Sequence record: PZ445537.1
Reading direction: 5' to 3' (one strand)
Length of the DNA: 45,054 nucleotides
Source of the DNA: a phage
Shown here: one piece after another, positions 1 to 45,054 of the stretch
How positions within the stretch are numbered: the stretch's first letter is position 1
Layout: each line of letters opens with the position of its first letter
Notes under the pieces: generated by a model
What the model saw: the letters and a program-made list of their open reading frames with translations, nothing else
What the model was told of the DNA's origin: nothing
Database searches by the model: none
Translations under genes and position numbers: made by a program

Positions 1-21
1 AATCCAGCAGATATTCAAAAC

Positions 22-213
22 ATGATCGACCGCTACGCTGCAGCCGAGCTGTCTGTTCTGGAGGGGAAATCAATCACTTTCAACGGGCAGCAGATGACGC
101 TCGAAAACCTGTCGGAAATCAGAAAAGGCCGTCAGGAATGGGAGCGACGACTGGCTACGCTCAATAACAAACGCCGCGGGCGACCCGGCTATAGGCTGGC
201 GAGGTTTGGATGA
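22..213 (+). CDS. gpW-like head-tail joining (head completion) protein
   Basis: 63-aa ORF directly after the terminase large-subunit frame; its stop overlaps the portal start (ATGA at 210-213); basic C-terminal tail; position matches lambda W. Assigned by synteny and size. Confidence 0.55.
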   Translation: MIDRYAAAELSVLEGKSITFNGQQMTLENLSEIRKGRQEWERRLATLNNKRRGRPGYRLARFG

Positions 214-1709
214 GTTTTTTAGATGATGCGATAGGCCTGTTTTCACCAGGCTGGAAAGCCTCACGCCTGCGTGCCCGCGCAGTTATTAAGGCGTATGAGG
301 CGGTAAAGCAAACGCGTACCCACAAAGCCCAGAAGGAAAATCGTTCAGCCGATCAGCTCAGCCAGATGGGGGCGGTTTCACTGAGGCAGCAGGCGCGCTG
401 GCTGGACAACAACCACGATCTGGTGATTGGCGTTTTCGACAAGCTGGAAGAAAGGGTGGTGGGTGCGAAGGGCATCATAGTTGAACCGCATCCGATGCTG
501 ACTAACGGGAAGATAGCTAAAAAGCTGGCCACTGATATCCGCAGAAAGTGGGGCGAATGGTCCGTAAGACCCGATGTTACAACCCAGTTTACCCGCCCCA
601 TGCTGGAGCGGCTGATGCTGCGAACGTGGCTCCGGGACGGTGAGGTATTTGCTCAGCTGGTTCGCGGTACCGGAAATGGTCTTCAGCCGGTTGCTGGCGT
701 GCCGTTCTGGCTGGAAGCGCTGGAGCCGGACTTCGTGCCGATGAACAGCGATGCCGCCACCCAGCTCAATCAGGGCGTTTTTGTCGATAACTGGGGGCGC
801 CCGAAAAAATATCAGGTCTATAAAAGCCTGCCAGTATCCGGGCGTCAGTTCGATACCAAAGAGATAGATGCAGAAAACATGCTTCATCTCAAATTCACAC
901 GACGCCTGCACCAGACCCGCGGAACGTCTCTATTGTCAGGTGTTCTGATGCGTCTGAGCGCGCTGAAAGAGTACGAGGACTCGGAGCTTACCGCTGCCAG
1001 AATTGCTGCCGCACTCGGCATGTATATCAAAAAAGGCGACGGACAGAGCTTCGAGTCTGATTCCAGCAGCGATGACCGCGAGCTGATGATTCAGCCCGGT
1101 ATGCTCTATGACGAGCTGCAGGCCGGGGAAGAAATCGGGATGATTAAATCCGATCGCCCGAACCCTAACCTAGAGTCGTTTCGTAACGGACAGCTGCGTG
1201 CCGTGTCCGCCGGCAGTCGCCTCAGCTTTTCCAGCACATCCAGAAACTACAACGGAACGTACAGTGCCCAGCGGCAGGAGCTTGTCGAGTCAACCGACGG
1301 ATATCTGATTCTTCAGGACTGGTTCATCGGTTCAGTGACCCGGCCCATGTACCGGGCCTGGCTGAAGATGGCTATTGCTGCCGGAGAAATCAAGCTGCCG
1401 AGAGGCATCGATATGGACTCGCTTTATAACGCGGTTTATTCGGGGCCCGTTATGCCGTGGATTGATCCCGTTAAAGAAGCGAATGCCTGGAAAACGCAGA
1501 TCCGCGGCGGTGCTGCTACTGAATCCGACTGGATACGTGCCAGCGGTCGCAACCCGGATGATGTTAAGTCACGCCGTAAAGCGGAGGTTGACGAGAACCG
1601 TGAACAGGGCCTGGTGTTTGACACCGACCCCGCCAATGATAAAGGAGGCACCAGTGCCGAAGCCAAAGAACCGGGCGCGCCACCGTCCGAAAGCCAGCGC
1701 AAAAAGTAA
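210..1709 (+). CDS. portal protein (lambda gpB position)
   Basis: 499-aa ORF between the gpW-like gene and the protease/capsid gene, translationally coupled to the upstream gene. Assigned by synteny and size; no search run. Confidence 0.8.
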   Translation: MSFLDDAIGLFSPGWKASRLRARAVIKAYEAVKQTRTHKAQKENRSADQLSQMGAVSLRQQARWLDNNHDLVIGVFDKLEERVVGAKGIIVEPHPMLTNGKIAKKLATDIRRKWGEWSVRPDVTTQFTRPMLERLMLRTWLRDGEVFAQLVRGTGNGLQPVAGVPFWLEALEPDFVPMNSDAATQLNQGVFVDNWGRPKKYQVYKSLPVSGRQFDTKEIDAENMLHLKFTRRLHQTRGTSLLSGVLMRLSALKEYEDSELTAARIAAALGMYIKKGDGQSFESDSSSDDRELMIQPGMLYDELQAGEEIGMIKSDRPNPNLESFRNGQLRAVSAGSRLSFSSTSRNYNGTYSAQRQELVESTDGYLILQDWFIGSVTRPMYRAWLKMAIAAGEIKLPRGIDMDSLYNAVYSGPVMPWIDPVKEANAWKTQIRGGAATESDWIRASGRNPDDVKSRRKAEVDENREQGLVFDTDPANDKGGTSAEAKEPGAPPSESQRKK

Positions 1710-1722
1710 TTCGTGGTTCCGC

Positions 1723-3669
1723 ATGCAGGCCAGCAATAACAGCGAGGCCGACATTTTTATCTATGACGAAATCGGGTACTGGGGCGTAACGGCGAAACAG
1801 TTCGTCAATGATCTCCGGGCACTTGGGGACGTCACCCACATCAACCTTTATATCAACTCGCCAGGTGGTGATGTCTTCGACGGTATTGCTATTTATAACG
1901 CGCTGAAGCACCACGGCGCGGCGATTACCGTGCATATCGACGGTCTCGCGGCCTCCATGGCCTCGGTGATTGCGATGGTAGGCAATCCGGTCATCATGCC
2001 TGAAAACACGATGATGATGATCCATAAGCCCTGGGGGTTTGCTGGTGGTGACGCGAGCGATATGCGCGACTATGCGGATCTTCTCGACAAGGTTGAATCC
2101 GTTCTTATCCCTGCTTATGCGCAGAAAACCGGAAAATCCACCGAAGAAATTGCGGCAATGCTGGAGGACGAAACCTGGATGAACGGCAGCGAGTGCCTTG
2201 AACTGGGTTTTGCCGACCAGGTGACACCATCCCTTCAGGCTATGGCCTGTATTCATTCAAAACGTATTGAGGAATTTGAAAAAATGCCAAAAAGCATTCG
2301 CAACATGATCACCCCGCCGCGCAACACTACCCAGCGTGACCCGGTTATTACCCAGCCTCAGGCACCGCAGGCAAAAACAGACCCGGCACCGGATGAAAAT
2401 GTGATCCGCGCGCAGGTGTTGGCTGAGCAGAAAGCCCGTGTTAACGCTATCGGCGATCTCTTTGCCATGTTCGGCAATAAGCACATGGAACTGCAGAATC
2501 AGTGTGTGGCCGACCCTGATTGTTCCGTCGATAAGGCGAAAGATTTGCTGCTGGCAGAACTCGGTAAAACGGCCACGCCGTCCAATAAAACCACCCAGCC
2601 GCATATTCATGCGGGCAACGGTAACTTCGTCGCGGATGGTATTCGCCAGGCACTGATGGCGCGTGCCGGGTTCGAAGGTCAGGAGCGGGATAACGTTTAT
2701 AACGGTATGACGCTGCGCGAGTATGCGCGTATGGCCCTGACTGAAAAAGGTATCGGCGTGGCCAGCTACAACCCGATGCAGATGGTTGGTCTGGCGCTGA
2801 CCCACAGCACCTCTGACTTTGGCAACATTCTGCTTGATGTTGCGAACAAAGCGCTGATTCAGGGCTGGGACGAGGCGCAGGAAACCTTCGAGCAGTGGAC
2901 CAAAAAAGGCCAGCTGTCGGACTTCAAAACGGCGCATCGTGTCGGTATGGGTGGTTTCCCTTCTCTGCGACAGGTTCGCGAAGGGGCTGAGTACAAGTAC
3001 ATCACTACCAGTGACAAAGGCGAAACCATCGCGCTTGCCACGTATGGTGAAATCTTCTCAGTAACCCGCCAGGCGATCATCAACGACGATCTGAACCAGC
3101 TTACCGACGTACCGATGAAGATGGGGCGCGCGGCGAAAGCAACGATTGGCGATCTGGTTTACGCCATTCTGACCAAAAACCCGAAACTCTCAGACGGAAA
3201 GGCGCTGTTCCATGCCGATCACAAGAACCTGAGCTCGGGCGCAATTTCTGTGGCCAGCCTGGACGAATCGCGCAAGCTGATGCGTCTGCAGAAGGAGGGG
3301 GAGCGAACCCTGAATATCCGTCCGGCCTACATGCTGGTGCCCGTCGCCCTGGAAACTCTGGCAAATCAGACCATCAAGTCGGCCAGTGTTAAAGGTGCAG
3401 ACATCAATGCCGGGATCGTTAACCCTATCCAGAACTTTGCAGAAGTCATTGCCGAACCGCGCCTGGATGAAGCTGATGCGAAAGCCTGGTATCTGGCCGC
3501 CGCGAAGGGCACCGACACCATCGAGGTCGCTTATCTCAACGGCGTCGACACGCCATACATCGATCAGCAGGAAGGCTTCACCACTGATGGTATCGCCACG
3601 AAAGTGCGTATTGATGCAGGTGTGGCGCCGCTGGACTATCGCGGCATGACCAAATCCTCTGGTCAGTAA
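1723..3669 (+). CDS. prohead protease (ClpP/S14-like) fused to major capsid protein
   Basis: First ATG after the portal stop within a longer in-frame ORF from 1375. N-terminal part has ClpP-type serine protease motifs (SPGGDV, GLAASMAS, MIHKPWG); C-terminal ~330 aa is capsid-like. One continuous frame with no internal stop, followed by a strong terminator. Confidence 0.8.
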   Translation: MQASNNSEADIFIYDEIGYWGVTAKQFVNDLRALGDVTHINLYINSPGGDVFDGIAIYNALKHHGAAITVHIDGLAASMASVIAMVGNPVIMPENTMMMIHKPWGFAGGDASDMRDYADLLDKVESVLIPAYAQKTGKSTEEIAAMLEDETWMNGSECLELGFADQVTPSLQAMACIHSKRIEEFEKMPKSIRNMITPPRNTTQRDPVITQPQAPQAKTDPAPDENVIRAQVLAEQKARVNAIGDLFAMFGNKHMELQNQCVADPDCSVDKAKDLLLAELGKTATPSNKTTQPHIHAGNGNFVADGIRQALMARAGFEGQERDNVYNGMTLREYARMALTEKGIGVASYNPMQMVGLALTHSTSDFGNILLDVANKALIQGWDEAQETFEQWTKKGQLSDFKTAHRVGMGGFPSLRQVREGAEYKYITTSDKGETIALATYGEIFSVTRQAIINDDLNQLTDVPMKMGRAAKATIGDLVYAILTKNPKLSDGKALFHADHKNLSSGAISVASLDESRKLMRLQKEGERTLNIRPAYMLVPVALETLANQTIKSASVKGADINAGIVNPIQNFAEVIAEPRLDEADAKAWYLAAAKGTDTIEVAYLNGVDTPYIDQQEGFTTDGIATKVRIDAGVAPLDYRGMTKSSGQ

Positions 3670-3691
3670 AAAACAGTCCTGACAAACAGAT

Positions 3692-3710
3692 GCCCGTAAG
3701 GGCTTTTTTT
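3692..3710 (+). terminator. intrinsic terminator after capsid gene
   Basis: Hairpin GCCCGTAAGGGC (3692-3703) followed by TTTTTTT (3704-3710); a second hairpin CAGCCCCGCAAGGGGCTG at 3722-3739 lies just before the next RBS. Confidence 0.6.
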
Positions 3711-3751
3711 ATACCTGAAACCAGCCCCGCAAGGGGCTGAATGGAGAAGTT

Positions 3752-4078
3752 ATGGCTAAGAACTATGCGCAGGACGGGAAAACGATCCCTCTGGTAAACG
3801 GCGGTGCAACCGATGTTCACAGCGGCGACCCGGTTGTTGTTGGAAAACTTATCGCGGTGGCAATTACCGATATCCCGGCTGGCGATACCGGGGACGGTTT
3901 TACTGAGGGTGTTTTCCTTCTGCCAAAAGTAACCGCAGATGCGGTTACTGCCGGGGCGCAGGTGTATCTGAAGGACGGCAAAATCACGATCGAAGAAACG
4001 GACGCCGTTGCCGCGGGCATCGCCTGGGAAGATGCAGGGGCAAACACCACCGTTGTTGAAGTTAAGATCAATGCCTAA
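3752..4078 (+). CDS. DUF2190-like small head protein (putative decoration/cement protein)
   Basis: 108 aa starting MAKNYAQDGKTIPLVNGG, Gly/Ala/Thr-rich; lies immediately after the capsid gene where lambda has D/FI. Family name is from memory. Confidence 0.6.
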   Translation: MAKNYAQDGKTIPLVNGGATDVHSGDPVVVGKLIAVAITDIPAGDTGDGFTEGVFLLPKVTADAVTAGAQVYLKDGKITIEETDAVAAGIAWEDAGANTTVVEVKINA

Positions 4079-4346
4079 CCCCTTTGACCGGATGGCGGCG
4101 CGCATGGACGCGGCCACCATAAAAAAGATGGGAAAGACAGCGATCATCAATGGCAGCAGCTATGACGTTGTTCCAGCCGATCAACTCGAGGAAATGGGAC
4201 CATTGTCGGGAACAGGTACTTCGCTGGTGGTTTTCTCTGAGCTTTACCAGCCACGCCGAAACGACAGCGTCGACTACGACGGTAAGAACCTGACCGTTAC
4301 CCGCTATGACATGTTCAACGGAAAACCCCGCATCCATCTCGAATGA
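4071..4346 (+). CDS. head-tail joining protein (lambda FII position)
   Basis: 91 aa from ATG 4071 (overlaps upstream stop, ATGCCTAA); the ORF track start at 4008 is in the same frame but overlaps the previous gene. Sits between head and Z/U tail-completion genes. Confidence 0.45.
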   Translation: MPNPFDRMAARMDAATIKKMGKTAIINGSSYDVVPADQLEEMGPLSGTGTSLVVFSELYQPRRNDSVDYDGKNLTVTRYDMFNGKPRIHLE

Positions 4347-4355
4347 GGAGGCGCT

Positions 4356-4934
4356 ATGTCTGTGAAAGGACTGGAAAGGGCTATTCAGAACCTGAACAGC
4401 CTCAGCCGGTTAATCGTTCCTGAGGCAACCGCAAAAGCACTAAACCGGGTGGCCAGCAGAACGATAAGCCAGGGGAGCAAAGCTGTAGCGAAAGAAGCAA
4501 CAGTTGATGATAACCGGAAAAAGGGGCTTCCGGTTCGTCTGGTCCGCCAGCGTTCCCGTCTGCGCAAGGCCCGTCACGATCGCCCGGTCGCGTCGATAAA
4601 AATCAACCGCGGTAATCTTCCTGCGATAAAGCTTGGCACGGCGCGCGTCCGGCTCTCGCGTAAAAAAGGGGCCAGAAACGGAGCGGGCAGCGTCCTTAAA
4701 ATCGGGCCCTATACCTTTCGTAACGCTTTTATCCAACAGCTCTCGAACGGGCGCTGGCAGGTCATGCGGCGCGTAGGTCAGGCCCGTTATCCGATTGATG
4801 TGGTCAAAGTTCCTCTTGAGACACCGCTCACCGTGGCCTTCACCGCTATTTCAAAGCGCCTTATTGAAAGCGATATGCCCAAAGAACTTTCCGCAGCCCT
4901 GAAAAACCAACTGAGGATCCACCTGAAGCGATGA
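4356..4934 (+). CDS. minor tail protein Z-like (tail completion)
   Basis: 192 aa, same length as lambda gpZ, directly upstream of an unambiguous gpU homologue and coupled to it (ATGA at 4931-4934). Confidence 0.6.
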   Translation: MSVKGLERAIQNLNSLSRLIVPEATAKALNRVASRTISQGSKAVAKEATVDDNRKKGLPVRLVRQRSRLRKARHDRPVASIKINRGNLPAIKLGTARVRLSRKKGARNGAGSVLKIGPYTFRNAFIQQLSNGRWQVMRRVGQARYPIDVVKVPLETPLTVAFTAISKRLIESDMPKELSAALKNQLRIHLKR

Positions 4935-5332
4935 ACAGACACAGCGCAATTCGTGCAGCCATTCTGGCAAAACTGAAAGCCGAGATCACCGACACGGTCA
5001 CCTGGTTTGACGGGCGCCCTGTTTTTCTTGAAGAGCAGGATCTCCCTGCCGTGGCTGTATACCTTTCTGACGCGGAGTACACCGGCGATTCGCTTGACGA
5101 AGATTCGTGGCAGGCGGTTGTTCACATCGAGGTATTTCTTAAAGCCTCCAGCCCCGACAGCGCGCTTGATTCCTGGATGGAAGAGAAAGTGTATCCGGCA
5201 ATGGCCTTCATCCCGGGTCTGACCGAACTGGTCGAGACGTTCACCCCGCAGGGTTATGACTATCAGCGGGATGATGAAATGGCCACCTGGGGTTCAGTCG
5301 ATTTCACGTACTTAATCACCTATTCAATTTAA
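4931..5332 (+). CDS. U: tail terminator protein gpU
   Basis: 133 aa; clear collinear similarity to lambda gpU as recalled (FDGRP, FPAVAVYL, AEYTG, HIEVFL, GYDY-RDD, TY-ITY). Confidence 0.9.
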   Translation: MNRHSAIRAAILAKLKAEITDTVTWFDGRPVFLEEQDLPAVAVYLSDAEYTGDSLDEDSWQAVVHIEVFLKASSPDSALDSWMEEKVYPAMAFIPGLTELVETFTPQGYDYQRDDEMATWGSVDFTYLITYSI

Positions 5333-5341
5333 GAGGTACTT

Positions 5342-6085
5342 ATGCCTACTCCAAACCCGCTGGCCCCCGTGAAAGGTGCCGGTACCACCCTCTGGCTTTA
5401 CACCGGAACGGGCAACGCTTTCGCTAACCCACTCTCGGATATCGACTGGAACCGCCTGGCGAAAATTAAAGAGCTGACGCCGGGCGAAATGACCGCCGAA
5501 TCGTATGACGACACTTACCTCGACGACGAGGATGCCGACTGGAACGCGACGGCCCAGGGGGCAAAATCTGCTGGCGATACCTCGTTCACCCTCGCCTGGA
5601 AGCCGGGCGAAGAAGGGCAAAAAGACCTTGTCGCATGGTTTATTGATGGCTCAGTACGTTATTACAAAATCAAATACCCGAACGGTACCGTCGACGTTTT
5701 CCGCGGCTGGTGCAGCAGCCTGGGTAAAGCCATTCCGGCAAAAGAGGTCATTACCCGTACAGCGAAAATCACCAATACCGGCAAGCCGGAACTGGCAGAA
5801 GAAAGCGGGACCCCGAATATCCCCGTGACCGGCGTTACGCTCGATAAAGCCACGGCAAGCGTGGCCGTCGGCGCAACCACAACGCTCAATGTGGCGGTTA
5901 ACCCTGCCAGTGCCTCAGATACCTCGTTCCGCGTGGCAACCTCCGACGGGGCAAAAGCAACGGTCACCGTTAGCGGCAACGCGATCACCGTCACCGGCGT
6001 GGCGGCAGGCACCGCTGACGTTATTGTTATGACCAGCGACGGTAATTTCGTTGCGGTCTGCAAAGTCACCGTAACTGCAGCGTAA
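5342..6085 (+). CDS. V: major tail protein gpV with C-terminal Ig-like domain
   Basis: 247 aa; N-terminus [18 protein letters not shown] and the [33 protein letters not shown] blocks match lambda gpV almost residue for residue; strong RBS AAGAGG. Confidence 0.95.
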
Positions 6086-6095
6086 GGAAGGACGC

Positions 6096-6527
6096 ATGTT
6101 TCTGAAAAAAGAGAAGTTCACCTGGCAAACAGAATCCCTGACCATCTTCGAGCTGTCGGCGCTGCAGCGTATTGAGTACATCACGTTTATGGCCGCAGAG
6201 GAAAAGGCCGTCAGCGCTGACAGCGACGGCATCAGCGATCAGGAAATGACGGCCAGGCTGATAGGCTCAAATATTCGCTGCGGTGCGCGTTTGATCGCGA
6301 TGTCTTTGTGGCATAACGATCCGGCTGGCACGGATGTGGAAACGCTTTATCAGCAGGTGCTTAGCGGCTGGCCGCCAGAGGCGATCGGTAAAGCAGAAAT
6401 GGAAATAAAGCTGCTCTCCGGCATGCTCGTTCCGGTTGAGGGTGACAACGCTGCCGATCCGGATGCCTCAGCGGAGGCCGAAAGCGCTGAACCCGTTACG
6501 GCGGAAAAGCCCTTGCCAGCGAGCTGA
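6096..6527 (+). CDS. G: tail assembly chaperone gpG
   Basis: 143 aa; MFLK start, LSALQRIE and AMSLWHN blocks match lambda gpG; acidic C-terminus. Confidence 0.9.
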   Translation: MFLKKEKFTWQTESLTIFELSALQRIEYITFMAAEEKAVSADSDGISDQEMTARLIGSNIRCGARLIAMSLWHNDPAGTDVETLYQQVLSGWPPEAIGKAEMEIKLLSGMLVPVEGDNAADPDASAEAESAEPVTAEKPLPAS

Positions 6528-6850
6528 AGTTTGTCCTGAATCTGGCGCGCGAGTTCGGGCGACCCGACTGGCGCGCCATGCTGGCTGGAATGACTTCCAG
6601 TGAGCTGGGCGACTGGCACCAGTTCTATCGGGAGCATTATTTTCAGGACGCGCAGCTCGATGCGCATTTCTCAGAGCTGCTTTATTCCATCTCCACTCTT
6701 TTCTTCCGCGACCCAGAACTTACCCCCGCACATTTCAGCCTGCTTTCTCCTTCCGGTATCGTCATCAGCGATGACGAGCCGGATGATGATGCGCTGATGA
6801 CCGCAGCTGAGGGGATAACAGGAGGTATCCGATATGGCCCAGCAGATTAG
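6491..6850 (+). CDS. T: gpT frame, expressed as gpG-T fusion by -1 programmed frameshift
   Basis: The -1 frame relative to G is open from 6491 (after TGA 6488-6490) to the stop at 6848-6850, overlapping the last 12 codons of G; no good independent start or RBS. Arrangement matches the conserved lambdoid G/GT frameshift. Confidence 0.7.
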   Translation, partial: TRYGGKALASELKFVLNLAREFGRPDWRAMLAGMTSSELGDWHQFYREHYFQDAQLDAHFSELLYSISTLFFRDPELTPAHFSLLSPSGIVISDDEPDDDALMTAAEGITGGIRYGPAD

Positions 6851-9800
6851 CGATCTGGTCATCAACCTTGACGTCGACAGCGCCACGTTTAGTGAGCAGG
6901 TTGCCCGCATAAAGGGCCAGCTAACCGGGATGGCTGAGGACTCTGAAAAAGTCCAGACGCGAATGCAGCGCGCTTCCGAGCGGCAGGCGGCTGCGTTTAA
7001 AACCGTGGGCGACGCCGGCGCGGCGGCTGCCGCAGATATGAAATCCCGCCAGTCGGCCGCAACGGAAGGGCTGACCAAAGACTGGCAGAACGTTTCCAGG
7101 TCCGTTGATGAAACTCACCGCCGCGTGACCGAGCTTAATCAGCGCATGCGTGAGAATGACGGGCAGGCCGCAGCGCTTGCCCGTCGACAGGATGAACTGG
7201 CGGCATCATTTTTCCGCCAGATTGACGGCGTTCGCCAGCTCAATGGTGAGACACAGTCGCTTGCGAACGTGCAGGCGCGCTTTCGCGCAGCCAGGGCACA
7301 GGGCAACATAACCCAGCAGGATTATCTCGCCCTTATTTCCCGTACCACGGCCCGGCAAAAAGAACTGCAGATCGTGGAGGAAAAATCGGCCGCCGCGCGC
7401 ACGCGATTCCTCAGCCAGCTGAAGCAACAGGTTGCTGAGCAAAAGCTCTCCGGTACCGAGCTGCTGCGCATGAAGGCGGCGCAGGTCGGTGCCAGCGATG
7501 CGGCTGAGGTCTATATCCGCAAGCTTGAAGCTGCAAAAGTGGCCACGCACGGTCTGGGGCTGCAAAGCGCTGCTGCCCGGCAGGAGTTGGGGGTACTTAT
7601 CGGCGAGGTCATGCGCGGTAACTTCGGTGCGCTGCGCGGCTCCGGGATCACGCTGGCGAACCGGGCAGGATGGATAGACCAGCTGCTGTCGCTACGCGGC
7701 CTGGGGATCGCCGGCCTGGTTGGTGGGATTGCCGCGGCGGTATTCGGGCTGGGTAAGGCCTGGTATGACGGCAGCAAAGAGTCTGAGGAATTTAACAGGC
7801 AGCTGATCCTGACCGGGAACTACGCGGGGAAAACGTCAGGGCAGCTTCAGGCGCTGGCGCGCTCGCTGGCCGGTAATGGCATCACGCAGCATGCCGCTGC
7901 AGGCGTGCTGGCGCAGGTCGTTGGAAGCGGCGCGTTCAGCGGGAATGACGTCAGCATGGTCAGCAATGTTGCCGCCAGGCTGCAGCAGGCTACCGGGCAG
8001 GCCGTCGACGAAACCATAAATCAGTTTAAACGCCTGAAGGATGATCCGGTTAATGCGGTCGCGACGCTTAACGATTCCCTTCACTTTCTGACGGCCACCC
8101 AGTATGAACAGATTGCTTCTGCTCAGGCGCTGGGGGATTCGCAGAAAGCTGCCGAGCTGGCCATGCGGGCATATTCCGACGCGGTCATTCAGCGCGCCGG
8201 TGCGGTCGAGGATAATCTCGGAACCCTCGAAAAAGCCTGGAACTGGGTGAAGAATGCCGCCTCCGGCGCATGGGATGCGATGCTGGGCGTCGGGCGTAAT
8301 CCTGACACCGCGATGAAGCGCCAGGACTCTTTTGCTGAATGGCAGGCAGCAGAGAAAGAGTATCGCGCGCTGTCCAGCAATCTTAAAGTCGACCCGGATT
8401 ATGCCGGTAACAACGTTCTGCAGAAAGCGGATGCGGAAAGGCTCAGAAACGCGCGCCAGCAGGTGGAGCTGAAAAAGCAGGCTTACGATCTTGCCGATCA
8501 GCAATACGCCCAGGAAGGGCTGGCAGCCGCGCGGGAAAAAATGCGGACGGACCAGCAGGCTCAGGCAATCCGCAACCAGCAGCAGTTTAACCAGCTGGTG
8601 GAGTCCGGTGCGACGGCGGCAGAAAAGCGGGCTTCAGCAGAGAAAAAGCTCAGTCAGCTTATTGAGAAAAACCGCCAGGATGCGAAAGACGGTGTCGCCA
8701 CGCTGTGGACAGAAAAGGACATTGCCGCGGCCCGCGCCGGGATTGAAAAGCAGTGGAAGGATCCAAAAACGCCGAAAGGCAAAAGCTACGCAACGCCCGC
8801 CGGGGACAAAGCCGAGGAAAAGGCGCAGGCCGAACTTCTCACCCTTCAGGCCCAGCTTAAAACGCTTGAGCAGCATACCAGCGTGAACGACGTCATAAGT
8901 AAACAGCGTCAGGATCTCTGGCAGACTGAAAATCAGTTCACCGTTCTGCAGGAGGCGGCTGGGCGTCGTCAGCTTACGGCGCAGGAAAAATCCCTGCTGG
9001 CGCACAAGGAAGAAACGCTCGAGTACAAGCGGCAGCTGGCCGACCTGGGCGATAAGGTTGCCAGCCAGCAAAAGCTCAACCAGCTGGCCGATCAGGCCGT
9101 GAAGTTTGAGCAGCAGCAAAAAGCCGCCAGGGCGGGCCTGCAGGCTCAGTCTGAGGGGGTATCCACCCGGGAAGCCGGGCGACAAACTACGCTGCAGCGT
9201 CTCAGCGAAAGCTATTCGTACAACCCTCAGGCGCAGCAAAAGGTTCTGGAAGAGCAAAGGGCGACGTTCGAGGCTGAAGATGCCCTGCGCGCAAACTGGC
9301 TGGCCGGTGCGAAACAGGGCTGGGCCGAATATCAGGATTCAGCGACAAACGTTTTCAGCTCTGTTCAGCAGATTTCGCAGGCTACGTTCAGCGGGCTGGC
9401 GGGCCAGCTTACCAGCCTGACGACAACCGGGAAGGCGAGCTTCAGGGACTTCACCAGCTCGATCCTTAAAATGATTGTGTCCGTTATCAACCAGCTGCTG
9501 GTGGCTTATACCATCCAGAGCGCTATGGGCTGGGTGAGCGGCGGGGCGAAAACCTCCTCTGCAGGCCAGTCATTCGCGGTTCCGTCATTCCGGCCACAGG
9601 GCTATGACGTGGGCGGTTTTACCGGGCACGGCGGCAAATATGAGCCCGCAGGCGTGGTACATCGCGGGGAATTCGTATTCACCAAAGAATCGACCAGCCG
9701 CATCGGTGTGGCAAATCTCTATCGCCTCATGCGCGGGTATGCCTCGGGTGGTCTCGTCGGCAGCGGGAGCGCAGCCGGTGCTGGGATGGGTGGGATCAAT

Positions 9801-9971
9801 GTTTATGCCCCAGTCAGCATCAGCCAGCAGGGGGGAGACGGAAGCATAAATCAGGCGAACGCCACAGGGACGGCGAAACAGCTGCAGGCGATTGTTCAGC
9901 AGACAATCACCGAGCGACTGAAAAAAGAAATGTCCGCAGGCGGCGTGCTTTATTCGAGGAGGACACAGTGA
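6834..9971 (+). CDS. H: tail tape measure protein gpH
   Basis: 1045 aa; long collinear blocks match lambda gpH as recalled (LLTLQA-L-TLE-H, LW-E-QF-VL-EAA-RRQL-AQEKSLLAHK-ETLEYKRQLA-LGDKV, GGKYEPAG-VHRGEFVFTKE-TSRIGV-NLYRLMRGYA); RBS AGGAGG; start overlaps T stop. Confidence 0.95.
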   Translation: MAQQISDLVINLDVDSATFSEQVARIKGQLTGMAEDSEKVQTRMQRASERQAAAFKTVGDAGAAAAADMKSRQSAATEGLTKDWQNVSRSVDETHRRVTELNQRMRENDGQAAALARRQDELAASFFRQIDGVRQLNGETQSLANVQARFRAARAQGNITQQDYLALISRTTARQKELQIVEEKSAAARTRFLSQLKQQVAEQKLSGTELLRMKAAQVGASDAAEVYIRKLEAAKVATHGLGLQSAAARQELGVLIGEVMRGNFGALRGSGITLANRAGWIDQLLSLRGLGIAGLVGGIAAAVFGLGKAWYDGSKESEEFNRQLILTGNYAGKTSGQLQALARSLAGNGITQHAAAGVLAQVVGSGAFSGNDVSMVSNVAARLQQATGQAVDETINQFKRLKDDPVNAVATLNDSLHFLTATQYEQIASAQALGDSQKAAELAMRAYSDAVIQRAGAVEDNLGTLEKAWNWVKNAASGAWDAMLGVGRNPDTAMKRQDSFAEWQAAEKEYRALSSNLKVDPDYAGNNVLQKADAERLRNARQQVELKKQAYDLADQQYAQEGLAAAREKMRTDQQAQAIRNQQQFNQLVESGATAAEKRASAEKKLSQLIEKNRQDAKDGVATLWTEKDIAAARAGIEKQWKDPKTPKGKSYATPAGDKAEEKAQAELLTLQAQLKTLEQHTSVNDVISKQRQDLWQTENQFTVLQEAAGRRQLTAQEKSLLAHKEETLEYKRQLADLGDKVASQQKLNQLADQAVKFEQQQKAARAGLQAQSEGVSTREAGRQTTLQRLSESYSYNPQAQQKVLEEQRATFEAEDALRANWLAGAKQGWAEYQDSATNVFSSVQQISQATFSGLAGQLTSLTTTGKASFRDFTSSILKMIVSVINQLLVAYTIQSAMGWVSGGAKTSSAGQSFAVPSFRPQGYDVGGFTGHGGKYEPAGVVHRGEFVFTKESTSRIGVANLYRLMRGYASGGLVGSGSAAGAGMGGINVYAPVSISQQGGDGSINQANATGTAKQLQAIVQQTITERLKKEMSAGGVLYSRRTQ

Positions 9972-10306
9972 CGGATACGTTTACCTGGCGCACGAGAAAA
10001 ACAGCGCAGGGCACTGAAACTGCCCGAACGCTGCAGGCCCAGTTCGGGGATGGCTACAAACAGATAGCAGGGATGGGGATCAACGACAAACAGGAAACGT
10101 GGAACCTGGACTGGACGGGCACCAGACAGGAGGCGGCTGCGCTGCGCGCTTTTCTGATGTCTCACGTTACTAAATCGTTCTGGTGGACCACTCCATGGGG
10201 TGAAAAAAAGCTGTTCAGAATGAAGGCCGATTCGTTCAGCGTTTCTTTCCCTACCGGGAAAAAAGCCACTGTGGCCTTCACTTTTGAACAGGCGTTCGCA
10301 CCCTGA
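9968..10306 (+). CDS. M: minor tail protein gpM
   Basis: 112 aa, GTG start overlapping the H stop (GTGA); FGDGY-Q and SFWWTTPW blocks match lambda gpM. Confidence 0.85.
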   Translation: MTDTFTWRTRKTAQGTETARTLQAQFGDGYKQIAGMGINDKQETWNLDWTGTRQEAAALRAFLMSHVTKSFWWTTPWGEKKLFRMKADSFSVSFPTGKKATVAFTFEQAFAP

Positions 10307-10327
10307 TTTTCTCGACAAACACTGAAA

Positions 10328-10350
10328 GCTGCCTCCGGGCGGCTTTTTTT
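10328..10350 (+). terminator. terminator-like hairpin between M and L
   Basis: GCTGCC-TCCG-GGCGGC stem-loop (one G-U pair) 10328-10343 followed by TTTTTTT 10344-10350. Confidence 0.4.
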
Positions 10351-10361
10351 ATGGGGGGAGT

Positions 10362-11099
10362 ATGAGTTTTACGGCAGACATCCAACAGCTTGAGCCCGGC
10401 AGCGTTATTCAGCTGATTGAGATCGACGGCACTGAATACGGTATGGATCAGGTGCTGCGTTTTCATGCGCACAATATTCAGGAAGAGGGGTGGGCAGCCT
10501 TCGCTGCAGAAAATCTGCCCGCCATTATCTGGCAGGGAAACCAGTACGATCCCCATCCCTACGAACTGAAGGGGATGGAGTTGTCGAGTACAGGTTCCCA
10601 GCCAACGCCCACGCTGTCCGTCGGGAACGTCGGAAACTATGTCACCGCGCTGTGTCTTGAATATGACGATATGGTCAGGGCTAAGGTCAAAATCCATACC
10701 ACGCTTTCGAAGTATCTCGATGCCGCCAACTGGAAAAACGGTAATCCGGGTGCCAGCCCGGCCGATGAGCGCGTTCAGCTCTTTTACGTCAATGCTAAAA
10801 CCGCAGAGACGCGGGTACAGGTTGATTTCGAACTGTGTTCACCTTTCGATATTCAGAGCCTGCAGCTGCCTACACGGCAGATTACGCCTGTCTGCACCTG
10901 GTGTATGCGGGGCTGGTACCGAAGCGGGACCGGATGCGATTACAACGGCACGAAATACTTTACCAAAGACGGTATGCCGACCGATGACCCGTCGAAAGAC
11001 GTTTGTGGCGGCCGTCGGCTGGATTGTCAGGATCGTCACGGCCCGGACGCGCCGCTGCCGTTCGGTGGTTTTCCGGCCGCTAACCTGCAGGGAAAATAA
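10362..11099 (+). CDS. L: minor tail protein gpL (Cys-cluster tail tip protein)
   Basis: 245 aa; C-terminal cysteine cluster (CTWCMRGW-C-DVCGG-C) and overall layout match lambda gpL; RBS GGGGGAG. Confidence 0.9.
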   Translation: MSFTADIQQLEPGSVIQLIEIDGTEYGMDQVLRFHAHNIQEEGWAAFAAENLPAIIWQGNQYDPHPYELKGMELSSTGSQPTPTLSVGNVGNYVTALCLEYDDMVRAKVKIHTTLSKYLDAANWKNGNPGASPADERVQLFYVNAKTAETRVQVDFELCSPFDIQSLQLPTRQITPVCTWCMRGWYRSGTGCDYNGTKYFTKDGMPTDDPSKDVCGGRRLDCQDRHGPDAPLPFGGFPAANLQGK

Positions 11100-11101
11100 A
11101 G

Positions 11102-11821
11102 ATGCGTGAAAAATTGCTGGATGCTATCCGTCAGCACGTCGCTGCTGAATACCCCAAAGAAGCCTGCGGTCTGATTGTTCAGTCAGGCCAGCAGCAAATC
11201 TTTATTCCCTGCCGCAACATTGCAGATAAGCCTGAGGAGACATTCACGCTCTCCCCGGAAGATCAGCTCGCTGCCCGCGCGCGCGGTGAGATCATCATGC
11301 TCATTCATTCCCATCCGGATGTGGTTCGGCTGGTGCCCTCGGAGCTGGACCGGATCCAGTGCGACTGGTCGGGGATTGAGTGGGGGATCATGTCCTGGCC
11401 GGACGGGGATTTTTGTACGATTTCCCCGCGTGAAGACCGGGATTATGCCGGGCGGCAGTGGGTACTGGGTTACGCCGACTGCTGGTCGCTTATCCGTGAA
11501 TTTTATCTGCGCGAATACGGCATTGTTCTCGGGAACTATTCAGTACCTTACGAATGGTGGGAGAGCGGCAAGGAACGGCTCTACGACGACAACTGGGAGC
11601 GTGAGGGATTTGTTGAGATTGCCGCCGGTGCAATGCAGCCCGGGGACATCATCATGATGAGTGTGCAGGCATCGGTGACTAATCATGCCGCGGTATATGT
11701 GGGTGACAACATCATTCTCCATCATCTTTTCGGGCACCTTTCTTCGCGAACGCCTTATGGAAAATATTATCGCGACAGAACGGTCCGGGTGGTCAGGCAT
11801 AAGGACAGAATGCATGGTTAA
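11102..11821 (+). CDS. K: tail assembly protein gpK (JAB/MPN plus NlpC/P60-like)
   Basis: 239 aa; JAMM-type HSHP motif with upstream Cys/Glu, then a C-terminal Cys/His segment; position and content match lambda gpK. Confidence 0.85.
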   Translation: MREKLLDAIRQHVAAEYPKEACGLIVQSGQQQIFIPCRNIADKPEETFTLSPEDQLAARARGEIIMLIHSHPDVVRLVPSELDRIQCDWSGIEWGIMSWPDGDFCTISPREDRDYAGRQWVLGYADCWSLIREFYLREYGIVLGNYSVPYEWWESGKERLYDDNWEREGFVEIAAGAMQPGDIIMMSVQASVTNHAAVYVGDNIILHHLFGHLSSRTPYGKYYRDRTVRVVRHKDRMHG

Positions 11822-12431
11822 GACGCTTATTCTCGAAGGGAAAATGGCTAAAAAATTCGGTAAACGCGTTCAGTTTGACGTTGCCGACCTGCGCGAAATG
11901 CTCAGGGCCATGTGTTCACAGGTTCCCGGATTCAAAAAATACATGTCGGAAGCTCATATGAAGGGGATCCGTTTCGCCTTTTTTAACGGCGACAACAATA
12001 TCGGGCTAGAAGAGTTTGATATGACCCGCGGTGGAAGCGTGTATCGGATCGTGCCCGTTTATGAGGGGGCCAAAAGTTCGGGCGTCCTTCAGATAGTTGT
12101 CGGCGCTGTTGCGCTGGTCGCTGCATTCTTTACCGCTGGTGCGAGCATGGCAGCCTGGGGGGCGGCCATGAGTGCAACAGCCATCAGCGCCACGTCAATT
12201 CTGACCGGGGTTGGGGTGTCAATGATGCTGGGCGGCGTTGTCCAGATGCTCACACCCCAGCCATCCTTCGGCGCGGGTAAATCCTCCAGCACGGACAACA
12301 CGCCTAACTATGCCTTCGGGGCGCCGGTCAATACCGTCGCTATGGGGCATCCTGTCCCCCTGGCCTACGGTCTGATCGAGGCTGGGGGAGCGATAGTCAG
12401 CGCCGGTATGTACTCGAGCGATCAGCAATAG
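11814..12431 (+). CDS. I: tail assembly protein gpI
   Basis: 205 aa from ATG 11814 (overlaps the K stop); the hydrophobic Gly/Ala block AGAKSSGVLQIVVGAVALVAAFFTAGASMAAWGAA...LGGVVQML matches lambda gpI. Confidence 0.85.
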   Translation: MVKTLILEGKMAKKFGKRVQFDVADLREMLRAMCSQVPGFKKYMSEAHMKGIRFAFFNGDNNIGLEEFDMTRGGSVYRIVPVYEGAKSSGVLQIVVGAVALVAAFFTAGASMAAWGAAMSATAISATSILTGVGVSMMLGGVVQMLTPQPSFGAGKSSSTDNTPNYAFGAPVNTVAMGHPVPLAYGLIEAGGAIVSAGMYSSDQQ

Positions 12432-12510
12432 TGAAATGCAACCGAATAAGATGAACGTTACATTGCAATCTCCCTTGGTTATCATGTCCAAAACGATGTC
12501 GATCAAGGAG

Positions 12511-12993
12511 ATGAAAGTGAAAAAATACGGTTTGGTCTTATTTGGTGTGCTCTTTATTTCAGGTTGTGCCCCACAAAATCAGAATAACAATTTACAAAAG
12601 CAATACGCTGATTTAGCAAATTGTGAAGATAACATTACGATGCCAAAACAAATGCCGCATAGTAAAAAGGAGTTTGCGGACTTTTTATCTAAGGCTGCGC
12701 TTAATGCCTCGGCAGATCAGTTTGTTATTCAGAAGCGTATAGAGATTCTTCAATTAGTTGGATGGGATAATTCGGTAGCTGATGCAATAACAACATGTAG
12801 CGCCACCAGAAAGAGCAAGCTTAAAGAAATTGGGGCGAATGTGTTTGAAACCATGAAAGCCAATACTAAAGACACAGAGGAACGTCGTGCTCTTGTTGAG
12901 GCTTATAGTTCGTGGGAAGCTTATGTAACCAGTCAAACGCCACTCGCAAAACAGGACTTTGACTCAAAAGTTAGTTATTACAAAAACATGTAA
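12511..12993 (+). CDS. lipoprotein moron (function unknown)
   Basis: Signal peptide with lipobox (MKVKKYGLVLFGVLFISGC); RBS AAGGAG at 12504-12509 (GTG 12517 is an alternative start); the gene is visibly AT-rich compared with flanking tail genes; inserted between I and J where lambda has none; own terminator follows. Confidence 0.7.
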   Translation: MKVKKYGLVLFGVLFISGCAPQNQNNNLQKQYADLANCEDNITMPKQMPHSKKEFADFLSKAALNASADQFVIQKRIEILQLVGWDNSVADAITTCSATRKSKLKEIGANVFETMKANTKDTEERRALVEAYSSWEAYVTSQTPLAKQDFDSKVSYYKNM

Positions 12994-13023
12994 TAAGACG
13001 CCATCATTAATACTAACAAATAA

Positions 13024-13045
13024 CCCAGCTCAGGCTGGGTTTTTT
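13024..13045 (+). terminator. intrinsic terminator after lipoprotein moron
   Basis: Perfect hairpin CCCAGC-TCAG-GCTGGG (13024-13039) followed by TTTTTT (13040-13045), directly before the J start. Confidence 0.65.
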
Positions 13046-13057
13046 AATGGGGTAAAA

Positions 13058-16000
13058 ATGCAACTTCTCCATGGTGAAACCATCATACAGGGTGCAAAAG
13101 GGGGCGGTGGAAGCGCGCATACTCCGGTTGAGCAACCTGACGATCTGCTGTCGGTCGCAAAATTAAAAATGCTCATTGCCGTTTCTGAGGGGGAAATACA
13201 GGGCGACCTGACCGCTCAGAATATTTTTCTCAACGATACGCCGCTGGCAAACGACAGCGGGGATTACAACTTCAGCGGCGTGAAATGGGAGTTCCGGAAG
13301 GGCACACAGGACCAGACCTATATTGCCGGGATGCCCCAGGTCGATAACGAGCTGGCGGTTGGCACAACTGTCACCACCACCGCGCCATGGACACGCCAGT
13401 TTACCAATCTTTCCCTGGATGCCATCCGCATCAAGCTCAGCCTTCCGGTCCAGTATCTCTATAAAGATAACGGCGATATGGTGGGCACGGTCACCGAGTA
13501 TGCGATCGATTTATCAACGGATGGCGGCGCCTGGAAAACGGTTGTAAACGGCAAGTTTGACGGAAAGACCACGACGGAATATCAGCGTGACCACCGTATC
13601 GATCTGCCAAAATCCACGTCCGGCTGGTCTGTCAGGGTCAGGCGTATTACGGCTGATGCCAGCGGATCAAATTCGAAACTGGTTAACGCCTTCAAGGTGT
13701 TTTCGTATGCAGAAGTCATCGACAGCAAGCTTCGTTATCCTTTAACCGCGCTCCTGTATGTCGAAGTGGACAGCAGCCAGTTCAACGGCAGCGCGCCGAA
13801 AGTGACCTGTAAGATAAAAGGCAAGCTGATTAAGGTTCCGGATAATTACGATCCGACAACCCGAACCTATTCTGGCTCATGGTCCGGCGGGTTCAAAATG
13901 GCCTGGTCCAATAACCCCGCCTGGATATTTTACGATCTGGTTCTGGATGAAATTTACGGCATGGGCACGCGCGTGGATGCGTCCATGGTGGATAAGTGGG
14001 CGCTGTATTCAATCGCCCAGTACTGTGACGAAATGGTTTCCGACGGGGCCGGTGGCACCGAACCGCGTTTCACCTGCAACGTTTTCATTCAGAGCCAGGA
14101 GGACGCCTGGCAGGTACTTAACGATCTCGCCGCGGTATTCCGTGGAATAACGTTCTGGGGCAACGATCAGATTTATGTCCAGGCAGACGTCCCGCAGGAC
14201 GATGTTGACTGGGTTTATAACGTCTCAAACGTTATCGATGGGCTGTTTACTTATGCGGGCGGCTCATACAAGAATCGCTACAGCTCCTGCCTGGTGTCCT
14301 GGTCCGATCCGCAGAACCATTACAGCGATACCGTTGAGGGGGTTTACGATTCGGCGCTTGTAGAACGTTACGACGTCCGGCAGACGTCCCTGACCGCAAT
14401 CGGCTGCACCTCGCAAAGTGAAGCGCACCGACGCGGTCGCTGGGTATTGCTCTCCAATGCCAAAGACGGGACCGTATCGTTTGGCGTGGGGCTGGACGGT
14501 TATATCCCTTTGCCCGCTGAAATTATCGGTGTCGCCGATCCTTTCCGCTCTGGTAAGGAGAACGGGGGCCGCATAAGCGCGGTCAACGGCCGCCAGATTA
14601 CCCTCGATCGAGAAGTAGACTACGCGGCGAAAGACCGGCTGGTGGTTAACCTTCCCGACGGAAAAGCCCAGACGCGGACAATCAGCGCGGTGAGCGCCGA
14701 TAAAAAAACGGTGACGGTGGCTACGGCATTCAGTCAGGTTCCTGTGGCGGGCGCTGTCTGGGCGATAGACAGTGATAACCTCGCAATACAGTACTTCAGG
14801 GTCACCTCAATCGCGGCTAACGACGACAGCACAGGCGGTTTCACTATTACGGCCGTTCAGCACGATCCAAACAAATATCGTTACATCGATGACGGCGTTC
14901 GGGTCGAGTCTCCCCCGATCACCGTCACGCCGATAAGCGTCCTGTCTGCTCCGGAGAATATCGTGGTGACTGAGAGCGATCATGTGTCTCAGGGGCTGAC
15001 TGTAGCAAGCCTGGACGTGTCATGGGATAAGGTAGAGGGCGCAATTCGGTATGTTGCCCAGTGGCGTAAGGACAACGGGGACTGGATAAACGTTCCGGTT
15101 ACCAGCGCGCAGGGTTTCTCGGTTCAGGGCATTTATTCGGGCAGCTATGACGTGCGCGTACGGGCGCTGAATGCGCAGGATACGTCGTCACCATGGGGAT
15201 ACGGTGAAACAACTTATCTCTCCGGTAAAACGGGAAAACCGGGTACTCCGCTCAACTTCCTGGCGACCGAAGATGTGGTCTGGCATATCGACCTGACCTG
15301 GAAATTTCCGGATGGCTCAGGCGACACGGCCTATACAGAGATTCAGCGCGCCACAACTGCCGACTACGCCAATCCTGAACTGCTGGTCCTGGTGCCGTAC
15401 CCGGCTGCAGATTATCAGCATGGCCCCATGCCTGCCGGCGTTCGCCAGTGGTACCGCGCGCGCCTGATTGACCGTATCGGTAACGCCGGGGACTGGACCG
15501 ACTGGATCATGGGCACGTCCTCGATAGATGTCAGCGAAATAACCAATGACATTCTGGAGGATATGAAAGAGTCGGAAACGTTTAAAGACCTGATCGAGAA
15601 TGCAGTGGACAGCAATGAAAAAATTGCTGGCATGGCTAACGATATCAAACAGGCCAACGACGAACTGGAGCAGCAGGCGAAGGATATCGCCAAAAATGCC
15701 CAGGACGTCGGGAAGGTTCAGACCAGCGTTAATGAGCTTTCGAGCACGGTCGGGAATGTTTCGTCTTCACTCAGTCAGCTTGAGCAGACCGTTGCGACGG
15801 CTGATACCGCCCTGGGCCAGCGAATCGACAACATCAGCGTTTCTATGGACGGCATGACGGGCGGGGTGAAGAACTCAGCCATTGCCATTATCCAGAACGG
15901 GCTAGCGCAGGTGGCTGCGCGTAAAACCCTTTCTGCATCGGTCGCCGGCAACAGCGCGAATCTGGACCGTATTGATGAGGTGATTGTCAACGACAGGGAG

Positions 16001-16618
16001 GCAACGGCGCGCTCGCTGCTGAGCCTGCAGACGGACGTCAACGGCAACAAGGCATCCATCAACAGCCTGAACCAGACGTTCTCCGATTACCAGCAGGCTA
16101 TGGCCACGCAAGTAAACAGCATCACGGCGACGGTGAACGGGCATACCTCTGCCATCACAACTAACGCTCAGGCGATAGCTAACGTAAACGGCGACCTCAG
16201 CGCGATGTACAACATCAAGGTTGGTGTCTCCAGCAACGGGCAGTATTACGCCGCGGGAATGGGTATCGGAGTGGAGAATACGCCATCCGGCATGCAGTCG
16301 CAGGTTATCTTCCTGGCTGACCGCTTCGCCGTCACCACGGCAGCCGGAAACAGCGTGGCTCTGCCGTTCGTGATCCAGAACGGGCAGACATTCATTCGGG
16401 CCAGCTTCATTCAGGACGGCACCATTGAGAACGCCAAAATCGGCAACTATATCCAGTCGAATAACTATGTGGCTGGTTCTTCCGGCTGGAAGCTTGATAA
16501 GGGAGGGACGTTCGAAATTAACGGCGTGGCCGGGGGCGGGAGGATGCTGATATCCAGCACTCTCATTCGTATCTACGACAGCAACAACGTGCTGCGCGTC
16601 AGAATGGGGTTATGGTAA
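13058..16618 (+). CDS. J: tip attachment / host specificity protein gpJ
   Basis: 1186 aa from ATG 13058 (track ORF from 12959 would span the moron terminator). N-terminal two-thirds collinear with lambda gpJ (GGTEPRFTCN, WALYSIAQYCD, ITAVQHDP); C-terminal ~400 aa divergent and coiled-coil-rich. Confidence 0.9.
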   Translation: MQLLHGETIIQGAKGGGGSAHTPVEQPDDLLSVAKLKMLIAVSEGEIQGDLTAQNIFLNDTPLANDSGDYNFSGVKWEFRKGTQDQTYIAGMPQVDNELAVGTTVTTTAPWTRQFTNLSLDAIRIKLSLPVQYLYKDNGDMVGTVTEYAIDLSTDGGAWKTVVNGKFDGKTTTEYQRDHRIDLPKSTSGWSVRVRRITADASGSNSKLVNAFKVFSYAEVIDSKLRYPLTALLYVEVDSSQFNGSAPKVTCKIKGKLIKVPDNYDPTTRTYSGSWSGGFKMAWSNNPAWIFYDLVLDEIYGMGTRVDASMVDKWALYSIAQYCDEMVSDGAGGTEPRFTCNVFIQSQEDAWQVLNDLAAVFRGITFWGNDQIYVQADVPQDDVDWVYNVSNVIDGLFTYAGGSYKNRYSSCLVSWSDPQNHYSDTVEGVYDSALVERYDVRQTSLTAIGCTSQSEAHRRGRWVLLSNAKDGTVSFGVGLDGYIPLPAEIIGVADPFRSGKENGGRISAVNGRQITLDREVDYAAKDRLVVNLPDGKAQTRTISAVSADKKTVTVATAFSQVPVAGAVWAIDSDNLAIQYFRVTSIAANDDSTGGFTITAVQHDPNKYRYIDDGVRVESPPITVTPISVLSAPENIVVTESDHVSQGLTVASLDVSWDKVEGAIRYVAQWRKDNGDWINVPVTSAQGFSVQGIYSGSYDVRVRALNAQDTSSPWGYGETTYLSGKTGKPGTPLNFLATEDVVWHIDLTWKFPDGSGDTAYTEIQRATTADYANPELLVLVPYPAADYQHGPMPAGVRQWYRARLIDRIGNAGDWTDWIMGTSSIDVSEITNDILEDMKESETFKDLIENAVDSNEKIAGMANDIKQANDELEQQAKDIAKNAQDVGKVQTSVNELSSTVGNVSSSLSQLEQTVATADTALGQRIDNISVSMDGMTGGVKNSAIAIIQNGLAQVAARKTLSASVAGNSANLDRIDEVIVNDREATARSLLSLQTDVNGNKASINSLNQTFSDYQQAMATQVNSITATVNGHTSAITTNAQAIANVNGDLSAMYNIKVGVSSNGQYYAAGMGIGVENTPSGMQSQVIFLADRFAVTTAAGNSVALPFVIQNGQTFIRASFIQDGTIENAKIGNYIQSNNYVAGSSGWKLDKGGTFEINGVAGGGRMLISSTLIRIYDSNNVLRVRMGLW

Positions 16619-16914
16619 TGCCACAGGGTTTGCAATGTTGGGATAGTGCAGGGCGGGTTGCAGTGGATTTAAGCGATTACGCGGTCCGTTACATGGGCAG
16701 CGCAACTGTTTCGCTTGCTTCAGGAGAGTCGTCAAAAAATGTCGCCTTTTCTGGCGCAACGCAGGACGGGACGTTTGTCACCATCGTTTCAACTGGCGTG
16801 ACTGTAAACGAGTATTTTTGCCGCGCTTATAACGGCGGCTTTACTCTCTACTATCTCCCCACGGGTGGAAGTGCCGCAATCACTCTCAATGTTGAGGTTT
16901 ATAACTTTCAATGA
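16612..16914 (+). CDS. hypothetical protein, translationally coupled to J
   Basis: 100-aa ORF whose ATG overlaps the J stop (ATGGTAA); no recognisable motif. Confidence 0.45.
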   Translation: MVMPQGLQCWDSAGRVAVDLSDYAVRYMGSATVSLASGESSKNVAFSGATQDGTFVTIVSTGVTVNEYFCRAYNGGFTLYYLPTGGSAAITLNVEVYNFQ

Positions 16915-17552
16915 GCGGATTCGAAGTTTACAACAGCGACGGAAAACTGCTGGTGGATTCACAAAACAGATCGACCATGTTTTATGATCAACGCGCGCTG
17001 GGTGCCGTAACCAATAAAGGCTATTACCGTGTTGATAGCCCGTTTGGTGATGGCAGTACACTTGGCACCACTCCTCAGGCATTCTGGAATGACGGGCGCT
17101 TAAGGTGGCTGCAGCTGGGTACGAACAAATACGGTTTTCCGGGTGCTGATATGCTGGAAGATAATGCGGGTAGCATGATCCGAACTGCGCGAAATATTGG
17201 CATCCAGAGCGGCTATCTCGATGTGTTTGATAGTGCCGGAAACCTTATCTGGAGTGCGGCCTCAGCGTCTAAGATGCCGAGAGTATTCGGGTTCTTTGAT
17301 GTGCCAGCGAACTATGACCTGCAGAACAATACGTTCTCAGTAAGTCTCAGTTTCAACCCCTGGATTCTGGTAAATAACTGCCCAGGTAATCTCAGCGATG
17401 ATGGCACGGTTGTAGGGTATTCAGGTGTAGTGCTCAAATGGACTGGCTCGCAGCTGCAGGGCAGATATATATCTAAAAATCAGCGCAACTGGAGCCAGAC
17501 ATTTCAGGGTAGGGGATTACGAATCCCCATTGCTCAGTTTGTCGGTATTTGA
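16911..17552 (+). CDS. hypothetical protein, coupled to upstream ORF
   Basis: 213-aa ORF starting at an ATGA overlap (16911-16914); no recognisable motif; possible tail-tip accessory by position. Confidence 0.5.
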   Translation: MSGFEVYNSDGKLLVDSQNRSTMFYDQRALGAVTNKGYYRVDSPFGDGSTLGTTPQAFWNDGRLRWLQLGTNKYGFPGADMLEDNAGSMIRTARNIGIQSGYLDVFDSAGNLIWSAASASKMPRVFGFFDVPANYDLQNNTFSVSLSFNPWILVNNCPGNLSDDGTVVGYSGVVLKWTGSQLQGRYISKNQRNWSQTFQGRGLRIPIAQFVGI

Positions 17553-17879
17553 CTCAGGGGGAACGCGAGGATACTGCGTGGCAATCATGTTTTGTCTCAC
17601 GCCTTTCGCTGCGTTGAAGCGATAAACAACATCCAGTTTATCGGTTTTTTTATAGCAAATATTACTGAGCCGCTTATTTACATGGCGGCTAAATATTCCA
17701 TTGCTGCTGTCAGAAATAACCGTCATTTCTCGCGTGGCGCAGTCAATATTAACGTGAATATCACCGCCCAATGATAAACGGGCAGCGTCAACCGGATAAT
17801 CCATTCTGAATGCGTTGTCTGTGTGTTTACTGGAACAGCCAGCCAGCAGCAAAAATATTGCAGCAAATAATCGTTTCAT
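17517..17879 (-). CDS. lipoprotein (reverse-strand moron)
   Basis: 120 aa; signal peptide with lipobox (MKRLFAAIFLLLAGCSS); RBS AGGAA 8 nt upstream; opposite strand to the tail operon, 3' end converges on the previous gene by 36 nt. Confidence 0.6.
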   Translation of the reverse strand: MKRLFAAIFLLLAGCSSKHTDNAFRMDYPVDAARLSLGGDIHVNIDCATREMTVISDSSNGIFSRHVNKRLSNICYKKTDKLDVVYRFNAAKGVRQNMIATQYPRVPPESNTDKLSNGDS

Positions 17880-17949
17880 TTCTACATTCCTGTAAATGCG
17901 GGAATATCCATTTTATTAGAGTTTAAAAAATAGTCAGATTGATATGAGC

Positions 17950-17984
17950 GATCAATTTTACATGATTGATCGTTTCAAACGATC
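17950..17984. promoter_or_regulatory. compound palindrome in divergent intergenic region
   Basis: GATCAAT-N8-ATTGATC (17950-17971) overlapping GATCGTTT-C-AAACGATC (17968-17984), between the reverse lipoprotein start (17879) and the tail fibre start (18006); three GATC sites. Confidence 0.4.
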
Positions 17985-18005
17985 GTTATTATCGTGAGGT
18001 AGTTC

Positions 18006-19292
18006 ATGCTTTATAACACTGGCACTATCGCTATTAACGGAAATACCGCAACCGGCACTGGCACAAACTGGACGGCACCGGCCAGCCAGGTTCGCGCTGG
18101 ACAGACGATTATCGTCATGTCTAACCCGGTCCAGATGTTCCAGATTTCATCCGTGAACAGCGCCACATCGATGACGGTTACGCCAGCTGCTTCCCCGGCG
18201 CTGAGCGGCCAGAAGTACGGCATTCTGGTATCAGACAATATCTCGGTCGATGGTCTGGCGCAGGCGATGTCTCAGCTCATCAAAGAGTATGACGAGAATA
18301 TCGGTGCGTGGGAGACCTTCGCTACCACATCAGCAAATCAGAGCATTACCGTGACCATCAACGGCACCGCCGTAACCATCCCTGGCATCGGGAAACTGGC
18401 GCAGAAAGGGAGCAACGGTGCGCTTGCAATCGCTGACGGCGGGACCGGGGCAACGAAGGCAGAAGACGCTCGCACAAACCTCGGTTTAGGAAGTAGTGCG
18501 TTGAAGAATTTGCAAAGCACAACCGAGGACAAAACGTCTGGGGCTGTTTTGCAGGTTGGAGCCTTCGGATTAGGTGCGGAGGCTCCAACGATCCCTGCTA
18601 ATGATGCGAATCAGATTGTTGGCTATAACGGTTTTGTTTCCGGTGCAGGGGCTCCTGGAACGAACTGGGTAAACGTGTACGGTCCCATGCTCGTTATGAG
18701 GAGAATCAGCGCGGTTGCTCAGGTCCAGGTAAACTCTGTTGGTGGATTGGCATCACGCTACGGTCTGGTTACGGATATGACCGTTAACAATGGCGGTGCA
18801 TGGTGTGTTCACTGGCATGACAGAAACACAACGGTGGACTCAAGCGGGTTCATAAAACGGGCTTCGCCTATCGTTAAGTTGTTTTTTGATGGAAGCTACG
18901 AAACAAATGATGAATCTGAGGGGTGCACAGTACGCCGTATCGAAACAGGCCAATATCTTATAGAAGGATGTCATGGCCTGAATGCTGAGGCTATTTGGGG
19001 CGGGGTTGATGGCGGTTTTGAGATACCCTCAGACCGTAATAAACAGCCGCTGATATGGCTGGATTATGAGGTAAATGCTGACGGATCGGTGCTGGTAAAA
19101 ACCTATCACCGCACACACCCGCAAGCGCCAGCGTTCGCCAGGAACGAGCTGCAGGGCATCAACGATGGCGACCCGGTCGACATTCCCCGCGATCAGTTTG
19201 TGTCCGTGCGCGTCGAAATGCCTGGCGATTCTCTGTACAACCAGAAACTCAGAGCCGTAGAGCTGATCCTTGCTGCTGATGAAGGTGAATAA
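18006..19292 (+). CDS. side tail fibre protein (constant N-terminus plus currently expressed distal cassette A)
   Basis: 428 aa; tail-fibre motif GGTGATKAEDARTNLGLG at aa ~142-159; the constant/variable junction coincides with crossover site S1; C-terminal ~130 aa nearly identical to inverted cassette D. Confidence 0.85.
   Translation: MLYNTGTIAINGNTATGTGTNWTAPASQVRAGQTIIVMSNPVQMFQISSVNSATSMTVTPAASPALSGQKYGILVSDNISVDGLAQAMSQLIKEYDENIGAWETFATTSANQSITVTINGTAVTIPGIGKLAQKGSNGALAIADGGTGATKAEDARTNLGLGSSALKNLQSTTEDKTSGAVLQVGAFGLGAEAPTIPANDANQIVGYNGFVSGAGAPGTNWVNVYGPMLVMRRISAVAQVQVNSVGGLASRYGLVTDMTVNNGGAWCVHWHDRNTTVDSSGFIKRASPIVKLFFDGSYETNDESEGCTVRRIETGQYLIEGCHGLNAEAIWGGVDGGFEIPSDRNKQPLIWLDYEVNADGSVLVKTYHRTHPQAPAFARNELQGINDGDPVDIPRDQFVSVRVEMPGDSLYNQKLRAVELILAADEGE
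18469..18494 (+). other. invertase crossover site S1 (hix/gix-like)
   Basis: CTCGCACAAACC-TC-GGTTTAGGAAGT: 12+2+12 architecture with AAACC/GGTTT flanking the core as in gix as recalled; lies inside the fibre gene and encodes ARTNLGLGS. Confidence 0.75.
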
Positions 19293-19309
19293 AGGTCGGT
19301 TTGGGAGAC
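19284..19309 (+). other. invertase crossover site S4
   Basis: GGTGAATAAAGG-TC-GGTTTGGGAGAC; shares the right half-site with S1; spans the stop of cassette A and the start of cassette B. Confidence 0.65.
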
Positions 19310-20131
19310 AGCGCCACAGCCAACTTCGGAAGCCTCGAGATCGGAGCCAAAAAACCTTCTTCAGCAAGCTTTGTTGATTTCCATTTTCTTGGCACCAACG
19401 ACTATGACGCGCGCATCCTGTGTGGTGGTAATTCTAATGGTGCCATGGGGAAAGGGGACTTCACTTTTTACGCGGGGAAATACGTTTTTATCGGCGATAG
19501 CTTTGAGTTTCGCAACCCCATTACCTGTCAAAATAGCATCAGCGCATCTGCAAAAATAGCGACCACTGCTGATATGGAATGCAAAACTAAAATCGCTGTT
19601 TTGGCACCGGCTGACAATCAAAATGCCCATGTATGGTTCTATGGCACAGGTGGGGCATCCAGGGGGGTTATTTATTCCGGGCAAACAGGAATTATTCAGA
19701 TCCGTCCCGACAATAATGATAACGGCGGCTCCAACGGATACTCTTTTGCATTTGGGGCCGATGGTAAGTTTACCTGCGTCACGATGAACCAGACCTCAGA
19801 TGAGCGAGTAAAATTCGATAAAGAGCCCGTCAGTAACGCTCTGGAGAAGATTTGTTCCCTGACGGGTTATACGTTCGGCATTCAGCTCACAGAATCTGAG
19901 TCGGTACGTAGCGCAGGCATCATCGCACAGGAACTGGAGCAGGTTCTGCCGATCGCTGTGAGTTCTGGCGGCACCGGAACAACACCTGCAGGAGAGGAAA
20001 TTAACGATCTCAAAACCGTGGACTACAGCGCAATGAGCGCCCTCTACGTTGAGGCAATCAAGGAATTAACCAACCGGTTGAAAAGTGTTGAGAGCGAACT
20101 TACTGCAATACGTGACCGCTCAAACGCTTAG
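19301..20131 (+). CDS. silent tail fibre distal cassette B with C-terminal intramolecular chaperone (S74-like) domain
   Basis: 276 aa counted from TTG inside S4; no RBS or ATG; frame opens right at the crossover site; C-terminus has the self-cleaving chaperone signature (SDERVKFD...GIIAQELEQVLPIAV...VDYSAMSALYVEAIKEL). Confidence 0.7.
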   Translation: MGDSATANFGSLEIGAKKPSSASFVDFHFLGTNDYDARILCGGNSNGAMGKGDFTFYAGKYVFIGDSFEFRNPITCQNSISASAKIATTADMECKTKIAVLAPADNQNAHVWFYGTGGASRGVIYSGQTGIIQIRPDNNDNGGSNGYSFAFGADGKFTCVTMNQTSDERVKFDKEPVSNALEKICSLTGYTFGIQLTESESVRSAGIIAQELEQVLPIAVSSGGTGTTPAGEEINDLKTVDYSAMSALYVEAIKELTNRLKSVESELTAIRDRSNA

Positions 20132-20781
20132 TTTCTTGTCTTATCTTCTAAAGCCCCGACGCGGATTGCCAGGGCTTTTATCGCGGCCAGCGCATCGAGC
20201 AACATGGGGGTCTGGTCGAGATGCAGCAGGCCGCCAATATCTTTGACGTATTCAGGGTCGATAGTTTCAATCTGCTGAGATATCACCCCGCGCCGTGGGG
20301 TCTGCGTTTCATCATCCTTAAAAGTGAAGTGTTTGAACTCCATCCGTGAAATGTTGCCCAGCGCCTCTTCTGGATCGAGGTCGTCACCAATATTTTTCAT
20401 AATTCTGTCTGAAACTGCAGACGTCATTATCTCCTTCCATGGGCTCCATGTATCAGTGTTGTAACCCCTGAAAAAAAACCTTCCCGCATCAGTTTTGTTG
20501 GCATACGGCAAGCAGAACTGCGTCAAGGCTACATCAGGAATACGAACATAATTTTGAACATACCCATACCAGCTGGTGATAGGTCCTGAAGTTGATTTCG
20601 CCATATCTAACAGCAAACGATATGTACCAGGTTCAGTCAGGGCATTGAAATTTGTCCCGTCAGGAGCAACTGCCATATCTGTTTTAAAGGCTCTGGCATC
20701 ACCAGTTGGCAACCCGAATGCCCCCACCTGCATGACGTTCCCGGCTGCGCCGCCTGCATCCAGCGTGGCGCTACTTCCCAA
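20128..20781 (-). CDS. silent tail fibre distal cassette C (inverted) with chaperone-like C-terminus
   Basis: 217 aa on the minus strand beginning inside site S2 (GLGSSATLDAGGAAGNVMQVGAFGL); C-terminus resembles an S74-type chaperone domain (SDRIMKNI...GVISQQIE); stop codon overlaps cassette B's stop tail to tail. Confidence 0.7.
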   Translation of the reverse strand: MGSSATLDAGGAAGNVMQVGAFGLPTGDARAFKTDMAVAPDGTNFNALTEPGTYRLLLDMAKSTSGPITSWYGYVQNYVRIPDVALTQFCLPYANKTDAGRFFFRGYNTDTWSPWKEIMTSAVSDRIMKNIGDDLDPEEALGNISRMEFKHFTFKDDETQTPRRGVISQQIETIDPEYVKDIGGLLHLDQTPMLLDALAAIKALAIRVGALEDKTRN

Positions 20782-20798
20782 ACCGACCTTTATTCACC
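20773..20798 (-). other. invertase crossover site S2 (inverted relative to S1)
   Basis: Minus-strand sequence GGTGAATAAAGG-TC-GGTTTGGGAAGT; 23 of 26 nt identical to S4. Confidence 0.7.
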
Positions 20799-21527
20799 TT
20801 CATCCGTAGTCATTGCCAGTTCTGTGGCCCTGAGTTTTTGGTTGTACAAAGAATCGGCAGGCATCTCGACACGGACGGACAAAAACTGGTCATGGGGGAT
20901 ATCGACCGGATCGCCATTGTTGATACCCAGCAGTTCGTTCCTGGCGAACGCTGGCGCGTCAGGATACGTGCGGTGAAAGGTTTTCACCAGCACCGAGCCG
21001 TCAGCGTTAACCTCATAATCCAGCCAGATCAGCGGCTGCTTGTTACGGTCTGTAGGAATGTCAAAACCGCCATCGATTCCGCCCCAGGCTGCGTCAGAGT
21101 TCAACCCTTCACACCCTTCGATAAGATACTGCCCTACGTCCAGACGGATGACCTTTATGCCTTCGGATTCATCATTGGTTTGGTATGCACCATCCGAAAA
21201 TACTTTCACCACAGGCGATGCTGCTTTCAGTGTGCCATCGCTGGCCCTCGTGGTATTGCCCGTGGTGTAAGCCTCCTGATATGACCAGGACGTGCCACCG
21301 TAATACGAAAACCACGTCCGCCTTAGAATGTAGGCCTGATGAATACGGGTTGGTCGGCTGCCCCGATTGACGACTATAGACGTAATACCGGTATTTGCAG
21401 TTAACCCGAGCTGGGTCTGTCCGTCATTTTGATGGGAGGAGAAACAGGTCGGTGTAAATGCGTCCATAGCGTCCAACAGTGGGCCGTCTCCGTTGATAGT
21501 TCCAAGCCCAAATGCGCCCACTTGCAT
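20790..21527 (-). CDS. silent tail fibre distal cassette D (inverted)
   Basis: 245 aa from ATG 21527; the same frame stays open upstream to site S3 (…LGSSATKDVGTTAGNIMQVGAFGL); C-terminal ~130 aa (NDESEG…DEGE) nearly identical to cassette A, forming a long imperfect inverted repeat. Confidence 0.75.
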   Translation of the reverse strand: MQVGAFGLGTINGDGPLLDAMDAFTPTCFSSHQNDGQTQLGLTANTGITSIVVNRGSRPTRIHQAYILRRTWFSYYGGTSWSYQEAYTTGNTTRASDGTLKAASPVVKVFSDGAYQTNDESEGIKVIRLDVGQYLIEGCEGLNSDAAWGGIDGGFDIPTDRNKQPLIWLDYEVNADGSVLVKTFHRTYPDAPAFARNELLGINNGDPVDIPHDQFLSVRVEMPADSLYNQKLRATELAMTTDEGE

Positions 21528-21566
21528 GATGTTCCCGGCAGTCGTTCCGACGTCCTTTGTCGCGCT

Positions 21567-21592
21567 ACTTCCTAAACCGACGTTTTATAGAT
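21567..21592 (-). other. invertase crossover site S3 (inverted relative to S1)
   Basis: Minus-strand sequence ATCTATAAAACG-TC-GGTTTAGGAAGT; right half plus next 6 nt (GGTTTAGGAAGTAG.GCG) identical to S1; preceded by an in-frame TAA. Confidence 0.75.
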
Positions 21593-21657
21593 TGCCCTGG
21601 GGCAGCCTGGCCGATAACGTCACCTGATTTTTTCTTACAAAAAGGTGACTAAAAAAC

Positions 21658-22212
21658 ATGCAATATGGGTATGCAAGGGTATCAACTTTTGACCAAAATC
21701 TTGAATTACAGTTAGAGGCGCTAAATCGGTCAGAATGTGACCAGATATTTGAGGATAAAATATCCGGAGCGAAGTCAAAACGTCCTGGCCTGGATAAGAT
21801 GATGAAGTTATTGCGGCCAGGTGACACCGTCATCGTCTGGAAGCTAGACCGGCTCGGTCGATCACTCATACACCTCGTCGATTTACTGCGCTATTTCCGG
21901 GCTAATAATATTGAATTTGTCTCAATCACTGAGGGAATAAGGATCAGCACGTCAATCGGCAGATTCGCATACACAATGTTGAGTGCTGCGGCTGAGATGG
22001 AAAGAGAAAATATTATTGAAAGAACAAGGGCAGGTTTAGCCGTGGCAAGGGCAAAAGGGAGAATAGGTGGGAGGCGTCCAAAGTTAACACCAGAACAATG
22101 GGCGCAGGCTGGGAGATTAATATCAAACGGCGTGGATAGAAAACAGGTGGCAATAATTTATGATGTGGCTGTATGCACGCTTTATAAAAAATTTCCGGTG
22201 GGGCAGGCTTAA
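21658..22212 (+). CDS. serine recombinase, DNA invertase (Hin/Gin/Cin/Pin family)
   Basis: 184 aa; N-terminal catalytic motif YARVSTFDQ; RPGL…GDT-VVWKLDRLGRS block matches Hin as recalled; C-terminal HTH; sits just outside the invertible segment as gin/cin/pin do. Confidence 0.9.
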   Translation: MQYGYARVSTFDQNLELQLEALNRSECDQIFEDKISGAKSKRPGLDKMMKLLRPGDTVIVWKLDRLGRSLIHLVDLLRYFRANNIEFVSITEGIRISTSIGRFAYTMLSAAAEMERENIIERTRAGLAVARAKGRIGGRRPKLTPEQWAQAGRLISNGVDRKQVAIIYDVAVCTLYKKFPVGQA

Positions 22213-22254
22213 ATGATTAAAGGGCAGCTTCTGGATAGGCTGCCCGTCAAAGTA

Positions 22255-22518
22255 TTATCCATTTTGCCGGACAGTTGGGAATTCAGACGTCAGCCACATG
22301 TCGGATTCATCAAACATTTCCTCCAGCATACGGTTCAGCTTTTCCCGATCACTTTTGCTGGCATCACTATTTAAGCCGTTCGCCTGCATCGGCTTTACCT
22401 TCACTTCGGCATCAGGAAAAATCTGGTGCACCCGCTTCGTTAGTTCAGCCAGGATGATCTCTCTGGCCCCTTGGAGCCCTTCAACATTTCGCTTGTCATA
22501 AACCAGTTCAACAAACAT
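22255..22518 (-). CDS. dinI: DinI-like DNA-damage-inducible protein
   Basis: 87 aa from the ATG with RBS GAGAGGA (track ORF extends further upstream); acidic C-terminus and overall pattern fit the DinI family; promoter carries an SOS box. Confidence 0.7.
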   Translation of the reverse strand: MFVELVYDKRNVEGLQGAREIILAELTKRVHQIFPDAEVKVKPMQANGLNSDASKSDREKLNRMLEEMFDESDMWLTSEFPTVRQNG

Positions 22519-22576
22519 ACCGATCCTCTCATAAGTGAAAAATGCCTGTGCTTGATCTGATTTCATAAAAATACTA

Positions 22577-22592
22577 CTGTATATGTATACAG
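22577..22592. promoter_or_regulatory. LexA (SOS) box within divergent promoter
   Basis: CTGTATATGTATACAG (CTGT-N8-ACAG) embedded in the minus-strand promoter TTGACT-17 nt-TATTTT for the dinI-like gene; also directly upstream of the plus-strand ORF at 22618. Confidence 0.7.
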
Positions 22593-22617
22593 TCAATAAG
22601 CGAGTGAGGGTGCGTTC

Positions 22618-22857
22618 ATGCCTCGTCAACCGGATATTCGTGCTGCTTTTATTGCGGCCATACAGCAAAACCCGAAGGGCTATCTCTGCCTGCATACAGA
22701 CAGATTCATCACTGAACTGCAGGAGAGGCACTGGCATTTCAGCCAGGCGGATGCAAATTCATGGATCGAACGATACCAGCCAGACTTCGCCGATAAGACG
22801 ACAAACGGAAGTGAGAACCGATACTGGATCCTGCGTAACATGGGGAGGGTTTTCTAA
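22618..22857 (+). CDS. hypothetical protein
   Basis: 79-aa ORF with RBS GAGTGAGGG; divergent from the dinI-like gene across the SOS box. Confidence 0.45.
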   Translation: MPRQPDIRAAFIAAIQQNPKGYLCLHTDRFITELQERHWHFSQADANSWIERYQPDFADKTTNGSENRYWILRNMGRVF

Positions 22858-23177
22858 TGGGGTTTCCATCGCCAGCCATGGATTACCAGGAGCAGCGCAT
22901 GACGATAGATGTTATCTGCGGTGTAGATAACAACTGCCGGGTTATTGAAACTTCATGCGGCTGGGCCGTTATAAACGTCAGTCTTAAGCCAGAAGGAGGG
23001 GATACGTTGCTGGTTAGCATGGACGGGAGAAACCAGTTCGTGAAGCTAATGGGCCACGCCCTGATCACTCAAGATGGTGAAGCGATAGAAGGGGAAGCTT
23101 TGAATGACGTAATGGTACACGGCGTTCTTACACATACACTTAACCAAGTAAAAGACGATAAATCGCCTGTAATGTAG
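22857..23177 (+). CDS. hypothetical protein
   Basis: 106-aa ORF starting at an ATG that overlaps the upstream stop (TAATGG). Confidence 0.45.
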   Translation: MGFPSPAMDYQEQRMTIDVICGVDNNCRVIETSCGWAVINVSLKPEGGDTLLVSMDGRNQFVKLMGHALITQDGEAIEGEALNDVMVHGVLTHTLNQVKDDKSPVM

Positions 23178-23249
23178 CGTGTAAATGTCGGGGATTATTC
23201 CCCCATTTTTCCCCAATGATTCCCCGTACAAATTTCAAACATAAAAAAA

Positions 23250-23272
23250 CCAGCCATAAGTGGCTGGTTTTG
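23250..23272. terminator. bidirectional intrinsic terminator next to attP core
   Basis: A-run, hairpin CCAGCCATAAGTGGCTGG (23250-23267), then TTTTG; on the minus strand it lies just 3' of the tRNA fragment. Confidence 0.6.
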
Positions 23273-23282
23273 ATAATAATTT

Positions 23283-23328
23283 TGGTCGGCACGAGAGGAT
23301 TTGAACCTCCGACCCCCGACACCCCATG
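23283..23328 (-). other. attP core: 3' ~46 nt of a tRNA gene (tRNA-Pro-like)
   Basis: Minus strand reads CATGGGGTGTCGGGGGTCGGAGGTTCAAATCCTCTCGTGCCGACCA: anticodon-arm remnant, T-arm and acceptor 3' strand with CCA, but no 5' half. Identity to tRNA-Pro is from memory. Confidence 0.6.
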
Positions 23329-23384
23329 TCACTGCGTTAAAGCCGCTGCAACCCTTGTAAATACTGGTGCTACGGCATGTTTGA

Positions 23385-23400
23385 CTGTATATGCAAACAG
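23385..23400. promoter_or_regulatory. second SOS-box-like palindrome near attP
   Basis: CTGTATATGCAAACAG (CTGT-N8-ACAG) preceded by TTGACT and followed by ATTTTT, closely paralleling the dinI promoter; no obvious downstream ORF. Confidence 0.4.
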
Positions 23401-23464
23401 TGCATTTTTTGCAAAATCCGCACTATATACATCAATGAGTTACGGGTAGGTTTTTCCCCATACA

Positions 23465-24652
23465 TCACCCGGCTTTAAAGACAATTTCAGCATGAGGAAC
23501 TTCTACCCATTCAACATGATTCTGGGTATAAATTTTTGTCGATTTTGCATCACTATGGGCCATCCTTGCCTGCGGATCGATACCTTGTCTTTCGAAAATA
23601 TGAGCCGCCAGCGCTCTAATCTCGTGGAAAGTTGGCCTTTCTTTGATAGGTAATTCTGCCGCTACACCTATCCGGTCCCGCAGCTCTGAAAATGCTCTGC
23701 TCAAATAATCAGGGGCCACCTGTGTTGGGTGGTTAACTTCCTTGCTTATAGGATTGCTTCTCTTTTCCAGAAGCCGGTGAACAACATAAGGACTGGCCAC
23801 ATTGTCTCTGCTGTTGTCGATGATCTCTTTCAGGGCCCTGCCGATCGGAATGGCAACGTGTGAGGCCTCTTTGTGCTGCACTTTTTGCCGATGAATGTAA
23901 AGCGTTCCGAATATTCCAGCCTCTTCCTGATCTAACCATACACATCCGCAAACCCCTTCTTTAGGTTCCTTGATCGAGTACCGGATCCGGGAAACTTCCA
24001 GGCGCGCTTGCGTAGTTTGTATTGCAAGGTCCATTGCAGTCTTCAGCCAAGGTTCAGCAGCTGCATGTATGGCCAGGAACTGCTCCAAAGTAAGTCGCCG
24101 GCGGACCTTTTTATCGACACGCCGCATTTTTTTCCGTGTTGCAGGATTATCCATCATTAGCGATTCATCCACAGCATAAGAGAATAGCTTTTTCAGGAAG
24201 CTAACTTTTCGGTTCTGAACATTGGCCGACGATTCAGAATGGTAATTTCGTATGTAGGCATTTACGTGCTCAAGCTCAATGTCACACGCGGGTATGTTAT
24301 TAAAAAATTCTTTAACCCTGATGGCATCATTATTCCAATCGTCAAGTGTGCTTTTAGACGGCTGCTCATCTTTGATCGCTCTCTCCATAATGCGATCAAC
24401 ATGTTCAGAAAACGGGTGGGCTTCACCATTAAGCCCTCCCGATTCCCGAATTAATGAATCTATCGATGGTGTGTTTTCAGGGCGCATCCTCAGGTTATAT
24501 TCTCGGGCGATGGCGATAGCCATTACTCGATCCGAACCGAGAGTTTTCTTTTTCCCAGTTATAAGCGTGAACTTATACACGCCACGATCTTTATCAAAAA
24601 AAAGATAATCAGGAAGGTGGCGGTATTCTTTTTTTCGTGGCCTTGCTGCCAT
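23465..24652 (-). CDS. int: tyrosine integrase (lambda Int family)
   Basis: 395 aa from ATG 24652 (RBS GAGGG; track start 24658 is TTG); C-terminal catalytic region HEIRALAAH…RMAHSDAKSTKIYT fits the R-H-R-Y pattern; adjacent to the attP core. Confidence 0.95.
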   Translation of the reverse strand: MAARPRKKEYRHLPDYLFFDKDRGVYKFTLITGKKKTLGSDRVMAIAIAREYNLRMRPENTPSIDSLIRESGGLNGEAHPFSEHVDRIMERAIKDEQPSKSTLDDWNNDAIRVKEFFNNIPACDIELEHVNAYIRNYHSESSANVQNRKVSFLKKLFSYAVDESLMMDNPATRKKMRRVDKKVRRRLTLEQFLAIHAAAEPWLKTAMDLAIQTTQARLEVSRIRYSIKEPKEGVCGCVWLDQEEAGIFGTLYIHRQKVQHKEASHVAIPIGRALKEIIDNSRDNVASPYVVHRLLEKRSNPISKEVNHPTQVAPDYLSRAFSELRDRIGVAAELPIKERPTFHEIRALAAHIFERQGIDPQARMAHSDAKSTKIYTQNHVEWVEVPHAEIVFKAG

Positions 24653-24654
24653 GG

Positions 24655-24864
24655 TCAACCCTCAATTATTAACTGACGTACCGCCTGATTAACAATTGAG
24701 TCAACTCCCCACTTTTCGGTTTCATAGACAAAAACTGAACCATCTACAATCCTTCCCATGAGTAATCCGTTTTCGACCCAACGTTTAATTGTACGGTTGT
24801 CAGGAATGGAGTCTTTAGTAAACTCGCGCTTACTCCAGAGACTCGCTTTCATTAGCTTTGCCAT
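24655..24864 (-). CDS. xis: excisionase-like protein
   Basis: 69 aa from ATG 24864 (RBS GAAGGA); TIKRWVENG…GSVFVYETE resembles the Xis DNA-binding fold; stop abuts the int start. Confidence 0.65.
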   Translation of the reverse strand: MAKLMKASLWSKREFTKDSIPDNRTIKRWVENGLLMGRIVDGSVFVYETEKWGVDSIVNQAVRQLIIEG

Positions 24865-24908
24865 GGTTTCCTTCTCCATAAAGCCCGGCTGCACCCGGGC
24901 TGAGTGGT

Positions 24909-25481
24909 TTACTCGTTGGTGCTGGTGGCAGGGATAAGTTTCTGCCAAATTGCTGACACATATTTTGCCTGATGGCGCGCATCAGCTAGGGCATTATGCA
25001 CATCGCCAATGAAAGGCATGTCACGCTTCGGATCGAAACCAACACTGCGACCGAGGGTAACAATCGTGCGAACATCATGATCGTTCCAAAATTCCCACGG
25101 GCAAATGCGTCCGGCGCGTTCGTAAGCTCCGCGCAGAATCACATTGTCAAAGGTGGCACCGTTACCCCAGACCTTCATGTATTTTGGGTTATCTGCGTGC
25201 CGGTGAATGAAATGGCTCAGTTCCGACAAAGCATCAGTGATAGGCAGCGCATCATCAACACAAATAGCTGAGCGCGCTTCCGGGCTTTGTTTTAGCCACC
25301 AAAGAATCGTGTCTCCATCCGGTACCGCGCCTTGATCCATTGCGCTTTCAAGCGAGACGGCCGTATAGAATTCTTGGCCAAGTTCACCTGTGTGAGGGTT
25401 AAAAAAGACGGCACCAATTGAGACGATTGGCGCGTTTGGTTTTTTGCCCATTGATTCAAGGTCGATCATTAAATTGTTCAT
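24909..25481 (-). CDS. DEDDh-type 3'-5' exonuclease (DnaQ-like fold)
   Basis: 190 aa; N-terminal Exo I motif MIDLESMGK…PIVSIGAV and C-terminal H-x4-D (HNALADARH). Confidence 0.65.
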   Translation of the reverse strand: MNNLMIDLESMGKKPNAPIVSIGAVFFNPHTGELGQEFYTAVSLESAMDQGAVPDGDTILWWLKQSPEARSAICVDDALPITDALSELSHFIHRHADNPKYMKVWGNGATFDNVILRGAYERAGRICPWEFWNDHDVRTIVTLGRSVGFDPKRDMPFIGDVHNALADARHQAKYVSAIWQKLIPATSTNE

Positions 25482-25493
25482 TATAAATATCCC

Positions 25494-26246
25494 TTATATT
25501 TCAAATGCCATTTGAGGCATGAAACGATCACGATCTGCGTCGTACTGCAATGAGCTGGCACTGTTGTATGCCTCTATGCGCTCAACCAGAACCGCTGCTC
25601 GTGTTTCTTTGCTTGCAGGCGCGTAGGCTGATTTATCCCATGCCTTGTCGATGCCAATATTGCGCGCCACGTTTGTACTGTCAGCTGACGACAGCGGGAT
25701 GTGACGGAATATATCGGCGTTAAGCATGCGCAGGCCATGAAGCTTTGTTATGGGGTAACCATTATTGTCGACAACATGCCGTATAAGATCTCGCAATTTT
25801 GCCCTGCATGAGCGTGGACGTTTCGCGTCGTATTCACCCATGCTACCGATGCATACCCTGGGGAATTCATGGCATAAGCGGATGAAACGCTCGTCAGGCT
25901 CGTTGAAGTGGTAAACTGGCGCGCCGACAACCTTACCGTGCGGCCATTCAGCTATTAACGCATCATTCTCTTCACTGGTCCCGCCGATCACGTCAGGGAT
26001 AACAGCAAAAGCAAAGCGCGGGTGATTCAACCAGCGGCCCACAAACTCGTAGTAATCATTCCAGTTAACAACGCGCTTTTTTGTCCAGAAGCTGAATGCG
26101 CCGTTATCCAGCGCAAAAGACTGGGTGACTTCGCTTGCAAGAGCTAATTGACCTGGATTAGCGAAGGAAATAAAAGCGTGCCTGCCTTTCCACGCCTTCA
26201 GTGCGCATGTATCAGGGGTTATTGGCCCGCCGTGAAAATGTATCAT
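25494..26246 (-). CDS. conserved hypothetical phage protein
   Basis: 250 aa from the ATG in ATGA overlap with the upstream TraR-like gene (track ORF extends to 26303); no motif recognised. Confidence 0.55.
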   Translation of the reverse strand: MIHFHGGPITPDTCALKAWKGRHAFISFANPGQLALASEVTQSFALDNGAFSFWTKKRVVNWNDYYEFVGRWLNHPRFAFAVIPDVIGGTSEENDALIAEWPHGKVVGAPVYHFNEPDERFIRLCHEFPRVCIGSMGEYDAKRPRSCRAKLRDLIRHVVDNNGYPITKLHGLRMLNADIFRHIPLSSADSTNVARNIGIDKAWDKSAYAPASKETRAAVLVERIEAYNSASSLQYDADRDRFMPQMAFEI

Positions 26247-26470
26247 CCTCCACCCCTGCGCTGTCTCTGCATTATTTCTAAATATTCCTGGCAACTGGCG
26301 CACGTTTTGCAGCCAGGCATTGCAACCCGGCGCGCCTCAGGAATGTCCTCTCCGCATTCAGAACAGTGCTCTGCAGAGACTGCATTCTGATCAATACGGT
26401 GTTTTTGTATGGCCAACTGCAGGCGGTGCTCTAACAGCTCGTTTGCCTGATCGATGATGTCTGAACTCAT
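26243..26470 (-). CDS. TraR/DksA-family C4 zinc-finger protein
   Basis: 75 aa with CSECGEDIP…GCKTCASC (CxxC-N17-CxxC) typical of phage TraR-like proteins. Confidence 0.7.
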   Translation of the reverse strand: MSSDIIDQANELLEHRLQLAIQKHRIDQNAVSAEHCSECGEDIPEARRVAMPGCKTCASCQEYLEIMQRQRRGGG

Positions 26471-26970
26471 ACGGCACGCTCCTGGCGAAGTAACGCATCG
26501 TGCAGCGCCATAGCACCCGCTTCACGGAGTGCAGCATCTTCATAACTGATGCCGTTCGAATCCATGATGCAATCCCTATCGAGGCACTCCGAACAATCGT
26601 TGAGGGCAGATTTGATAGCGTGGGCACGCACTTCATCCAGTACAGCGACGGTAGCATTGCCTGAATGGTCTGGGTCGGTGAACTCGATAAGGACTTCATT
26701 TCCTCTCTGAAGAAGTTCTTCATCAGATGCATAGGGGAGTTCATCAGCAGTATTAAGGTGCCCATGATTATACCCAGCTGAATAAACCTGCCCGGCAGCC
26801 CATCGCACCGCCTGAACTTCCGCAGCCAGCGCAGCTACCTGCTTCTCAGCGTTTGACAGTTGAAGGAGGAGTTCTTCAACTAACGTCACACGCATCACTA
26901 CTTTCTGGCATTCGTTGCGTTTAGCTCTGGCGATTGTGCCGCGCAGAGTCGCGTATTTGTTGGTGATCAT
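26467..26970 (-). CDS. hypothetical protein
   Basis: 167-aa ORF coupled by 4-nt overlaps to both neighbours; no recognisable motif. Confidence 0.55.
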   Translation of the reverse strand: MITNKYATLRGTIARAKRNECQKVVMRVTLVEELLLQLSNAEKQVAALAAEVQAVRWAAGQVYSAGYNHGHLNTADELPYASDEELLQRGNEVLIEFTDPDHSGNATVAVLDEVRAHAIKSALNDCSECLDRDCIMDSNGISYEDAALREAGAMALHDALLRQERAV

Positions 26971-27164
26971 TGGACGGACTCCTGACGAAGATGGTTAATT
27001 TCGGCGTCAAGGCTCATTCTCTGGTCCATCGATTCCGTCAAGGCGGCAAATGTAACGTCCAGGCGAGTGGCTACCTCACGCATCAGAGAGGCTTCTGCTG
27101 GTGGCAGTTTCCCCGCCGCAGCATGGGCTGCGGCTACCAGTTCTTTTATCTTCATGCGAGGCAT
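26967..27164 (-). CDS. hypothetical protein
   Basis: 65-aa ORF in the same coupled leftward operon. Confidence 0.45.
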   Translation of the reverse strand: MPRMKIKELVAAAHAAAGKLPPAEASLMREVATRLDVTFAALTESMDQRMSLDAEINHLRQESVQ

Positions 27165-27691
27165 GTGCGTGATTCCATAAGCTCATTGAAACGGTTAATG
27201 AATAAGCCATATGCCTGGCCTGGGCGAAGAGGCACGATCTGGATAATGTCGCTGGCCGGAATACCTTCGAGGCAAGGCCAGAGTGAACCGTCTTCGATAT
27301 CCAGATCGCGGCGTTCAGTGGCTAGCATCACCAGATCGGCATATTTCACTACCGCTGACATATCAGGGGTGATGCTGAATTTGGCCCGGATCAGTTGTTC
27401 TACCTGCTCTTCAATGCGACGGTAATCTGGAAGCAATGCTTTCAGGGGGGCAGGGATGTCCTGGCAATACGCTTCTGCTGCGTCATGCATCAGGGCTTCA
27501 AAGGCGAACTCTGGCGGAACGAGCTGGCTGCACAGCACAGAGTGCTGGGCCACGCTGTAAAATTCCGGCAGATGACCAGTGAAGCGGCAGATGTGGGAAA
27601 GCGCGGTCGCGATATCCTCGATCTCCACATCGTCAGCAGTTGAATTGAGGTAATCGAATTTCTTTCCTGAAAGTGTCTGGATATAACTCAT
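27152..27691 (-). CDS. HD-domain phosphohydrolase (YfdR-like 5'-deoxynucleotidase)
   Basis: 179 aa; H…HD metal-binding motifs (AQHSVL…ALMHDAAEAY); size and content resemble CPS-53 YfdR as recalled. Confidence 0.7.
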   Translation of the reverse strand: MSYIQTLSGKKFDYLNSTADDVEIEDIATALSHICRFTGHLPEFYSVAQHSVLCSQLVPPEFAFEALMHDAAEAYCQDIPAPLKALLPDYRRIEEQVEQLIRAKFSITPDMSAVVKYADLVMLATERRDLDIEDGSLWPCLEGIPASDIIQIVPLRPGQAYGLFINRFNELMESRTCLA

Positions 27692-27826
27692 CGTCTTTTC
27701 TTCTCCATATTTGGCAGCTGCACCTGCGCCAGTTTTTGGTTGTACGAATCCCTCGCCATTGGCGATTAATAAAGGGAATTACGCTTCAATAAATCCCCGC
27801 GGCGCCGGGGATTTAATGCAGAGAAA

Positions 27827-28657
27827 TTACGCTTTAAAGTTACCGATAAAGGTTTCAACCGGCTTGTCGGTGAACTTCTCGATCAGCAGTTCACGGAACT
27901 CGTTGGCGATAGCTTCTTCCTGGGCTTCCAGTTGAACGATGCGGAGTACAAACACAGGCTCCCCGCTTTTAAGCAGGCTGTTGCGCAGGCTAAAGCGGCG
28001 TTCGCCCAGGCCTTCATATGGGACGCATTTGAACTCAAAGGCCACCGGCATGACGTCTTTACTGCTGGCTTCAACGCTCTGCATCAGGGACTTTCTGCCA
28101 CCAAAATCTTCGTCTTCATGAGCTGCTTCCGAGACTTGTTTGATATTGACGCGACGAACGGCACCAGCTGCCTGCGCGATGGACAACACTTTCCCTTCGG
28201 CATCAAATGCGGTCAGGAAGTCGGCCCAGTCCTCCAGCCATTCAGCAATTTCTTTCTGGCCCAGACGATCACCGTTCACCTGAAGCAGGGCTCGGAATGG
28301 TGCTGTCTTTTTGAGGGTGATTGAAGCGACGTTATCAGCATGGCCAGGGTTAGCCAGCGTACCGATGTTGAAGACAGACCGTGCGGTCATGTTTTCAGCA
28401 TCGATAAAGCAGCGCGCTGGTTCAGCTTCGTTGGCGTAGCCTACGGCGTAACGCACAAAATCAGGAATACTGGTTGTGGTCATGGCGCCACGGAAGCGAA
28501 AACGCTCCAGTCCGAAACGCTCGAGGCTTTCTACGTTAACACCTTGAGGAAGCAGGGCAGTCGGGCATGCCGTAACTTTTGCTGCTTCCAGGTGGTAACC
28601 GGAAAGAACCAGGTCTTTCACCTGCTGCAGGGCATTGCCGTCTAAAATCTGGGACAT
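27827..28657 (-). CDS. YfdQ-like (DUF2303-type) protein
   Basis: 276 aa; size and position upstream of the HD hydrolase match the yfdP-yfdQ-yfdR order recalled for CPS-53. Confidence 0.5.
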   Translation of the reverse strand: MSQILDGNALQQVKDLVLSGYHLEAAKVTACPTALLPQGVNVESLERFGLERFRFRGAMTTTSIPDFVRYAVGYANEAEPARCFIDAENMTARSVFNIGTLANPGHADNVASITLKKTAPFRALLQVNGDRLGQKEIAEWLEDWADFLTAFDAEGKVLSIAQAAGAVRRVNIKQVSEAAHEDEDFGGRKSLMQSVEASSKDVMPVAFEFKCVPYEGLGERRFSLRNSLLKSGEPVFVLRIVQLEAQEEAIANEFRELLIEKFTDKPVETFIGNFKA

Positions 28658-28710
28658 AAAATTTCCTTAATATGTGGTCAAAGGGATGTCAGTGATTTGT
28701 CTGCTGCGGA

Positions 28711-29082
28711 TCACTGTGCCGCTTTAAGCTTTCCGTCAACGCCGCCGTTGATCCCGAACAGCTGCCCCTGATCTTCCTGCAGGATGGTCAGCTTGCCGCC
28801 TTTGTTAACCCACATTGGTGTTTCGGTGGTGTCTTCTTCGGAGGCTTTACCGCGCGGGGTTGGAGTGACGTAGTTCAGCTTGTGCTTGATCTTGACGCGC
28901 TTCTCTTCGACGGAATTACCCATACGCTCAATATCAAAAGTGAGGACTACTTTGCCTTTGGTACCGTTGTTCAGAACGCCAAGCGCGGTAGTGTTTAAAG
29001 CTGCCGCGATCTTGTTCATGAACACGCCGGCATCCAGTTCGCCCAGGAAATCGGGCACTACGGTCATGCGGTCATTACTCAT
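28711..29082 (-). CDS. YfdP-like small protein
   Basis: 123 aa; first clear gene of the leftward early operon by position; family by recalled synteny only. Confidence 0.45.
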   Translation of the reverse strand: MSNDRMTVVPDFLGELDAGVFMNKIAAALNTTALGVLNNGTKGKVVLTFDIERMGNSVEEKRVKIKHKLNYVTPTPRGKASEEDTTETPMWVNKGGKLTILQEDQGQLFGINGGVDGKLKAAQ

Positions 29083-29711
29083 GGTTTAACCCTCTGTGAG
29101 GCGGCTGCCACCGCCAGTGGAACTTCTCCATACACAACAGAAAAGGGCACCTGCGTAGCACTGACGGCTGCAACCACCATTTCTGCGCCCGGGTGGATTG
29201 GGGAATGAGCCCGTCGCCCGGTGATGCCCTTGTCTCTTGTGTAAAAAAGGTGCCCACCGATGTGATGGGCAAAGACTACACACAGCAATGATTTTGTTGT
29301 GGCGGTGGTGCCTCCACCTGCCGGACCGGCCAGAACCGGCGACGCTACACCTCAAGAAACGTATTCATTCCAAATGTTGAAATAAAAACTTGTTGGCCTC
29401 GTCACGTGCGCAGAGCCGCATTACCACAACGGTGAGAGCACTGTTTACCTGCTTTACCGCGTCGCGTCTCACGCAGTCCGATAATCAGCAATGCTCTCGC
29501 CTGTTGTGCCCTTAAAAAGCTGGCTGTCACCCTCAAGGGGAAAGTGAGCAGCCAGAACAGGGATCACGTCTTATTGCTTTGGCCTGCTTTTAACCACATC
29601 AGGCGCGGTGGTAAGCCATTTGCGAATCATCCGGTCATTCATACGCCACCGGCGGCTACTTCGTGGGCTTCCTGCCTGTTCGCTGTTGATGAAAATGAAG
29701 ATAAAAGATAT

Positions 29712-29748
29712 TTGCGAAATGCGCAAGAAATAAAATGCGTAAAACGCA
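29712..29748. promoter_or_regulatory. OL-like operator dyads (left of cI)
   Basis: TTGCGAAATGCGCAA (29712-29726) and TGCGTAAAACGCA (29736-29748) share half-site TGCG/CGCA with the dyads between cI and cro. Confidence 0.5.
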
Positions 29749-29803
29749 ATTGAAAGGGCGTAAAAAAACCGCCGTGTAGGCGGTTATTTGTTCTTGGGGG
29801 ATG

Positions 29804-30499
29804 TTATCCGTGCCGTTTAACAGACTGCGACTGGCTGATCATTACCTTGCCGAAAACGTAAAATCTGTCTTCATTGGACTTATCCACTGACCACTCCCGA
29901 TATTTAGGGTTATCGGAAATGACAAGAATTTTATCTGGGATCATCTGTAATCTTTTGACATAAATTTTATCATCAAAACCAAATACATAAATCCCATCAC
30001 CATCAAACTCATTGATCGAAATATCAACGAATATCAAATCACCTGGTTCAATGGTATCAGCCATGCTGTCACCACGAACGTTAATCACTTTGACCGTATC
30101 TGGTGTTCTCCCACCAAATAATACGGCGGCTCTTTCGTTGTTGTACTCAATGGACCTGATGACATCGACGACATCACTACCTTGTATATGGCCCATGCCA
30201 GCACTGGCGCTGACATCGAGCAACTCGACTCTAAACACAGGGTCACCCTCTCCATAAGCTGGATTTTTACCACTGGATTTACATACAGTAGTTTCATTTG
30301 GAGACGGTGTAAAGAGTTCTGCCACGCTAACACCAAGTGCCTTAGCATATTTGCTAAGCGATTGTTCAGTAAATGACTTTTGTTTTCCAGTCTCAACCCG
30401 TGAGACGTTCGCACCGTCAATACCTACAGCTTCAGCAAGATCTGAAATTTTCATGCCCTTTTCGAGGCGTAATTCTCTAATGCGGTTTCCTATGTTCAT
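29804..30499 (-). CDS. cI: CI-like repressor (HTH plus S24 LexA-type autopeptidase)
   Basis: 231 aa; N-terminal HTH; Ala-Gly cleavage site (SASAGMGH); catalytic GDSM and downstream Lys (VKRL); divergent from cro. Confidence 0.9.
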   Translation of the reverse strand: MNIGNRIRELRLEKGMKISDLAEAVGIDGANVSRVETGKQKSFTEQSLSKYAKALGVSVAELFTPSPNETTVCKSSGKNPAYGEGDPVFRVELLDVSASAGMGHIQGSDVVDVIRSIEYNNERAAVLFGGRTPDTVKVINVRGDSMADTIEPGDLIFVDISINEFDGDGIYVFGFDDKIYVKRLQMIPDKILVISDNPKYREWSVDKSNEDRFYVFGKVMISQSQSVKRHG

Positions 30500-30517
30500 G
30501 CGTCCATTACAGGTTGT

Positions 30518-30581
30518 TTTTGCGTGATATGCAAAGCAACTTGCGCAAGTCGTAACTACACATTAATATGCGTAATACGCA
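30518..30581. promoter_or_regulatory. OR-like operator cluster between cI and cro
   Basis: Three dyads in the 97-bp intergenic region: TTTGCGTGATATGCAAA (30518-30534), ACTTGCGCAAGT (30537-30548, perfect palindrome), TGCGTAATACGCA (30569-30581). Confidence 0.6.
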
Positions 30582-30596
30582 ATTACAGGGGGCGTT

Positions 30597-30860
30597 ATGC
30601 AATCACCGTTAAGAAATTTGCGAAAATCGCAAGGGTTAACTCTCTCTCATGTGGCAAACGTGGTGGACATTGATCCAGCCAACCTAAGCCGAATTGAAAG
30701 AGGTCAACAAATCGCATCACTCGATGTAGCTGAAAGGCTCGTGAAGTTTTATTCGGGCCAAATTGATGAGCTCCAAATCTTGTACCCGCACCGTTATACG
30801 CAGGCTACAGAAACTGGGGCAGCATCGGTACCACAGGAAAAAGGGGAAAGCCGTGGGTAA
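30597..30860 (+). CDS. cro: Cro-like HTH repressor
   Basis: 87 aa with XRE-type HTH (QGLTLSHVANVVDIDPANLSRIERG); first gene rightward of the operator cluster. Confidence 0.8.
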   Translation: MQSPLRNLRKSQGLTLSHVANVVDIDPANLSRIERGQQIASLDVAERLVKFYSGQIDELQILYPHRYTQATETGAASVPQEKGESRG

Positions 30861-31401
30861 CGAACCGGAATGGAAAGTTGATAAGCAGCCAGCCTGGCTG
30901 GTGGCCGCAATCAAAAAAACGATCACCGAGCTGCCTGGCGGATATTCAGAAGCTGCTGAGTGGTTGGGTGTGACCGAGAACGCGCTGTTTAACCGGCTAC
31001 GAACCGACGGTGATCAGATCTTCCCGCTCGGTTGGGGGATGGTGCTTCAGCGTGCTGGTGGTTCAAACCACATAGCGAACGCTATTGCACGTCACTCGAA
31101 CGGTGTTTTTGTGCCATTGGCTGATGTTGAAGAGATTGAGAACGGCGATATCAACCAGCGTCTCATGGAGTCAGTTGAGTGGATCGGCAGGCATTCGCAA
31201 TACGTTCGTAAAGCCACCGCTGACGGCGTTATTGATGCTCAGGAACGCGCCCAGATCGAAGAGAACAGCTATCAGGTGATGGCTAAGTGGCAGGAACATT
31301 TGACGCTGCTTTTCCGTGTGTTTTGCGCGCCGGAAAAGAATGACGCCCGCGAGTGTGCAGCTCCGGGCGCCGTGGCAGACAAATCTTGTATGGAGAAGTA
31401 A
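30853..31401 (+). CDS. CII-like regulatory protein (CP76-type)
   Basis: 182 aa from GTG 30853 with RBS GGGGAA (the track ORF from 30763 overlaps cro); position after cro; family by recalled sequence. Confidence 0.55.
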   Translation: MGNEPEWKVDKQPAWLVAAIKKTITELPGGYSEAAEWLGVTENALFNRLRTDGDQIFPLGWGMVLQRAGGSNHIANAIARHSNGVFVPLADVEEIENGDINQRLMESVEWIGRHSQYVRKATADGVIDAQERAQIEENSYQVMAKWQEHLTLLFRVFCAPEKNDARECAAPGAVADKSCMEK

Positions 31402-31573
31402 TCCGCATGACCAGTTTAACGGCTTTTAACCGTTTACCGCAACTCAGGATGATCCCGGTACCGGGCGCTCCGTTGTTTCGGTATGAACGCAGAATAGCAA
31501 ACCGCTGGGTGCCATGTAACCACAGTCGGGCGGTCGCAATTGTGGGGGTTTACTACAGGAAGGCGAAACGCTT

Positions 31574-31753
31574 ATGCGCGAAGTTAACCGAAGGTTCAAA
31601 GACCACAGAGGGATCCCCGTTCGGGTTATCAGGTGGGAGCCAGAGACTCAACGAGTTATCTACCTGCGGGACGGTTATGACCACGAATGTTTCAGCCCGC
31701 TCGAACAATTCAAGCGCAAGTTTACAGAGTTAAAGGACGACCATGAGCACTAA
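31574..31753 (+). CDS. small conserved prophage protein (DUF4222-like)
   Basis: 59-aa ORF missing from the track (under the size cut-off); protein-like sequence MREVNRRFKDHRGIPVRVIRWEPETQRVIYLRDGYDHECFSPLEQF; stop overlaps the O-like start (ATGAGCACTAA). Confidence 0.45.
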   Translation: MREVNRRFKDHRGIPVRVIRWEPETQRVIYLRDGYDHECFSPLEQFKRKFTELKDDHEH

Positions 31754-32597
31754 ATTAACGGGTTACGTTTGGGACGCTTGTGCCGCTTCTGGCATGAAGC
31801 TGTCCAGCGTTGCCATCATGGCGCGTCTGGCTGACTTCAGCAGTGATGAAGGGGTTAGCTGGCCTTCCATTGCTACCATCGCGCGCCAGATTGGTGCTGG
31901 TGAGAGCACGGTTCGCACAGCCATATCACAGCTGGAAAAAGACGGTTGGTTAACCCGCCAGCAGCGCCGTAAAGGCAACCGAAATGCATCGAACGTTTAC
32001 CAGCTCAATGTTGCGAAATTGCAGGCTGCTGCCTTTTCTCACCTGTCAGATTCTGACGCATCAAAATCTGATGCCTCAAAAACCGACGCGTCAATATCTG
32101 AGGCATCAAAAAACGATGAGAAAGGCGGTTTTCACCCGTCAGAATCTGGGGGGGATCCGTCAGTAAATACAACTACTGATCCATCAGTTAAAAAACCTTC
32201 TTGTCCGGTTGCGCCGCAACCAGACCCTGAAGTGACGATCACCGATAACGCCATCCTGGTTCTGAATCATTTGAACCTGGTTAGCGGCTCACGATACCAA
32301 AAATCAAAAACTTCTCTGGAAAACATCCGTGCTCGTTTGCGTGAAGGTTACACCGTTGGCGACTTACAGCTGGTGATTGACCTTAAGCATGAGCACTGGA
32401 ATGGCAATGACGTGCAGTACCAGTACATGCGCCCTGAAACGCTATTTGGCCCGAAAAAGTTTGAGGGTTATCTGCAAAGCGGGATCCGTTGGGACAAGAA
32501 GGGGCGTCCACCGCGCGAAAGCTGGGGTGAAAAGAAACACGATCCGATGAAGTTCGGTCCGGTTGATACCAAGATTCCAGAGGGGTTCAGAGGATGA
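31743..32597 (+). CDS. replication initiation protein (O-like; N-terminal HTH, conserved phage C-terminal domain)
   Basis: 284 aa; N-terminal winged-HTH segment; serine/aspartate-rich linker encoded by tandem repeats; conserved C-terminal block (GYTVGDLQLVIDLKHEHWNGN). Confidence 0.7.
   Translation: MSTKLTGYVWDACAASGMKLSSVAIMARLADFSSDEGVSWPSIATIARQIGAGESTVRTAISQLEKDGWLTRQQRRKGNRNASNVYQLNVAKLQAAAFSHLSDSDASKSDASKTDASISEASKNDEKGGFHPSESGGDPSVNTTTDPSVKKPSCPVAPQPDPEVTITDNAILVLNHLNLVSGSRYQKSKTSLENIRARLREGYTVGDLQLVIDLKHEHWNGNDVQYQYMRPETLFGPKKFEGYLQSGIRWDKKGRPPRESWGEKKHDPMKFGPVDTKIPEGFRG
32052..32111 (+). repeat. four tandem 15-bp iteron-like repeats (putative origin) inside the initiator gene
   Basis: TCTGACGCATCAAAA / TCTGATGCCTCAAAA / CCGACGCGTCAATAT / TCTGAGGCATCAAAA, each with internal dyad TGA-GC-TCA; encode the SDASK-repeat linker, as lambda ori iterons do within O. 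Confidence 0.55.
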
Positions 32598-33928
32598 ATG
32601 AAAATAAATACTGCCGCGCGCTGGCTGAACTGCGTTCAAGACCAGCCCACGAGTTGAAAGAGGTCGGCGATCAATGGCGCACTCCGGATCTGTTGTTTTG
32701 GGGTATCAATGCGATGTTCGGCCCTCTGGTGTTGGACCTTTTTGCCGACGACAGCAACGCGAAGTGCCCAGCATGGTATACGGCTGAAGATAATGCCCTG
32801 ACGCAGGATTGGTCAGAGCGTCTGGCAGAACTCGGTGGTGCCGGGTTTGGCAACCCGCCTTACAGCCGCTCTCAGTACCACGACAAGCAGGCCGTCACCG
32901 GAATGACCCACATCATTAACCACGCTATGGCAATGCGAGAAAAGGGTGGTCGGTACGTTTTTCTCATTAAGTCTGCGACGAGTGAAACGTGGTGGCCGGA
33001 AGAGGCAGATCACGTCACATTCATCCGTGGCCGAATTGGTTTCGATCTTCCTACATGGTTCGTGCCGAAAGACGAAAAGCAGCAGCCCACCAGCGCATTT
33101 TTTGCTGGCGCTATCGTGGTCTTCGACAAAACATGGCGGGGTGAGCGTTTCAGTTACATCAACCGTACCGACCTGGAGGCCAAAGGCCGTGCTTCGATGT
33201 TGCTGGCCCAGTTTGCAGTGGGAAGAACGCAAACTGATGCGGCGCCGGAGCTTGATGCTGAGGTAGTGCCGGAGAAATTAGAGGCAGAACTGCCATTAAC
33301 CCAAAAAGCCATTCTGGAAACCAGTGGTGTTGAGGCTTGGGCCTGTGTTGTCGCGGCGTTCGGCGAGAAAGATGAGTACACCTTCAGCGAGTCAAAGTTT
33401 GGTCATACCTGGGCTGCCGACTCTTTGGAAGACCCTGAATTTACCAATGTTTCACCGCTGACGATCGACAGAGCGAAAAAGCTGATCAGCGAGAGCATCC
33501 TGGTGGGTGTTAATGCATGGCTGGAAACATTGCGCTTTGATAGCGATGACGTGAAACAAGACATATCAGAGCGGTTACGCACGGTTGCCGTTGAGTCTGC
33601 GAAAGAATACGGCATTAACCACAGTGAATTCATCGCGACCATGGAAAGCCTGGATAAAGCCAAATGGTCAAATATTCGGGGGATCCGCGCCCATGTCCGT
33701 GAGACGCAGGAATCAAAGGACAAGGCGTTAAACGAATCGCGCGTTTGGCCTCTTGAGGTTGGACTGGTGTTTAACCAGATTGAAGGGGCTGACGCTCTAC
33801 CTGTTTCACAGCAGAACAAGCTGAAAGCCAATATCAACCAGCTGTGGCTCGAACGTATGCCGACGAGTGAAATTATCACGACCGCTGGTGGTCTCTTCAA
33901 CAGCATGCAGGGGGCCGTCAATGCGTGA
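32594..33928 (+). CDS. DNA N6-adenine methyltransferase (phage Dam-type) with C-terminal extension
   Basis: 444 aa; catalytic motif GNPPYS (DPPY-type) in the N-terminal half; C-terminal ~230 aa of unknown function. Confidence 0.8.
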   Translation: MNENKYCRALAELRSRPAHELKEVGDQWRTPDLLFWGINAMFGPLVLDLFADDSNAKCPAWYTAEDNALTQDWSERLAELGGAGFGNPPYSRSQYHDKQAVTGMTHIINHAMAMREKGGRYVFLIKSATSETWWPEEADHVTFIRGRIGFDLPTWFVPKDEKQQPTSAFFAGAIVVFDKTWRGERFSYINRTDLEAKGRASMLLAQFAVGRTQTDAAPELDAEVVPEKLEAELPLTQKAILETSGVEAWACVVAAFGEKDEYTFSESKFGHTWAADSLEDPEFTNVSPLTIDRAKKLISESILVGVNAWLETLRFDSDDVKQDISERLRTVAVESAKEYGINHSEFIATMESLDKAKWSNIRGIRAHVRETQESKDKALNESRVWPLEVGLVFNQIEGADALPVSQQNKLKANINQLWLERMPTSEIITTAGGLFNSMQGAVNA

Positions 33929-35858
33929 AATTATCGTTGATAACTTTGCTGGTGGCGGCGGCGCGAGTACCGGCATTGAACTGGCGATCGGGCGTAGCGT
34001 GGATATCGCTATCAACCACGACGAAAACGCTATTGCTATGCATAAGACGAATCACCCTGACACGCTGCATTATTGCGAGTCGGTGTTTGACGTTGACCCA
34101 AGCGCAGCCACCAGCGGTAAACCTGTCGGCCTGGCCTGGTTTAGCCCTGACTGCCGCCACTTTTCCAAAGCGAAGGGCGCTAAGCCAGTTAAGAAAGAGA
34201 TCCGCGGGCTGGCGTGGATTGTCCTGCGCTGGGCGCTGGCAGTACGTCCCCGAGTCATGATGCTGGAGAACGTCGAAGAATTTAAGACATGGGGCCCGCT
34301 GCTCGATGAAGAATTACGCCCGGATCCTGAGCGTGCTGGTGAAACATTCGAGGCATTTGTCGGCATGCTGTCGACTGGTATCGCGGCGAATCACCCAGCA
34401 CTGGCTGAGGTTTGCGAATTTCTTGCCATTGAGCCGCACGGCCTGCAGGCGCAACAGCTGACCGCCGGGCTTGGCTATGAGGTCGATTATCGTGAGCTGC
34501 GCGCTTGTGACTACGGCGCGCCGACGATCAGAAAGCGTTTCTTCATGGTCATGCGCTGTGACGGCCGCAAGATTCATTGGCCTGAAGCGACTCATGGGGA
34601 TCCAAAATCACTGGAAGTACAAAGCGGCAAGCTGGCGCCATGGCGTACCGCGGCGGAGTGCATTGACTGGAATATCCCGGCCCGGTCCATCTTCGATCGC
34701 AAAAAGCCGCTGGCGGAAAATACGCTCAAACGTATCGCGCGCGGCATCCAGCGCTTTGTTATCGAAAGCGCATCACCTTTCATCGTGAAGTGTAACCACA
34801 CCACGACGAAAGGAGGTTATGACTGTTTCCGCGGGCAATCGTTGTTAGAGCCATTGCAGACCATCACTAAAAAGCATGGCTACGCGCTGGCGGTACCGCA
34901 TCTTACTAAATTCCGCACTGGGGCCACCGGGCAGCCAGTGACCGAGCCGGTTCCAACTGTCACCGCTGGTACGTCGGCGCGCCCTGGCGGGAATGGGCAT
35001 GCGCTTGGCGTAGTTGAGGCCGCCCTGACACCGTTCCTGGCTGGCAATGGCGGCAGTGAGTACCAGGCAAAGCCGCGCCCACTGGATAAACCCGCTCATA
35101 CAGTCCTCAAGCAGTCCCGCGCGTGCGTGGTTGCGCCGGTCATCGCCCGCCAGTTTGGTGCCAGTGTTGGGCACAGGGCTGACGAACCGAGCGCGACGAT
35201 TACTGCAGGTGGTGGCGGTAAGTCGCAGCTGGTAACTCCAACACTCATCCAGATGGGGTACGGCGAACGCCCAGGGCAAGAACCGCGTGTTCTTCAACTG
35301 AATAACCCGCTCGGCACGGTCACTGCTGGTGGTAATAAGTTTGCAACGGTGAGCGCGTTCCTGGCGAAGCACTATGGTGGGAATTACACGGGGCCGGGTG
35401 TTGGTATGGATGAGCCTGCCCACTCAGTCACTACTGTTGATCACCACGCGGTAGTTGCGTCGCACCTGGTGAAGCTGCGCGGAACCTGCCGCGACGGTCA
35501 GACCATGGACACACCTATGCCGACGATTACCGCTGGTGGCCAGCACGTTGGCGAGGTCCGGACATTCCTCGAAACCTACTGCGGTGATAGCGAGGATGAA
35601 TGGCTGGTGACGATCGAGGGGGTTAAGTACCAGATCGTCGATATCGGAATGCGCATGCTTCAACCGCATGAGCTTTATAAGGCGCAGGGCTTCCCTGACG
35701 GCTACGTTATCGATCAGGACTATCGCGGCAATCGTTACGCCAAAGACAAGCAGGTAGCGCGCTGCGGTAACGCAGTACCGCCGCCGTTCGCTCGTGCGCT
35801 GGTAGAAGCAAATCTTCCTGAATTATGTGTAAATCAAAAGGCGGGTGCAGCCGCCTGA
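33921..35858 (+). CDS. DNA cytosine-5 methyltransferase with long C-terminal domain
   Basis: 645 aa from ATG 33921 (overlaps the Dam stop); motif I FAGGGG, catalytic PC (SPDCRHFS), ENV (MLENVEEF); C-terminal half has repeated T(I/V)TAGG-like segments. Confidence 0.85.
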   Translation: MREIIVDNFAGGGGASTGIELAIGRSVDIAINHDENAIAMHKTNHPDTLHYCESVFDVDPSAATSGKPVGLAWFSPDCRHFSKAKGAKPVKKEIRGLAWIVLRWALAVRPRVMMLENVEEFKTWGPLLDEELRPDPERAGETFEAFVGMLSTGIAANHPALAEVCEFLAIEPHGLQAQQLTAGLGYEVDYRELRACDYGAPTIRKRFFMVMRCDGRKIHWPEATHGDPKSLEVQSGKLAPWRTAAECIDWNIPARSIFDRKKPLAENTLKRIARGIQRFVIESASPFIVKCNHTTTKGGYDCFRGQSLLEPLQTITKKHGYALAVPHLTKFRTGATGQPVTEPVPTVTAGTSARPGGNGHALGVVEAALTPFLAGNGGSEYQAKPRPLDKPAHTVLKQSRACVVAPVIARQFGASVGHRADEPSATITAGGGGKSQLVTPTLIQMGYGERPGQEPRVLQLNNPLGTVTAGGNKFATVSAFLAKHYGGNYTGPGVGMDEPAHSVTTVDHHAVVASHLVKLRGTCRDGQTMDTPMPTITAGGQHVGEVRTFLETYCGDSEDEWLVTIEGVKYQIVDIGMRMLQPHELYKAQGFPDGYVIDQDYRGNRYAKDKQVARCGNAVPPPFARALVEANLPELCVNQKAGAAA

Positions 35859-35872
35859 TATGGAGAAATAGC

Positions 35873-36565
35873 ATGAATCAGTTAACCGCAAAGGGTGTTG
35901 TGACAATGTCCAGCCGTGAAATTGCCAGGCTGGTGAAGAGCAAACATGGTGATGTGAAGCGCTCAGCTGAGCGCCTTGCATCTGCTGGTATTTTAACCGC
36001 GCCGTTGGCGCACACCCCCTACACACACCCGCAAAACGGGCAAACCTACGAGGAGTATTGGTTCAACAAACGTGATTCTCTGGTGATCGTCGCCAGGCTG
36101 TCGCCAGAATTTACCGCCGCTGTTGTCGATCGCTGGCAAGAGCTGGAGAACAGTCAGGCCGTAAGTGTCCCGCAAACATTGCCGGAGGCATTACGCCTCG
36201 CCGCGGATCTGGCCGAGCAGAGAGAACAACTGGCCCAGCAGTTAGCCGCTGCCGCGCCGAAAGTTGAGTTTGTCGATCGGTATTGTACTGCTAAAGGCTC
36301 AATGTCTTTCCGCCAGGTGGCAAAGCTGTTGCAGGCCAAAGAGACCGATTTCCGCTTGTTCCTCATTGAGAGCGGCATTTTGTATCGGCTCAGTGGAGTG
36401 CTGACACCGCGGCACCAGCACATTGCTGCCGGGCGGTTTGAAGTGAAAACTGGCACCACGAGCGAAACAAACTACGCCTTTAGCCAGGCACGTTTTACAC
36501 CCAAAGGCATCGAGTGGATCGGCGGCCTGTGGACGGCACACATCGCTAAGGGGCATGCCGCGTGA
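35873..36565 (+). CDS. Rha-family regulator / antirepressor with KilA-C domain
   Basis: 230 aa from ATG 35873 (RBS GGAG); N-terminal Rha-like segment (MSSREIARLV…KRSAERL); C-terminal KilAC-like segment (FRQVAKLL…FLIESGILYR). Confidence 0.7.
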   Translation: MNQLTAKGVVTMSSREIARLVKSKHGDVKRSAERLASAGILTAPLAHTPYTHPQNGQTYEEYWFNKRDSLVIVARLSPEFTAAVVDRWQELENSQAVSVPQTLPEALRLAADLAEQREQLAQQLAAAAPKVEFVDRYCTAKGSMSFRQVAKLLQAKETDFRLFLIESGILYRLSGVLTPRHQHIAAGRFEVKTGTTSETNYAFSQARFTPKGIEWIGGLWTAHIAKGHAA

Positions 36566-37623
36566 GAGGACTGTTTACAGCCGAGACTGTTCCGCGCCTT
36601 GGCCTGGTGGTGTTAAAGCCGGGCAGCGAACTGATGTTTCTGTTTCAACAGGGGCGTGTGCTGGTGGAGCCTCAGCCAAAAAGCATGGCTGGGCTTCCGT
36701 CGGGGCTCGTCCCTGATGCCAGGCAGCCGCTGGCAGAAGATAAGTCCCTCGAGGAATTCTTCACTGACGAGAGAGTAATCCGTGCAGCAGGCGGTTTGAC
36801 CGCGTTGGAATCCTGGTTAGAACGTAACGTGAAGGAATGCCAGTACCCGCACACTGATTATCACCATCATGAACTGGTAACGATGCGACATCCCCCCGGA
36901 TCAATGTTGCTCTGTTGGCATTGCGATAACCAGCTGCGCGAGCAAACCACCGCGGCGCTGGCAGAACTGGCCCGGCGTAATCTCATTAATTGGCTGATCA
37001 GCTCCATCCTGTCATCGCTTGGCTATAACAACGAGCGTGAATTATCCCTCGGTGAATTGTGCTGGTGGGCCGTTTATTCAGGCATTGCTGATGCAATCAC
37101 GGAAAGGATGGCCCAGCTTGCGCTTCGATTACCGGATGAGCCGTTTTTATCCGTATATCGAGAAAGTGACATTGTGCCGATGCCCCCGGCAAAAAGCATT
37201 TTGCAGAAGAAGGTCACCCCTGCGGTCACGGCTGCGAAATTAAAGCATGGAGCAAATCAGGAAGTAGCCTATGAACAGCCAAAGGTTCTGGCTCTGCATG
37301 CGGATCCTGAATCCCCTGAATCATTCATGTTGCGCCCAAAACACCGCAGGTGGGTGAATGAGGACTATACCCGGTGGGTTAAAACCCAGCCCTGCGAAGG
37401 TTGCCGGCGGCCAGCGGATGATCCACACCATGTCATTGGTCACGGCATGGGCGGTACCGCCACTAAAGCCCACGATTTGTTTGTGATCCCTCTGTGCAGA
37501 GAGTGTCACGACAAATTACATGCTGATGTTGCAGCGTTCGAGAGAAAACACGGTACCCAGCTGGAGCTGCTATTCCGGTTTATGAATCGAGCACTGGCGA
37601 TCGGCGTAATAACAAAAGCGTAA
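36562..37623 (+). CDS. hypothetical protein with C-terminal Cys/His (DUF968-like) motif
   Basis: 353 aa from GTG 36562 (GTGA overlap; later ATG possible); C-terminal CEGC…HHVIGHGMGG…CRECH cluster suggests a Zn-binding or HNH-like module. Confidence 0.55.
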   Translation: MRGLFTAETVPRLGLVVLKPGSELMFLFQQGRVLVEPQPKSMAGLPSGLVPDARQPLAEDKSLEEFFTDERVIRAAGGLTALESWLERNVKECQYPHTDYHHHELVTMRHPPGSMLLCWHCDNQLREQTTAALAELARRNLINWLISSILSSLGYNNERELSLGELCWWAVYSGIADAITERMAQLALRLPDEPFLSVYRESDIVPMPPAKSILQKKVTPAVTAAKLKHGANQEVAYEQPKVLALHADPESPESFMLRPKHRRWVNEDYTRWVKTQPCEGCRRPADDPHHVIGHGMGGTATKAHDLFVIPLCRECHDKLHADVAAFERKHGTQLELLFRFMNRALAIGVITKA

Positions 37624-37644
37624 TTGTATGGAGCGCTGAGCATA

Positions 37645-38337
37645 ATGAATTTACAAGAACTGGAATATACGCGGATTGAACTGCGCCGCGCGCTGGTGGA
37701 TTTATCAGGATCGACAAAAGGACAGCTGCAGGCGTTCAGTGAGCATCCACCAGCAGATAAGAATAAATACCCTCGGCACCATCCTGAAATCGTCATGGAG
37801 GGTGGGGAAGGTTGTGGATCAAAGGTGGTAAAAACTCTGGCCACTCCGCTTTATGTTCTTGAGACAAGGAGCCGTCGCCGACCTTTACCGCCTATTAAGG
37901 ATACGGAGTTCGCTTGTTCAGCATGGCGTCGATCGGTCAATGGTTTGGGGGAGCATTTGCAGGCATGGGTGCGGTACTGCTATGGGCATGACCTTGCTTT
38001 CCGGTACCAGAGGTTAATGTGCCAGCACGTATGGGAAGAGTTTCAGCGTCAGCATAGCGGCAAAAAAATCCAGGACCGTGTCACTAAAAAACTGGTAGGG
38101 CTTGTCTGGCTGGCGGCGCAAGAAGTTGCTGCCTCGCGTAATAACGATACCTATCAGGAGTATGCTGGTGCAGCTCTGGCGCGCATGGTCAGCGTTGAGC
38201 GTTCCACCTGGCTCAGAGTGTATTCAGGCCACTGGGCGGCTTTCAAAGCGTCGTTTGCTGAAATGGACAGCCAGGCACTAAGCGAAATTTTGTCACGGTA
38301 CGAAGAGTACCAAGAACTGAAAGTGGCGGAAATGTGA
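37645..38337 (+). CDS. putative late-gene antiterminator (Q-like)
   Basis: 230 aa from ATG 37645 (track start 37624 is TTG); called by position only: last early gene, followed by a short promoter-terminator unit and the late region. Confidence 0.4.
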   Translation: MNLQELEYTRIELRRALVDLSGSTKGQLQAFSEHPPADKNKYPRHHPEIVMEGGEGCGSKVVKTLATPLYVLETRSRRRPLPPIKDTEFACSAWRRSVNGLGEHLQAWVRYCYGHDLAFRYQRLMCQHVWEEFQRQHSGKKIQDRVTKKLVGLVWLAAQEVAASRNNDTYQEYAGAALARMVSVERSTWLRVYSGHWAAFKASFAEMDSQALSEILSRYEEYQELKVAEM

Positions 38338-38432
38338 GGTAACTTTCACTAACTCCCTCAAATGGGCTTGCAAAATGCAACAAAATGAGTCATATTTGAA
38401 CCTAATTTGATATGTTGCTAAAAGTATATCAG

Positions 38433-38455
38433 CCCGCCAGTGAGCGGGTTTTTTC
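38433..38455 (+). terminator. intrinsic terminator (tR'-like) ~100 nt after the Q-like gene
   Basis: Hairpin CCCGC-CAGTGA-GCGGG (38433-38448) followed by TTTTTTC. Confidence 0.6.
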
Positions 38456-38553
38456 TTGGGAGTAATCTGAAAAAACATCCCATCCTTCAGTGTTTTTAAC
38501 ATTTGTTAATGGTATTCTTTTTCAACCCTTAAACTCCTGTTTTGGCCTACATT

Positions 38554-39099
38554 ATGCTTTCTCTGGAAGAAGTAGCTCAACAAACCTATAACACCCTCCA
38601 GGCATACATGGATCATCGTGAGATAGATCTAGCAGTCGGTCCGCTTTCTTTTAATGATACTAGTTCCCTCATAAGAGCTTATGGTGAACTTAACTGGGAA
38701 TACTATGTAACCTCAGTAGGTAATGACCCGGATTGTTTCAGTTTATGTATTAAACTAATAACTTCTAAAGAGCATAAACTTGTTGATGATTACCCAGCGG
38801 GTGTGGCATTGTGCACCTACCATCACGGTAGCAGTAGGTTTGATATACATGCAGTTGAGAACTTCGTGAAGGATAGTGAAGATCATCCATTGCGTCGTAA
38901 GATGATTTTGTATACATTATACGCCGCCGTTATCTTCATGAAGCAAGTTGATGGTACTGAGGTTCGTATCATTGAACCAGTGGAAGAAAAGATTGATTAC
39001 TATCGGACCTTTGGGTTTGAAATGTCAGATAGTTGCTCTTATGTTATGACTTGTAGTCTTGATAGGCTGATGAGATACATGGCTGAAAGAGATGCTTAA
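38554..39099 (+). CDS. AT-rich cargo gene, hypothetical (possible GNAT-like fold)
   Basis: 181 aa from ATG 38554 (track start 38542 is TTG); the gene is visibly AT-rich compared with the rest of the genome; weak GNAT-like C-terminal pattern (HPLRRKMIL…IDYYRTFGFE); between Q-like gene and lysis cassette. Confidence 0.55.
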   Translation: MLSLEEVAQQTYNTLQAYMDHREIDLAVGPLSFNDTSSLIRAYGELNWEYYVTSVGNDPDCFSLCIKLITSKEHKLVDDYPAGVALCTYHHGSSRFDIHAVENFVKDSEDHPLRRKMILYTLYAAVIFMKQVDGTEVRIIEPVEEKIDYYRTFGFEMSDSCSYVMTCSLDRLMRYMAERDA

Positions 39100-39347
39100 T
39101 CATCATCCCATAAGTTAGCGGGTACATTGTAATTGTGTTATAGTGTACTCAAGTTTAAGCACTAGATACCGAAGAACTAGATGGCAGCTACCATCTATGT
39201 CAATCGCTCAAAGCTATGGCAATGAGTGGCTCAAGTATCGAGATGCTTCTTGCATGTAGTAGTAACATGAACATGTGAACTTCAGCACGCATGTTGTTAC
39301 ACGAAATGCATGTTCACTCTGGAACAATGCTTCCGAAGAGGTGATGT

Positions 39348-39509
39348 ATGGAAATGAAAAAAGAACGCTTGTTTGATACTATCCAAACTTACAGAAAAGC
39401 TGGCGAAGCTCTGGACTTTCTTATGAAGGTTGGTCCAGCTCTTGAAGAGAGTGCACAGGCACCTTCTCAAGAGCGTCAAGGTCGCCGTCGTGTTAGAGAA
39501 GCCGCATGA
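39348..39509 (+). CDS. small hypothetical protein (53 aa)
   Basis: ORF below the track cut-off; RBS GAGGTGA 5 nt upstream; charged C-terminus; followed within 30 nt by a strong terminator. Confidence 0.4.
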   Translation: MEMKKERLFDTIQTYRKAGEALDFLMKVGPALEESAQAPSQERQGRRRVREAA

Positions 39510-39537
39510 ATCTTGCCGCTTAAAAAATAGAAAAAAA

Positions 39538-39561
39538 CCCGCTTAATAGCGGGTTTTTTTT
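39538..39561. terminator. bidirectional intrinsic terminator
   Basis: AAAAAAA-CCCGC-TTAATA-GCGGG-TTTTTTTT. Confidence 0.7.
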
Positions 39562-39760
39562 CGTCGACAGAAAATTAAAGCCAGTTATCTAATCTACGCT
39601 CCTCCTATCTGGAGGAATTTTCGCTTGAGAAATGGGCGGCTGGAGGGTGTTGTAGCACCCGGCCAGCCATCAGCTCATGCTTTCAGGTCACAAGCTAACC
39701 AAGGCCCACTGCTTTAGCGCAAAAGCATAGTGAGCCTATCAGAGTTACGCTTACGGATCT

Positions 39761-40813
39761 ATGAAAAATACTGTAAATATAAACAGTGTTGAGCTTGTCA
39801 ACGCTGACTGCCTGCTATACCTCGCAACCCTCCCAGATAACACCATTGACCTTATTGTTACGGATCCGCCGTACTTCAAAGTGAAACCCAACGGCTGGGA
39901 CAATCAATGGAAAGGGGATGAGGATTATCTTCGCTGGCTTGATATGTGCCTCGCACAATTCTGGCGAGTGCTAAAACCTGCTGGCAGTCTTTATCTTTTC
40001 TCCGGTCACCGCCTGGCGGCAGACATTGAGATCATGATGCGTGAGCGGTTCAACGTCCTGAACCACATCATCTGGGCTAAACCGTCGGGCCGCTGGAATG
40101 GCTGTAATAAAGAGAGCCTGCGCTCTTACTTCCCTGCAACAGAGCGCATCCTCTTCGCTGAGCATTACCAGGGGCCGTATAAACCAAAGAGCGACGGTTA
40201 CGCGGAGAAGGGAAGCGAGCTGAAGCAGCATGTAATGACTCCCCTAATTTCTTATTTTCGGGATGCACGTGAAGCGCTTGGCATATCCTCAAAACAAATA
40301 GCCGATGCGACTGGAAAGAAGAACATGGTGTCTCACTGGTTCAGCGGTAGCCAGTGGCAATTACCGAATGAATCAGATTACCGGAAGCTTCAGTCCCTTT
40401 TCACGCAGGTAGCCATCGAAAAGCACCAGAACGGCGAACTGGCAACACCACACCACCAGCTGGTGGCTATGTGGCATTCGTTGAATCGCAAGTATTCAGA
40501 GCTGCTCGAAGAGTACAAATCACTTCGGCGGCATTTCTCTGTTTCCGTATCCGTTCCTTATACCGACGTCTGGACACATAAACCCGTTCAGTTTTATCCA
40601 GGTAAACACCCATGCGAAAAACCCGCTGACATGTTGCGGCAGATCATCAACGCCAGCAGTAAGCCTGGTGATGTGGTGGCTGATTTCTTTATGGGGTCCG
40701 GTTCGACCGTGAAAGTCGCGCTGGAACTTGGCCGCCAGGCTATTGGCGTTGAACTCGAAGAGGAAAGGTTTAATCAGACGATGGGGGAAATACGGGCGTT
40801 GGCAGGGGAATAA
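39761..40813 (+). CDS. DNA methyltransferase (N6-adenine/N4-cytosine, beta class)
   Basis: 350 aa; catalytic motif VTDPPYF near the N-terminus and AdoMet motif FFMGSGST near the C-terminus. Confidence 0.85.
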   Translation: MKNTVNINSVELVNADCLLYLATLPDNTIDLIVTDPPYFKVKPNGWDNQWKGDEDYLRWLDMCLAQFWRVLKPAGSLYLFSGHRLAADIEIMMRERFNVLNHIIWAKPSGRWNGCNKESLRSYFPATERILFAEHYQGPYKPKSDGYAEKGSELKQHVMTPLISYFRDAREALGISSKQIADATGKKNMVSHWFSGSQWQLPNESDYRKLQSLFTQVAIEKHQNGELATPHHQLVAMWHSLNRKYSELLEEYKSLRRHFSVSVSVPYTDVWTHKPVQFYPGKHPCEKPADMLRQIINASSKPGDVVADFFMGSGSTVKVALELGRQAIGVELEEERFNQTMGEIRALAGE

Positions 40814-40819
40814 ACGTGA

Positions 40820-40841
40820 GGTCGCGATAGCGGCCTTTTTT
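40820..40841 (+). terminator. intrinsic terminator after methyltransferase
   Basis: GGTCGC-GATA-GCGGCC hairpin (one G-U pair) followed by TTTTTT. Confidence 0.5.
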
Positions 40842-40881
40842 ATTACCTCAATAACACCCGCACAGAGCGAGGTGAGAGACC

Positions 40882-41184
40882 ATGAAAATGAATGATTCAG
40901 GGAACATCTTCACGCAGTTCTTTGCGTGGGTAGCAGCTCTGGCTTCTGCCATAGGATTTACCACTCAGGATCTGGTGTTCATGTTCTTTGGCGCTGCTGG
41001 TTTGCTTATCTCGCTTGCCTCCTACATCAACGGGCGTGTAGATGCACACCGCAGGCGTAAAGAGGATGAGAAGCGAACCAAAATGGTCAATGACTACCTG
41101 AAAGGCGTTGGTGACAAACCTCTTCACGAACGTCCCGCAGCTGCAAGCGTGGTCGTTGAGGCATTACAAAAGGAAAGTGACTGA
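40882..41184 (+). CDS. holin (two TMDs, dual-start MKM motif)
   Basis: 100 aa; RBS GAGGTGAGAG; starts Met-Lys-Met (ATG 40882 and 40888) as in lambda S; two hydrophobic segments and a charged C-terminus. Confidence 0.7.
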   Translation: MKMNDSGNIFTQFFAWVAALASAIGFTTQDLVFMFFGAAGLLISLASYINGRVDAHRRRKEDEKRTKMVNDYLKGVGDKPLHERPAAASVVVEALQKESD

Positions 41185-41720
41185 TGGGGACCAGAGCAAA
41201 ATTGAGTGCTGCTGTTCTGGGGCTAGTACTCGCTGGTGCGCCAGCATCCGTCATTCTCGATCAGTTTCTGAATGAGAAAGAGGGTAACAGCCTCACGGCG
41301 TACAAAGATGGCGGTGGTATCTGGACGATTTGCCGCGGCGCCACGATGGTTGATGGTAAACCGGTTGTGCAGGGCATGAAATTGACACAGGCCAAATGCA
41401 ATCAGGTGAACGCCATCGAACGAAATAAGGCTCTGGCGTGGGTAGACCGCAATATTACGGTACCGCTTACCGAACCGCAGAAAGCCGGGATCGCATCTTT
41501 CTGCCCGTACAACATTGGGCCGGGTAAATGCTTCCCGTCCACGTTCTATAAGCGCATCAATGCTGGTGACCGGAAAGGGGCCTGTGAAGCTATTCGCTGG
41601 TGGATTAAAGACGGTGGGCGTGACTGCCGTCTGACCAAAGGCCAGAAGAATGGCTGCTATGGGCAGGTCGAGCGACGGGACCAGGAAAGCGCGCTGGCGT
41701 GCTGGGGGTTAGACCAATGA
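41184..41720 (+). CDS. SAR endolysin (T4-lysozyme-type muramidase)
   Basis: 178 aa; N-terminal Gly/Ala-rich weakly hydrophobic SAR-like segment; catalytic E-x8-D-x5-T ([16 protein letters not shown]); start overlaps holin stop. Confidence 0.85.
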
Positions 41721-42253
41721 TCAGCGAGTCTGTTAAGACCTGGTGGAAAGCCGCCACGGTTTCAGCGCTTCTCATTGCCTCATTCGCCGCAGGTAGTGTG
41801 TGGACGGAACGAGCATGGGAAAAGAAATGGGCAGATCGTAATAGTGAGGAGTCTTCTCAGGCAGAGAACGCTCAAACGGCTGCCCGTATGATTGAACAAG
41901 GGCGAGTGATCGCTCGAGATGAGGCTGTTAAAAATGCACAAGAACAGGCTGCAAAAGCGGCTGCGAATGCTGCTGGCCTGTCTGCCAATGTTAGCCAGCT
42001 GCGCACAGAAGCAACAAAACTTGCCGCCCGCCTGGACGCCGCAAAGCACACCTCAGGTCTTGCCGCTGCCGTCGGAAGCAAAACAACCAGCGCTAACGCC
42101 GCAATGCTCGCCGACATGCTCGGAAGCATTGCAGAAGAAGCTAAATACTATGCTGGGCGATCTGATGAAAGTTACCGGGCAGGAATGACCTGTGAAAGAA
42201 TTTACGACTCGGTCAGAGACTCAAGCCGGTCAGCTATCCCCGGAAAGGGATAA
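41717..42253 (+). CDS. i-spanin (Rz-like)
   Basis: 178 aa from ATG 41717 (ATGA overlap with endolysin stop); N-terminal TMD followed by an Ala/Gln-rich helical region. Confidence 0.7.
41919..42188 (+). CDS. o-spanin (Rz1-like lipoprotein) embedded in the +1 frame of Rz
   Basis: 89-aa ORF wholly inside Rz; lipobox LPMLASC; proline-rich mature part ([29 protein letters not shown]); exact start uncertain. Confidence 0.6.
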
Positions 42254-42337
42254 TGCAGCATTCATCGAAAAAGCACATCAAATGCTATCGGTAATCATTA
42301 TCATTTGATGGGTCCTCCCGGCGGGGTGGCCTACCAC

Positions 42338-42353
42338 GGGGCGGCGCCGCGGG
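42338..42353. other. candidate cos (cohesive-end) site
   Basis: GGGGCGGCGCCGCGGG then AAACGGCTAGTTTTTCG, resembling the lambda left end as recalled; contains the 10-bp palindrome GCGGCGCCGC; ~110 bp upstream of the small terminase gene. Confidence 0.35.
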
Positions 42354-42452
42354 AAACGGCTAGTTTTTCGAATCCAGGGTCATCATCATCATGTGCGCAG
42401 GTCTTTGATTTAATTAGAGGCCATTTTCGCAAGATGTCGAATCGTTCAAAAA

Positions 42453-42953
42453 GTGTTCACCATCATGGACCAGGAAATTGCCACTTTAAAACTCAATATC
42501 AACCAGCTGGCAGGGATAACCGGCGTACACCGTCAGACGGTTGCCGCGAGACTGAAAAATGTTGAACCTGCTCCAGGCAGCAACAGCAAGTTAAAGCTCT
42601 ATCTTGTGACCGAAATTCTGACCGAACTGATGATCCCTACCGTTTCGGCCAACATCGATGATATGCCCCCCTCTGACAGGCTGTCCCACTGGAAAGCAGA
42701 GAATGAGAGGCTGAAGTTCGAACAGGATACGGGGCAGTTAATACCCGCAGATGAAGTGGCGCGAGAATTCTCATTGATGGCGAAAGCCGTCGTCATGGTA
42801 CTTGAAACCCTCCCGGATGTGCTCGAGCGCGACTGTGCTTTAACGCCTGCTGCGGTAGTTCGTGTGCAAAGCGTTATTGATGATCTGCGCGACCAGATGG
42901 CGGAGAGGGTGCAGGACGCTGAAAAAGAGGAGGAAGAGCCTGAGGAGGACTGA
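42453..42953 (+). CDS. terminase small subunit (Nu1-like, N-terminal HTH)
   Basis: 166 aa (ATG 42465 is an alternative start); N-terminus MDQEIATLKLNINQLAGITGVHRQTVAARL resembles the Nu1 winged-HTH; acidic C-terminus; stop overlaps the large-subunit start (TGATG). Confidence 0.7.
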   Translation: MFTIMDQEIATLKLNINQLAGITGVHRQTVAARLKNVEPAPGSNSKLKLYLVTEILTELMIPTVSANIDDMPPSDRLSHWKAENERLKFEQDTGQLIPADEVAREFSLMAKAVVMVLETLPDVLERDCALTPAAVVRVQSVIDDLRDQMAERVQDAEKEEEEPEED

Positions 42954-45054
42954 TGGCAAAGCGGGCATCCGCCAGGGACATCCGCCGCGATGTCTCCGGT
43001 ATTTTACGAGCCCCGCGTCGTATGCCGGTGGCCGATGCGGTCAGTACTTATATGCGCGTGCCAATGGGGGCGGGAAACTCAGTTCCATGGGATCCGGATC
43101 TGGCACCCTATGTGATTGAGCCGATGAACTGCCTGGCATCGCGTGAATACGATGCGGTGGTGTTTGTGGGCCCAGCGCGAACGGGTAAAACCATCGGGCT
43201 GATTGACGGCTGGATTGTTTATAACATTGTCTGCGATCCGGCAGATATGCTTGTGATTCAGGTATCTGAGGAAAAAGCTCGCGAGCATTCCAAAAAACGC
43301 CTGGACCGTACTTTTCGCTGTAGCCCTGAAGTTAAAACCCGGCTAAGCCCAAGACGTAACGATAACAACGTCTACGACCGTACATTCCGCGCCGGTAACT
43401 ATCTGAAGCTTGGCTGGCCATCCGTCAATATCATGTCGTCCTCGGACTATAAGAGTGTGGCGCTGACGGATTATGACCGCTTTCCGGAAGATATCGACGG
43501 GGAGGGGGATGCTTTTTCACTGGCATCGAAGCGTACCACGACATTCATGTCCTCCGGGATGACGCTGGTTGAAAGCTCGCCCGGGAGGGATATCAGAGAC
43601 ACAAAATGGCGGCGTTCCACGCCCCATGAAGCCCCTCCGACCACCGGAATTTTATCGCTCTATAACCGTGGTGACCGCCGTCGTCTTTACTGGCCATGCC
43701 CGCATTGCGGCGAATATTTCCAGCCGGAAATGGACAATATGACCGGGTACCGCGACAGCAGCGATCCTGTGCTTGCCAGCGAAGCGGCTTTTCTACAGTG
43801 CCCGGCCTGTAAAGGCAGGATCACACCGGACATGAAGCGTGCGCTTAACATGAAATGTGTCTGGCTCCGGGACGGGCAAACCATCGACAGGAAAGGCCAG
43901 GTTAGCGGTGATGGCCGTCGTTCCCGTATTGCCTCCTTCTGGATGGAAGGTCCGGCAGCTGCTTACCAGACCTGGGCGCAGCTTATTTATAAGTTCCTGA
44001 CCGCCGAGCAGGAATATGAATCCACGCGCAGCGAAGAAACCCTGAAGACGGTGATCAACACCGATTTCGGCAGGCCCTATTTGCCGCGGGCCAGCATGGA
44101 GCAGCGTAAAAGTGAATTGCTCGAGCAGCGTGCCGAAGAAGTCCCAAAACGTTCGGTACCCGATGGCGTGCAGTTTCTCACTGCGACCGTGGACGTGCAG
44201 GCCGGGCGCAACCGGCGCTTTGTTGTGCAGATTACGGGTTATGGAAGTATGGGTGAGCGCTGGATAGTTGACCGTTACAACATCCGGCATTCGCTGCGCT
44301 GCGACGGCAACGGGGAAAGCATTCAGGTGGATCCGGCGAGCTATCCGGAGGACTGGGATCTTTTACTCACCGACGTCTTTGATAAAACGTGGCCACTCGC
44401 AACTGACCCGTCAAAGGGCATGCGGCTGATGTCGATGGCCGTGGACTCAGGGGGTGAAGATGGCGTGACGGATAATGCCTACAAATTCTGGCGCAGATGT
44501 CGCCGTGAGGGGCTGGGTAAGCGTATCTATCTCTTCAAGGGGGACAGCGTCAGGCGCAGCAAACTTATCCAGCGAACGTTTCCCGACAACACGGGCAGAT
44601 CAACGCGCCGCGCACAGGCGACGGGTGATGTGCCTCTTTATCTTCTCCAGACCGATGCCCTTAAAGACCGGGTGAATAATGCGCTGTGGCGTGATTCACC
44701 CGGCCCTGGCTATGTGCATTTCCCCGCCTGGCTGGGCAGCTGGTTCTATGACGAACTGACGTATGAGGAACGCTCGAATGAAGGGAAATGGAGTAAGCCC
44801 GGCCGGGGCGCAAACGAAGCATTTGACCTGCTCGTTTATGCCGACGCGCTCGCCATCCTTAGTGGTTACGAAAAAATCAAATGGCCGTCAGCTCCTGAGT
44901 GGGCACGGCGGGAAACGTGGATCGAGGACACGCAGACGGAAACTGGCGAAATGCCATCCCCGCCGCCTGCGCCGAAATCTAAATCAAAACCAAAACGTGA
45001 GAAGCCCGTAACCGAGCAGGCTAATCCGTGGTCTTCGTCAGGAGGTTGGGTGTG
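42953..45054 (+). CDS. terminase large subunit (lambda gpA family), open at window end
   Basis: Frame open for 700 codons from ATG 42953 to the last base; absent from the ORF track because it has no stop in the window; Walker A VFVGPARTGKT; the final TG plus window base 1 (A) would give TGA. Confidence 0.9.
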   Translation, partial: MAKRASARDIRRDVSGILRAPRRMPVADAVSTYMRVPMGAGNSVPWDPDLAPYVIEPMNCLASREYDAVVFVGPARTGKTIGLIDGWIVYNIVCDPADMLVIQVSEEKAREHSKKRLDRTFRCSPEVKTRLSPRRNDNNVYDRTFRAGNYLKLGWPSVNIMSSSDYKSVALTDYDRFPEDIDGEGDAFSLASKRTTTFMSSGMTLVESSPGRDIRDTKWRRSTPHEAPPTTGILSLYNRGDRRRLYWPCPHCGEYFQPEMDNMTGYRDSSDPVLASEAAFLQCPACKGRITPDMKRALNMKCVWLRDGQTIDRKGQVSGDGRRSRIASFWMEGPAAAYQTWAQLIYKFLTAEQEYESTRSEETLKTVINTDFGRPYLPRASMEQRKSELLEQRAEEVPKRSVPDGVQFLTATVDVQAGRNRRFVVQITGYGSMGERWIVDRYNIRHSLRCDGNGESIQVDPASYPEDWDLLLTDVFDKTWPLATDPSKGMRLMSMAVDSGGEDGVTDNAYKFWRRCRREGLGKRIYLFKGDSVRRSKLIQRTFPDNTGRSTRRAQATGDVPLYLLQTDALKDRVNNALWRDSPGPGYVHFPAWLGSWFYDELTYEERSNEGKWSKPGRGANEAFDLLVYADALAILSGYEKIKWPSAPEWARRETWIEDTQTETGEMPSPPPAPKSKSKPKREKPVTEQANPWSSSGGWV

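Follow-up and report, generated by a model that had tools for sequence, protein, structure and literature searches.

The classical toxin–antitoxin (TA) systems built around a GNAT enzyme are those of the GNAT/DUF1778 (RHH) type, TacAT, AtaRT, KacAT and ItaRT, which pair a GNAT-fold protein of about 175 aa with a small partner and are found on mobile elements. A different arrangement is that of the higBA type, where the gene for the effector precedes that for the small partner, which has a promoter of its own. Phage-encoded GNATs with counter-defence roles are known as well, and AcrVA5 is an anti-CRISPR acetyltransferase. Finally, cargo of the lysogen type is carried by morons, such as stx in the slot between Q and the lysis genes, or rexAB on the 3′ side of cI in lambda. 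Here we describe a locus in phage Eeyore (GenBank PZ445537.1) that shares features with several of these systems; the window analysed is the whole sequence of 45,054 nt, and features lie on the plus strand unless stated otherwise.

The original prediction had placed an AT-rich cargo island between the Q gene and the lysis genes, and the composition of the window bears this out. The GC content of positions 38455–39597 is 40.2%, compared with 52.7% for the window and 51–52% for the 2-kb flanks, which ranks this stretch in the bottom 0.3% of all stretches of 1143 nt. Its borders were set by blastn against phages Flotzy and LLS: the match ends at 38454 (Flotzy) or 38453 (LLS), and homology restarts at 39598 or 39626, respectively. 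Flotzy has just 54 bp at this site, and LLS has a different cargo gene of 192 aa. Thus, with its deviant composition, its own predicted promoters and terminator, and its absence from sister phages, the island is a phage moron.

The gene on the 5′ side of the island is a Q antiterminator (PF06323, E = 4e-40). Directly after Q, and outside the island, we read from the sequence an element TTGCAA-17 nt-CATATT (38368–38396), which is kept at the same place in Flotzy and LLS and which, by analogy with lambda PR′, would be the late promoter. A terminator scan found a tR′-like intrinsic terminator at 38431–38456, and since homology with the island-free phages stops there, the left border of the island can be placed at this terminator. 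Because the Q gene is followed by a late-promoter-like element, a terminator and then the island, the slot matches the position of stx. However, a DNA methyltransferase gene (39761–40813) separates the island from the holin and endolysin genes (40882–41720). At its other end the cassette is closed, as anticipated, by a strong intrinsic terminator (39531–39560, either strand), a perfect inverted repeat of 13 bp flanked by A7 and T8; given an A-run on one side of the stem and a T-run on the other, termination in both directions is possible. A terminator also follows the small gene in most of the other aligned contexts. A second terminator-like hairpin from the scan (39600–39616) lies at the right border, where homology to Flotzy restarts; Flotzy and LLS both have a counterpart hairpin that differs in sequence.

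The first gene of the island (38554–39099) encodes a protein of 181 aa. It starts at an ATG without a usable Shine-Dalgarno sequence, and the N-terminus MLSL is found in every homologue. The Shine-Dalgarno sequence of this gene is weak in Eeyore, whereas that of the small gene downstream is strong; the weakness is not universal, as subfamily B has GAGG. A faint GNAT-like C-terminus had been proposed for this protein. The fold search upholds the GNAT likeness and extends it beyond the C-terminus, as a GNAT fold is predicted with high confidence across the entire protein: the model is of mixed alpha/beta type, with strands 1–6, of which strands 4 and 5 are splayed and have helices 3 and 4 at their flanks. 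TacT3 is the first Foldseek match, and TacT2 and AtaT are also among the best structural matches, with an identity to TacT of about 10%; most structural neighbours are ordinary acetyltransferases.

The residues conserved in the family include several typical of GNAT enzymes. A GNAT-type Glu in strand 4 (E102) is found in 38 of 45 members and replaced by Gln in six more, and a catalytic-type Tyr in helix 4 (Y150) is found in 43 of 45. Motif B (YxxFGF) is kept as well, with G154 in 38/45 and F155 in 40/45. Together with an invariant tryptophan, W48, residues E102 and Y150 are among the best conserved. Motif A, by contrast, which forms the pyrophosphate-binding loop between strand 4 and helix 3 (Q/R-x-x-G-x-G/A), does not follow the GNAT pattern: across the family the loop has the consensus HPLxG[RK]M, and 30 of 45 members have the Gly, but in Eeyore it reads HPLRRKM, with no Gly at all. 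This degenerate loop makes the use of acetyl-CoA uncertain. Sequence models of GNATs do not detect the family, and searches with both proteins of the island against Pfam, NCBIfam, PADLOC and PDB sequences gave no match, the only hits being unnamed PHROGs. A profile search of 1.84 billion representatives returned just 70 clusters and did not reach the large GNAT toxin family.

A second gene, of 53 aa, occupies positions 39348–39509. GenBank record PZ445537.1 omits it and lists four short ORFs that lack homologue support. It had been flagged as an ORF missed by the track, and it proves to be a genuine gene: all 110 GNAT loci examined have a homologue of it downstream, it matches phrog_2741 (E = 2.5e-5), and its dN/dS of about 0.10, with saturated synonymous sites, rules out a chance ORF. 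Its Shine-Dalgarno sequence, GAGGTG (39338–39343), is kept in all cassettes, with pairing energies of −6.5 to −11.7 kcal/mol against the anti-Shine-Dalgarno sequence. AlphaFold2 predicts a single long helix (residues 2–36) followed by a low-confidence tail that is basic, disordered and rich in Arg (QGRRRxR); neither Pfam, which gives no match, nor this model offers a DNA-binding domain. In each cassette copy the last two residues of the small protein are Ala-Ala or Val-Ala. C-terminal degrons of ClpXP require a terminal Ala-Ala, but this end does not suffice, and the residues that precede it here, E, Q or K, are not those favoured in such degrons (PMC10862746). The conserved Ala-Ala end is the sole hint of lability of the small protein.

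The two genes are separated by 248 nt. The original prediction had treated a spacing of about 250 bp as an anomaly, but the spacer is in fact conserved, and it comprises a predicted promoter and a covarying RNA leader of about 200 nt. Each gene has a predicted promoter of the extended −10 type: P1 (TGgTATTCT, 38510–38518) precedes the GNAT gene, and P2 (TGtTATAGT, 39136–39144) precedes the leader and the small gene. In all 11 subfamily-A cassettes from outside Photorhabdus, whose flanks are unrelated, the motif TGnTAnnnT occurs 39–44 nt before the GNAT ATG, and the P2 motif occurs 35–37 nt past the GNAT stop codon, again in 11 of 11.

The structure of the leader (39150–39347) is supported by covariation. 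For ten leaders, RNAalifold gives 35 base pairs, 22 of them with compensatory changes, and 90.3% of the cells in the alignment are paired, as against 72% after shuffling (0/500) and 29–47% when the alignment is slid. An excess of G-U over A-C pairs, 36 to 9, points to the plus strand. The helices are P1 (39178-84/39191-97), with an invariant loop CAGCUA; P2 (39206-14/39219-27); P3a (39251-54/39307-10), P3b (39259-62/39299-302) and P3c (39271-77/39288-94); and P4 (39320-24/39331-35). Folding the Eeyore leader as a single sequence recovers the same helices. Helix P1 is the hairpin TAGATGG-N6-CCATCTA noticed earlier, which lies at 39178–39197, shifted by one base. The reported cluster of CATGT repeats at 39250–39330 is likewise real, with four copies of CATGT and two of ACATG within 39253–39313, the densest stretch of 80 nt in the Eeyore genome (six, compared with a mean of 0.14); these motifs are not tandem repeats, however, but arms of the leader helices, which disposes of tandem RNA repeats of the type III kind.

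Several other roles for the leader were considered. As an antisense regulator of the GNAT mRNA, in the manner of type I systems, it gives duplex energies with the translation-initiation region of the GNAT gene that are no better than those of shuffled or non-cognate pairs, and this role is rejected. A switch that hides the ribosome-binding site is not supported either, for in 24 cassettes this site is as accessible as the remaining leader. Nor does the leader correspond to sRNA-17 of E. coli K1, which is located in an mEp460-like prophage (PMC7719688), as that RNA is unrelated in sequence and lies about 3.2 kb from the cassette. Neither the Eeyore island nor the O157 locus of E. coli reached the gathering score of any family in Rfam 15; the sole matches, of the terminator type, stayed below threshold. 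A loose pattern of 15 leader bases, run against metagenome and viral collections, retrieved 138 loci, three of which were true, all viral and already known.

The cassette formed by the island is self-contained, comprises two genes and is horizontally mobile. In each of the 110 loci examined, which represent at least eight unrelated genomic contexts, the GNAT gene is followed by a homologue of the small gene, and in none of them does it stand alone; the divergence of one protein parallels that of the other (Mantel r = 0.92, 0/2000). The phage settings of the pair include sites behind Q genes of three different families, a site within a tail gene cluster and one beside the CI repressor, as in Brenneria, where the cassette is directly 3′ of the repressor gene. 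Other copies follow hicAB or, at a prophage edge, lie between the int and xis genes. Outside phages the cassette occupies chromosomal sites in Photorhabdus (lysR/rpiA), in Erwinia, and at sspB/gltD; in six Photorhabdus species it sits at one fixed chromosomal locus. Of 5426 complete E. coli genomes, 358 (about 6.6%), O157:H7 among them, carry a subfamily of 42% identity in their prophages; the O157:H7/mEp460 homologues of the two proteins are WP_000956557.1 and WP_000654815.1. Further carriers are Klebsiella, Enterobacter, Serratia, Erwinia, Brenneria, Photorhabdus and Shewanella.

In 205 E. coli genomes the small gene is retained while the GNAT gene is replaced by a Panacea-antitoxin gene and a gene of 128 aa. 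The site of this cassette, immediately 5′ of the same small gene, is the edge of mEp460-like prophages that are integrated at dusA. The 205 replacements may be descendants of one event. Since the small gene stands here beside a complete Panacea pair, it is not strictly specific to the GNAT gene. The loci show the asymmetry of a toxin that is never alone and an antitoxin that is tolerated as an orphan: the GNAT gene was never found by itself, and 205 genomes have, of the pair, the small gene only. As in type II TA systems generally, moreover, the cassette consists of two adjacent, co-inherited genes on mobile DNA, with a small partner.

Co-mobility, the asymmetry just described and the allelic replacement by Panacea lend indirect support to a toxin–antitoxin relationship. 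We infer an autonomous TA-like or defence cassette, in which a GNAT effector is held in check by a labile small neutraliser, and we give this reading an even chance of being correct. The GNAT fold with its conserved Glu and Tyr, the contrast in Shine-Dalgarno strength, the two predicted promoters, the helix-and-tail partner and the covarying leader also favour it; the degenerate motif A, the lack of PADLOC, Pfam and NCBIfam matches, a partner with no DNA-binding domain, the unfavoured residues before Ala-Ala, the GAGG of subfamily B, the small gene beside Panacea and the stable vertical retention in Photorhabdus weigh against it. The order of parts would be a weak promoter P1, a poorly translated GNAT-fold acyltransferase, promoter P2, the leader, the well-translated 53-aa protein and a terminator, and the module would be active in the lysogen. 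As the effector, the enzyme would acylate an amino group on some target in the cell, with translation as the most plausible setting, and would thereby be toxic. The small protein, made in surplus from its own promoter, would bind and neutralise the enzyme; the leader RNA would set its rate of synthesis, and proteolysis by way of the Ala-Ala end would set its turnover. If resupply were stopped, for example by phage takeover or by loss of the element, the enzyme would be freed.

A more specific version of this reading is tentative, and we consider it possible rather than probable. It would be an undescribed three-part system, comprising a GNAT effector with a remodelled cofactor loop, an Arg-rich, Ala-Ala-ended checker protein of 53 aa, and a dedicated leader that governs synthesis of the checker and is possibly bound by the checker's own Arg-rich tail. 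Such a system would form a new TA or anti-phage family that is regulated post-transcriptionally rather than by autoregulation at the DNA level, with a portable small protein that can also serve a cassette of the Panacea type.

Depending on what the enzyme does, the same genes could also be read as lysogenic conversion, whereby a harmless modification of a host protein, metabolite or xenobiotic benefits the lysogen, and the small Arg-rich protein acts as a regulator or cofactor, for instance by binding the hairpins of its own leader RNA and so controlling its own synthesis. Vertical retention at the single Photorhabdus locus would fit a housekeeping-type benefit of this kind, the predicted promoters and terminator are those of other morons, and most structural neighbours are, as noted, ordinary acetyltransferases. 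Lambda N and boxB form a peptide–hairpin pair, which the Arg-rich tail and the invariant-loop hairpin might recall. The occurrence of the small gene with a non-GNAT cassette is compatible with this reading too. A simple conversion enzyme, however, should have no need of an obligate, co-diverging partner in 110 of 110 loci. The cassette is also allelic with one that contains a bona fide antitoxin, it adjoins hicAB, and it occupies exclusion or defence slots (3′ of cI, int–xis, and Q–lysis); we therefore judge conversion unlikely, although it deserves to be taken seriously. The late operon houses the cassette in Eeyore and in many relatives; there it comes just past the late terminator and reads in the direction of the operon, and antitermination by Q should therefore express it late in infection. 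The enzyme might accordingly be a weapon of the lytic cycle, expressed by read-through from the Q-dependent late promoter and acetylating a defence or takeover target of the host, as AcrVA5 does, with the small protein as modulator. But late transcription does not extend to the cassette at the non-phage sites, by a repressor gene or at prophage edges, and in Eeyore the cassette has its own predicted promoters and a terminator at either end, which makes this role improbable.

The degenerate motif A, from which Gly is missing in HPLRRKM, and the invisibility of the family to GNAT sequence models could indicate instead that cofactor binding has been lost, and that the fold, in concert with the small protein and the RNA, acts only as a sensor or as a scaffold for binding. 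It would be hard to explain without catalysis, though, why the catalytic-type Glu and Tyr and motif B are best conserved, and 30 of 45 members keep the loop Gly; a pseudo-enzyme is thus quite improbable. Least credible by far is a classical GNAT/RHH type II system of the TacAT, AtaRT or KacAT kind with an unusual layout. The GNAT fold, TacT3 as the top Foldseek match and the small adjacent partner would favour it, but partner type, gene order and sequence searches refute membership in that family: the partner is predicted to be a single helix without an RHH or DUF1778 domain, it lies on the 3′ side with none upstream and has its own predicted promoter and a structured leader, and the effector lacks a Pfam GNAT match, has the low identity to TacT given above and yields only 70 clusters. 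That the layout would not fit the usual acetyltransferase TA pairs had been foreseen.

If the TA-like or defence reading is true, the cassette represents a new family in which the GNAT fold has entered a new partnership, with a structured RNA leader in place of a DNA-binding antitoxin. The E. coli subfamily gives it a medical side, as it includes O157:H7, where both genes of the pair are labelled ‘hypothetical protein’. The leader is a new motif, a covariation-supported RNA structure missing from Rfam, and the small gene adds a missed gene to Eeyore's GenBank record. The exchange of GNAT and Panacea genes before the same small gene marks a cargo hotspot that should be useful for finding further cargo.

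A search with PADLOC 2.0 gave no match at E≤10 for either the Eeyore proteins or those of the E. coli subfamily, and a literature search by protein accession, for GNAT toxins whose partner is not of the RHH type and for cargo of dusA prophages gave no description of the pair. Compared with the GNAT/DUF1778 systems, the Eeyore family keeps the catalytic-type Tyr of helix 4, but its acetyl-CoA loop is degenerate and no sequence relationship to those toxins is detectable; the gene order is reversed, each gene has its own predicted promoter, and the leader of about 200 nt stands between effector and partner. The N-terminal acetyltransferases NatD/Naa40, Naa50 and RimI differ in having about 10% identity, in the degenerate loop of the Eeyore protein and in their genomic setting. 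Panacea (PanA/SocA) cassettes occupy the same place at the prophage edge, before the same small gene (PMC8832971), but they have no relationship in sequence or fold to the GNAT protein, and Eeyore has no Panacea gene. Like stx and rexAB, the Eeyore cassette is a moron of low GC with its own predicted promoter and terminator, just past the late terminator, although its cargo is unrelated to Shiga toxin or RexAB and the same cassette is found outside phages. In layout it resembles the higBA type, with the effector first and the partner second behind its own predicted promoter. Antitoxins of the higBA type, however, are DNA-binding repressors, whereas the small protein of Eeyore, unlike most type II antitoxins, has no DNA-binding domain, and its long structured leader suggests that control is post-transcriptional.

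The window matches the complete genome of Escherichia phage Eeyore (PP925821.1) at 100% identity. Eeyore is temperate and lambdoid, and encodes an integrase, a repressor resembling CI and a Q antiterminator. The Q gene (PF06323, E 4e-40) lies upstream of the island and is followed by an element resembling a promoter (38368-38396) and by an intrinsic terminator (38431-38456); both are also conserved in Flotzy and LLS, which are related phages. Homology with Flotzy, which lacks the island and itself holds just 54 bp between the two borders, stops at 38454 and resumes at 39598; LLS carries in the same slot an unrelated AT-rich gene, LLS_50, for a 192-aa membrane-type protein (2891-3469 of the LLS DNA compared, L003). 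From these breaks in homology, we conclude that 38455-39597, on the + strand, forms a discrete insertion, placed at a hotspot for cargo just past the late terminator. LLS_50, which matched PADLOC candidate PDC-M17B weakly (E 0.006) and nothing in Pfam, is another uncharacterised cargo of that hotspot.

All of the items listed in the original prediction (AT-richness, ORFs, hairpin, CATGT cluster and terminator) are found in the sequence. GC content within the phage is lowest in the island, at 40.2% versus 52.7% for the phage as a whole, and the island falls in the bottom 0.3% among windows of the same size. The terminator that closes the cassette (39531-39560) consists of a 13-bp stem without mismatches, flanked by runs of A and T. 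The likeness to the slot of Stx toxin genes holds for the position, but a DNA methyltransferase gene stands between the island and the lysis genes.

That gene (39761-40813; N6/N4 type) contains an inserted helix-turn-helix segment, another large methyltransferase gene is found further upstream in the phage record, and a gene for a DUF968/HNH-type protein precedes Q (36562-37623). In Flotzy a serine-threonine kinase gene, likely another moron, directly follows the lysis genes (L002 4562-5329). Upstream of the methyltransferase gene lies an unannotated non-coding stretch of about 140-170 nt (39596-39765), whose conservation across Flotzy, LLS, Klebsiella phages and 45 E. coli chromosomes, at 88-96%, is too high for covariation to show. 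Its predicted fold is very stable (consensus -55.7 kcal/mol) and includes the hairpin GGCGGCTGGAGGGTG...CACCCGGCCAGCC; no Rfam family matched it. Across 38293-39717, record PP925821.1 annotates seven genes as ‘hypothetical protein’ (CDS0037-0043), among which the 181-aa gene alone has homologue support. The short ORFs cover the promoter region, the RNA leader, or the small gene out of frame, and the genuine 53-aa gene (39348-39509) is missing.

The 181-aa protein (38554-39099) matched nothing in sequence libraries beyond the unnamed phage family phrog_4350. Its GNAT likeness, at first only faint, is borne out by structure: the AlphaFold model, built on a 20-sequence alignment, is confident (pLDDT 87.8, pTM 0.86), and Foldseek places TacT3 at the top (E 1e-5), with no real margin over N-terminal acetyltransferases. 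Among viral structures, the model found only remote GNATs. When 1.84 billion representative proteins were searched with a profile, only 70 clusters came back, almost all of them single-domain proteins 175-190 aa long, and Pfam Acetyltransf_1 weakly touches just one of 45 family members. The best-conserved residues are W48 (45/45), Y150 (43/45), F155, G154 and E102 (38/45, with Gln in 6/45), a set that matches GNAT motif B with its Tyr (Y150) and the strand-4 Glu (E102). In the family the cofactor loop has been remodelled to HPLxG[RK]M and, in the window, to HPLRRKM, which has no glycine. Given the conserved Tyr and Glu together with this loop, the modelled protein looks like a working but atypical acyltransferase.

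The 53-aa ORF, which annotation had missed, proves to be a real gene. It has a strong ribosome-binding site and a dN/dS of about 0.10, with synonymous sites saturated. Six-frame HMM searches place a homologue immediately 3' of the GNAT gene and in its orientation at 109 of 110 loci; at the last, in Shewanella (GNAT protein 32% identical), one was found on inspection. The pairwise identities of one protein closely track those of the other (r 0.92, Mantel 0/2000). The small protein is predicted to form a single long helix spanning residues 2-36, and after it comes a tail of low confidence that bears a conserved basic patch, QG[RK]xR. The last two residues are Ala-Ala or Val-Ala in every cassette copy, the sole exception being an extra tandem paralog in locus L254 (3642-3803), a diverged second small gene straight after the first, which ends in KTI. 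Since a terminal Ala-Ala is necessary for ClpXP C-terminal degrons yet insufficient alone (PMC10862746), we offer lability of the small protein only as a hypothesis.

In the 11 closest cassettes not from Photorhabdus, an extended -10 motif, TGnTAnnnT, lies 35-37 nt past the GNAT stop codon (39136-39144 in the window), and a second lies 39-44 nt ahead of the GNAT start codon (38510-38518), even where the flanks are unrelated; both are predicted promoters. From about 39150 to the start codon of the small gene, the leaders of cassettes close to the window's, a set of only ten distinct sequences, can be aligned to one shared structure with 35 base pairs, and compensatory changes occur in 22 of them. 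Paired cells make up 90.3% of the alignment, versus 72% when shuffled (0/500) and 29-47% when partners are slid, and a single-sequence fold recovers the same helices. Since G-U exceeds A-C in these pairs, 36 to 9, the RNA is read from the + strand. Helix P1, whose loop CAGCUA is invariant while its stem covaries freely, is the predicted hairpin, shifted by one base (39178-39197). The CATGT repeats, the densest such cluster in the genome, form the arms of the composite helix P3. No Rfam family matched the leader in the window's island or the E. coli O157 locus. The leader was also tried as an antisense to the GNAT mRNA, where pairing was not supported, and as a mask over the ribosome-binding site, likewise not supported.

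A second subfamily, in E. coli (WP_000956557.1 and WP_000654815.1), has a GNAT protein 42% identical to the window's and a leader of different sequence, likewise structured and with compensatory pairs. It occurs in 358 of 5426 complete genomes, and the small gene in 562-565. The other 205 genomes lack the GNAT gene and most of the leader; in their place, at the dusA-prophage edge, stand a gene for a Panacea-domain antitoxin (PF13274, E 2e-18) and one for a 128-aa protein, and the breakpoint falls about 13 nt short of the start codon of the small gene. E. coli FDAARGOS_1300 is one example (L258 1483-2684), in which the same 57-aa small gene follows 40 nt later. Because the small gene persists beside the Panacea cassette without a GNAT gene, its protein is not strictly GNAT-specific. 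No GNAT gene without a small gene was seen among the loci and E. coli genomes examined. A toxin and its antidote would be expected to show this asymmetry, which may reflect a single replacement event.

IMG/VR contains 119 relatives. The cassette is found between the Q and holin genes, with Q belonging to any of three families (PF06323, PF03589, PF06530); in Brenneria, immediately after a CI-type repressor gene; in phage mEp460, between int and xis (L113 4001-4904); at the edge of dusA-integrated prophages in E. coli O157:H7 (L112 4822-5976); and after a hicAB pair. Non-phage chromosomal sites occur in Erwinia persicina and between sspB and gltD, and six Photorhabdus species share one site, between a lysR-type gene and rpiA (L020-L025). 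An additional, more distant copy is present in P. namnaonensis, P. akhurstii and P. noenieputensis (L027-L029); at two related Photorhabdus loci (L014, L015), a copy of the distant type, with a leader of only about 95-110 nt, sits inside a contractile-tail gene cluster. Upon mEp460-type integration into dusA, the cassette lies directly downstream of the leftover 5' dusA fragment in the same orientation, so that read-through from the host dusA promoter is conceivable in lysogens.

The anatomy is well established: an autonomous cassette of two predicted promoters, effector gene, structured leader, small partner gene and terminator. Terminators fence it from phage late transcription, although Q-modified polymerase would, given the placement, read through. 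As to function, we infer a toxin-antitoxin-like or defence module, a reading to which we give about an even chance. It draws on the obligate, co-diverging pair; on its repeated occurrence in slots used for exclusion and defence, and next to other toxin-antitoxin genes; on the asymmetry between the two genes and allelism with the Panacea cassette; and on translation signals, weak for GNAT in this subfamily and strong for the small gene, together with the conservation of catalytic-type residues. A non-toxic conversion enzyme whose regulator binds RNA is the main rival; it finds its strongest support in the stable chromosomal copy of Photorhabdus and in the Arg-rich tail of the small protein beside a conserved hairpin, and we consider it possible but rather doubtful.

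A role in counter-defence during the lytic cycle is improbable, as the cassette also occupies non-phage and lysogen-side locations, and it is slightly less probable still that the 181-aa protein is a pseudo-enzyme, given its conserved Glu/Tyr pair. Setting the toxin-antitoxin-like or defence module against known systems, the features tested exclude membership in the classical GNAT/RHH family, and the cassette that takes the place of the GNAT gene in E. coli belongs to Panacea, a recognised toxin-antitoxin class (PMC8832971).

Follow-up and report, generated by a model that had tools for sequence, protein, structure and literature searches.

Between a cargo segment and the holin gene, Escherichia phage Eeyore encodes a DNA methyltransferase, which raises the question of what kind of enzyme a temperate phage makes at this place, which DNA it modifies and how its production is controlled. 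We analysed the window, i.e., the whole stretch of 45,054 nucleotides, which is the Eeyore genome (PP925821.1; river water, USA) in rotated form: window positions equal record positions plus 19444, and the two sequences differ at 3 bases, the first of them at 42348. Our literature search found no paper on Eeyore or on the related phage Flotzy. The ORF of the methylase is present exactly as a preliminary description of this DNA had given it. That description had called it the third methyltransferase of the phage, and the genome indeed also contains a gene with a Dam domain (PF05869) and a C5-type gene (PF00145). RefSeq relatives of these two genes are named accordingly; the GenBank deposit applies a methyltransferase label to only two genes and names the Dam-domain ORF (32594–33925) PAPS reductase.

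The location claimed for the gene, between a cargo island and the holin, holds as well, as the order is Q, AT-rich cargo segment, methylase, holin (Table 1). The GC content of the cargo segment is 0.39–0.40 against 0.50–0.55 in its flanks, and that of the methylase gene (0.50–0.51) equals the phage backbone. The cargo ORF had no match in Pfam or PADLOC, where no nuclease or defence family was recognised, and it is missing from Flotzy and from the CX21 prophage. No restriction gene adjoins the methylase, whose neighbours are the noncoding leader and terminators upstream and the holin gene downstream. As no cognate restriction endonuclease lies beside it, the methylase is an orphan rather than part of a Type II restriction-modification system.

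Table 1. Features around the late-region methylase of phage Eeyore, with the two other methyltransferase genes (window positions).
Feature	Position	Strand	Remarks
Dam-type methyltransferase	32594–33928	+	PF05869 Dam, E 1.9e-43; early-right region
C5-type methyltransferase	33921–35858	+	PF00145, E 3.6e-20; early-right region
Antiterminator Q gene	37645–38337	+	PF06323 Phage_antiter_Q, E 3.8e-40; Q-like in the deposit
Candidate late promoter, pR'-equivalent	38368–38396	+	TTGCAA-17 nt-CATATT; read from sequence
tR'-like intrinsic terminator	38431–38456	+	7-bp GC-rich stem and T-run; kept in relatives
Cargo ORF, 185 aa	38542–39099	+	PHROG 4350 (unknown function); AT-rich insert
Bidirectional intrinsic terminator	39531–39560	.	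13-bp stem between A- and T-runs; closes cargo segment
Hairpin with U-rich tail	39600–39626	+	6-bp stem, ATTTTCGCTT tail; abuts leader
Conserved structured leader RNA, 131 nt	39630–39760	+	Directly upstream of methylase ATG
Leader helices	P1 39632–39678; P3 39703–39736; P2 39692–39699 with 39744–39752	+	Manual structure
Leader alternative helix Px	39670–39678 with 39690–39698	+	Hypothesis
M.EcoGII-family methyltransferase, 350 aa	39761–40813	+	ATG start; PF01555
Intrinsic terminator, methylase-holin gap	40818–40846	+	8-bp stem and T-run; 5 nt past stop
Holin	40882–41184	+	PHROG 1350; next late-operon gene after methylase
Lysozyme	41184–41720	+	PF00959; late operon

The preliminary description had recognised a beta-class N6/N4 enzyme from the motifs VTDPPYF and FFMGSGST, and this assignment stands. 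The motifs occupy residues 33–39 (nt 39857–39877) and 309–316 (nt 40685–40708), with DPPY at residues 35–38 and FMGSG at residues 310–314. As motif IV lies N-terminal to motif I, the motif order is that of the beta class, and residues 29–340 match positions 1–219 of the 221 in the profile PF01555 (N6_N4_Mtase; E 5.9e-44). Measured against sequences that were machine-read from the PDF of Supplementary Table S1 of the SUPREM paper, in which small errors are possible, the Eeyore methylase is identical to M.EcoGII at 271 of 348 positions (78%; 88% similar, 2 gaps) over its full length and at 62 of 78 positions (79%) in the TRD (residues 160–237), where the other 16 differ, and it shares 86% identity with the resurrected ancestor Anc289, 85% with the resurrected ancestor Anc291 and 74% with SUPREM/Anc284. 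Over all 350 residues, the Eeyore protein shares 76.9% identity with the methylase of phage 1720a-02. By sequence comparison, membership of the Eeyore methylase in the M.EcoGII family is secure. M.EcoGII and M.EcoGI, from prophages of E. coli O104:H4 C227-11 (EGT69837.1), resemble it in beta motif order, in being phage- or prophage-borne and in being orphans, and M.EcoGII is of nearly the same length (349 vs 350 aa), with the identity running from end to end, TRD included. In Eeyore, a weak HTH signal, a sub-threshold Pfam HTH_3 match at residues 167–197 (E 0.001; 19.5 bits vs a cut-off of 23), falls within the region that the literature models as the TRD of M.EcoGII, where an AlphaFold model shows a four-helix, HTH-containing bundle at residues 160–237. 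The Eeyore methylase is a further member of a characterised family in an already known position, and not a new kind of enzyme.

M.EcoGII is a prophage-borne beta-class enzyme that methylates adenines whatever their sequence context, be it in dsDNA, ssDNA or RNA, with up to 99% of dA modified (Murray et al. 2018, PMC5778455). Forde et al. likewise found the prophage enzymes M.EcoMV/M.EcoGI to be non-specific. For the Eeyore methylase, adenine methylation with little or no sequence specificity is most likely, judging from its similarity to M.EcoGII. The nearest solved structures by sequence are M.BceJIV (PDB 8URK; E 8.6e-24), which recognises GTWWAC, and M.RsrI (1EG2/1NW5; about 1e-21), which recognises GAATTC. 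These matches cover only the catalytic core (about residues 9–141 and 281–340), with the TRD outside; the beta-class core is shared, and the TRDs and motifs are unrelated. Scores against the NCBIfam YhdJ and CcrM equivalogs were far under their cut-offs. As the structure matches are limited to the core and the NCBIfam scores fall below cut-off, specificity is not transferable from either. A sequence search of solved structures and the literature yielded no structure of M.EcoGII itself.

The preliminary description had implied a motif-specific enzyme, whose motif could be assigned by heterologous expression and sequencing, and had taken the lack of a phage-specific methylated motif as a refutation. 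Given the 78% identity to an enzyme that methylates adenine in any context, the idea of an assignable motif is probably wrong. As the Eeyore protein resembles M.EcoGII, a missing specific motif would not refute its function; the expected signature is context-independent m6A. This corrects both the annotation and the proposed motif test, as the protein probably belongs to the M.EcoGII group and is unlikely to have a motif to assign. We note that specificity can shift through few substitutions and that the Eeyore protein is 22% divergent from M.EcoGII. Together with a DpdA-like gene, the Dam-type, C5-type and M.EcoGII-type enzymes depict a temperate phage that invests heavily in DNA modification.

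The M.EcoGII family is also known for its silence and its toxicity. M.EcoGII is silent in its native lysogen and harmful when expressed constitutively, and its relatives form a very large family in enterobacterial phages, with phage 1720a-02 cited as very similar (PMC5778455). Lysogens carrying M.EcoMV/M.EcoGI had no transcript by RT-PCR (Forde et al.), and a 2025 review groups M.EcoGII with Mu Mom as silent and toxic (PMC12707154). Switch-on at induction to defeat restriction has been proposed in published work on the family. Our literature search turned up no case in which a native M.EcoGII homolog is reported to hyper-methylate virion DNA, and the papers on M.EcoGII do not describe the position of the gene relative to Q and holin or a leader RNA.

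Next, we focused on how the Eeyore gene is transcribed. A candidate late promoter follows Q, and the block formed by this promoter and the tR'-like terminator about 30–50 nt downstream of it is conserved in four related phages and prophages. The promoter matches the consensus at 8 of 12 positions, which is why our promoter scan made no call there; its counterparts are the late promoters annotated in N15 and phiKO2. The preliminary description had the methylase bracketed by terminators, and this is what we found, with two hairpins, at 39531–39560 and 39600–39616, between the cargo segment and the leader and a third, at 40818–40837, in the gap before the holin gene; the hairpin of the tR'-like terminator spans 38431–38450. 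Relatives have a hairpin of other sequence with a T-rich tail at the place of the hairpin at 39600–39626, and equivalent terminators are annotated in SfV, N15 and phiKO2. In all, the region contains 10 terminator-like sites vs 4.3 ± 2.4 in shuffles. A scan of the plus strand for sigma-70-like promoters from 39100 to the ATG called no site. As the conserved RNA starts right behind the U-tract of the hairpin, there is no room for a promoter of the gene's own. The gene is phage-borne and lies behind three terminator-like hairpins without a called promoter; from this arrangement, it may be silent in the lysogen.

The same elements, i.e., Q, a promoter-like element, a terminator and late genes, make up the pR'-tR'-Q control of lambda and Stx phages, including the short terminated StxS RNA (PMC7547250); unlike in those phages, the Eeyore Q belongs to family PF06323 and the Eeyore promoter is only a weak match to the consensus. 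The placement of the methylase in a Q-dependent late transcription unit is supported: in relatives without the cargo, the gene comes right behind the conserved promoter-terminator element. The preliminary description had already put the gene in the late operon, and both the absence of a called promoter of its own and the synteny with lysis genes in N15, phiKO2, PY54, OS31, phiO18P and VHML argue for this. Its further proposal that progeny DNA is modified late in infection is likewise well supported, together with Q-dependent expression, by genomic context and by what the literature says on the silence and toxicity of family members; for Eeyore the timing is deduced from synteny and from relatives. 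Such tight, late-only wiring would be explained by the danger that the enzyme poses to the host. In Eeyore, the distance from promoter to gene is 1.3 kb and includes three hairpins, all of which a Q-modified polymerase must resist.

The gene and its position are not peculiar to Eeyore; they are annotated across many lambdoid and Stx phages. The ECONIH5 and CX21 prophages and phage Flotzy have the order Q, variable segment, methylase, holin, lysozyme. In SfV, the methylase (orf48) lies between Q and holin with terminators annotated on both sides, and gp53 of mEp460 occupies the same slot after Q. In Stx phages, the inserted genes are tRNAs and stx, and they come behind the methylase rather than ahead of it as the Eeyore cargo does: in phiP27, the methylase (L24) is followed by ileZ, argO and stx2e, in 1720a-02 by stx2, and maps in publications on Stx phages show a 'DNA methylase' in the interval from Q to the tRNA/stx genes. 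In N15 and phiKO2, which are linear-plasmid prophages, the annotation runs from a late promoter through a terminator, the methylase (gp52 in both) and another terminator to the holin, and PY54 and Serratia OS31 are arranged like them. In the P2-like Aeromonas phage phiO18P, the methylase lies between holin and endolysin, and in Vibrio phage VHML just upstream of the lysis genes. The methylases of N15, phiKO2, SfV, phiP27, mEp460 and the Stx phages belong to the same family as the Eeyore protein (57–82% identity) and share its slot, after Q or a late promoter plus terminator and before holin or stx, as well as its flanking terminators and its leader RNA. Eeyore differs from them by an additional 1.1 kb of AT-rich cargo, inserted with its own terminator behind tR' and ahead of the leader. 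The leader of Flotzy and CX21 lies almost directly behind tR'. As the leader adjoins tR' in these cargo-less relatives, the Eeyore cargo is an insertion into an older layout in which the methylase was the first late gene.

The new part of this locus is the leader, a conserved structured RNA on which the preliminary description was silent. It is better conserved than its gene: among relatives, the leader hardly varies even where the coding DNA is only 85% identical, and across 130 loci from many Enterobacterales it is typically 85–97% identical vs 73–81% for the coding DNA. Its 5' edge is sharp and falls right behind the hairpin with the U-rich tail. The leader folds better than shuffled sequences (MFE z -5.4). 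A cmscan of positions 38300–41000 with Rfam 15 (E <= 10) gave zero matches within 39630–39760; its 29 weak matches fell on terminator hairpins or elsewhere outside the leader. ARAGORN found no tRNA or tmRNA in the leader.

The structure of the leader was worked out manually and with a covariance model, as RNAalifold alone under-called it because MAFFT had misaligned the hairpin tip. In an alignment of 74 distinct sequences, 94.7% of cells are paired in the manual structure vs 31–43% with the partners slid, and 9 pairs show two-sided changes vs 2.1 in shuffles (none of 500 shuffles reached 9). When divergent clades are included (43 distinct sequences, in an alignment that was itself fitted to the covariance model), compensatory changes occur in 27 of 36 pairs, with 250 double-change cells vs 77 in shuffles, a covariation score of 0.415 vs 0.159, and 84% of cells pairing vs 29–40% when slid. 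P1 and P3 are robust in the divergent sequences, and P2 holds in its outer four pairs; its inner half (58.7% paired) is without support there. Invariant nucleotides cluster at AAAUGGGC, AAGGCCCA and GAGCCUAUCA-A. Coding by the leader, as an ORF of 7 or 17 aa or as the 30-aa protein of the deposit, was considered and rejected on the grounds of loop indels and compensatory variation; the indels, of 1–2 nt, break every reading frame.

The covariance model finds the leader directly before the methylase in 1720a-02 (119 bits), phiKO2 (61 bits, E 1e-12), Serratia OS31 (57 bits), PY54 (56 bits), VHML (42 bits) and N15 (38 bits, E 2.7e-7). In the distant matches, the distal P1 stem is wholly rewritten in sequence and yet paired. 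The model found no leader at phiO18P, at one Erwinia locus and at many Vibrio-type loci; at some Vibrio-type loci, about 150 nt separate a match from the gene downstream of it. The association also holds when the search starts from the RNA: a pattern made from the leader alone had 79 matches in IMG/VR, of which 77 have an M.EcoGII-family ORF downstream and 2 are too short to judge, and the spacing between leader and ORF is identical in 76 of the 77. The leader is present in 2,635 of 5,426 complete E. coli genomes, with up to 8 copies, and in 57 records of phages, Stx2a and Stx2c phages among them. In E. coli, few non-coding elements of prophages are as widespread. That the leader is a real RNA element tied to M.EcoGII-family genes is well supported, and this support extends from Escherichia to Vibrio phages. 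Our literature search found no description of it. A 2023 bulk survey (PMC10690425) contains, without naming them, four candidate RNAs that precede adenine methyltransferases, so the leader may already be catalogued, though neither described nor curated.

As for its function, the leader has what is expected of a cis-regulatory leader, i.e., a structure kept by compensatory changes and a fixed position and orientation before one gene family. A Shine-Dalgarno sequence before the AUG (CUUACUGAUCUAUG) is lacking in most copies, and Eeyore has GGA only. The leader is probably a translational control element. In phage Mu, translation of mom is gated via a structured mRNA leader hairpin that is bound by Com; Mom is not a methyltransferase and makes N6-carbamoylmethyl-adenine. 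Mu mom resembles the M.EcoGII family in encoding a DNA modification enzyme that is toxic, is made late and stays silent in the lysogen (PMC12707154). Among modification genes under the control of a leader, mom/com may be regarded as the nearest functional precedent. It differs from Eeyore in that no com-like gene is evident upstream of the Eeyore methylase and the AUG is not sequestered in the predicted Eeyore fold.

Taken together, we consider it likely that the gene encodes an orphan, near non-specific N6-adenine methylase of the M.EcoGII family, which is made late under Q control and methylates phage DNA before packaging, with the leader gating its output. In the ancestral layout, the Q-dependent late operon would begin with the methylase. 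Transcripts from the late promoter would, in a lysogen, end at the terminator past Q, with two further hairpins behind it in Eeyore, so that the toxic enzyme would not be produced. Upon induction, Q-modified RNA polymerase would pass these terminators, the methylase gene and the next terminator, and then reach the lysis and virion genes. Translation would begin at an AUG that has no usable Shine-Dalgarno sequence and lies right behind the folded leader of 131 nt, which we infer to set or gate the amount of enzyme. The enzyme would hyper-methylate replicated phage DNA shortly before packaging, and this would blunt adenine-methylation-sensitive restriction in the next host. Blanket protection from such restriction is the probable benefit to the phage.

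Other explanations differ in what the enzyme recognises, in when it is made or in its main substrate. A Type II orphan methyltransferase of the ordinary, site-specific sort, which modifies adenine (or N4-cytosine) and guards one motif, would fit the beta-class fold, which is common to site-specific enzymes and is that of the best structure matches, M.BceJIV and M.RsrI; it would also fit the sub-threshold NCBIfam matches to YhdJ- and CcrM-type models, the database label 'site-specific DNA-methyltransferase' of its relatives and a TRD that is about 20% different from that of M.EcoGII. We think this unlikely, as the structure matches lie in the core (residues 9–113 and 281–340) and not in the TRD, as M.EcoGII and the active ancestors are far closer over the full length, and as the nearest site-specific relative, M.PflMI, is placed outside the M.EcoGII lineage in the SUPREM paper. 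For the resurrected ancestors, which are active, that paper demonstrates motif-free activity on RNA. M.EcoGII acts on ssDNA and RNA in vitro, and the main substrate late in infection could be one of these rather than progeny DNA, e.g., so that the expression of late or lysis genes is tuned; this would suit a linkage to holin and endolysin genes that extends across very different phage types, including phiO18P. The activity of M.EcoGII on RNA is about 100-fold lower than on DNA, however (V0 of 0.12 vs 11.1 in Table S3 of the SUPREM paper), and the need for late timing explains the linkage to lysis genes equally well, which makes this a very unlikely account.

The gene might instead be a moron, i.e., an independently transcribed prophage gene that methylates host DNA or RNA for the benefit of the lysogen, through epigenetic regulation or protection from resident restriction. 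Terminators on both sides are the classical moron layout, and the slot between Q and the lysis genes is where cargo such as stx accumulates. This is highly improbable in view of the lack of any promoter-like site between the upstream terminators and the ATG, the backbone-like GC content of the gene, which is unlike that of the adjoining true cargo segment, and the published findings that enzymes of the family are not transcribed or not active in lysogens and are toxic once expressed. For the leader, the alternatives to a structured RNA are a small coding gene, a DNA-level site (a promoter or a recombination boundary) or merely recent spread. The deposit has a 30-aa 'hypothetical protein' across the leader (record 20181–20273), lambdoid modules recombine at conserved boundaries, and many leader copies are near-identical. 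Such readings are quite unlikely all the same, as the variation falls mainly on paired positions, most of which change in a compensatory way (27/36 pairs), as phiKO2, PY54, Serratia, VHML and N15 still score 38–61 bits despite largely diverged sequence, and as no promoter was called.

Under the preferred reading of a structured RNA that gates a late methylase, the leader offers a testable handle on how phages control a toxic modification enzyme, and it is attached to an enzyme that is widely used in chromatin and RNA footprinting. More tentatively, it is possible that the leader represents an undescribed class of cis-acting RNA regulator, perhaps with two states (P1a and P2 vs Px), that gates translation of the toxic methylase in response to the enzyme itself, a late factor of the phage or a small molecule. 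If this were true, a riboregulator would have gone unrecognised in about half of E. coli genomes, and so would the circuit that naturally controls M.EcoGII, an enzyme in wide use. Px, the alternative helix, shares nucleotides with P1a and P2, and its formation would preclude P2 as well as the base of P1, leaving a choice between the topologies 1:2/3:4 and 2:3. Px beats slid and shuffled covariation controls; at pair 51–77, for instance, we found C-G in 33 sequences, A-U in 27, U-G in 9 and no pairing in 3. In a duplex-energy test that spanned the clades, Px performed weakly (mean z -0.9), and Px of Eeyore reaches only -4.0 kcal/mol. As the covariation of Px is good but its duplex energy weak, we regard the switch as a hypothesis.

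The RNA leader of the methylase (the M.EcoGII-family beta-class methyltransferase gene of phage Eeyore) is more conserved than the methylase gene itself, and its structure is backed by covariation. Copies were found in 2,635 of the 5,426 complete E. coli genomes searched; Rfam 15 has no entry for it. In the Vibrio-type loci L341-L357 from IMG/VR, a covariance model built from the leader gave matches of 23-37 bits at positions of about 300-450 within the loci, where they lie approximately 150 nt 5' of the methylase match and do not abut it. As the same search yielded no match in many other Vibrio-type loci, in phage phiO18P or in one Erwinia locus, the leader does not accompany every member of the methylase family. 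A GATC (Dam site) at 39754-39757, 4-7 nt 5' of the methylase ATG, is invariant among the enterobacterial copies and is missing in phages phiKO2 and PY54.

Features of the Eeyore genome, in window coordinates
Feature	Position	Strand	Evidence or remark
DpdA-like 'queuine tRNA-ribosyltransferase'	25494-26246	-	PHROG 887, E 3e-93
Dam-type N6-adenine methyltransferase, 444 aa	32594-33928	+	PF05869 at residues 19-199
C5-cytosine methyltransferase, 645 aa	33921-35858	+	PF00145; unusually long
Promoter-like element TTGCAA-17-CATATT, then terminator ~30 nt on	38368-38456	+	Conserved; just 3' of antiterminator gene Q
AT-rich cargo insert	38460-39560		GC 0.39-0.40; 3' end is a bidirectional terminator
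Structured RNA leader, 131 nt	39630-39760	+	Abuts methylase start codon

Upstream of the leader, the cargo insert encodes a 185-aa ORF (38542-39099, PHROG 4350) for which neither Pfam nor PADLOC gave a match; the close relatives Flotzy (a phage) and CX21 (an E. coli prophage) both lack the insert. The promoter-like element and terminator that follow Q would produce a short terminated transcript of ~50 nt, comparable to lambda 6S RNA or StxS.

Of the other two methyltransferases, the Dam-type protein was deposited as a 'phosphoadenosine phosphosulfate reductase', which looks like a mis-annotation inherited from PHROG 33262; its RefSeq relatives carry the name phage N-6-adenine-methyltransferase. 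The C5 methyltransferase gene shares its first 8 nt with the end of the Dam-type gene. Its Pfam match is broken into three stretches, and the enzyme may be multi-domain or multispecific. The DpdA-like gene, whose product has no match in Pfam, is located in the early-left region, where its neighbours encode a DksA-like zinc-finger protein and a dNMP phosphatase. Its presence is a hint that the phage may use 7-deazaguanine DNA modification on top of the three methyltransferases.

The window is 45,054 nt long, versus 45,057 nt for the GenBank record (PP925821.1), and the two first differ at 42348, by a 3-base length difference just 5' of the terminase small-subunit gene.

Follow-up and report, generated by a model that had tools for sequence, protein, structure and literature searches.

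According to PMC9636201, S21, the prototype pinholin gene, carries a dual start that yields S21-71 and S21-68 (citing Barenboim 1999), and the extra positive charge of S21-71 acts like that of lambda S107 (citing Barenboim 1999 and Park 2006). In E. coli K-12/DLP12, the S21 gene (essD) starts with MKSMDK and is followed by the SAR lysozyme gene rrrD and the embedded pair rzpD/rzoD. The holin gene of phage lambda starts with Met-Lys-Met, where the extra basic residue makes the longer of the two forms (S107/S105) an inhibitor; lambda S has three TMDs, belongs to class I, forms micron-scale holes and is accompanied by a soluble endolysin. In Haemophilus phage HP1, a two-TMD holin (Hol, a pinholin) is encoded directly upstream of a SAR lysozyme (PMC7312051). 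The lysis module of phage N15 consists of gene 52 (methylase), an annotated putative terminator between genes 52 and 53, and genes for the gp53 holin, the gp54 lysozyme and the gp55 Rz protein (DUF2514) with an embedded Rz1, and its i-/o-spanins have been catalogued as an embedded two-component pair (embedded singleton family; Kongari et al., PMC6139136).

The cassette described here occupies positions 40882-42253 of the window (the whole stretch of 45,054 nt that was analysed) and belongs to Escherichia phage Eeyore. Its gene order and overlaps are like those of the N15 module, with identities of 66% for the holin, 91% for the lysozyme and 67% for Rz. The two modules differ in sequence divergence only, whereas the phage backbones that carry them are different, N15 being a Ravinvirus and Eeyore an integrase-carrying lambdoid phage. 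The second codon of the holin gene is Arg in N15 (MRM) and Lys in Eeyore (MKM), the latter giving a start identical to that of lambda. In addition, N15 gene 55 harbors an unannotated +1 ORF, which encodes a lipoprotein with the lipobox LVSC and a core like that of the Eeyore o-spanin. Unlike lambda S, the Eeyore holin has two TMDs and is accompanied by a SAR endolysin, an arrangement that it shares with HP1, although HP1 Hol lacks the dual start. The initial annotation had singled out the pairing of a lambda-style dual start with pinholin-style partners as an oddity; this is a false contrast, as S21 itself has a dual start, two TMDs and a SAR endolysin. The cassette type has been known since publication of the N15 genome (genes 52-55), and we place the probability that the Eeyore locus is an N15-type lysis module operating through the general pathway outlined below at roughly 80%.

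Genomic setting and gene content

The genome of Escherichia phage Eeyore (PP925821) is 99.8% identical to the window over the queried 1.7 kb, with window position 40882 corresponding to position 21438 of PP925821, and the two records differ by circular permutation. Genes for an integrase, a CI-like repressor and a Q-like antiterminator are present in the Eeyore genome. Eeyore is a temperate lambdoid siphovirus, and the cassette is the lysis module of its late operon. The genes are arranged in the order DNA methyltransferase, terminator-like hairpin, holin, lysozyme, and Rz-like gene with embedded Rz1, with the following features:

39761-40813, DNA methyltransferase gene, upstream of the holin gene
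40818..40845, + strand, terminator-like hairpin and T-run between the methyltransferase and holin genes (consensus scan)
40869..40875, + strand, Shine-Dalgarno sequence GAGGTGA serving the holin starts (read from the sequence)
40882..41184, + strand, class II (two-TMD) holin, 100 aa (PHROG 1350, hydropathy, AF2, start conservation)
41184..41720, + strand, SAR-type endolysin (phage lysozyme/muramidase), 178 aa (PF00959, R21 alignment)
41717..42253, + strand, i-spanin (Rz equivalent, DUF2514 family), 178 aa (Pfam, PHROG, hydropathy)
41934..42188, + strand, o-spanin (Rz1 equivalent), 84-aa precursor (PHROG 11621, N15 counterpart, homolog conservation)

All four lysis ORFs that had been proposed for this interval were recovered, and PHROG and Pfam matches uphold the roles assigned to them, namely a holin, a SAR-type endolysin and nested Rz/Rz1. 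These lysis features go beyond chance, because all the ORFs match curated lysis families and homologs of 45-80% identity keep both the embedded ORF and the MxM start. The hairpin upstream of the holin gene (in the consensus scan, a stem of 8 bp including 5 GC pairs, with TTTTATT after it) occupies a position equivalent to that of the N15 terminator; it is a putative terminator, and late transcription, once modified by the Q-like antiterminator, presumably passes through it. When scanned for Rfam families and tRNAs, the window gave no matches.

Lysis would proceed as follows. The two starts of the holin gene would give rise to two products, of which the Met3 product would be the lethal holin, while the Met1-Lys2 product, carrying one extra N-terminal positive charge, would delay triggering and thus play the role of an antiholin. 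The endolysin would be exported by Sec and tethered in the inner membrane as an inactive enzyme by its weakly hydrophobic N-terminal SAR segment. Upon holin triggering and membrane depolarization, this segment would exit the bilayer, allowing the released lysozyme to refold and degrade the murein. The i-spanin in the inner membrane and the lipoprotein o-spanin in the outer membrane would then bring about fusion of both membranes.

Topology, hole size and start codons of the holin

The holin, whose N-terminus reads MKMNDSG, matches PHROG 1350 (annotated as holin) at 1.8e-24, and searches of Pfam and NCBIfam with it yielded no match. Hydropathy analysis places one hydrophobic segment at residues 9-27 and a second at residues 31-49, with a TTQD turn between them, and TMD2 is followed by a very basic stretch (RVDAHRRRKEDEKR) and a conserved cytoplasmic tail of approximately 50 aa. 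An AF2 model built with 28 homologs places helices at residues 6-24, 28-77 and 86-99; its mean pLDDT is 67 (74-83 over the TMDs), and in view of this moderate confidence it was taken for secondary structure only. The prediction that the holin has only two TMDs is thus borne out by both hydropathy and the AF2 topology, and the predicted topology is that of a class II holin. The basic stretch after TMD2 suggests, by the positive-inside rule, an N-in/C-in orientation. With two hydrophobic segments and no Pfam match, the protein falls outside the class I family of lambda S, to which it has no similarity, and none of the Pfam holin families matched the query. A literature search covering N15 gp53, DUF2514 spanins and phage Eeyore retrieved no experimental paper on the N15/Eeyore holin family.

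Regarding the size of the hole, the analysis leans slightly toward a pinholin, whose nm-scale holes depolarize the membrane without letting a soluble endolysin out, rather than a large-hole holin. Comparison of the holin family with S21/EssD gave an hhalign probability of 0.5%, so that homology is not detectable, and profile comparison with HP1 Hol gave a non-significant 13.6%, while the distantly related SPN3UB, BZS1 and YeP5 holins gave only sub-threshold matches to PF16080 (HP1 holin; E-value approximately 2e-4). TMD1 is composed of 47% Gly/Ala/Ser/Thr, and TMD2 is the more hydrophobic of the two segments (Hessa sums of +2.5 kcal/mol for TMD1 and -0.6 for TMD2), on a scale by which SAR segments and stable TMDs cannot be told apart. 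The stable TMDs of lambda S have sums of +4 to +5.6, i.e., less favorable than that of TMD1. Hydrophobicity on the Hessa and Kyte-Doolittle scales was therefore discarded as a way of recognizing a SAR-like TMD1, being non-discriminating when genuine lambda S TMDs score worse.

The partners of the holin are more informative. The survey comprised 201 IMG/VR loci, eight annotated phages and the metagenome-derived homolog P0088, covering three holin branches, and the endolysin N-termini of 190 loci were scored by an automatic scan and those of five more by hand. The endolysin N-terminus was SAR-like in all of the approximately 195 readable loci. The 190 automatically scored loci contain 85 distinct N-termini of four types (N15-like, R21-like, an R21 variant, and P1 Lyz-like with Cys), which re-assort among the three holin branches. 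This exclusive partnership with SAR endolysins favors a pinholin-type dependence, although the count overstates the number of independent events because many of the surveyed loci are close relatives.

The alternative is that the holin is a canonical class II former of large holes that adjoins a SAR endolysin by chance, which would make the cassette one of holin, SAR endolysin and spanins. This reading agrees with the versatility of SAR endolysins, which any depolarizing holin, small-hole or large-hole, can release, N4 gp61 having functioned in combination with a pinholin as well as with a large-hole holin (PMC12642591). It is also in keeping with the lack of sequence homology to S21, with the long conserved cytoplasmic tail, which is unlike S21, and with a TMD1 that contains Phe and Trp and is poorer in Gly/Ala/Ser/Thr (47%) than the SAR segments of R21 (63%) and P1 Lyz (53%). 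However, none of the approximately 195 loci with a usable endolysin, which represent three holin branches and four SAR types, pairs a member of the holin superfamily with a soluble endolysin, and the module clearly recombines, so that a large-hole former should tolerate soluble partners. A large-hole holin is therefore considered unlikely, albeit the strongest of the alternatives.

If the Eeyore holin is a pinholin, the N15/Eeyore superfamily (PHROG 1350 together with the SPN3UB-like branch) may represent a second pinholin family that converged on the S21 solution, a proposal that is tentative and to which we assign slightly less than an even chance. It would mean that the combination of two TMDs, an antiholin made from a dual start and carrying one extra basic residue, and an obligate SAR partner evolved independently of S21, with the addition of a conserved helical cytoplasmic tail of approximately 50 aa, which might take regulatory input.

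The Met-Lys-Met start reported for the holin gene is present, and its reading as a dual start is backed by conservation across homologs. By position, Met1-Lys2 (40882) would begin the longer, putative antiholin and Met3 (40888) the shorter, putative holin. Among 110 representatives of the homolog clusters, 102 begin with M-(K/R/HR/QR)-M, comprising M-K-M in 73, M-R-M in 25, M-HR-M in three and M-QR-M in one, and the residue or residues inserted between the two Met always include Lys or Arg. In an alignment reaching down to 31% identity, M1 and M3 are invariant, while residues 4-10 are variable. The dual start is likewise kept in 184 of the 201 IMG/VR loci, while 16 lack the upstream start and begin exactly at the codon equivalent to Met3; Met3 is lost in one IMG/VR locus (MQRI) and in one cluster representative (MKL). 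The existence of both Met3-only and Met3-less relatives indicates that each start is able to work alone within the family. That most members nevertheless keep both starts, each of which is functional alone somewhere, fits the prediction of a holin/antiholin model.

A less probable explanation is that a single start codon is used, in which case Met-Lys/Arg-Met would be an ordinary N-terminus (for instance, one in which an A-rich second codon boosts translation) and no antiholin would be made. The GAGGTGA sequence lies 9 nt before ATG-1, which is near-optimal, and 15 nt before ATG-3, which is long, so that the spacing is better for Met1 than for Met3, as a single start would have it. In the same direction, approximately 8% of related loci lack the upstream start, and no regulatory RNA structure was detected at the holin starts, the 80 nt around them giving a non-significant z of -1.3; a lambda-sdi-like device setting the ratio of the two products is thus unsupported. 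However, Met3 is invariant amid variable neighbors, and the obligatory Lys/Arg in the insert is what is seen in S107 and S21-71. Moreover, a (G)AGGTGAGAGAC motif is conserved upstream of the holin homologs, and the single-start relatives (L202-L204) carry the same Shine-Dalgarno motif approximately 11 nt before a sole ATG that is the Met3 equivalent; some of the Met3-only IMG/VR loci likewise retain the Shine-Dalgarno motif AGGTGAGAGAG approximately 11 nt upstream. From this pattern of conservation, we infer that both starts are used in Eeyore and that the longer product would have antiholin activity, and consider the use of a single start improbable.

Predicted membrane anchoring of the endolysin and the nested spanins

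The endolysin gene overlaps the holin gene, its ATG being shared with the holin stop (TGATG). The protein matches Pfam PF00959 (Phage_lysozyme) at 7e-25 as well as PHROG 7, and its residues 6-149, including the N-terminal segment, align to phage 21 R21 (3HDE, 8e-18) and to RrrD (4ZPU). The catalytic triad E33-x8-D42-x5-T48 aligns with the R21 motif EG..YKD..WT. The N-terminus consists of MGTRAK, with R4 and K6 preceding a SAR-like segment at approximately residues 7-25, which is hydrophobic, rich in Gly/Ala (47% Gly/Ala/Ser/Thr) and aligned with the SAR region of R21; composition and alignment thus confirm the SAR-like N-terminal segment that had been noted earlier. The segment lacks Cys, and the catalytic position is occupied by Asp rather than Cys. 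The absence of Cys from the SAR segment identifies the endolysin as R21-like and not of the disulfide-caging type of P1 Lyz. The Eeyore segment contains APA|S, in principle a possible signal-peptidase site.

Many close orthologs read ...AGASAPT..., in which the sole AxA motif precedes Pro. A Pro residue at +1 blocks cleavage by signal peptidase I, and the ASA-Pro of these orthologs therefore favors an uncleaved anchor. A cleavable Sec signal peptide, which would leave a soluble, periplasmic enzyme under some other control, is very improbable: the n-h-c layout of MGTRAK, hydrophobic core and APA|S does resemble a signal peptidase I substrate, and there is a precedent for mis-assignment in the opposite direction in T4 RI, for which PMC8385771 reports a cleavable signal in place of a SAR domain, but the R21 SAR domain to which the segment aligns is proven to be uncleaved and has an AIA|S of its own, the hydrophobicity of the segment extends beyond the putative site (SVIL), ASA followed by Pro is incompatible with cleavage, and a freely secreted active muramidase would lead to premature host lysis. 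The SAR segment of the Eeyore endolysin thus probably stays uncleaved and would be released on depolarization.

The i-spanin gene starts at ATG 41717, overlapping the endolysin stop (ATGA). The upstream GTG at 41699 was also considered as a start of Rz and was dropped, as ATG 41717 has both the ATGA overlap and a GGGGG sequence 8 nt upstream. The protein matches Pfam DUF2514 (PF10721) at 2e-45 and PHROG 312 (Rz-like spanin) at 6e-53, and it does not match the lambda Rz family (Phage_lysis, PF03245). It has an N-terminal TMD at approximately residues 9-29 by hydropathy, followed by an Ala/Gln-rich helical periplasmic domain.

The longest form of the embedded ORF (41919-42188, 89 aa) is contained entirely in the i-spanin gene, in the +1 frame at an offset of 202 nt. 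Its match to PHROG 11621 (Rz-like spanin; 1e-11) begins at residue 6. The most likely start of the o-spanin is ATG 41934. The alternative ATG at 41919 was rejected because GAGG is located 9 nt upstream of 41934 and because KMHK is kept in nine homologs, while the Met at 41919 is not. The precursor has a signal peptide with a basic n-region and the lipobox LASC, whose predicted lipidated Cys is encoded at 42000-42002; nine of the 62 residues of the mature part are Pro, and position +2 is occupied by Ala instead of Asp. The protein therefore shows the traits of an embedded spanin, with a lipobox Cys, the outer-membrane sorting expected when Asp is absent from +2, Pro richness, and an out-of-frame position inside the i-spanin gene. 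Nine o-spanin homologs of 64-81% identity conserve this start together with an L[ATV]SC lipobox and the core. The lipoprotein with a proline-rich mature region that the initial annotation placed in the +1 frame, wholly inside the Rz-like gene, is thereby confirmed, with its start refined to 41934.

Distribution, annotation and relation to known systems

At 90% identity, the holin homologs fall into 110 clusters, for which Enterobacter, Citrobacter, Klebsiella, Kluyvera and E. coli are the main sources, and IMG/VR contains 460 holin relatives. Parts of the cassette are present in 81 of 5426 complete E. coli genomes, in which PGAP labels the holin as 'hypothetical protein' and Rz as 'DUF2514 domain-containing protein'. 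Among the loci of the holin superfamily, a DUF2514-type Rz occurs in 16 of 202 and a matching Rz1 in 9 of 202, and in phage PHB10 the homology ends exactly at the lysozyme/Rz junction. The lysis module is a mosaic.

A cassette of this kind was known before, and this one has been deposited and is annotated for the most part; the substantive corrections concern annotation only. The i-spanin CDS is absent from the GenBank record of phage Eeyore, in which two spurious small CDSs (41775-41891 and 42192-42308 in window coordinates) take its place. In addition, PGAP gives a widespread holin family the label 'hypothetical protein' because there is no Pfam or NCBIfam model for it. Beyond annotation, the importance of the locus is small. 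The scheme of phage 21, with a dual-start class II holin, a SAR endolysin and embedded spanins, recurs here with a holin of unrelated sequence, and the natural single-start and Met3-less variants of this holin family could be used for tests of antiholin logic in a second, independent system.

Collectively, the Eeyore cassette has the architecture of phage 21, made of N15 gene families. Both phages have a two-TMD holin, a dual start that adds Lys and an Rz1 embedded in Rz, and the R21 and Eeyore lysozymes are homologous (8e-18) with the same E-D-T triad. However, S21 has 71 aa, whereas the Eeyore holin has 100 aa with a conserved helical tail of approximately 50 aa, and their sequences are not detectably related. 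The spanins also differ, being of the DUF2514 family in Eeyore and of the Phage_lysis family in lambda and 21. The mechanism of phage 21 is experimentally established; by analogy, the Eeyore holin would work like S21 from outside the S21 sequence family.

The endolysin/Rz junction

The junction between the SAR-type endolysin and Rz genes of the lysis cassette, at window position ~41720, is a mosaic joint. Among the 202 loci carrying a holin of this superfamily, only 16 harbor an Rz of the DUF2514 type (an i-spanin family) and only 9 an Rz1 matching it; the remaining loci encode other spanin types, including, in L004, L006, and L007, a spanin of the Pfam Phage_lysis type (PF03245). SPN3UB, a phage of a distant holin branch, contains an embedded Rz/Rz1 pair of a different type, and the similarity of phage PHB10 to the window stops at 41720. 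In addition, two related viral contigs carry a gene for a 178-aa lipoprotein (MKLLIPLLTFALAGC...) at another position within the cassette:

L202, 2349-2882: 178-aa lipoprotein gene, between the holin and SAR endolysin genes
L203, 2436-2969: 178-aa lipoprotein gene, between the holin and SAR endolysin genes

The 178-aa DUF2514 i-spanin (window 41717-42253) has no CDS in the GenBank record of phage Eeyore. The label 'Rz-like spanin' is given there to the embedded o-spanin ORF only, and the i-spanin region instead bears two overlapping annotations in other frames:

Window 41775-41891: 38-aa 'hypothetical protein', in a frame other than that of the i-spanin
Window 42192-42308: 38-aa 'hypothetical protein', in a frame other than that of the i-spanin

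Flanking elements and accessory genes

The cassette is preceded by a hairpin, and phage N15, which has the closest related lysis module, likewise has a putative terminator annotated at the equivalent position:

Window 40818-40845: terminator-like hairpin, separating the holin gene from the upstream N6/N4 DNA methyltransferase gene

Downstream, a G+C-rich motif similar to the lambda-type cos overhang (GGGCGGCGCCGC, window 42339-42350) follows the spanin genes and precedes the gene for the terminase small subunit (42453-42953). The sequence starting at 42340 matches the left end of phage LLS, for which a 12-nt cohesive end is annotated in the database record, and the deposited Eeyore record is opened elsewhere than at this cos-like motif. 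Elsewhere in the phage, the annotation of PP925821 lists a DNA invertase adjoining tail-fibre genes of opposite orientation, a queuine tRNA-ribosyltransferase homologue, a PAPS-reductase-like gene, and two further DNA methyltransferases, suggesting switchable host range and DNA modification.

Endolysin cysteines, holin start and holin tail

The endolysin (window 41184-41720) contains eight cysteines (C50, C72, C107, C116, C134, C148, C158, and C173), none of which lies in the SAR segment and three of which fall in a C-terminal extension beyond the local alignment with R21, the SAR endolysin of phage 21; disulfide formation in the periplasm is possible.

Variants of the holin start occur naturally, in loci L201-L215 (IMG/VR) and L108 and in the homologous protein P0020. 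In ~16 loci the Met3-equivalent codon is the only start, the upstream ATG-AAA being missing, while Met3 is lost in one locus (MQRI) and one cluster (MKL).

The tail of this holin family (residues ~50-100, window 41030-41181) is a conserved cytoplasmic stretch of ~50 aa, far longer than that of S21, the pinholin of phage 21, and predicted by AF2 to be helical. Seven positions (R52, E61, R65, T66, K79, P80, and R84) show no variation in the alignment, which includes homologues with as little as 31% identity; P85 is likewise unchanged across the 28 closer homologues. This tail could serve as a regulatory surface.

Follow-up and report, generated by a model that had tools for sequence, protein, structure and literature searches.

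The region 42310-42464 of the window, the whole 45,054-nt stretch of DNA analysed here, is very probably the lambda-type packaging cut site (cos), already described, of a known phage of E. coli. Homology and conservation support the cos assignment well. The site contains a 9-nt cohesive-end segment where its relatives have 12 nt. In the account that we consider probable, the region is a lambdoid cos in a packaging module of the mEp213/LLS/Gifsy type, and the 9-nt form is an error of consensus or assembly.

Identity of the window

The window was identified by megablast as the complete, circularly permuted genome of Escherichia phage Eeyore (PP925821.1, 45,057 bp). PP925821.1 was rotated to begin at base 25614 and compared with the window base by base. 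The sole difference across 45 kb was the absence of GCT after window position 42347, PP925821.1 reading CCACG GGGCGGCGCGCT CGCGGG and the window CCACG GGGCGGCGC CGCGGG. The same 9-nt form (GGGCGGCGC/CGCGGG, the slash marking the predicted nick) is present in the deposited sequence of Flotzy (PP925827.1, record ~6170-6200), a different phage from Eeyore's submitter batch with ~96% identity to Eeyore. No papers on Eeyore or Flotzy were found in the literature collection searched.

Two further genes of the window were noted. A DNA invertase gene at ~21658-22212 (Eeyore 2214-2768) lies between oppositely oriented tail-fibre genes, an arrangement that suggests a host-range switch by inversion; such a switch has been noted for LLS (PMC12315714). 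The product of 25494-26246 (- strand) is annotated in GenBank as queuine tRNA-ribosyltransferase, a putative annotation with no Pfam match at E <= 0.001.

The cos region

Features of the region are listed in Table 1. With slashes at the nicks, which in the window are predicted, lambda (NC_001416) aligns as GGGTCCT-N23-/GGGCGGCGACCT/CGCGGGTTTTCGCTA and the window as GGGTCCT-N22-/GGGCGGCGC/CGCGGGAAACGGCTA, with a three-base gap before the second slash.

Table 1. Coordinates of the cos region and terminase genes in the window.
Feature	Position	Strand	Remarks
cosQ-like heptamer GGGTCCT	42310..42316	+	Single occurrence in the window; packaging-termination role by analogy with lambda
cosQ-cosN spacer	42317..42338	+	Ends in CCACG (42334-42338), invariant in 28 aligned relatives
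Cohesive-end segment GGGCGGCGC	42339..42347	+	9 of the 12 nt of the relatives (GGGCGGCGCGCT); nt 10-12 (GCT) absent
10-bp palindrome GCGGCGCCGC	42341..42350	.	Perfect, GC-only, inside cosN; incidental product of the 3-nt gap
cosN right flank CGCGGGAAACGGCT	42348..42361	+	Invariant in all 28 aligned relatives; CGCGGG common to lambda
Presumed cosB (small terminase binding region)	42362..42464	+	Between cosN and terS; assigned by position only
GTCATCATCATCATGTG, (CAT)4 block	42379..42395	+	Candidate R3-like small terminase binding site, proposed from position
terS, small terminase subunit, 162 aa	42465..42953	+	Pfam DUF1441 3.6e-41; PHROG 141 'terminase small subunit' 1.6e-67
terL, gpA-family large terminase	42953..45054	+	Stop codon completed by window base 1

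Upstream of cosN the conserved 7-bp cosQ is present as GGGTCCT, and the role of this heptamer as the packaging-termination signal is taken from lambda (PMC4669245). Its distance to the predicted top-strand nick is 22 bp in the window versus 23 bp in lambda. In the alignment the heptamer was kept in relatives from E. coli, Enterobacter and Kluyvera. AGGTACT replaces it in the Nissle 1917 prophage and in prophages of Proteus, Providencia, Morganella and Xenorhabdus; published work describes cosQ as free of natural variation. A short conserved inverted repeat, YCCC-N3-GGGR, lies in the cosQ-cosN spacer.

The top-strand nick (N1) is predicted between 42338 and 42339. The record of LLS (PQ299149) begins exactly at GGGCGGCGCGCT, with a misc_feature describing a 5' extended single-strand cohesive site, and its right end (...CCTGCCACG) aligns with ...CCTACCACG of the window, stopping at 42338. 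Nucleotides 1-8 of the overhang, GGGCGGCG, are identical in the window and lambda, and comparison with NC_001416 showed the lambda-like left half of the overhang together with both CG nick flanks (ACG/ on the left, /CGCGGG on the right). The bottom-strand nick (N2) is predicted directly to the left of CGCGGGAAACGGCT in the intact site. No terminator-like or promoter-like site was found at the cos region, and a role of this kind was dropped.

A sequence-only reading had proposed a candidate cos at 42311-42360 and quoted GGGGCGGCGCCGCGGGAAACGGCTAGTTTTTCG in its support. This 33-mer is present, at 42338-42370; the range was shifted to the left, losing the last 10 bases of GGGGCGGCGCCGCGGGAAACGGCTAGTTTTTCG and taking in 6 of the 7 bases of GGGTCCT, which the reading left unmentioned. 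The resemblance to lambda holds against NC_001416 in cosQ, in overhang nt 1-8 and in both CG flanks. The central proposal, that a lambda-like cos lies shortly before the small terminase gene, is supported by cosQ, overhang nt 1-8, the cosN flanks, the terminase families, conservation and the LLS record.

Length of the cohesive-end segment in relatives

The search pattern held the flanks constant, left the bases between them open and allowed a total segment of 8-16 nt. In ~190 homologous sites the segment was always 12 nt, the only exceptions, with the 9-nt form, being the window and Flotzy. The GenBank record of Eeyore, LLS, mEp043 and mEp213 all have 12 nt. A shorter pattern run against genome contigs gave 57 matches, from which ~35 chance matches in GC-rich genomes lacking cos context were excluded. 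Among GTDB species genomes, all matches with true cos context had 12 nt (~20 prophages, in Kluyvera, Enterobacter, Ewingella, Kosakonia, Phytobacter, Proteus, Providencia, Morganella and Xenorhabdus).

The site is carried by 33 complete E. coli genomes; of the 30 matches listed, 29 exceeded the query by 3-4 bases. Five genomes, one per match class and standing for the 33, were sampled, and the 12-mer was found in all five; they included E. coli H38, whose match was 1 base longer than the query. In IMG/VR and metagenome contigs 12 nt were found in 133 of 133 distinct contexts. GGGCGGCG was invariant in these contexts, and nt 9-12 varied (CGCT, GCAT, GCTT, CGCA, CACT and others).

Lambda-like phages were defined by Feiss et al. 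by their 12-base 5' extensions, with natural variation at nt 7-12 and conservation of cosQ, the left half and the CG nick flanks (PMC4669245). Variation in the present relatives was limited to nt 9-12, in line with that rule. The block that runs from cosQ through the cosN right flank did not vary between genera in the alignment, unlike the diverging intergenic DNA beside it, and in the relatives this block always lies directly upstream of terS.

A prophage of Serratia rubidaea NCTC12971 (4930-4953) reads GAG/GGGGCGGCGACA/CGCGGG, with an extra G and the left flank CCGAG in place of CCACG. It showed a 3-nt gap in the shorter pattern but was rejected as such a case; counted from the CGCGGG flank, it contains the 12-mer GGGGCGGCGACA.

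Origin of the three-base difference

Between the conserved CG nick flanks the window has 9 bp rather than 12, which most probably reflects a sequence error. We consider it quite likely that the missing GCT is a consensus error at the physical ends of the DNA. The two versions differ only inside the predicted overhang and the length is invariant in ~190 relatives, which together point to an error of the consensus at the ends. An ambiguous end consensus also fits better than evolution with a single difference, inside the overhang, between two versions of the same genome. An error sitting exactly at the physical ends of virion DNA would thus not be a biological feature.

Across a joined cos the 12-nt version reads GGGCGGCGCGCTCGCGGG and the 9-nt version GGGCGGCGCCGCGGG. 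Turner, Chlobot and Kati, lambda-type phages of the same submitter batch, have the intact 12-mer GGGCGGCGACCT. A general pipeline fault at cos in this batch was rejected on these grounds, and the loss of GCT therefore appears specific to this sequence context. The lost GCT falls within a run of CG dinucleotides. The Flotzy record probably needs the same correction, or experimental check, as the window.

Three methyltransferase genes were noted in the window. A 645-aa C5-cytosine methylase (PF00145) is encoded at 33921-35855, and at 32594-33925 a 444-aa protein that carries the annotation PAPS reductase but begins with a Dam-type N6-adenine methylase (PF05869). A 350-aa methylase is encoded at 39761-40813, just upstream of the lysis genes. 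It is a speculative suggestion that DNA modification by the three enzymes may contribute to context-specific base-calling errors.

Presumed cosB and the terminase genes

The presumed cosB (42362-42464) is nearly identical among relatives of the E. coli group in the alignment. No R-type repeats of at least 8 bp and no exact IHF consensus were found in it; the window has a single exact IHF consensus, at 20056, well away from cos. The block GTCATCATCATCATGTG, which corresponds to LLS bp 44-60, is a candidate small terminase binding site, and a CAnCAnCA pattern is kept at its position in divergent relatives. Its position is equivalent to that of lambda R3 (bp 50-65; PMC9026076).

Both the Eeyore and the LLS record call the terS product a terminase small subunit, and it gave a weak HTH match at aa 10-34. 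BLASTP found no similarity between it and lambda Nu1, and direct similarity was dropped. The two are connected by PHROG profiles alone, terS cross-matching the Nu1 family phrog_57 at 2e-11 and Nu1 matching phrog_141 at 5.6e-8; by these profiles terS is probably a remote relative of Nu1.

Coordinates of terL were mapped from Eeyore CDS 23512-25614; the two ends of the window divide its stop codon. TerL matched both GpA_ATPase (PF05876, 1.6e-73) and GpA_nuclease (PF20454, 1.5e-83), and is of the gpA (5'-cos) type. BLASTP against lambda gpA gave 24% identity over 624 aligned columns (E = 1e-17). No solved structures for the small and large terminases were matched by sequence.

From the start of the overhang, terS begins at bp 127 in the window, at bp 130 in relatives and at bp 191 in lambda. 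The distance of "about 110 bp" to the small terminase gene in the sequence-only reading was a fair estimate, the ATG at 42465 lying 126 bp past the start of the overhang and 105 bp past the end of the range proposed there. That the spacing is "as in lambda" applies to the arrangement, which is similar; the window is more compact (lambda Nu1 starts at bp 191).

Proposed packaging cut

By homology with lambda we infer the nick positions, the polarity of the overhang and the roles of cosQ and cosB. TerS would bind cosB just to the right of cosN on concatemeric DNA and would position the gpA-family terL, which would nick the top strand at 42338/42339 (CCACG/GGGC). The bottom strand would be nicked 12 bp to the right (...GCT/CGCGGG in the intact sequence), and strand separation would leave 12-nt 5' overhangs, GGGCGGCGCGCT. 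Packaging would then run rightward through terS and terL and end at the next cos, with cosQ helping.

Comparison with known phages

The window shares with mEp213 and LLS the same site, the same cosQ heptamer, near-identical flanks (few substitutions; also in mEp043) and terminases of the same families at the same distance from cosN. Unlike these phages, it is without nt 10-12 (GCT) of the 12-mer. The overhang of LLS was deduced from the type of its large terminase and from a putative mEp213 cos, the latter by Vahanian et al. (2017) as cited in PMC12315714. The LLS Nanopore assemblies showed no DNA ends around cos, and a PCR product across cos completed the sequence (PMC12315714). The ends of this phage group, the overhangs of LLS and mEp213 among them, have been assigned by homology rather than mapped (PMC12315714).

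With lambda the window shares a GGGTCCT cosQ ~22-23 bp to the left of N1, GGGCGGCG, the flanks ACG/ and /CGCGGG, the order cos, terS, terL and a large terminase of the gpA family. The intact relatives have CG at overhang nt 9-10 where lambda has AC. The window further differs from lambda in that terS starts at ~bp 127-130 versus bp 191, in that its presumed cosB yielded neither an IHF consensus nor R3/R2/R1 repeats, and in that terS is of the DUF1441/phrog_141 type, related to Nu1 only at the profile level, with terL only 24% identical to gpA.

N15 has a simple cos with a single R3, without an IHF site and with terS starting at bp 89 (PMC4669245, PMC9026076). A compact cosB with no obvious IHF site, and an overhang that departs from lambda in the right half only, are common to N15 and the window. 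The two differ in R3, whose sequences are unrelated, and the window showed no accessory rR2 site. The N15 large terminase is 65% identical to that of lambda (PMC4669245), as against 24% for the window's.

Alternative explanations

The 9-nt cosN might be real in Eeyore, as in the window version, and in Flotzy: a 3-bp deletion in a viable phage, whose gpA-type terminase would make 9-nt 5' overhangs (GGGCGGCGC) or nick at shifted positions. We consider this unlikely. The form does occur in two deposited or derived sequences of two phages of ~96% identity, and the intact lambda-type phages of the batch count against a blanket pipeline fault. In lambda, moreover, the nuclease centres of the large terminase have no high sequence specificity and are placed mainly by the small terminase on cosB (PMC9026076), and changes in the right half of cosN are tolerated well (PMC4669245). 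Against these points, none of the ~190 independent homologous sites deviated from 12 nt in a search open to 8-16 nt. PP925821.1, from the very phage in question, has the 12-mer and matches the window everywhere else over 45 kb, and removal of 3 bp shifts the conserved CG nick flanks by ~1/3 helical turn relative to each other. That the site is a relic or no packaging site at all, the phage packaging by headful (pac) or being cut elsewhere and the GC-rich block having another role or none, is very improbable. The ends of the phage group have never been mapped (PMC12315714), terS is without BLASTP similarity to Nu1, and neither R repeats nor an IHF site were found, all of which would suit such a reading. 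It is opposed by terL, a gpA-type (5'-cos) protein in which each of the two domains is matched at E < 1e-70, and by a block from cosQ to the cosN flank that stays invariant across genera where the surrounding intergenic DNA is free to diverge. The block is always directly upstream of terS, and no terminator or promoter is present.

The sequence-only reading also drew attention to a perfect palindrome, and GCGGCGCCGC is indeed there. It exists only because GCT is missing after 42347: it was found in the window and Flotzy and was absent from all relatives, the GenBank record of Eeyore included. Perfect 10-bp palindromes numbered 47 in the window versus 49 ± 6 expected from first-order Markov simulations, and GGGCGGCG occurred twice versus ~3 times expected. 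At such chance levels neither motif is significant alone; only the extended context is. Being perfect, GC-only and within cosN, GCGGCGCCGC could be imagined as a symmetric site recognised by a terminase dimer, a restriction protein or a regulator. This is hardly credible for a palindrome of a length class at chance frequency that is missing from every relative with an intact 12-mer and whose centre (42345/42346) is off the midpoint between the conserved nick flanks. The palindrome was rejected as a signal; it is incidental and without a role.

Implications

A cos site of this phage group, on the lambda plan, had already been proposed for mEp213 and LLS, and little biology is added here. The practical value lies in annotation and quality control: the site gives the proper starting point for the Eeyore and Flotzy genomes, and a probable 3-nt error is flagged in the cohesive-end sequence of the window copy and of the Flotzy record. 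Over ~190 sites, nt 9-12 drift in sequence but the length stays at 12 nt. Were the 9-nt form genuine, the 12-bp stagger would not be a fixed property of the gpA-family enzyme, and only in that case would the site bear on how gpA-type terminases set the spacing of their nicks.

Follow-up and report, generated by a model that had tools for sequence, protein, structure and literature searches.

The ends of the sequence and the terminase frame

Does a reading frame that runs off the last base of a phage sequence and is completed by its first base mean that the sequence is a complete circular genome, and what, if anything, happens biologically at such ends? The question is raised by PZ445537.1, a stretch of 45,054 nucleotides of phage DNA that was analysed over its full length and is called the window here. 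Near its end, the frame of the large terminase subunit (TerL) opens with an ATG (42953-42955) that overlaps the TGA of the small-terminase ORF upstream (ATGA), and continues through 700 sense codons, up to 45052, without a single stop. The final bases of the window are TG. When its end is joined to its start, the sequence reads ...GGT TGG GTG TGA, where TGA is codon 701 and its A is base 1.

The original prediction saw in this closure, together with the gene content, the sign of a complete circular phage genome. By itself, a stop codon completed in this way is expected by chance in about 1 case in 4, which favours another reading: the window could be part of some larger replicon, for example a chromosome carrying the phage as a prophage, in which case the frame or bacterial DNA would continue past the end and the meeting of TG with A would be fortuitous. 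An untrimmed circular assembly would be expected to carry a terminal direct repeat; none is present at the window ends, and no direct repeats of at least 40 nt were found within the window.

Identity with phage Eeyore

A megablast search of window positions 20001-45000 against GenBank phages gave one record with 100% coverage and 100% identity, that of Escherichia phage Eeyore (PP925821.1), a 45,057-bp 'complete genome' from a phage isolated from river water in the USA. Base-by-base comparison with the full record showed that window positions 1-19444 correspond to Eeyore 25614-45057 with 100% identity, and positions 19445-45054 to Eeyore 1-25613 with 99.99% identity and a single 3-nt indel at 42348. 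This indel, a GCT present in Eeyore and absent from the window inside cosN, is the sole difference between the 45,054 and the 45,057 bp. After rotation, all 45,054 bases are shared, as are gene content and gene order.

The two records also differ in where they were opened. Window position 45054 is Eeyore 25613 and window position 1 is Eeyore 25614, so that nothing is missing or duplicated at the junction; the Eeyore TerL CDS (23512..25614) ends there, with base 1 of the window as the last base of its stop codon. Identity is 100% over the join, and the frame does close across the window ends as had been proposed. The Eeyore record, for its part, was opened within a tail-fibre ORF (window 19301-20131), at window 19444/19445, where the window reads through. 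Each record thus closes the other's break, as is expected when one circular assembly is opened arbitrarily on two occasions.

The proposal of a complete circular genome is therefore borne out, the window being a rotation of a 'complete genome' record with ends that abut exactly. We consider it almost certain that the window represents the entire Eeyore genome once, as an opened circle, and that the phage is a temperate lambdoid siphovirus whose virion ends are expected at cos. Since this phage was already deposited, the genome itself was already known. It was published in Science in 2024 from Illumina reads assembled into a single contig with SPAdes 3.15.0 (PMC7617280). The window is not literally the GenBank Eeyore sequence, its cosN being 3 nt shorter.

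The larger replicon fares poorly in this comparison, as the Eeyore record is only 3 nt longer and reads through the join without extra bases. A terminase frame continuing past the window end, or bacterial genes beside either end, had been named as signs against a circle; the homologous TerL genes all stop at the same codon, and no bacterial genes adjoin. Prophage-host junctions, moreover, lie at attP (~23284-23329) and not at the window ends. The Eeyore comparison and the unbroken junction found in phage records and in E. coli prophages (see below) refute this reading, to which we give practically no chance.

Judged from the sequences compared, the closure of the TerL frame is real and not due to chance, but it is ordinary, because the window is the Eeyore circle cut within the TerL stop codon. 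No biological event takes place at the window ends, and the position of the cut is without biological meaning: the circle was opened arbitrarily, and only the last base of the large-terminase gene lies beyond the break. Since the cut coincides with the final base of the TerL CDS, the break may plausibly not be random but stem from a rotation by coordinates that was off by one.

The junction in independent records

We built a 475-nt junction probe from the window end and the window start. It matches unbroken, at 98.7-100%, in nine phage records: Eeyore, Flotzy, three records of mEp213, three of mEp043, and LLS. In all nine, the probe sits under the same succession of annotations, namely terminase large subunit, small protein and portal. 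The probe is also unbroken in 32 of 5,426 complete E. coli genomes, inside prophages. An 80-nt junction probe, for which up to 12 mismatches were allowed, was found in 28 of 74 IMG/VR loci that a cos pattern (given below) had retrieved, and the mismatches seen numbered 0-3. Two metagenome contigs carry gene calls of 700 aa and 71 aa, with a 4-nt overlap, at the junction.

These data bear on the possibility of an assembly chimera made by a false join or a wrong rotation of unrelated contig ends, in which case the true genome would differ at the junction. The 3-nt difference from GenBank Eeyore does point to a different assembly or processing route. However, the junction is intact in independently sequenced phages (mEp213 twice, mEp043 and LLS), in prophages and in metagenomes. 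A chimera is refuted by these independent records, and its probability is negligible.

Terminase, adaptor and portal genes

TerL (42953..45054, plus strand, with a TGA made of 45053-45054 and base 1) is a 700-aa protein that its domains and homologues place in the GpA family. Pfam domains GpA_ATPase (PF05876) and GpA_nuclease (PF20454) match residues 41-304 (E=1.6e-73) and 326-644 (E=1.5e-83), respectively, and BLASTP aligns the protein with lambda gpA at 24% identity (E=1e-17). Gene callers gave the same length of 700 aa in mEp213, LLS and the two metagenome contigs. A GpA-family large terminase with both ATPase and endonuclease domains is what characterizes a lambda-like cos phage. Only about 3 of the 45,054 positions of the window lie as near to the TerL end as the cut does. 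Upstream, the small terminase subunit (42465..42953, plus strand, 162 aa) starts at ATG 42465; it is annotated as such in Eeyore, LLS and mEp213, and matches Pfam DUF1441 (E=3.9e-41). The mEp213 annotation has an alternative GTG start for this gene, at 42453.

On the other side of the junction, a gpW-like gene had been placed at position 22. A small gene does follow TerL, but ATG 22 is probably the wrong start: the gene most likely begins, to judge from its sequence context, at the GTG of 45052-45054 (plus strand), which lengthens the frame and makes it overlap the TerL stop (GTGA). This GTG is preceded by a Shine-Dalgarno sequence, AGGAGG at 45040-45045, with a 6-nt spacer, whereas no comparable ribosome-binding site lies upstream of ATG 22. 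The remainder of the gene, codons 2-71 and the stop, occupies positions 1..213 of the plus strand and shares base 1 with the TerL stop. A 71-aa adaptor with the 4-nt overlap is annotated in both mEp213 (2600..2815) and LLS (2717..2932). The two metagenome contigs have ATGA at this place, a change that is synonymous in TerL (GTG to GTA) and converts the adaptor start from GTG to ATG. The PHROG 118 profile, 'head-tail adaptor', covers residues 1-70 of the product (E=1.3e-32); because it aligns from residue 1, the seven N-terminal residues belong to the family. Given the GTG start, the window edge would cut two overlapping genes, TerL and the adaptor.

Is the adaptor a member of the gpW family? 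As a statement of homology the gpW label fails, since the protein gives no Pfam gpW match, BLASTP does not align it with lambda W, and its PHROG is 118, that of lambda W being 75. We thus rejected membership of this family. By its position and annotated role, the adaptor is best described as a positional and functional analogue of lambda gpW, with no detectable homology. It is followed by a 499-aa portal protein of the lambda family (210..1709, plus strand; Pfam Phage_portal_2, E=4e-82).

The overall layout is that of lambda Nu1-A-W-B: a cos site, a small terminase, a GpA terminase, a small adaptor overlapping the TerL stop, and a lambda-family portal. Beside the adaptor, several components of this module differ from their lambda counterparts. 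TerL, at 24% identity to gpA, is 59 aa longer, the small terminase is one that matches DUF1441, and the head module has a ClpP protease fused to the capsid protein where lambda has the C/Nu3/D/E genes.

Closer relatives are mEp213 and mEp043, both of the genus Aguilavirus, and LLS. Their packaging and head genes closely match those of Eeyore: cos, both terminases, the 71-aa adaptor and the portal are 97-99.6% identical, and the 4-nt TerL/adaptor overlap is shared. The early, immunity, replication and tail-fibre regions, in contrast, form a mosaic and for the most part differ, and window positions 20001-45000 are covered to only about 10% by mEp213 and mEp043 and to 43% by LLS. Among the phage records that span the junction, some were opened at or near cos (LLS, mEp213). 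LLS was sequenced by Nanopore and PCR.

The cos site and the expected ends of the virion DNA

If nothing happens at the window ends, where are the ends of the packaged chromosome? We aligned the cos regions of the window, Eeyore, both mEp213 records and Flotzy with the end-to-start junctions of LLS and lambda. The aligned order of elements is a conserved GGGTCCT, a spacer of about 22 nt, ACG, the cohesive-end sequence and CGCGGG. In the window, the segment that precedes the nick site (42310..42338, plus strand) corresponds by homology to the right end of lambda DNA, as seen in the alignment with lambda, mEp213, LLS, Flotzy and Eeyore, and the GGGTCCT at 42310-42316 aligns with an identical heptamer in lambda. 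By comparison with lambda cos and with published work (PMC4669245), this segment is a putative cosQ region. A cosN-like nicking site, GGGCGGCGC followed by CGCGGG, lies at 42339..42353 (plus strand) and is defined by the LLS annotation, the alignment, the 3-nt difference from Eeyore and the IMG/VR matches. The interval from cosN to the small-terminase gene (42354..42464, plus strand) is the place where lambda has cosB, a correspondence of position; between Eeyore, Flotzy, mEp213 and LLS it is conserved at 97-99%, and lambda cosB cannot be aligned to it.

In the relatives, a 12-nt cohesive end, GGGCGGCGCGCT, precedes CGCGGG, whereas lambda has GGGCGGCGACCT. The left half of cosN, GGGCGGCG, and the flanks ACG (left) and CGCGGG (right) are identical to those of lambda, and the differences fall at cohesive-end positions 9 and 10 in this phage group. 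The LLS record (PQ299149.1) opens at window position 42339 and bears the annotation of a '5' extended single-strand cohesive site GGGCGGCGCGCT'. The LLS authors deduced the 12-nt 5' overhang GGGCGGCGCGCT of LLS and mEp213 from the type of terminase and from homology, and state that it agrees with the putative mEp213 cos (PMC12315714). Both the homology of cosN and its position, about 110 nt upstream of the small terminase, fit lambda; the window has 9 nt where the relatives have 12.

We also searched IMG/VR with the pattern CACGGGGCGGCGC-N{0,3}-CGCGGGAAACGG and obtained 75 matches, all 75 of them with a 3-nt variable part, which was GCT in 60, GCA in 9, ACT in 4 and ACG in 2. In natural lambda-like cosN sites, variation has been described as confined to cohesive-end positions 10-12 (PMC4669245).

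Could the circular map instead reflect headful (pac) packaging, with virion genomes that are circularly permuted and terminally redundant rather than ended at cos? Pac phages, too, yield closed circles when assembled from short reads, and the circle agrees with such packaging. However, a pac phage would have a pac-type terminase and no cos, and what we find is a GpA-type terminase, with both GpA domains and recognizable similarity to lambda gpA (24% identity), and a conserved cosN. Lambda cosN and its left flank have a close homologue here, about 110 nt ahead of the small terminase gene, and the 75 IMG/VR loci conserve cosN with variation only at cohesive-end positions 10-12, the published pattern (PMC4669245). 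The only assembly discrepancy in 45 kb, furthermore, falls exactly in cosN. We regard headful packaging as very improbable.

With packaging from cos as the preferred reading, the cut would be made at cosN and the overhang would have the length seen in the homologous sites: by homology with lambda, mEp213 and LLS, the packaged DNA is expected to be linear and to carry 12-nt 5' cohesive ends, with its termini at ~42338/42339. The term 'circular' would then be true of the assembly and of the replicative, intracellular form, and not of the packaged chromosome.

A three-nucleotide gap in cosN

Compared with GenBank Eeyore, both mEp213 records, LLS and the two metagenome contigs, cosN in the window lacks 3 of 12 nt (GCT). 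The one other sequence in which we found the short form is that of Flotzy in GenBank, a sister isolate that was handled in the same study with the same pipeline. It is absent from the 5,426 complete E. coli genomes, where the best match to an 80-nt probe (95.2%) corresponds to the gap plus one mismatch, and from all 75 IMG/VR matches. The short form creates a perfect 10-bp palindrome, GCGGCGCCGC.

The simplest reading is that the gap is probably an artefact of assembly or library preparation at the physical ends of virion molecules, which would indirectly support cos as the true terminus. As written in the window, cosN may not be functional. Alternatively, the 3-nt-shorter GGGCGGCGC followed by CGCGGG may be a real allele of the Eeyore and Flotzy stocks. 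We find this unlikely; if true, it would mean that a lambda-type terminase tolerates or makes a stagger of 9 nt instead of 12 nt. The gap serves as a warning that short-read assemblies of cos phages can err exactly at the physical ends.

Integration site and gene content

The attP core (23284..23329, minus strand) is 46 nt long and identical to the 3' 46 nt of the tRNA-Pro gene proL, located between yejM and yejO. ARAGORN detected no complete tRNA in the window; the core is a 46-nt 3' fragment of tRNA-Pro and was located through prophage junctions. A tyrosine integrase with a lambda-type arm-binding domain (23465..24658, minus strand) is encoded nearby, with 135 nt between its 3' end and the attP core, and is supported by Pfam matches (Arm-DNA-bind_1, Phage_integrase, Phage_int_SAM_5) and by the Eeyore annotation. 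A tyrosine integrase beside an attP that shares its core with the host attB is the hallmark of an integrating temperate phage. Prophage matches in E. coli genomes start at ~23231 on the integrase side and end at ~23328-23340 on the tail-fibre side, and related prophages sit between yejM/proL and yejO. As the attP core is the proL 3' end, prophage boundaries would fall there and not at the window ends. Both attP (23284-23329) and the cos-like site (~42339) are thus internal to the window, in agreement with the original prediction.

The further claim that every lambdoid module occurs once also holds. An inventory drawn from the Eeyore annotation and the Pfam results contains single copies of the small and large terminase, adaptor, portal, ClpP protease-capsid fusion, tail genes, tape measure and tail tip, as well as tail fibres, invertase, integrase, CI-like repressor, replication genes, Q-like antiterminator, holin, endolysin and spanin.

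Proposed cycle and consequences for annotation

In lambda-like phages, the cohesive ends of injected DNA anneal and are ligated to form a circle. In Eeyore, the circle would either integrate at proL through Int and attP (23284-23329) or replicate into concatemers. The small terminase would bind beside cosN, where the GpA subunit would nick the DNA (~42339) with a 12-nt stagger; the terminase would then move the DNA through the portal into the prohead and cut at the next cos. The circular sequence would be the picture that an assembly gives of this lambda-like cycle.

For practical purposes, the window can be treated as a complete, single-copy phage genome, in which the TerL stop and the adaptor start are to be annotated across the join. 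The biological ends of the chromosome belong at cos (~42339).

Packaging site and head genes

The predicted nicking site for lambda-like packaging, cosN (42339-42353), reads GGGCGGCGC|CGCGGG in the window, which is 3 nt fewer than in GenBank Escherichia phage Eeyore (PP925821.1) and in mEp213 and LLS, two phages with closely related packaging genes. The site is likewise longer by 3 nt than the window's in all 75 IMG/VR matches and in two metagenome contigs; among the sequences compared, the short form is common only to the window and Flotzy (PP925827.1), a sister isolate of Eeyore. A perfect 10-bp palindrome, GCGGCGCCGC, arises from this short form, which is probably an artefact at physical DNA ends.

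The head-tail adaptor gene starts at a GTG at position 45052, behind a Shine-Dalgarno sequence (AGGAGG, 45040-45045), and runs on through 1-213. Its start codon overlaps the stop of the large terminase gene (TerL) as GTGA, and related contigs have ATGA in place of GTGA at this overlap. The ATG at 22, chosen as the start in the original prediction and also in the GenBank Eeyore annotation, is instead internal to the gene. In a single long ORF (1375-3669), a ClpP-type protease domain at residues 112-284 is fused to a major capsid domain (Phage_capsid_4) at residues 459-761. Lambda, by contrast, has separate C, Nu3, D and E genes. The ORF is labelled simply 'head maturation protease' in GenBank.

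Tail-fibre cassette and attachment site

Window positions 18861-22212 likely constitute an invertible tail-fibre cassette. Tail-fibre and assembly ORFs in opposite orientations are enclosed by 457-nt inverted arms (18861-19317 and 20765-21221) that are 78% complementary, and a serine invertase with Resolvase and HTH_7 domains (21658-22212) adjoins these arms and ORFs. The layout is similar to that of the Mu G, P1 C and e14 P segments.

Moron-like accessory genes occupy 22255-23177, between the invertase and attP. One of them encodes a protein of 159 aa that carries a DinI domain at its C-terminus; adjoining it is a small ORF that is UmuD-like according to the GenBank Eeyore annotation.

The attP region (23231-23329) comprises the 3' 46 nt of the tRNA-Pro gene proL (23284-23329) and a hairpin similar to the terminator that follows proL in the host. 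Related prophages in E. coli are located between yejM/proL and yejO. All complete E. coli genomes (5,426 of 5,426) match some part of a probe spanning 22200-24700, attP segment included.

Putative DNA modification genes

Three DNA methyltransferase-type genes occur in this one 45-kb phage (32594-35858 and 39761-40813). The first region encodes a 444-aa protein with an N-terminal Dam domain, named PAPS reductase in GenBank, and, from an overlapping gene, a 663-aa protein with a C5-cytosine methylase domain; the third gene (39761-40813), directly upstream of the lysis genes, encodes an N6_N4 methylase of 350 aa.

An ORF on the minus strand (25494-26303) is annotated 'queuine tRNA-ribosyltransferase' in GenBank Eeyore, and a Pfam search of it returned nothing at E<=0.001. 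The annotated label would suggest a putative DpdA-like enzyme, involved in 7-deazaguanine DNA modification.
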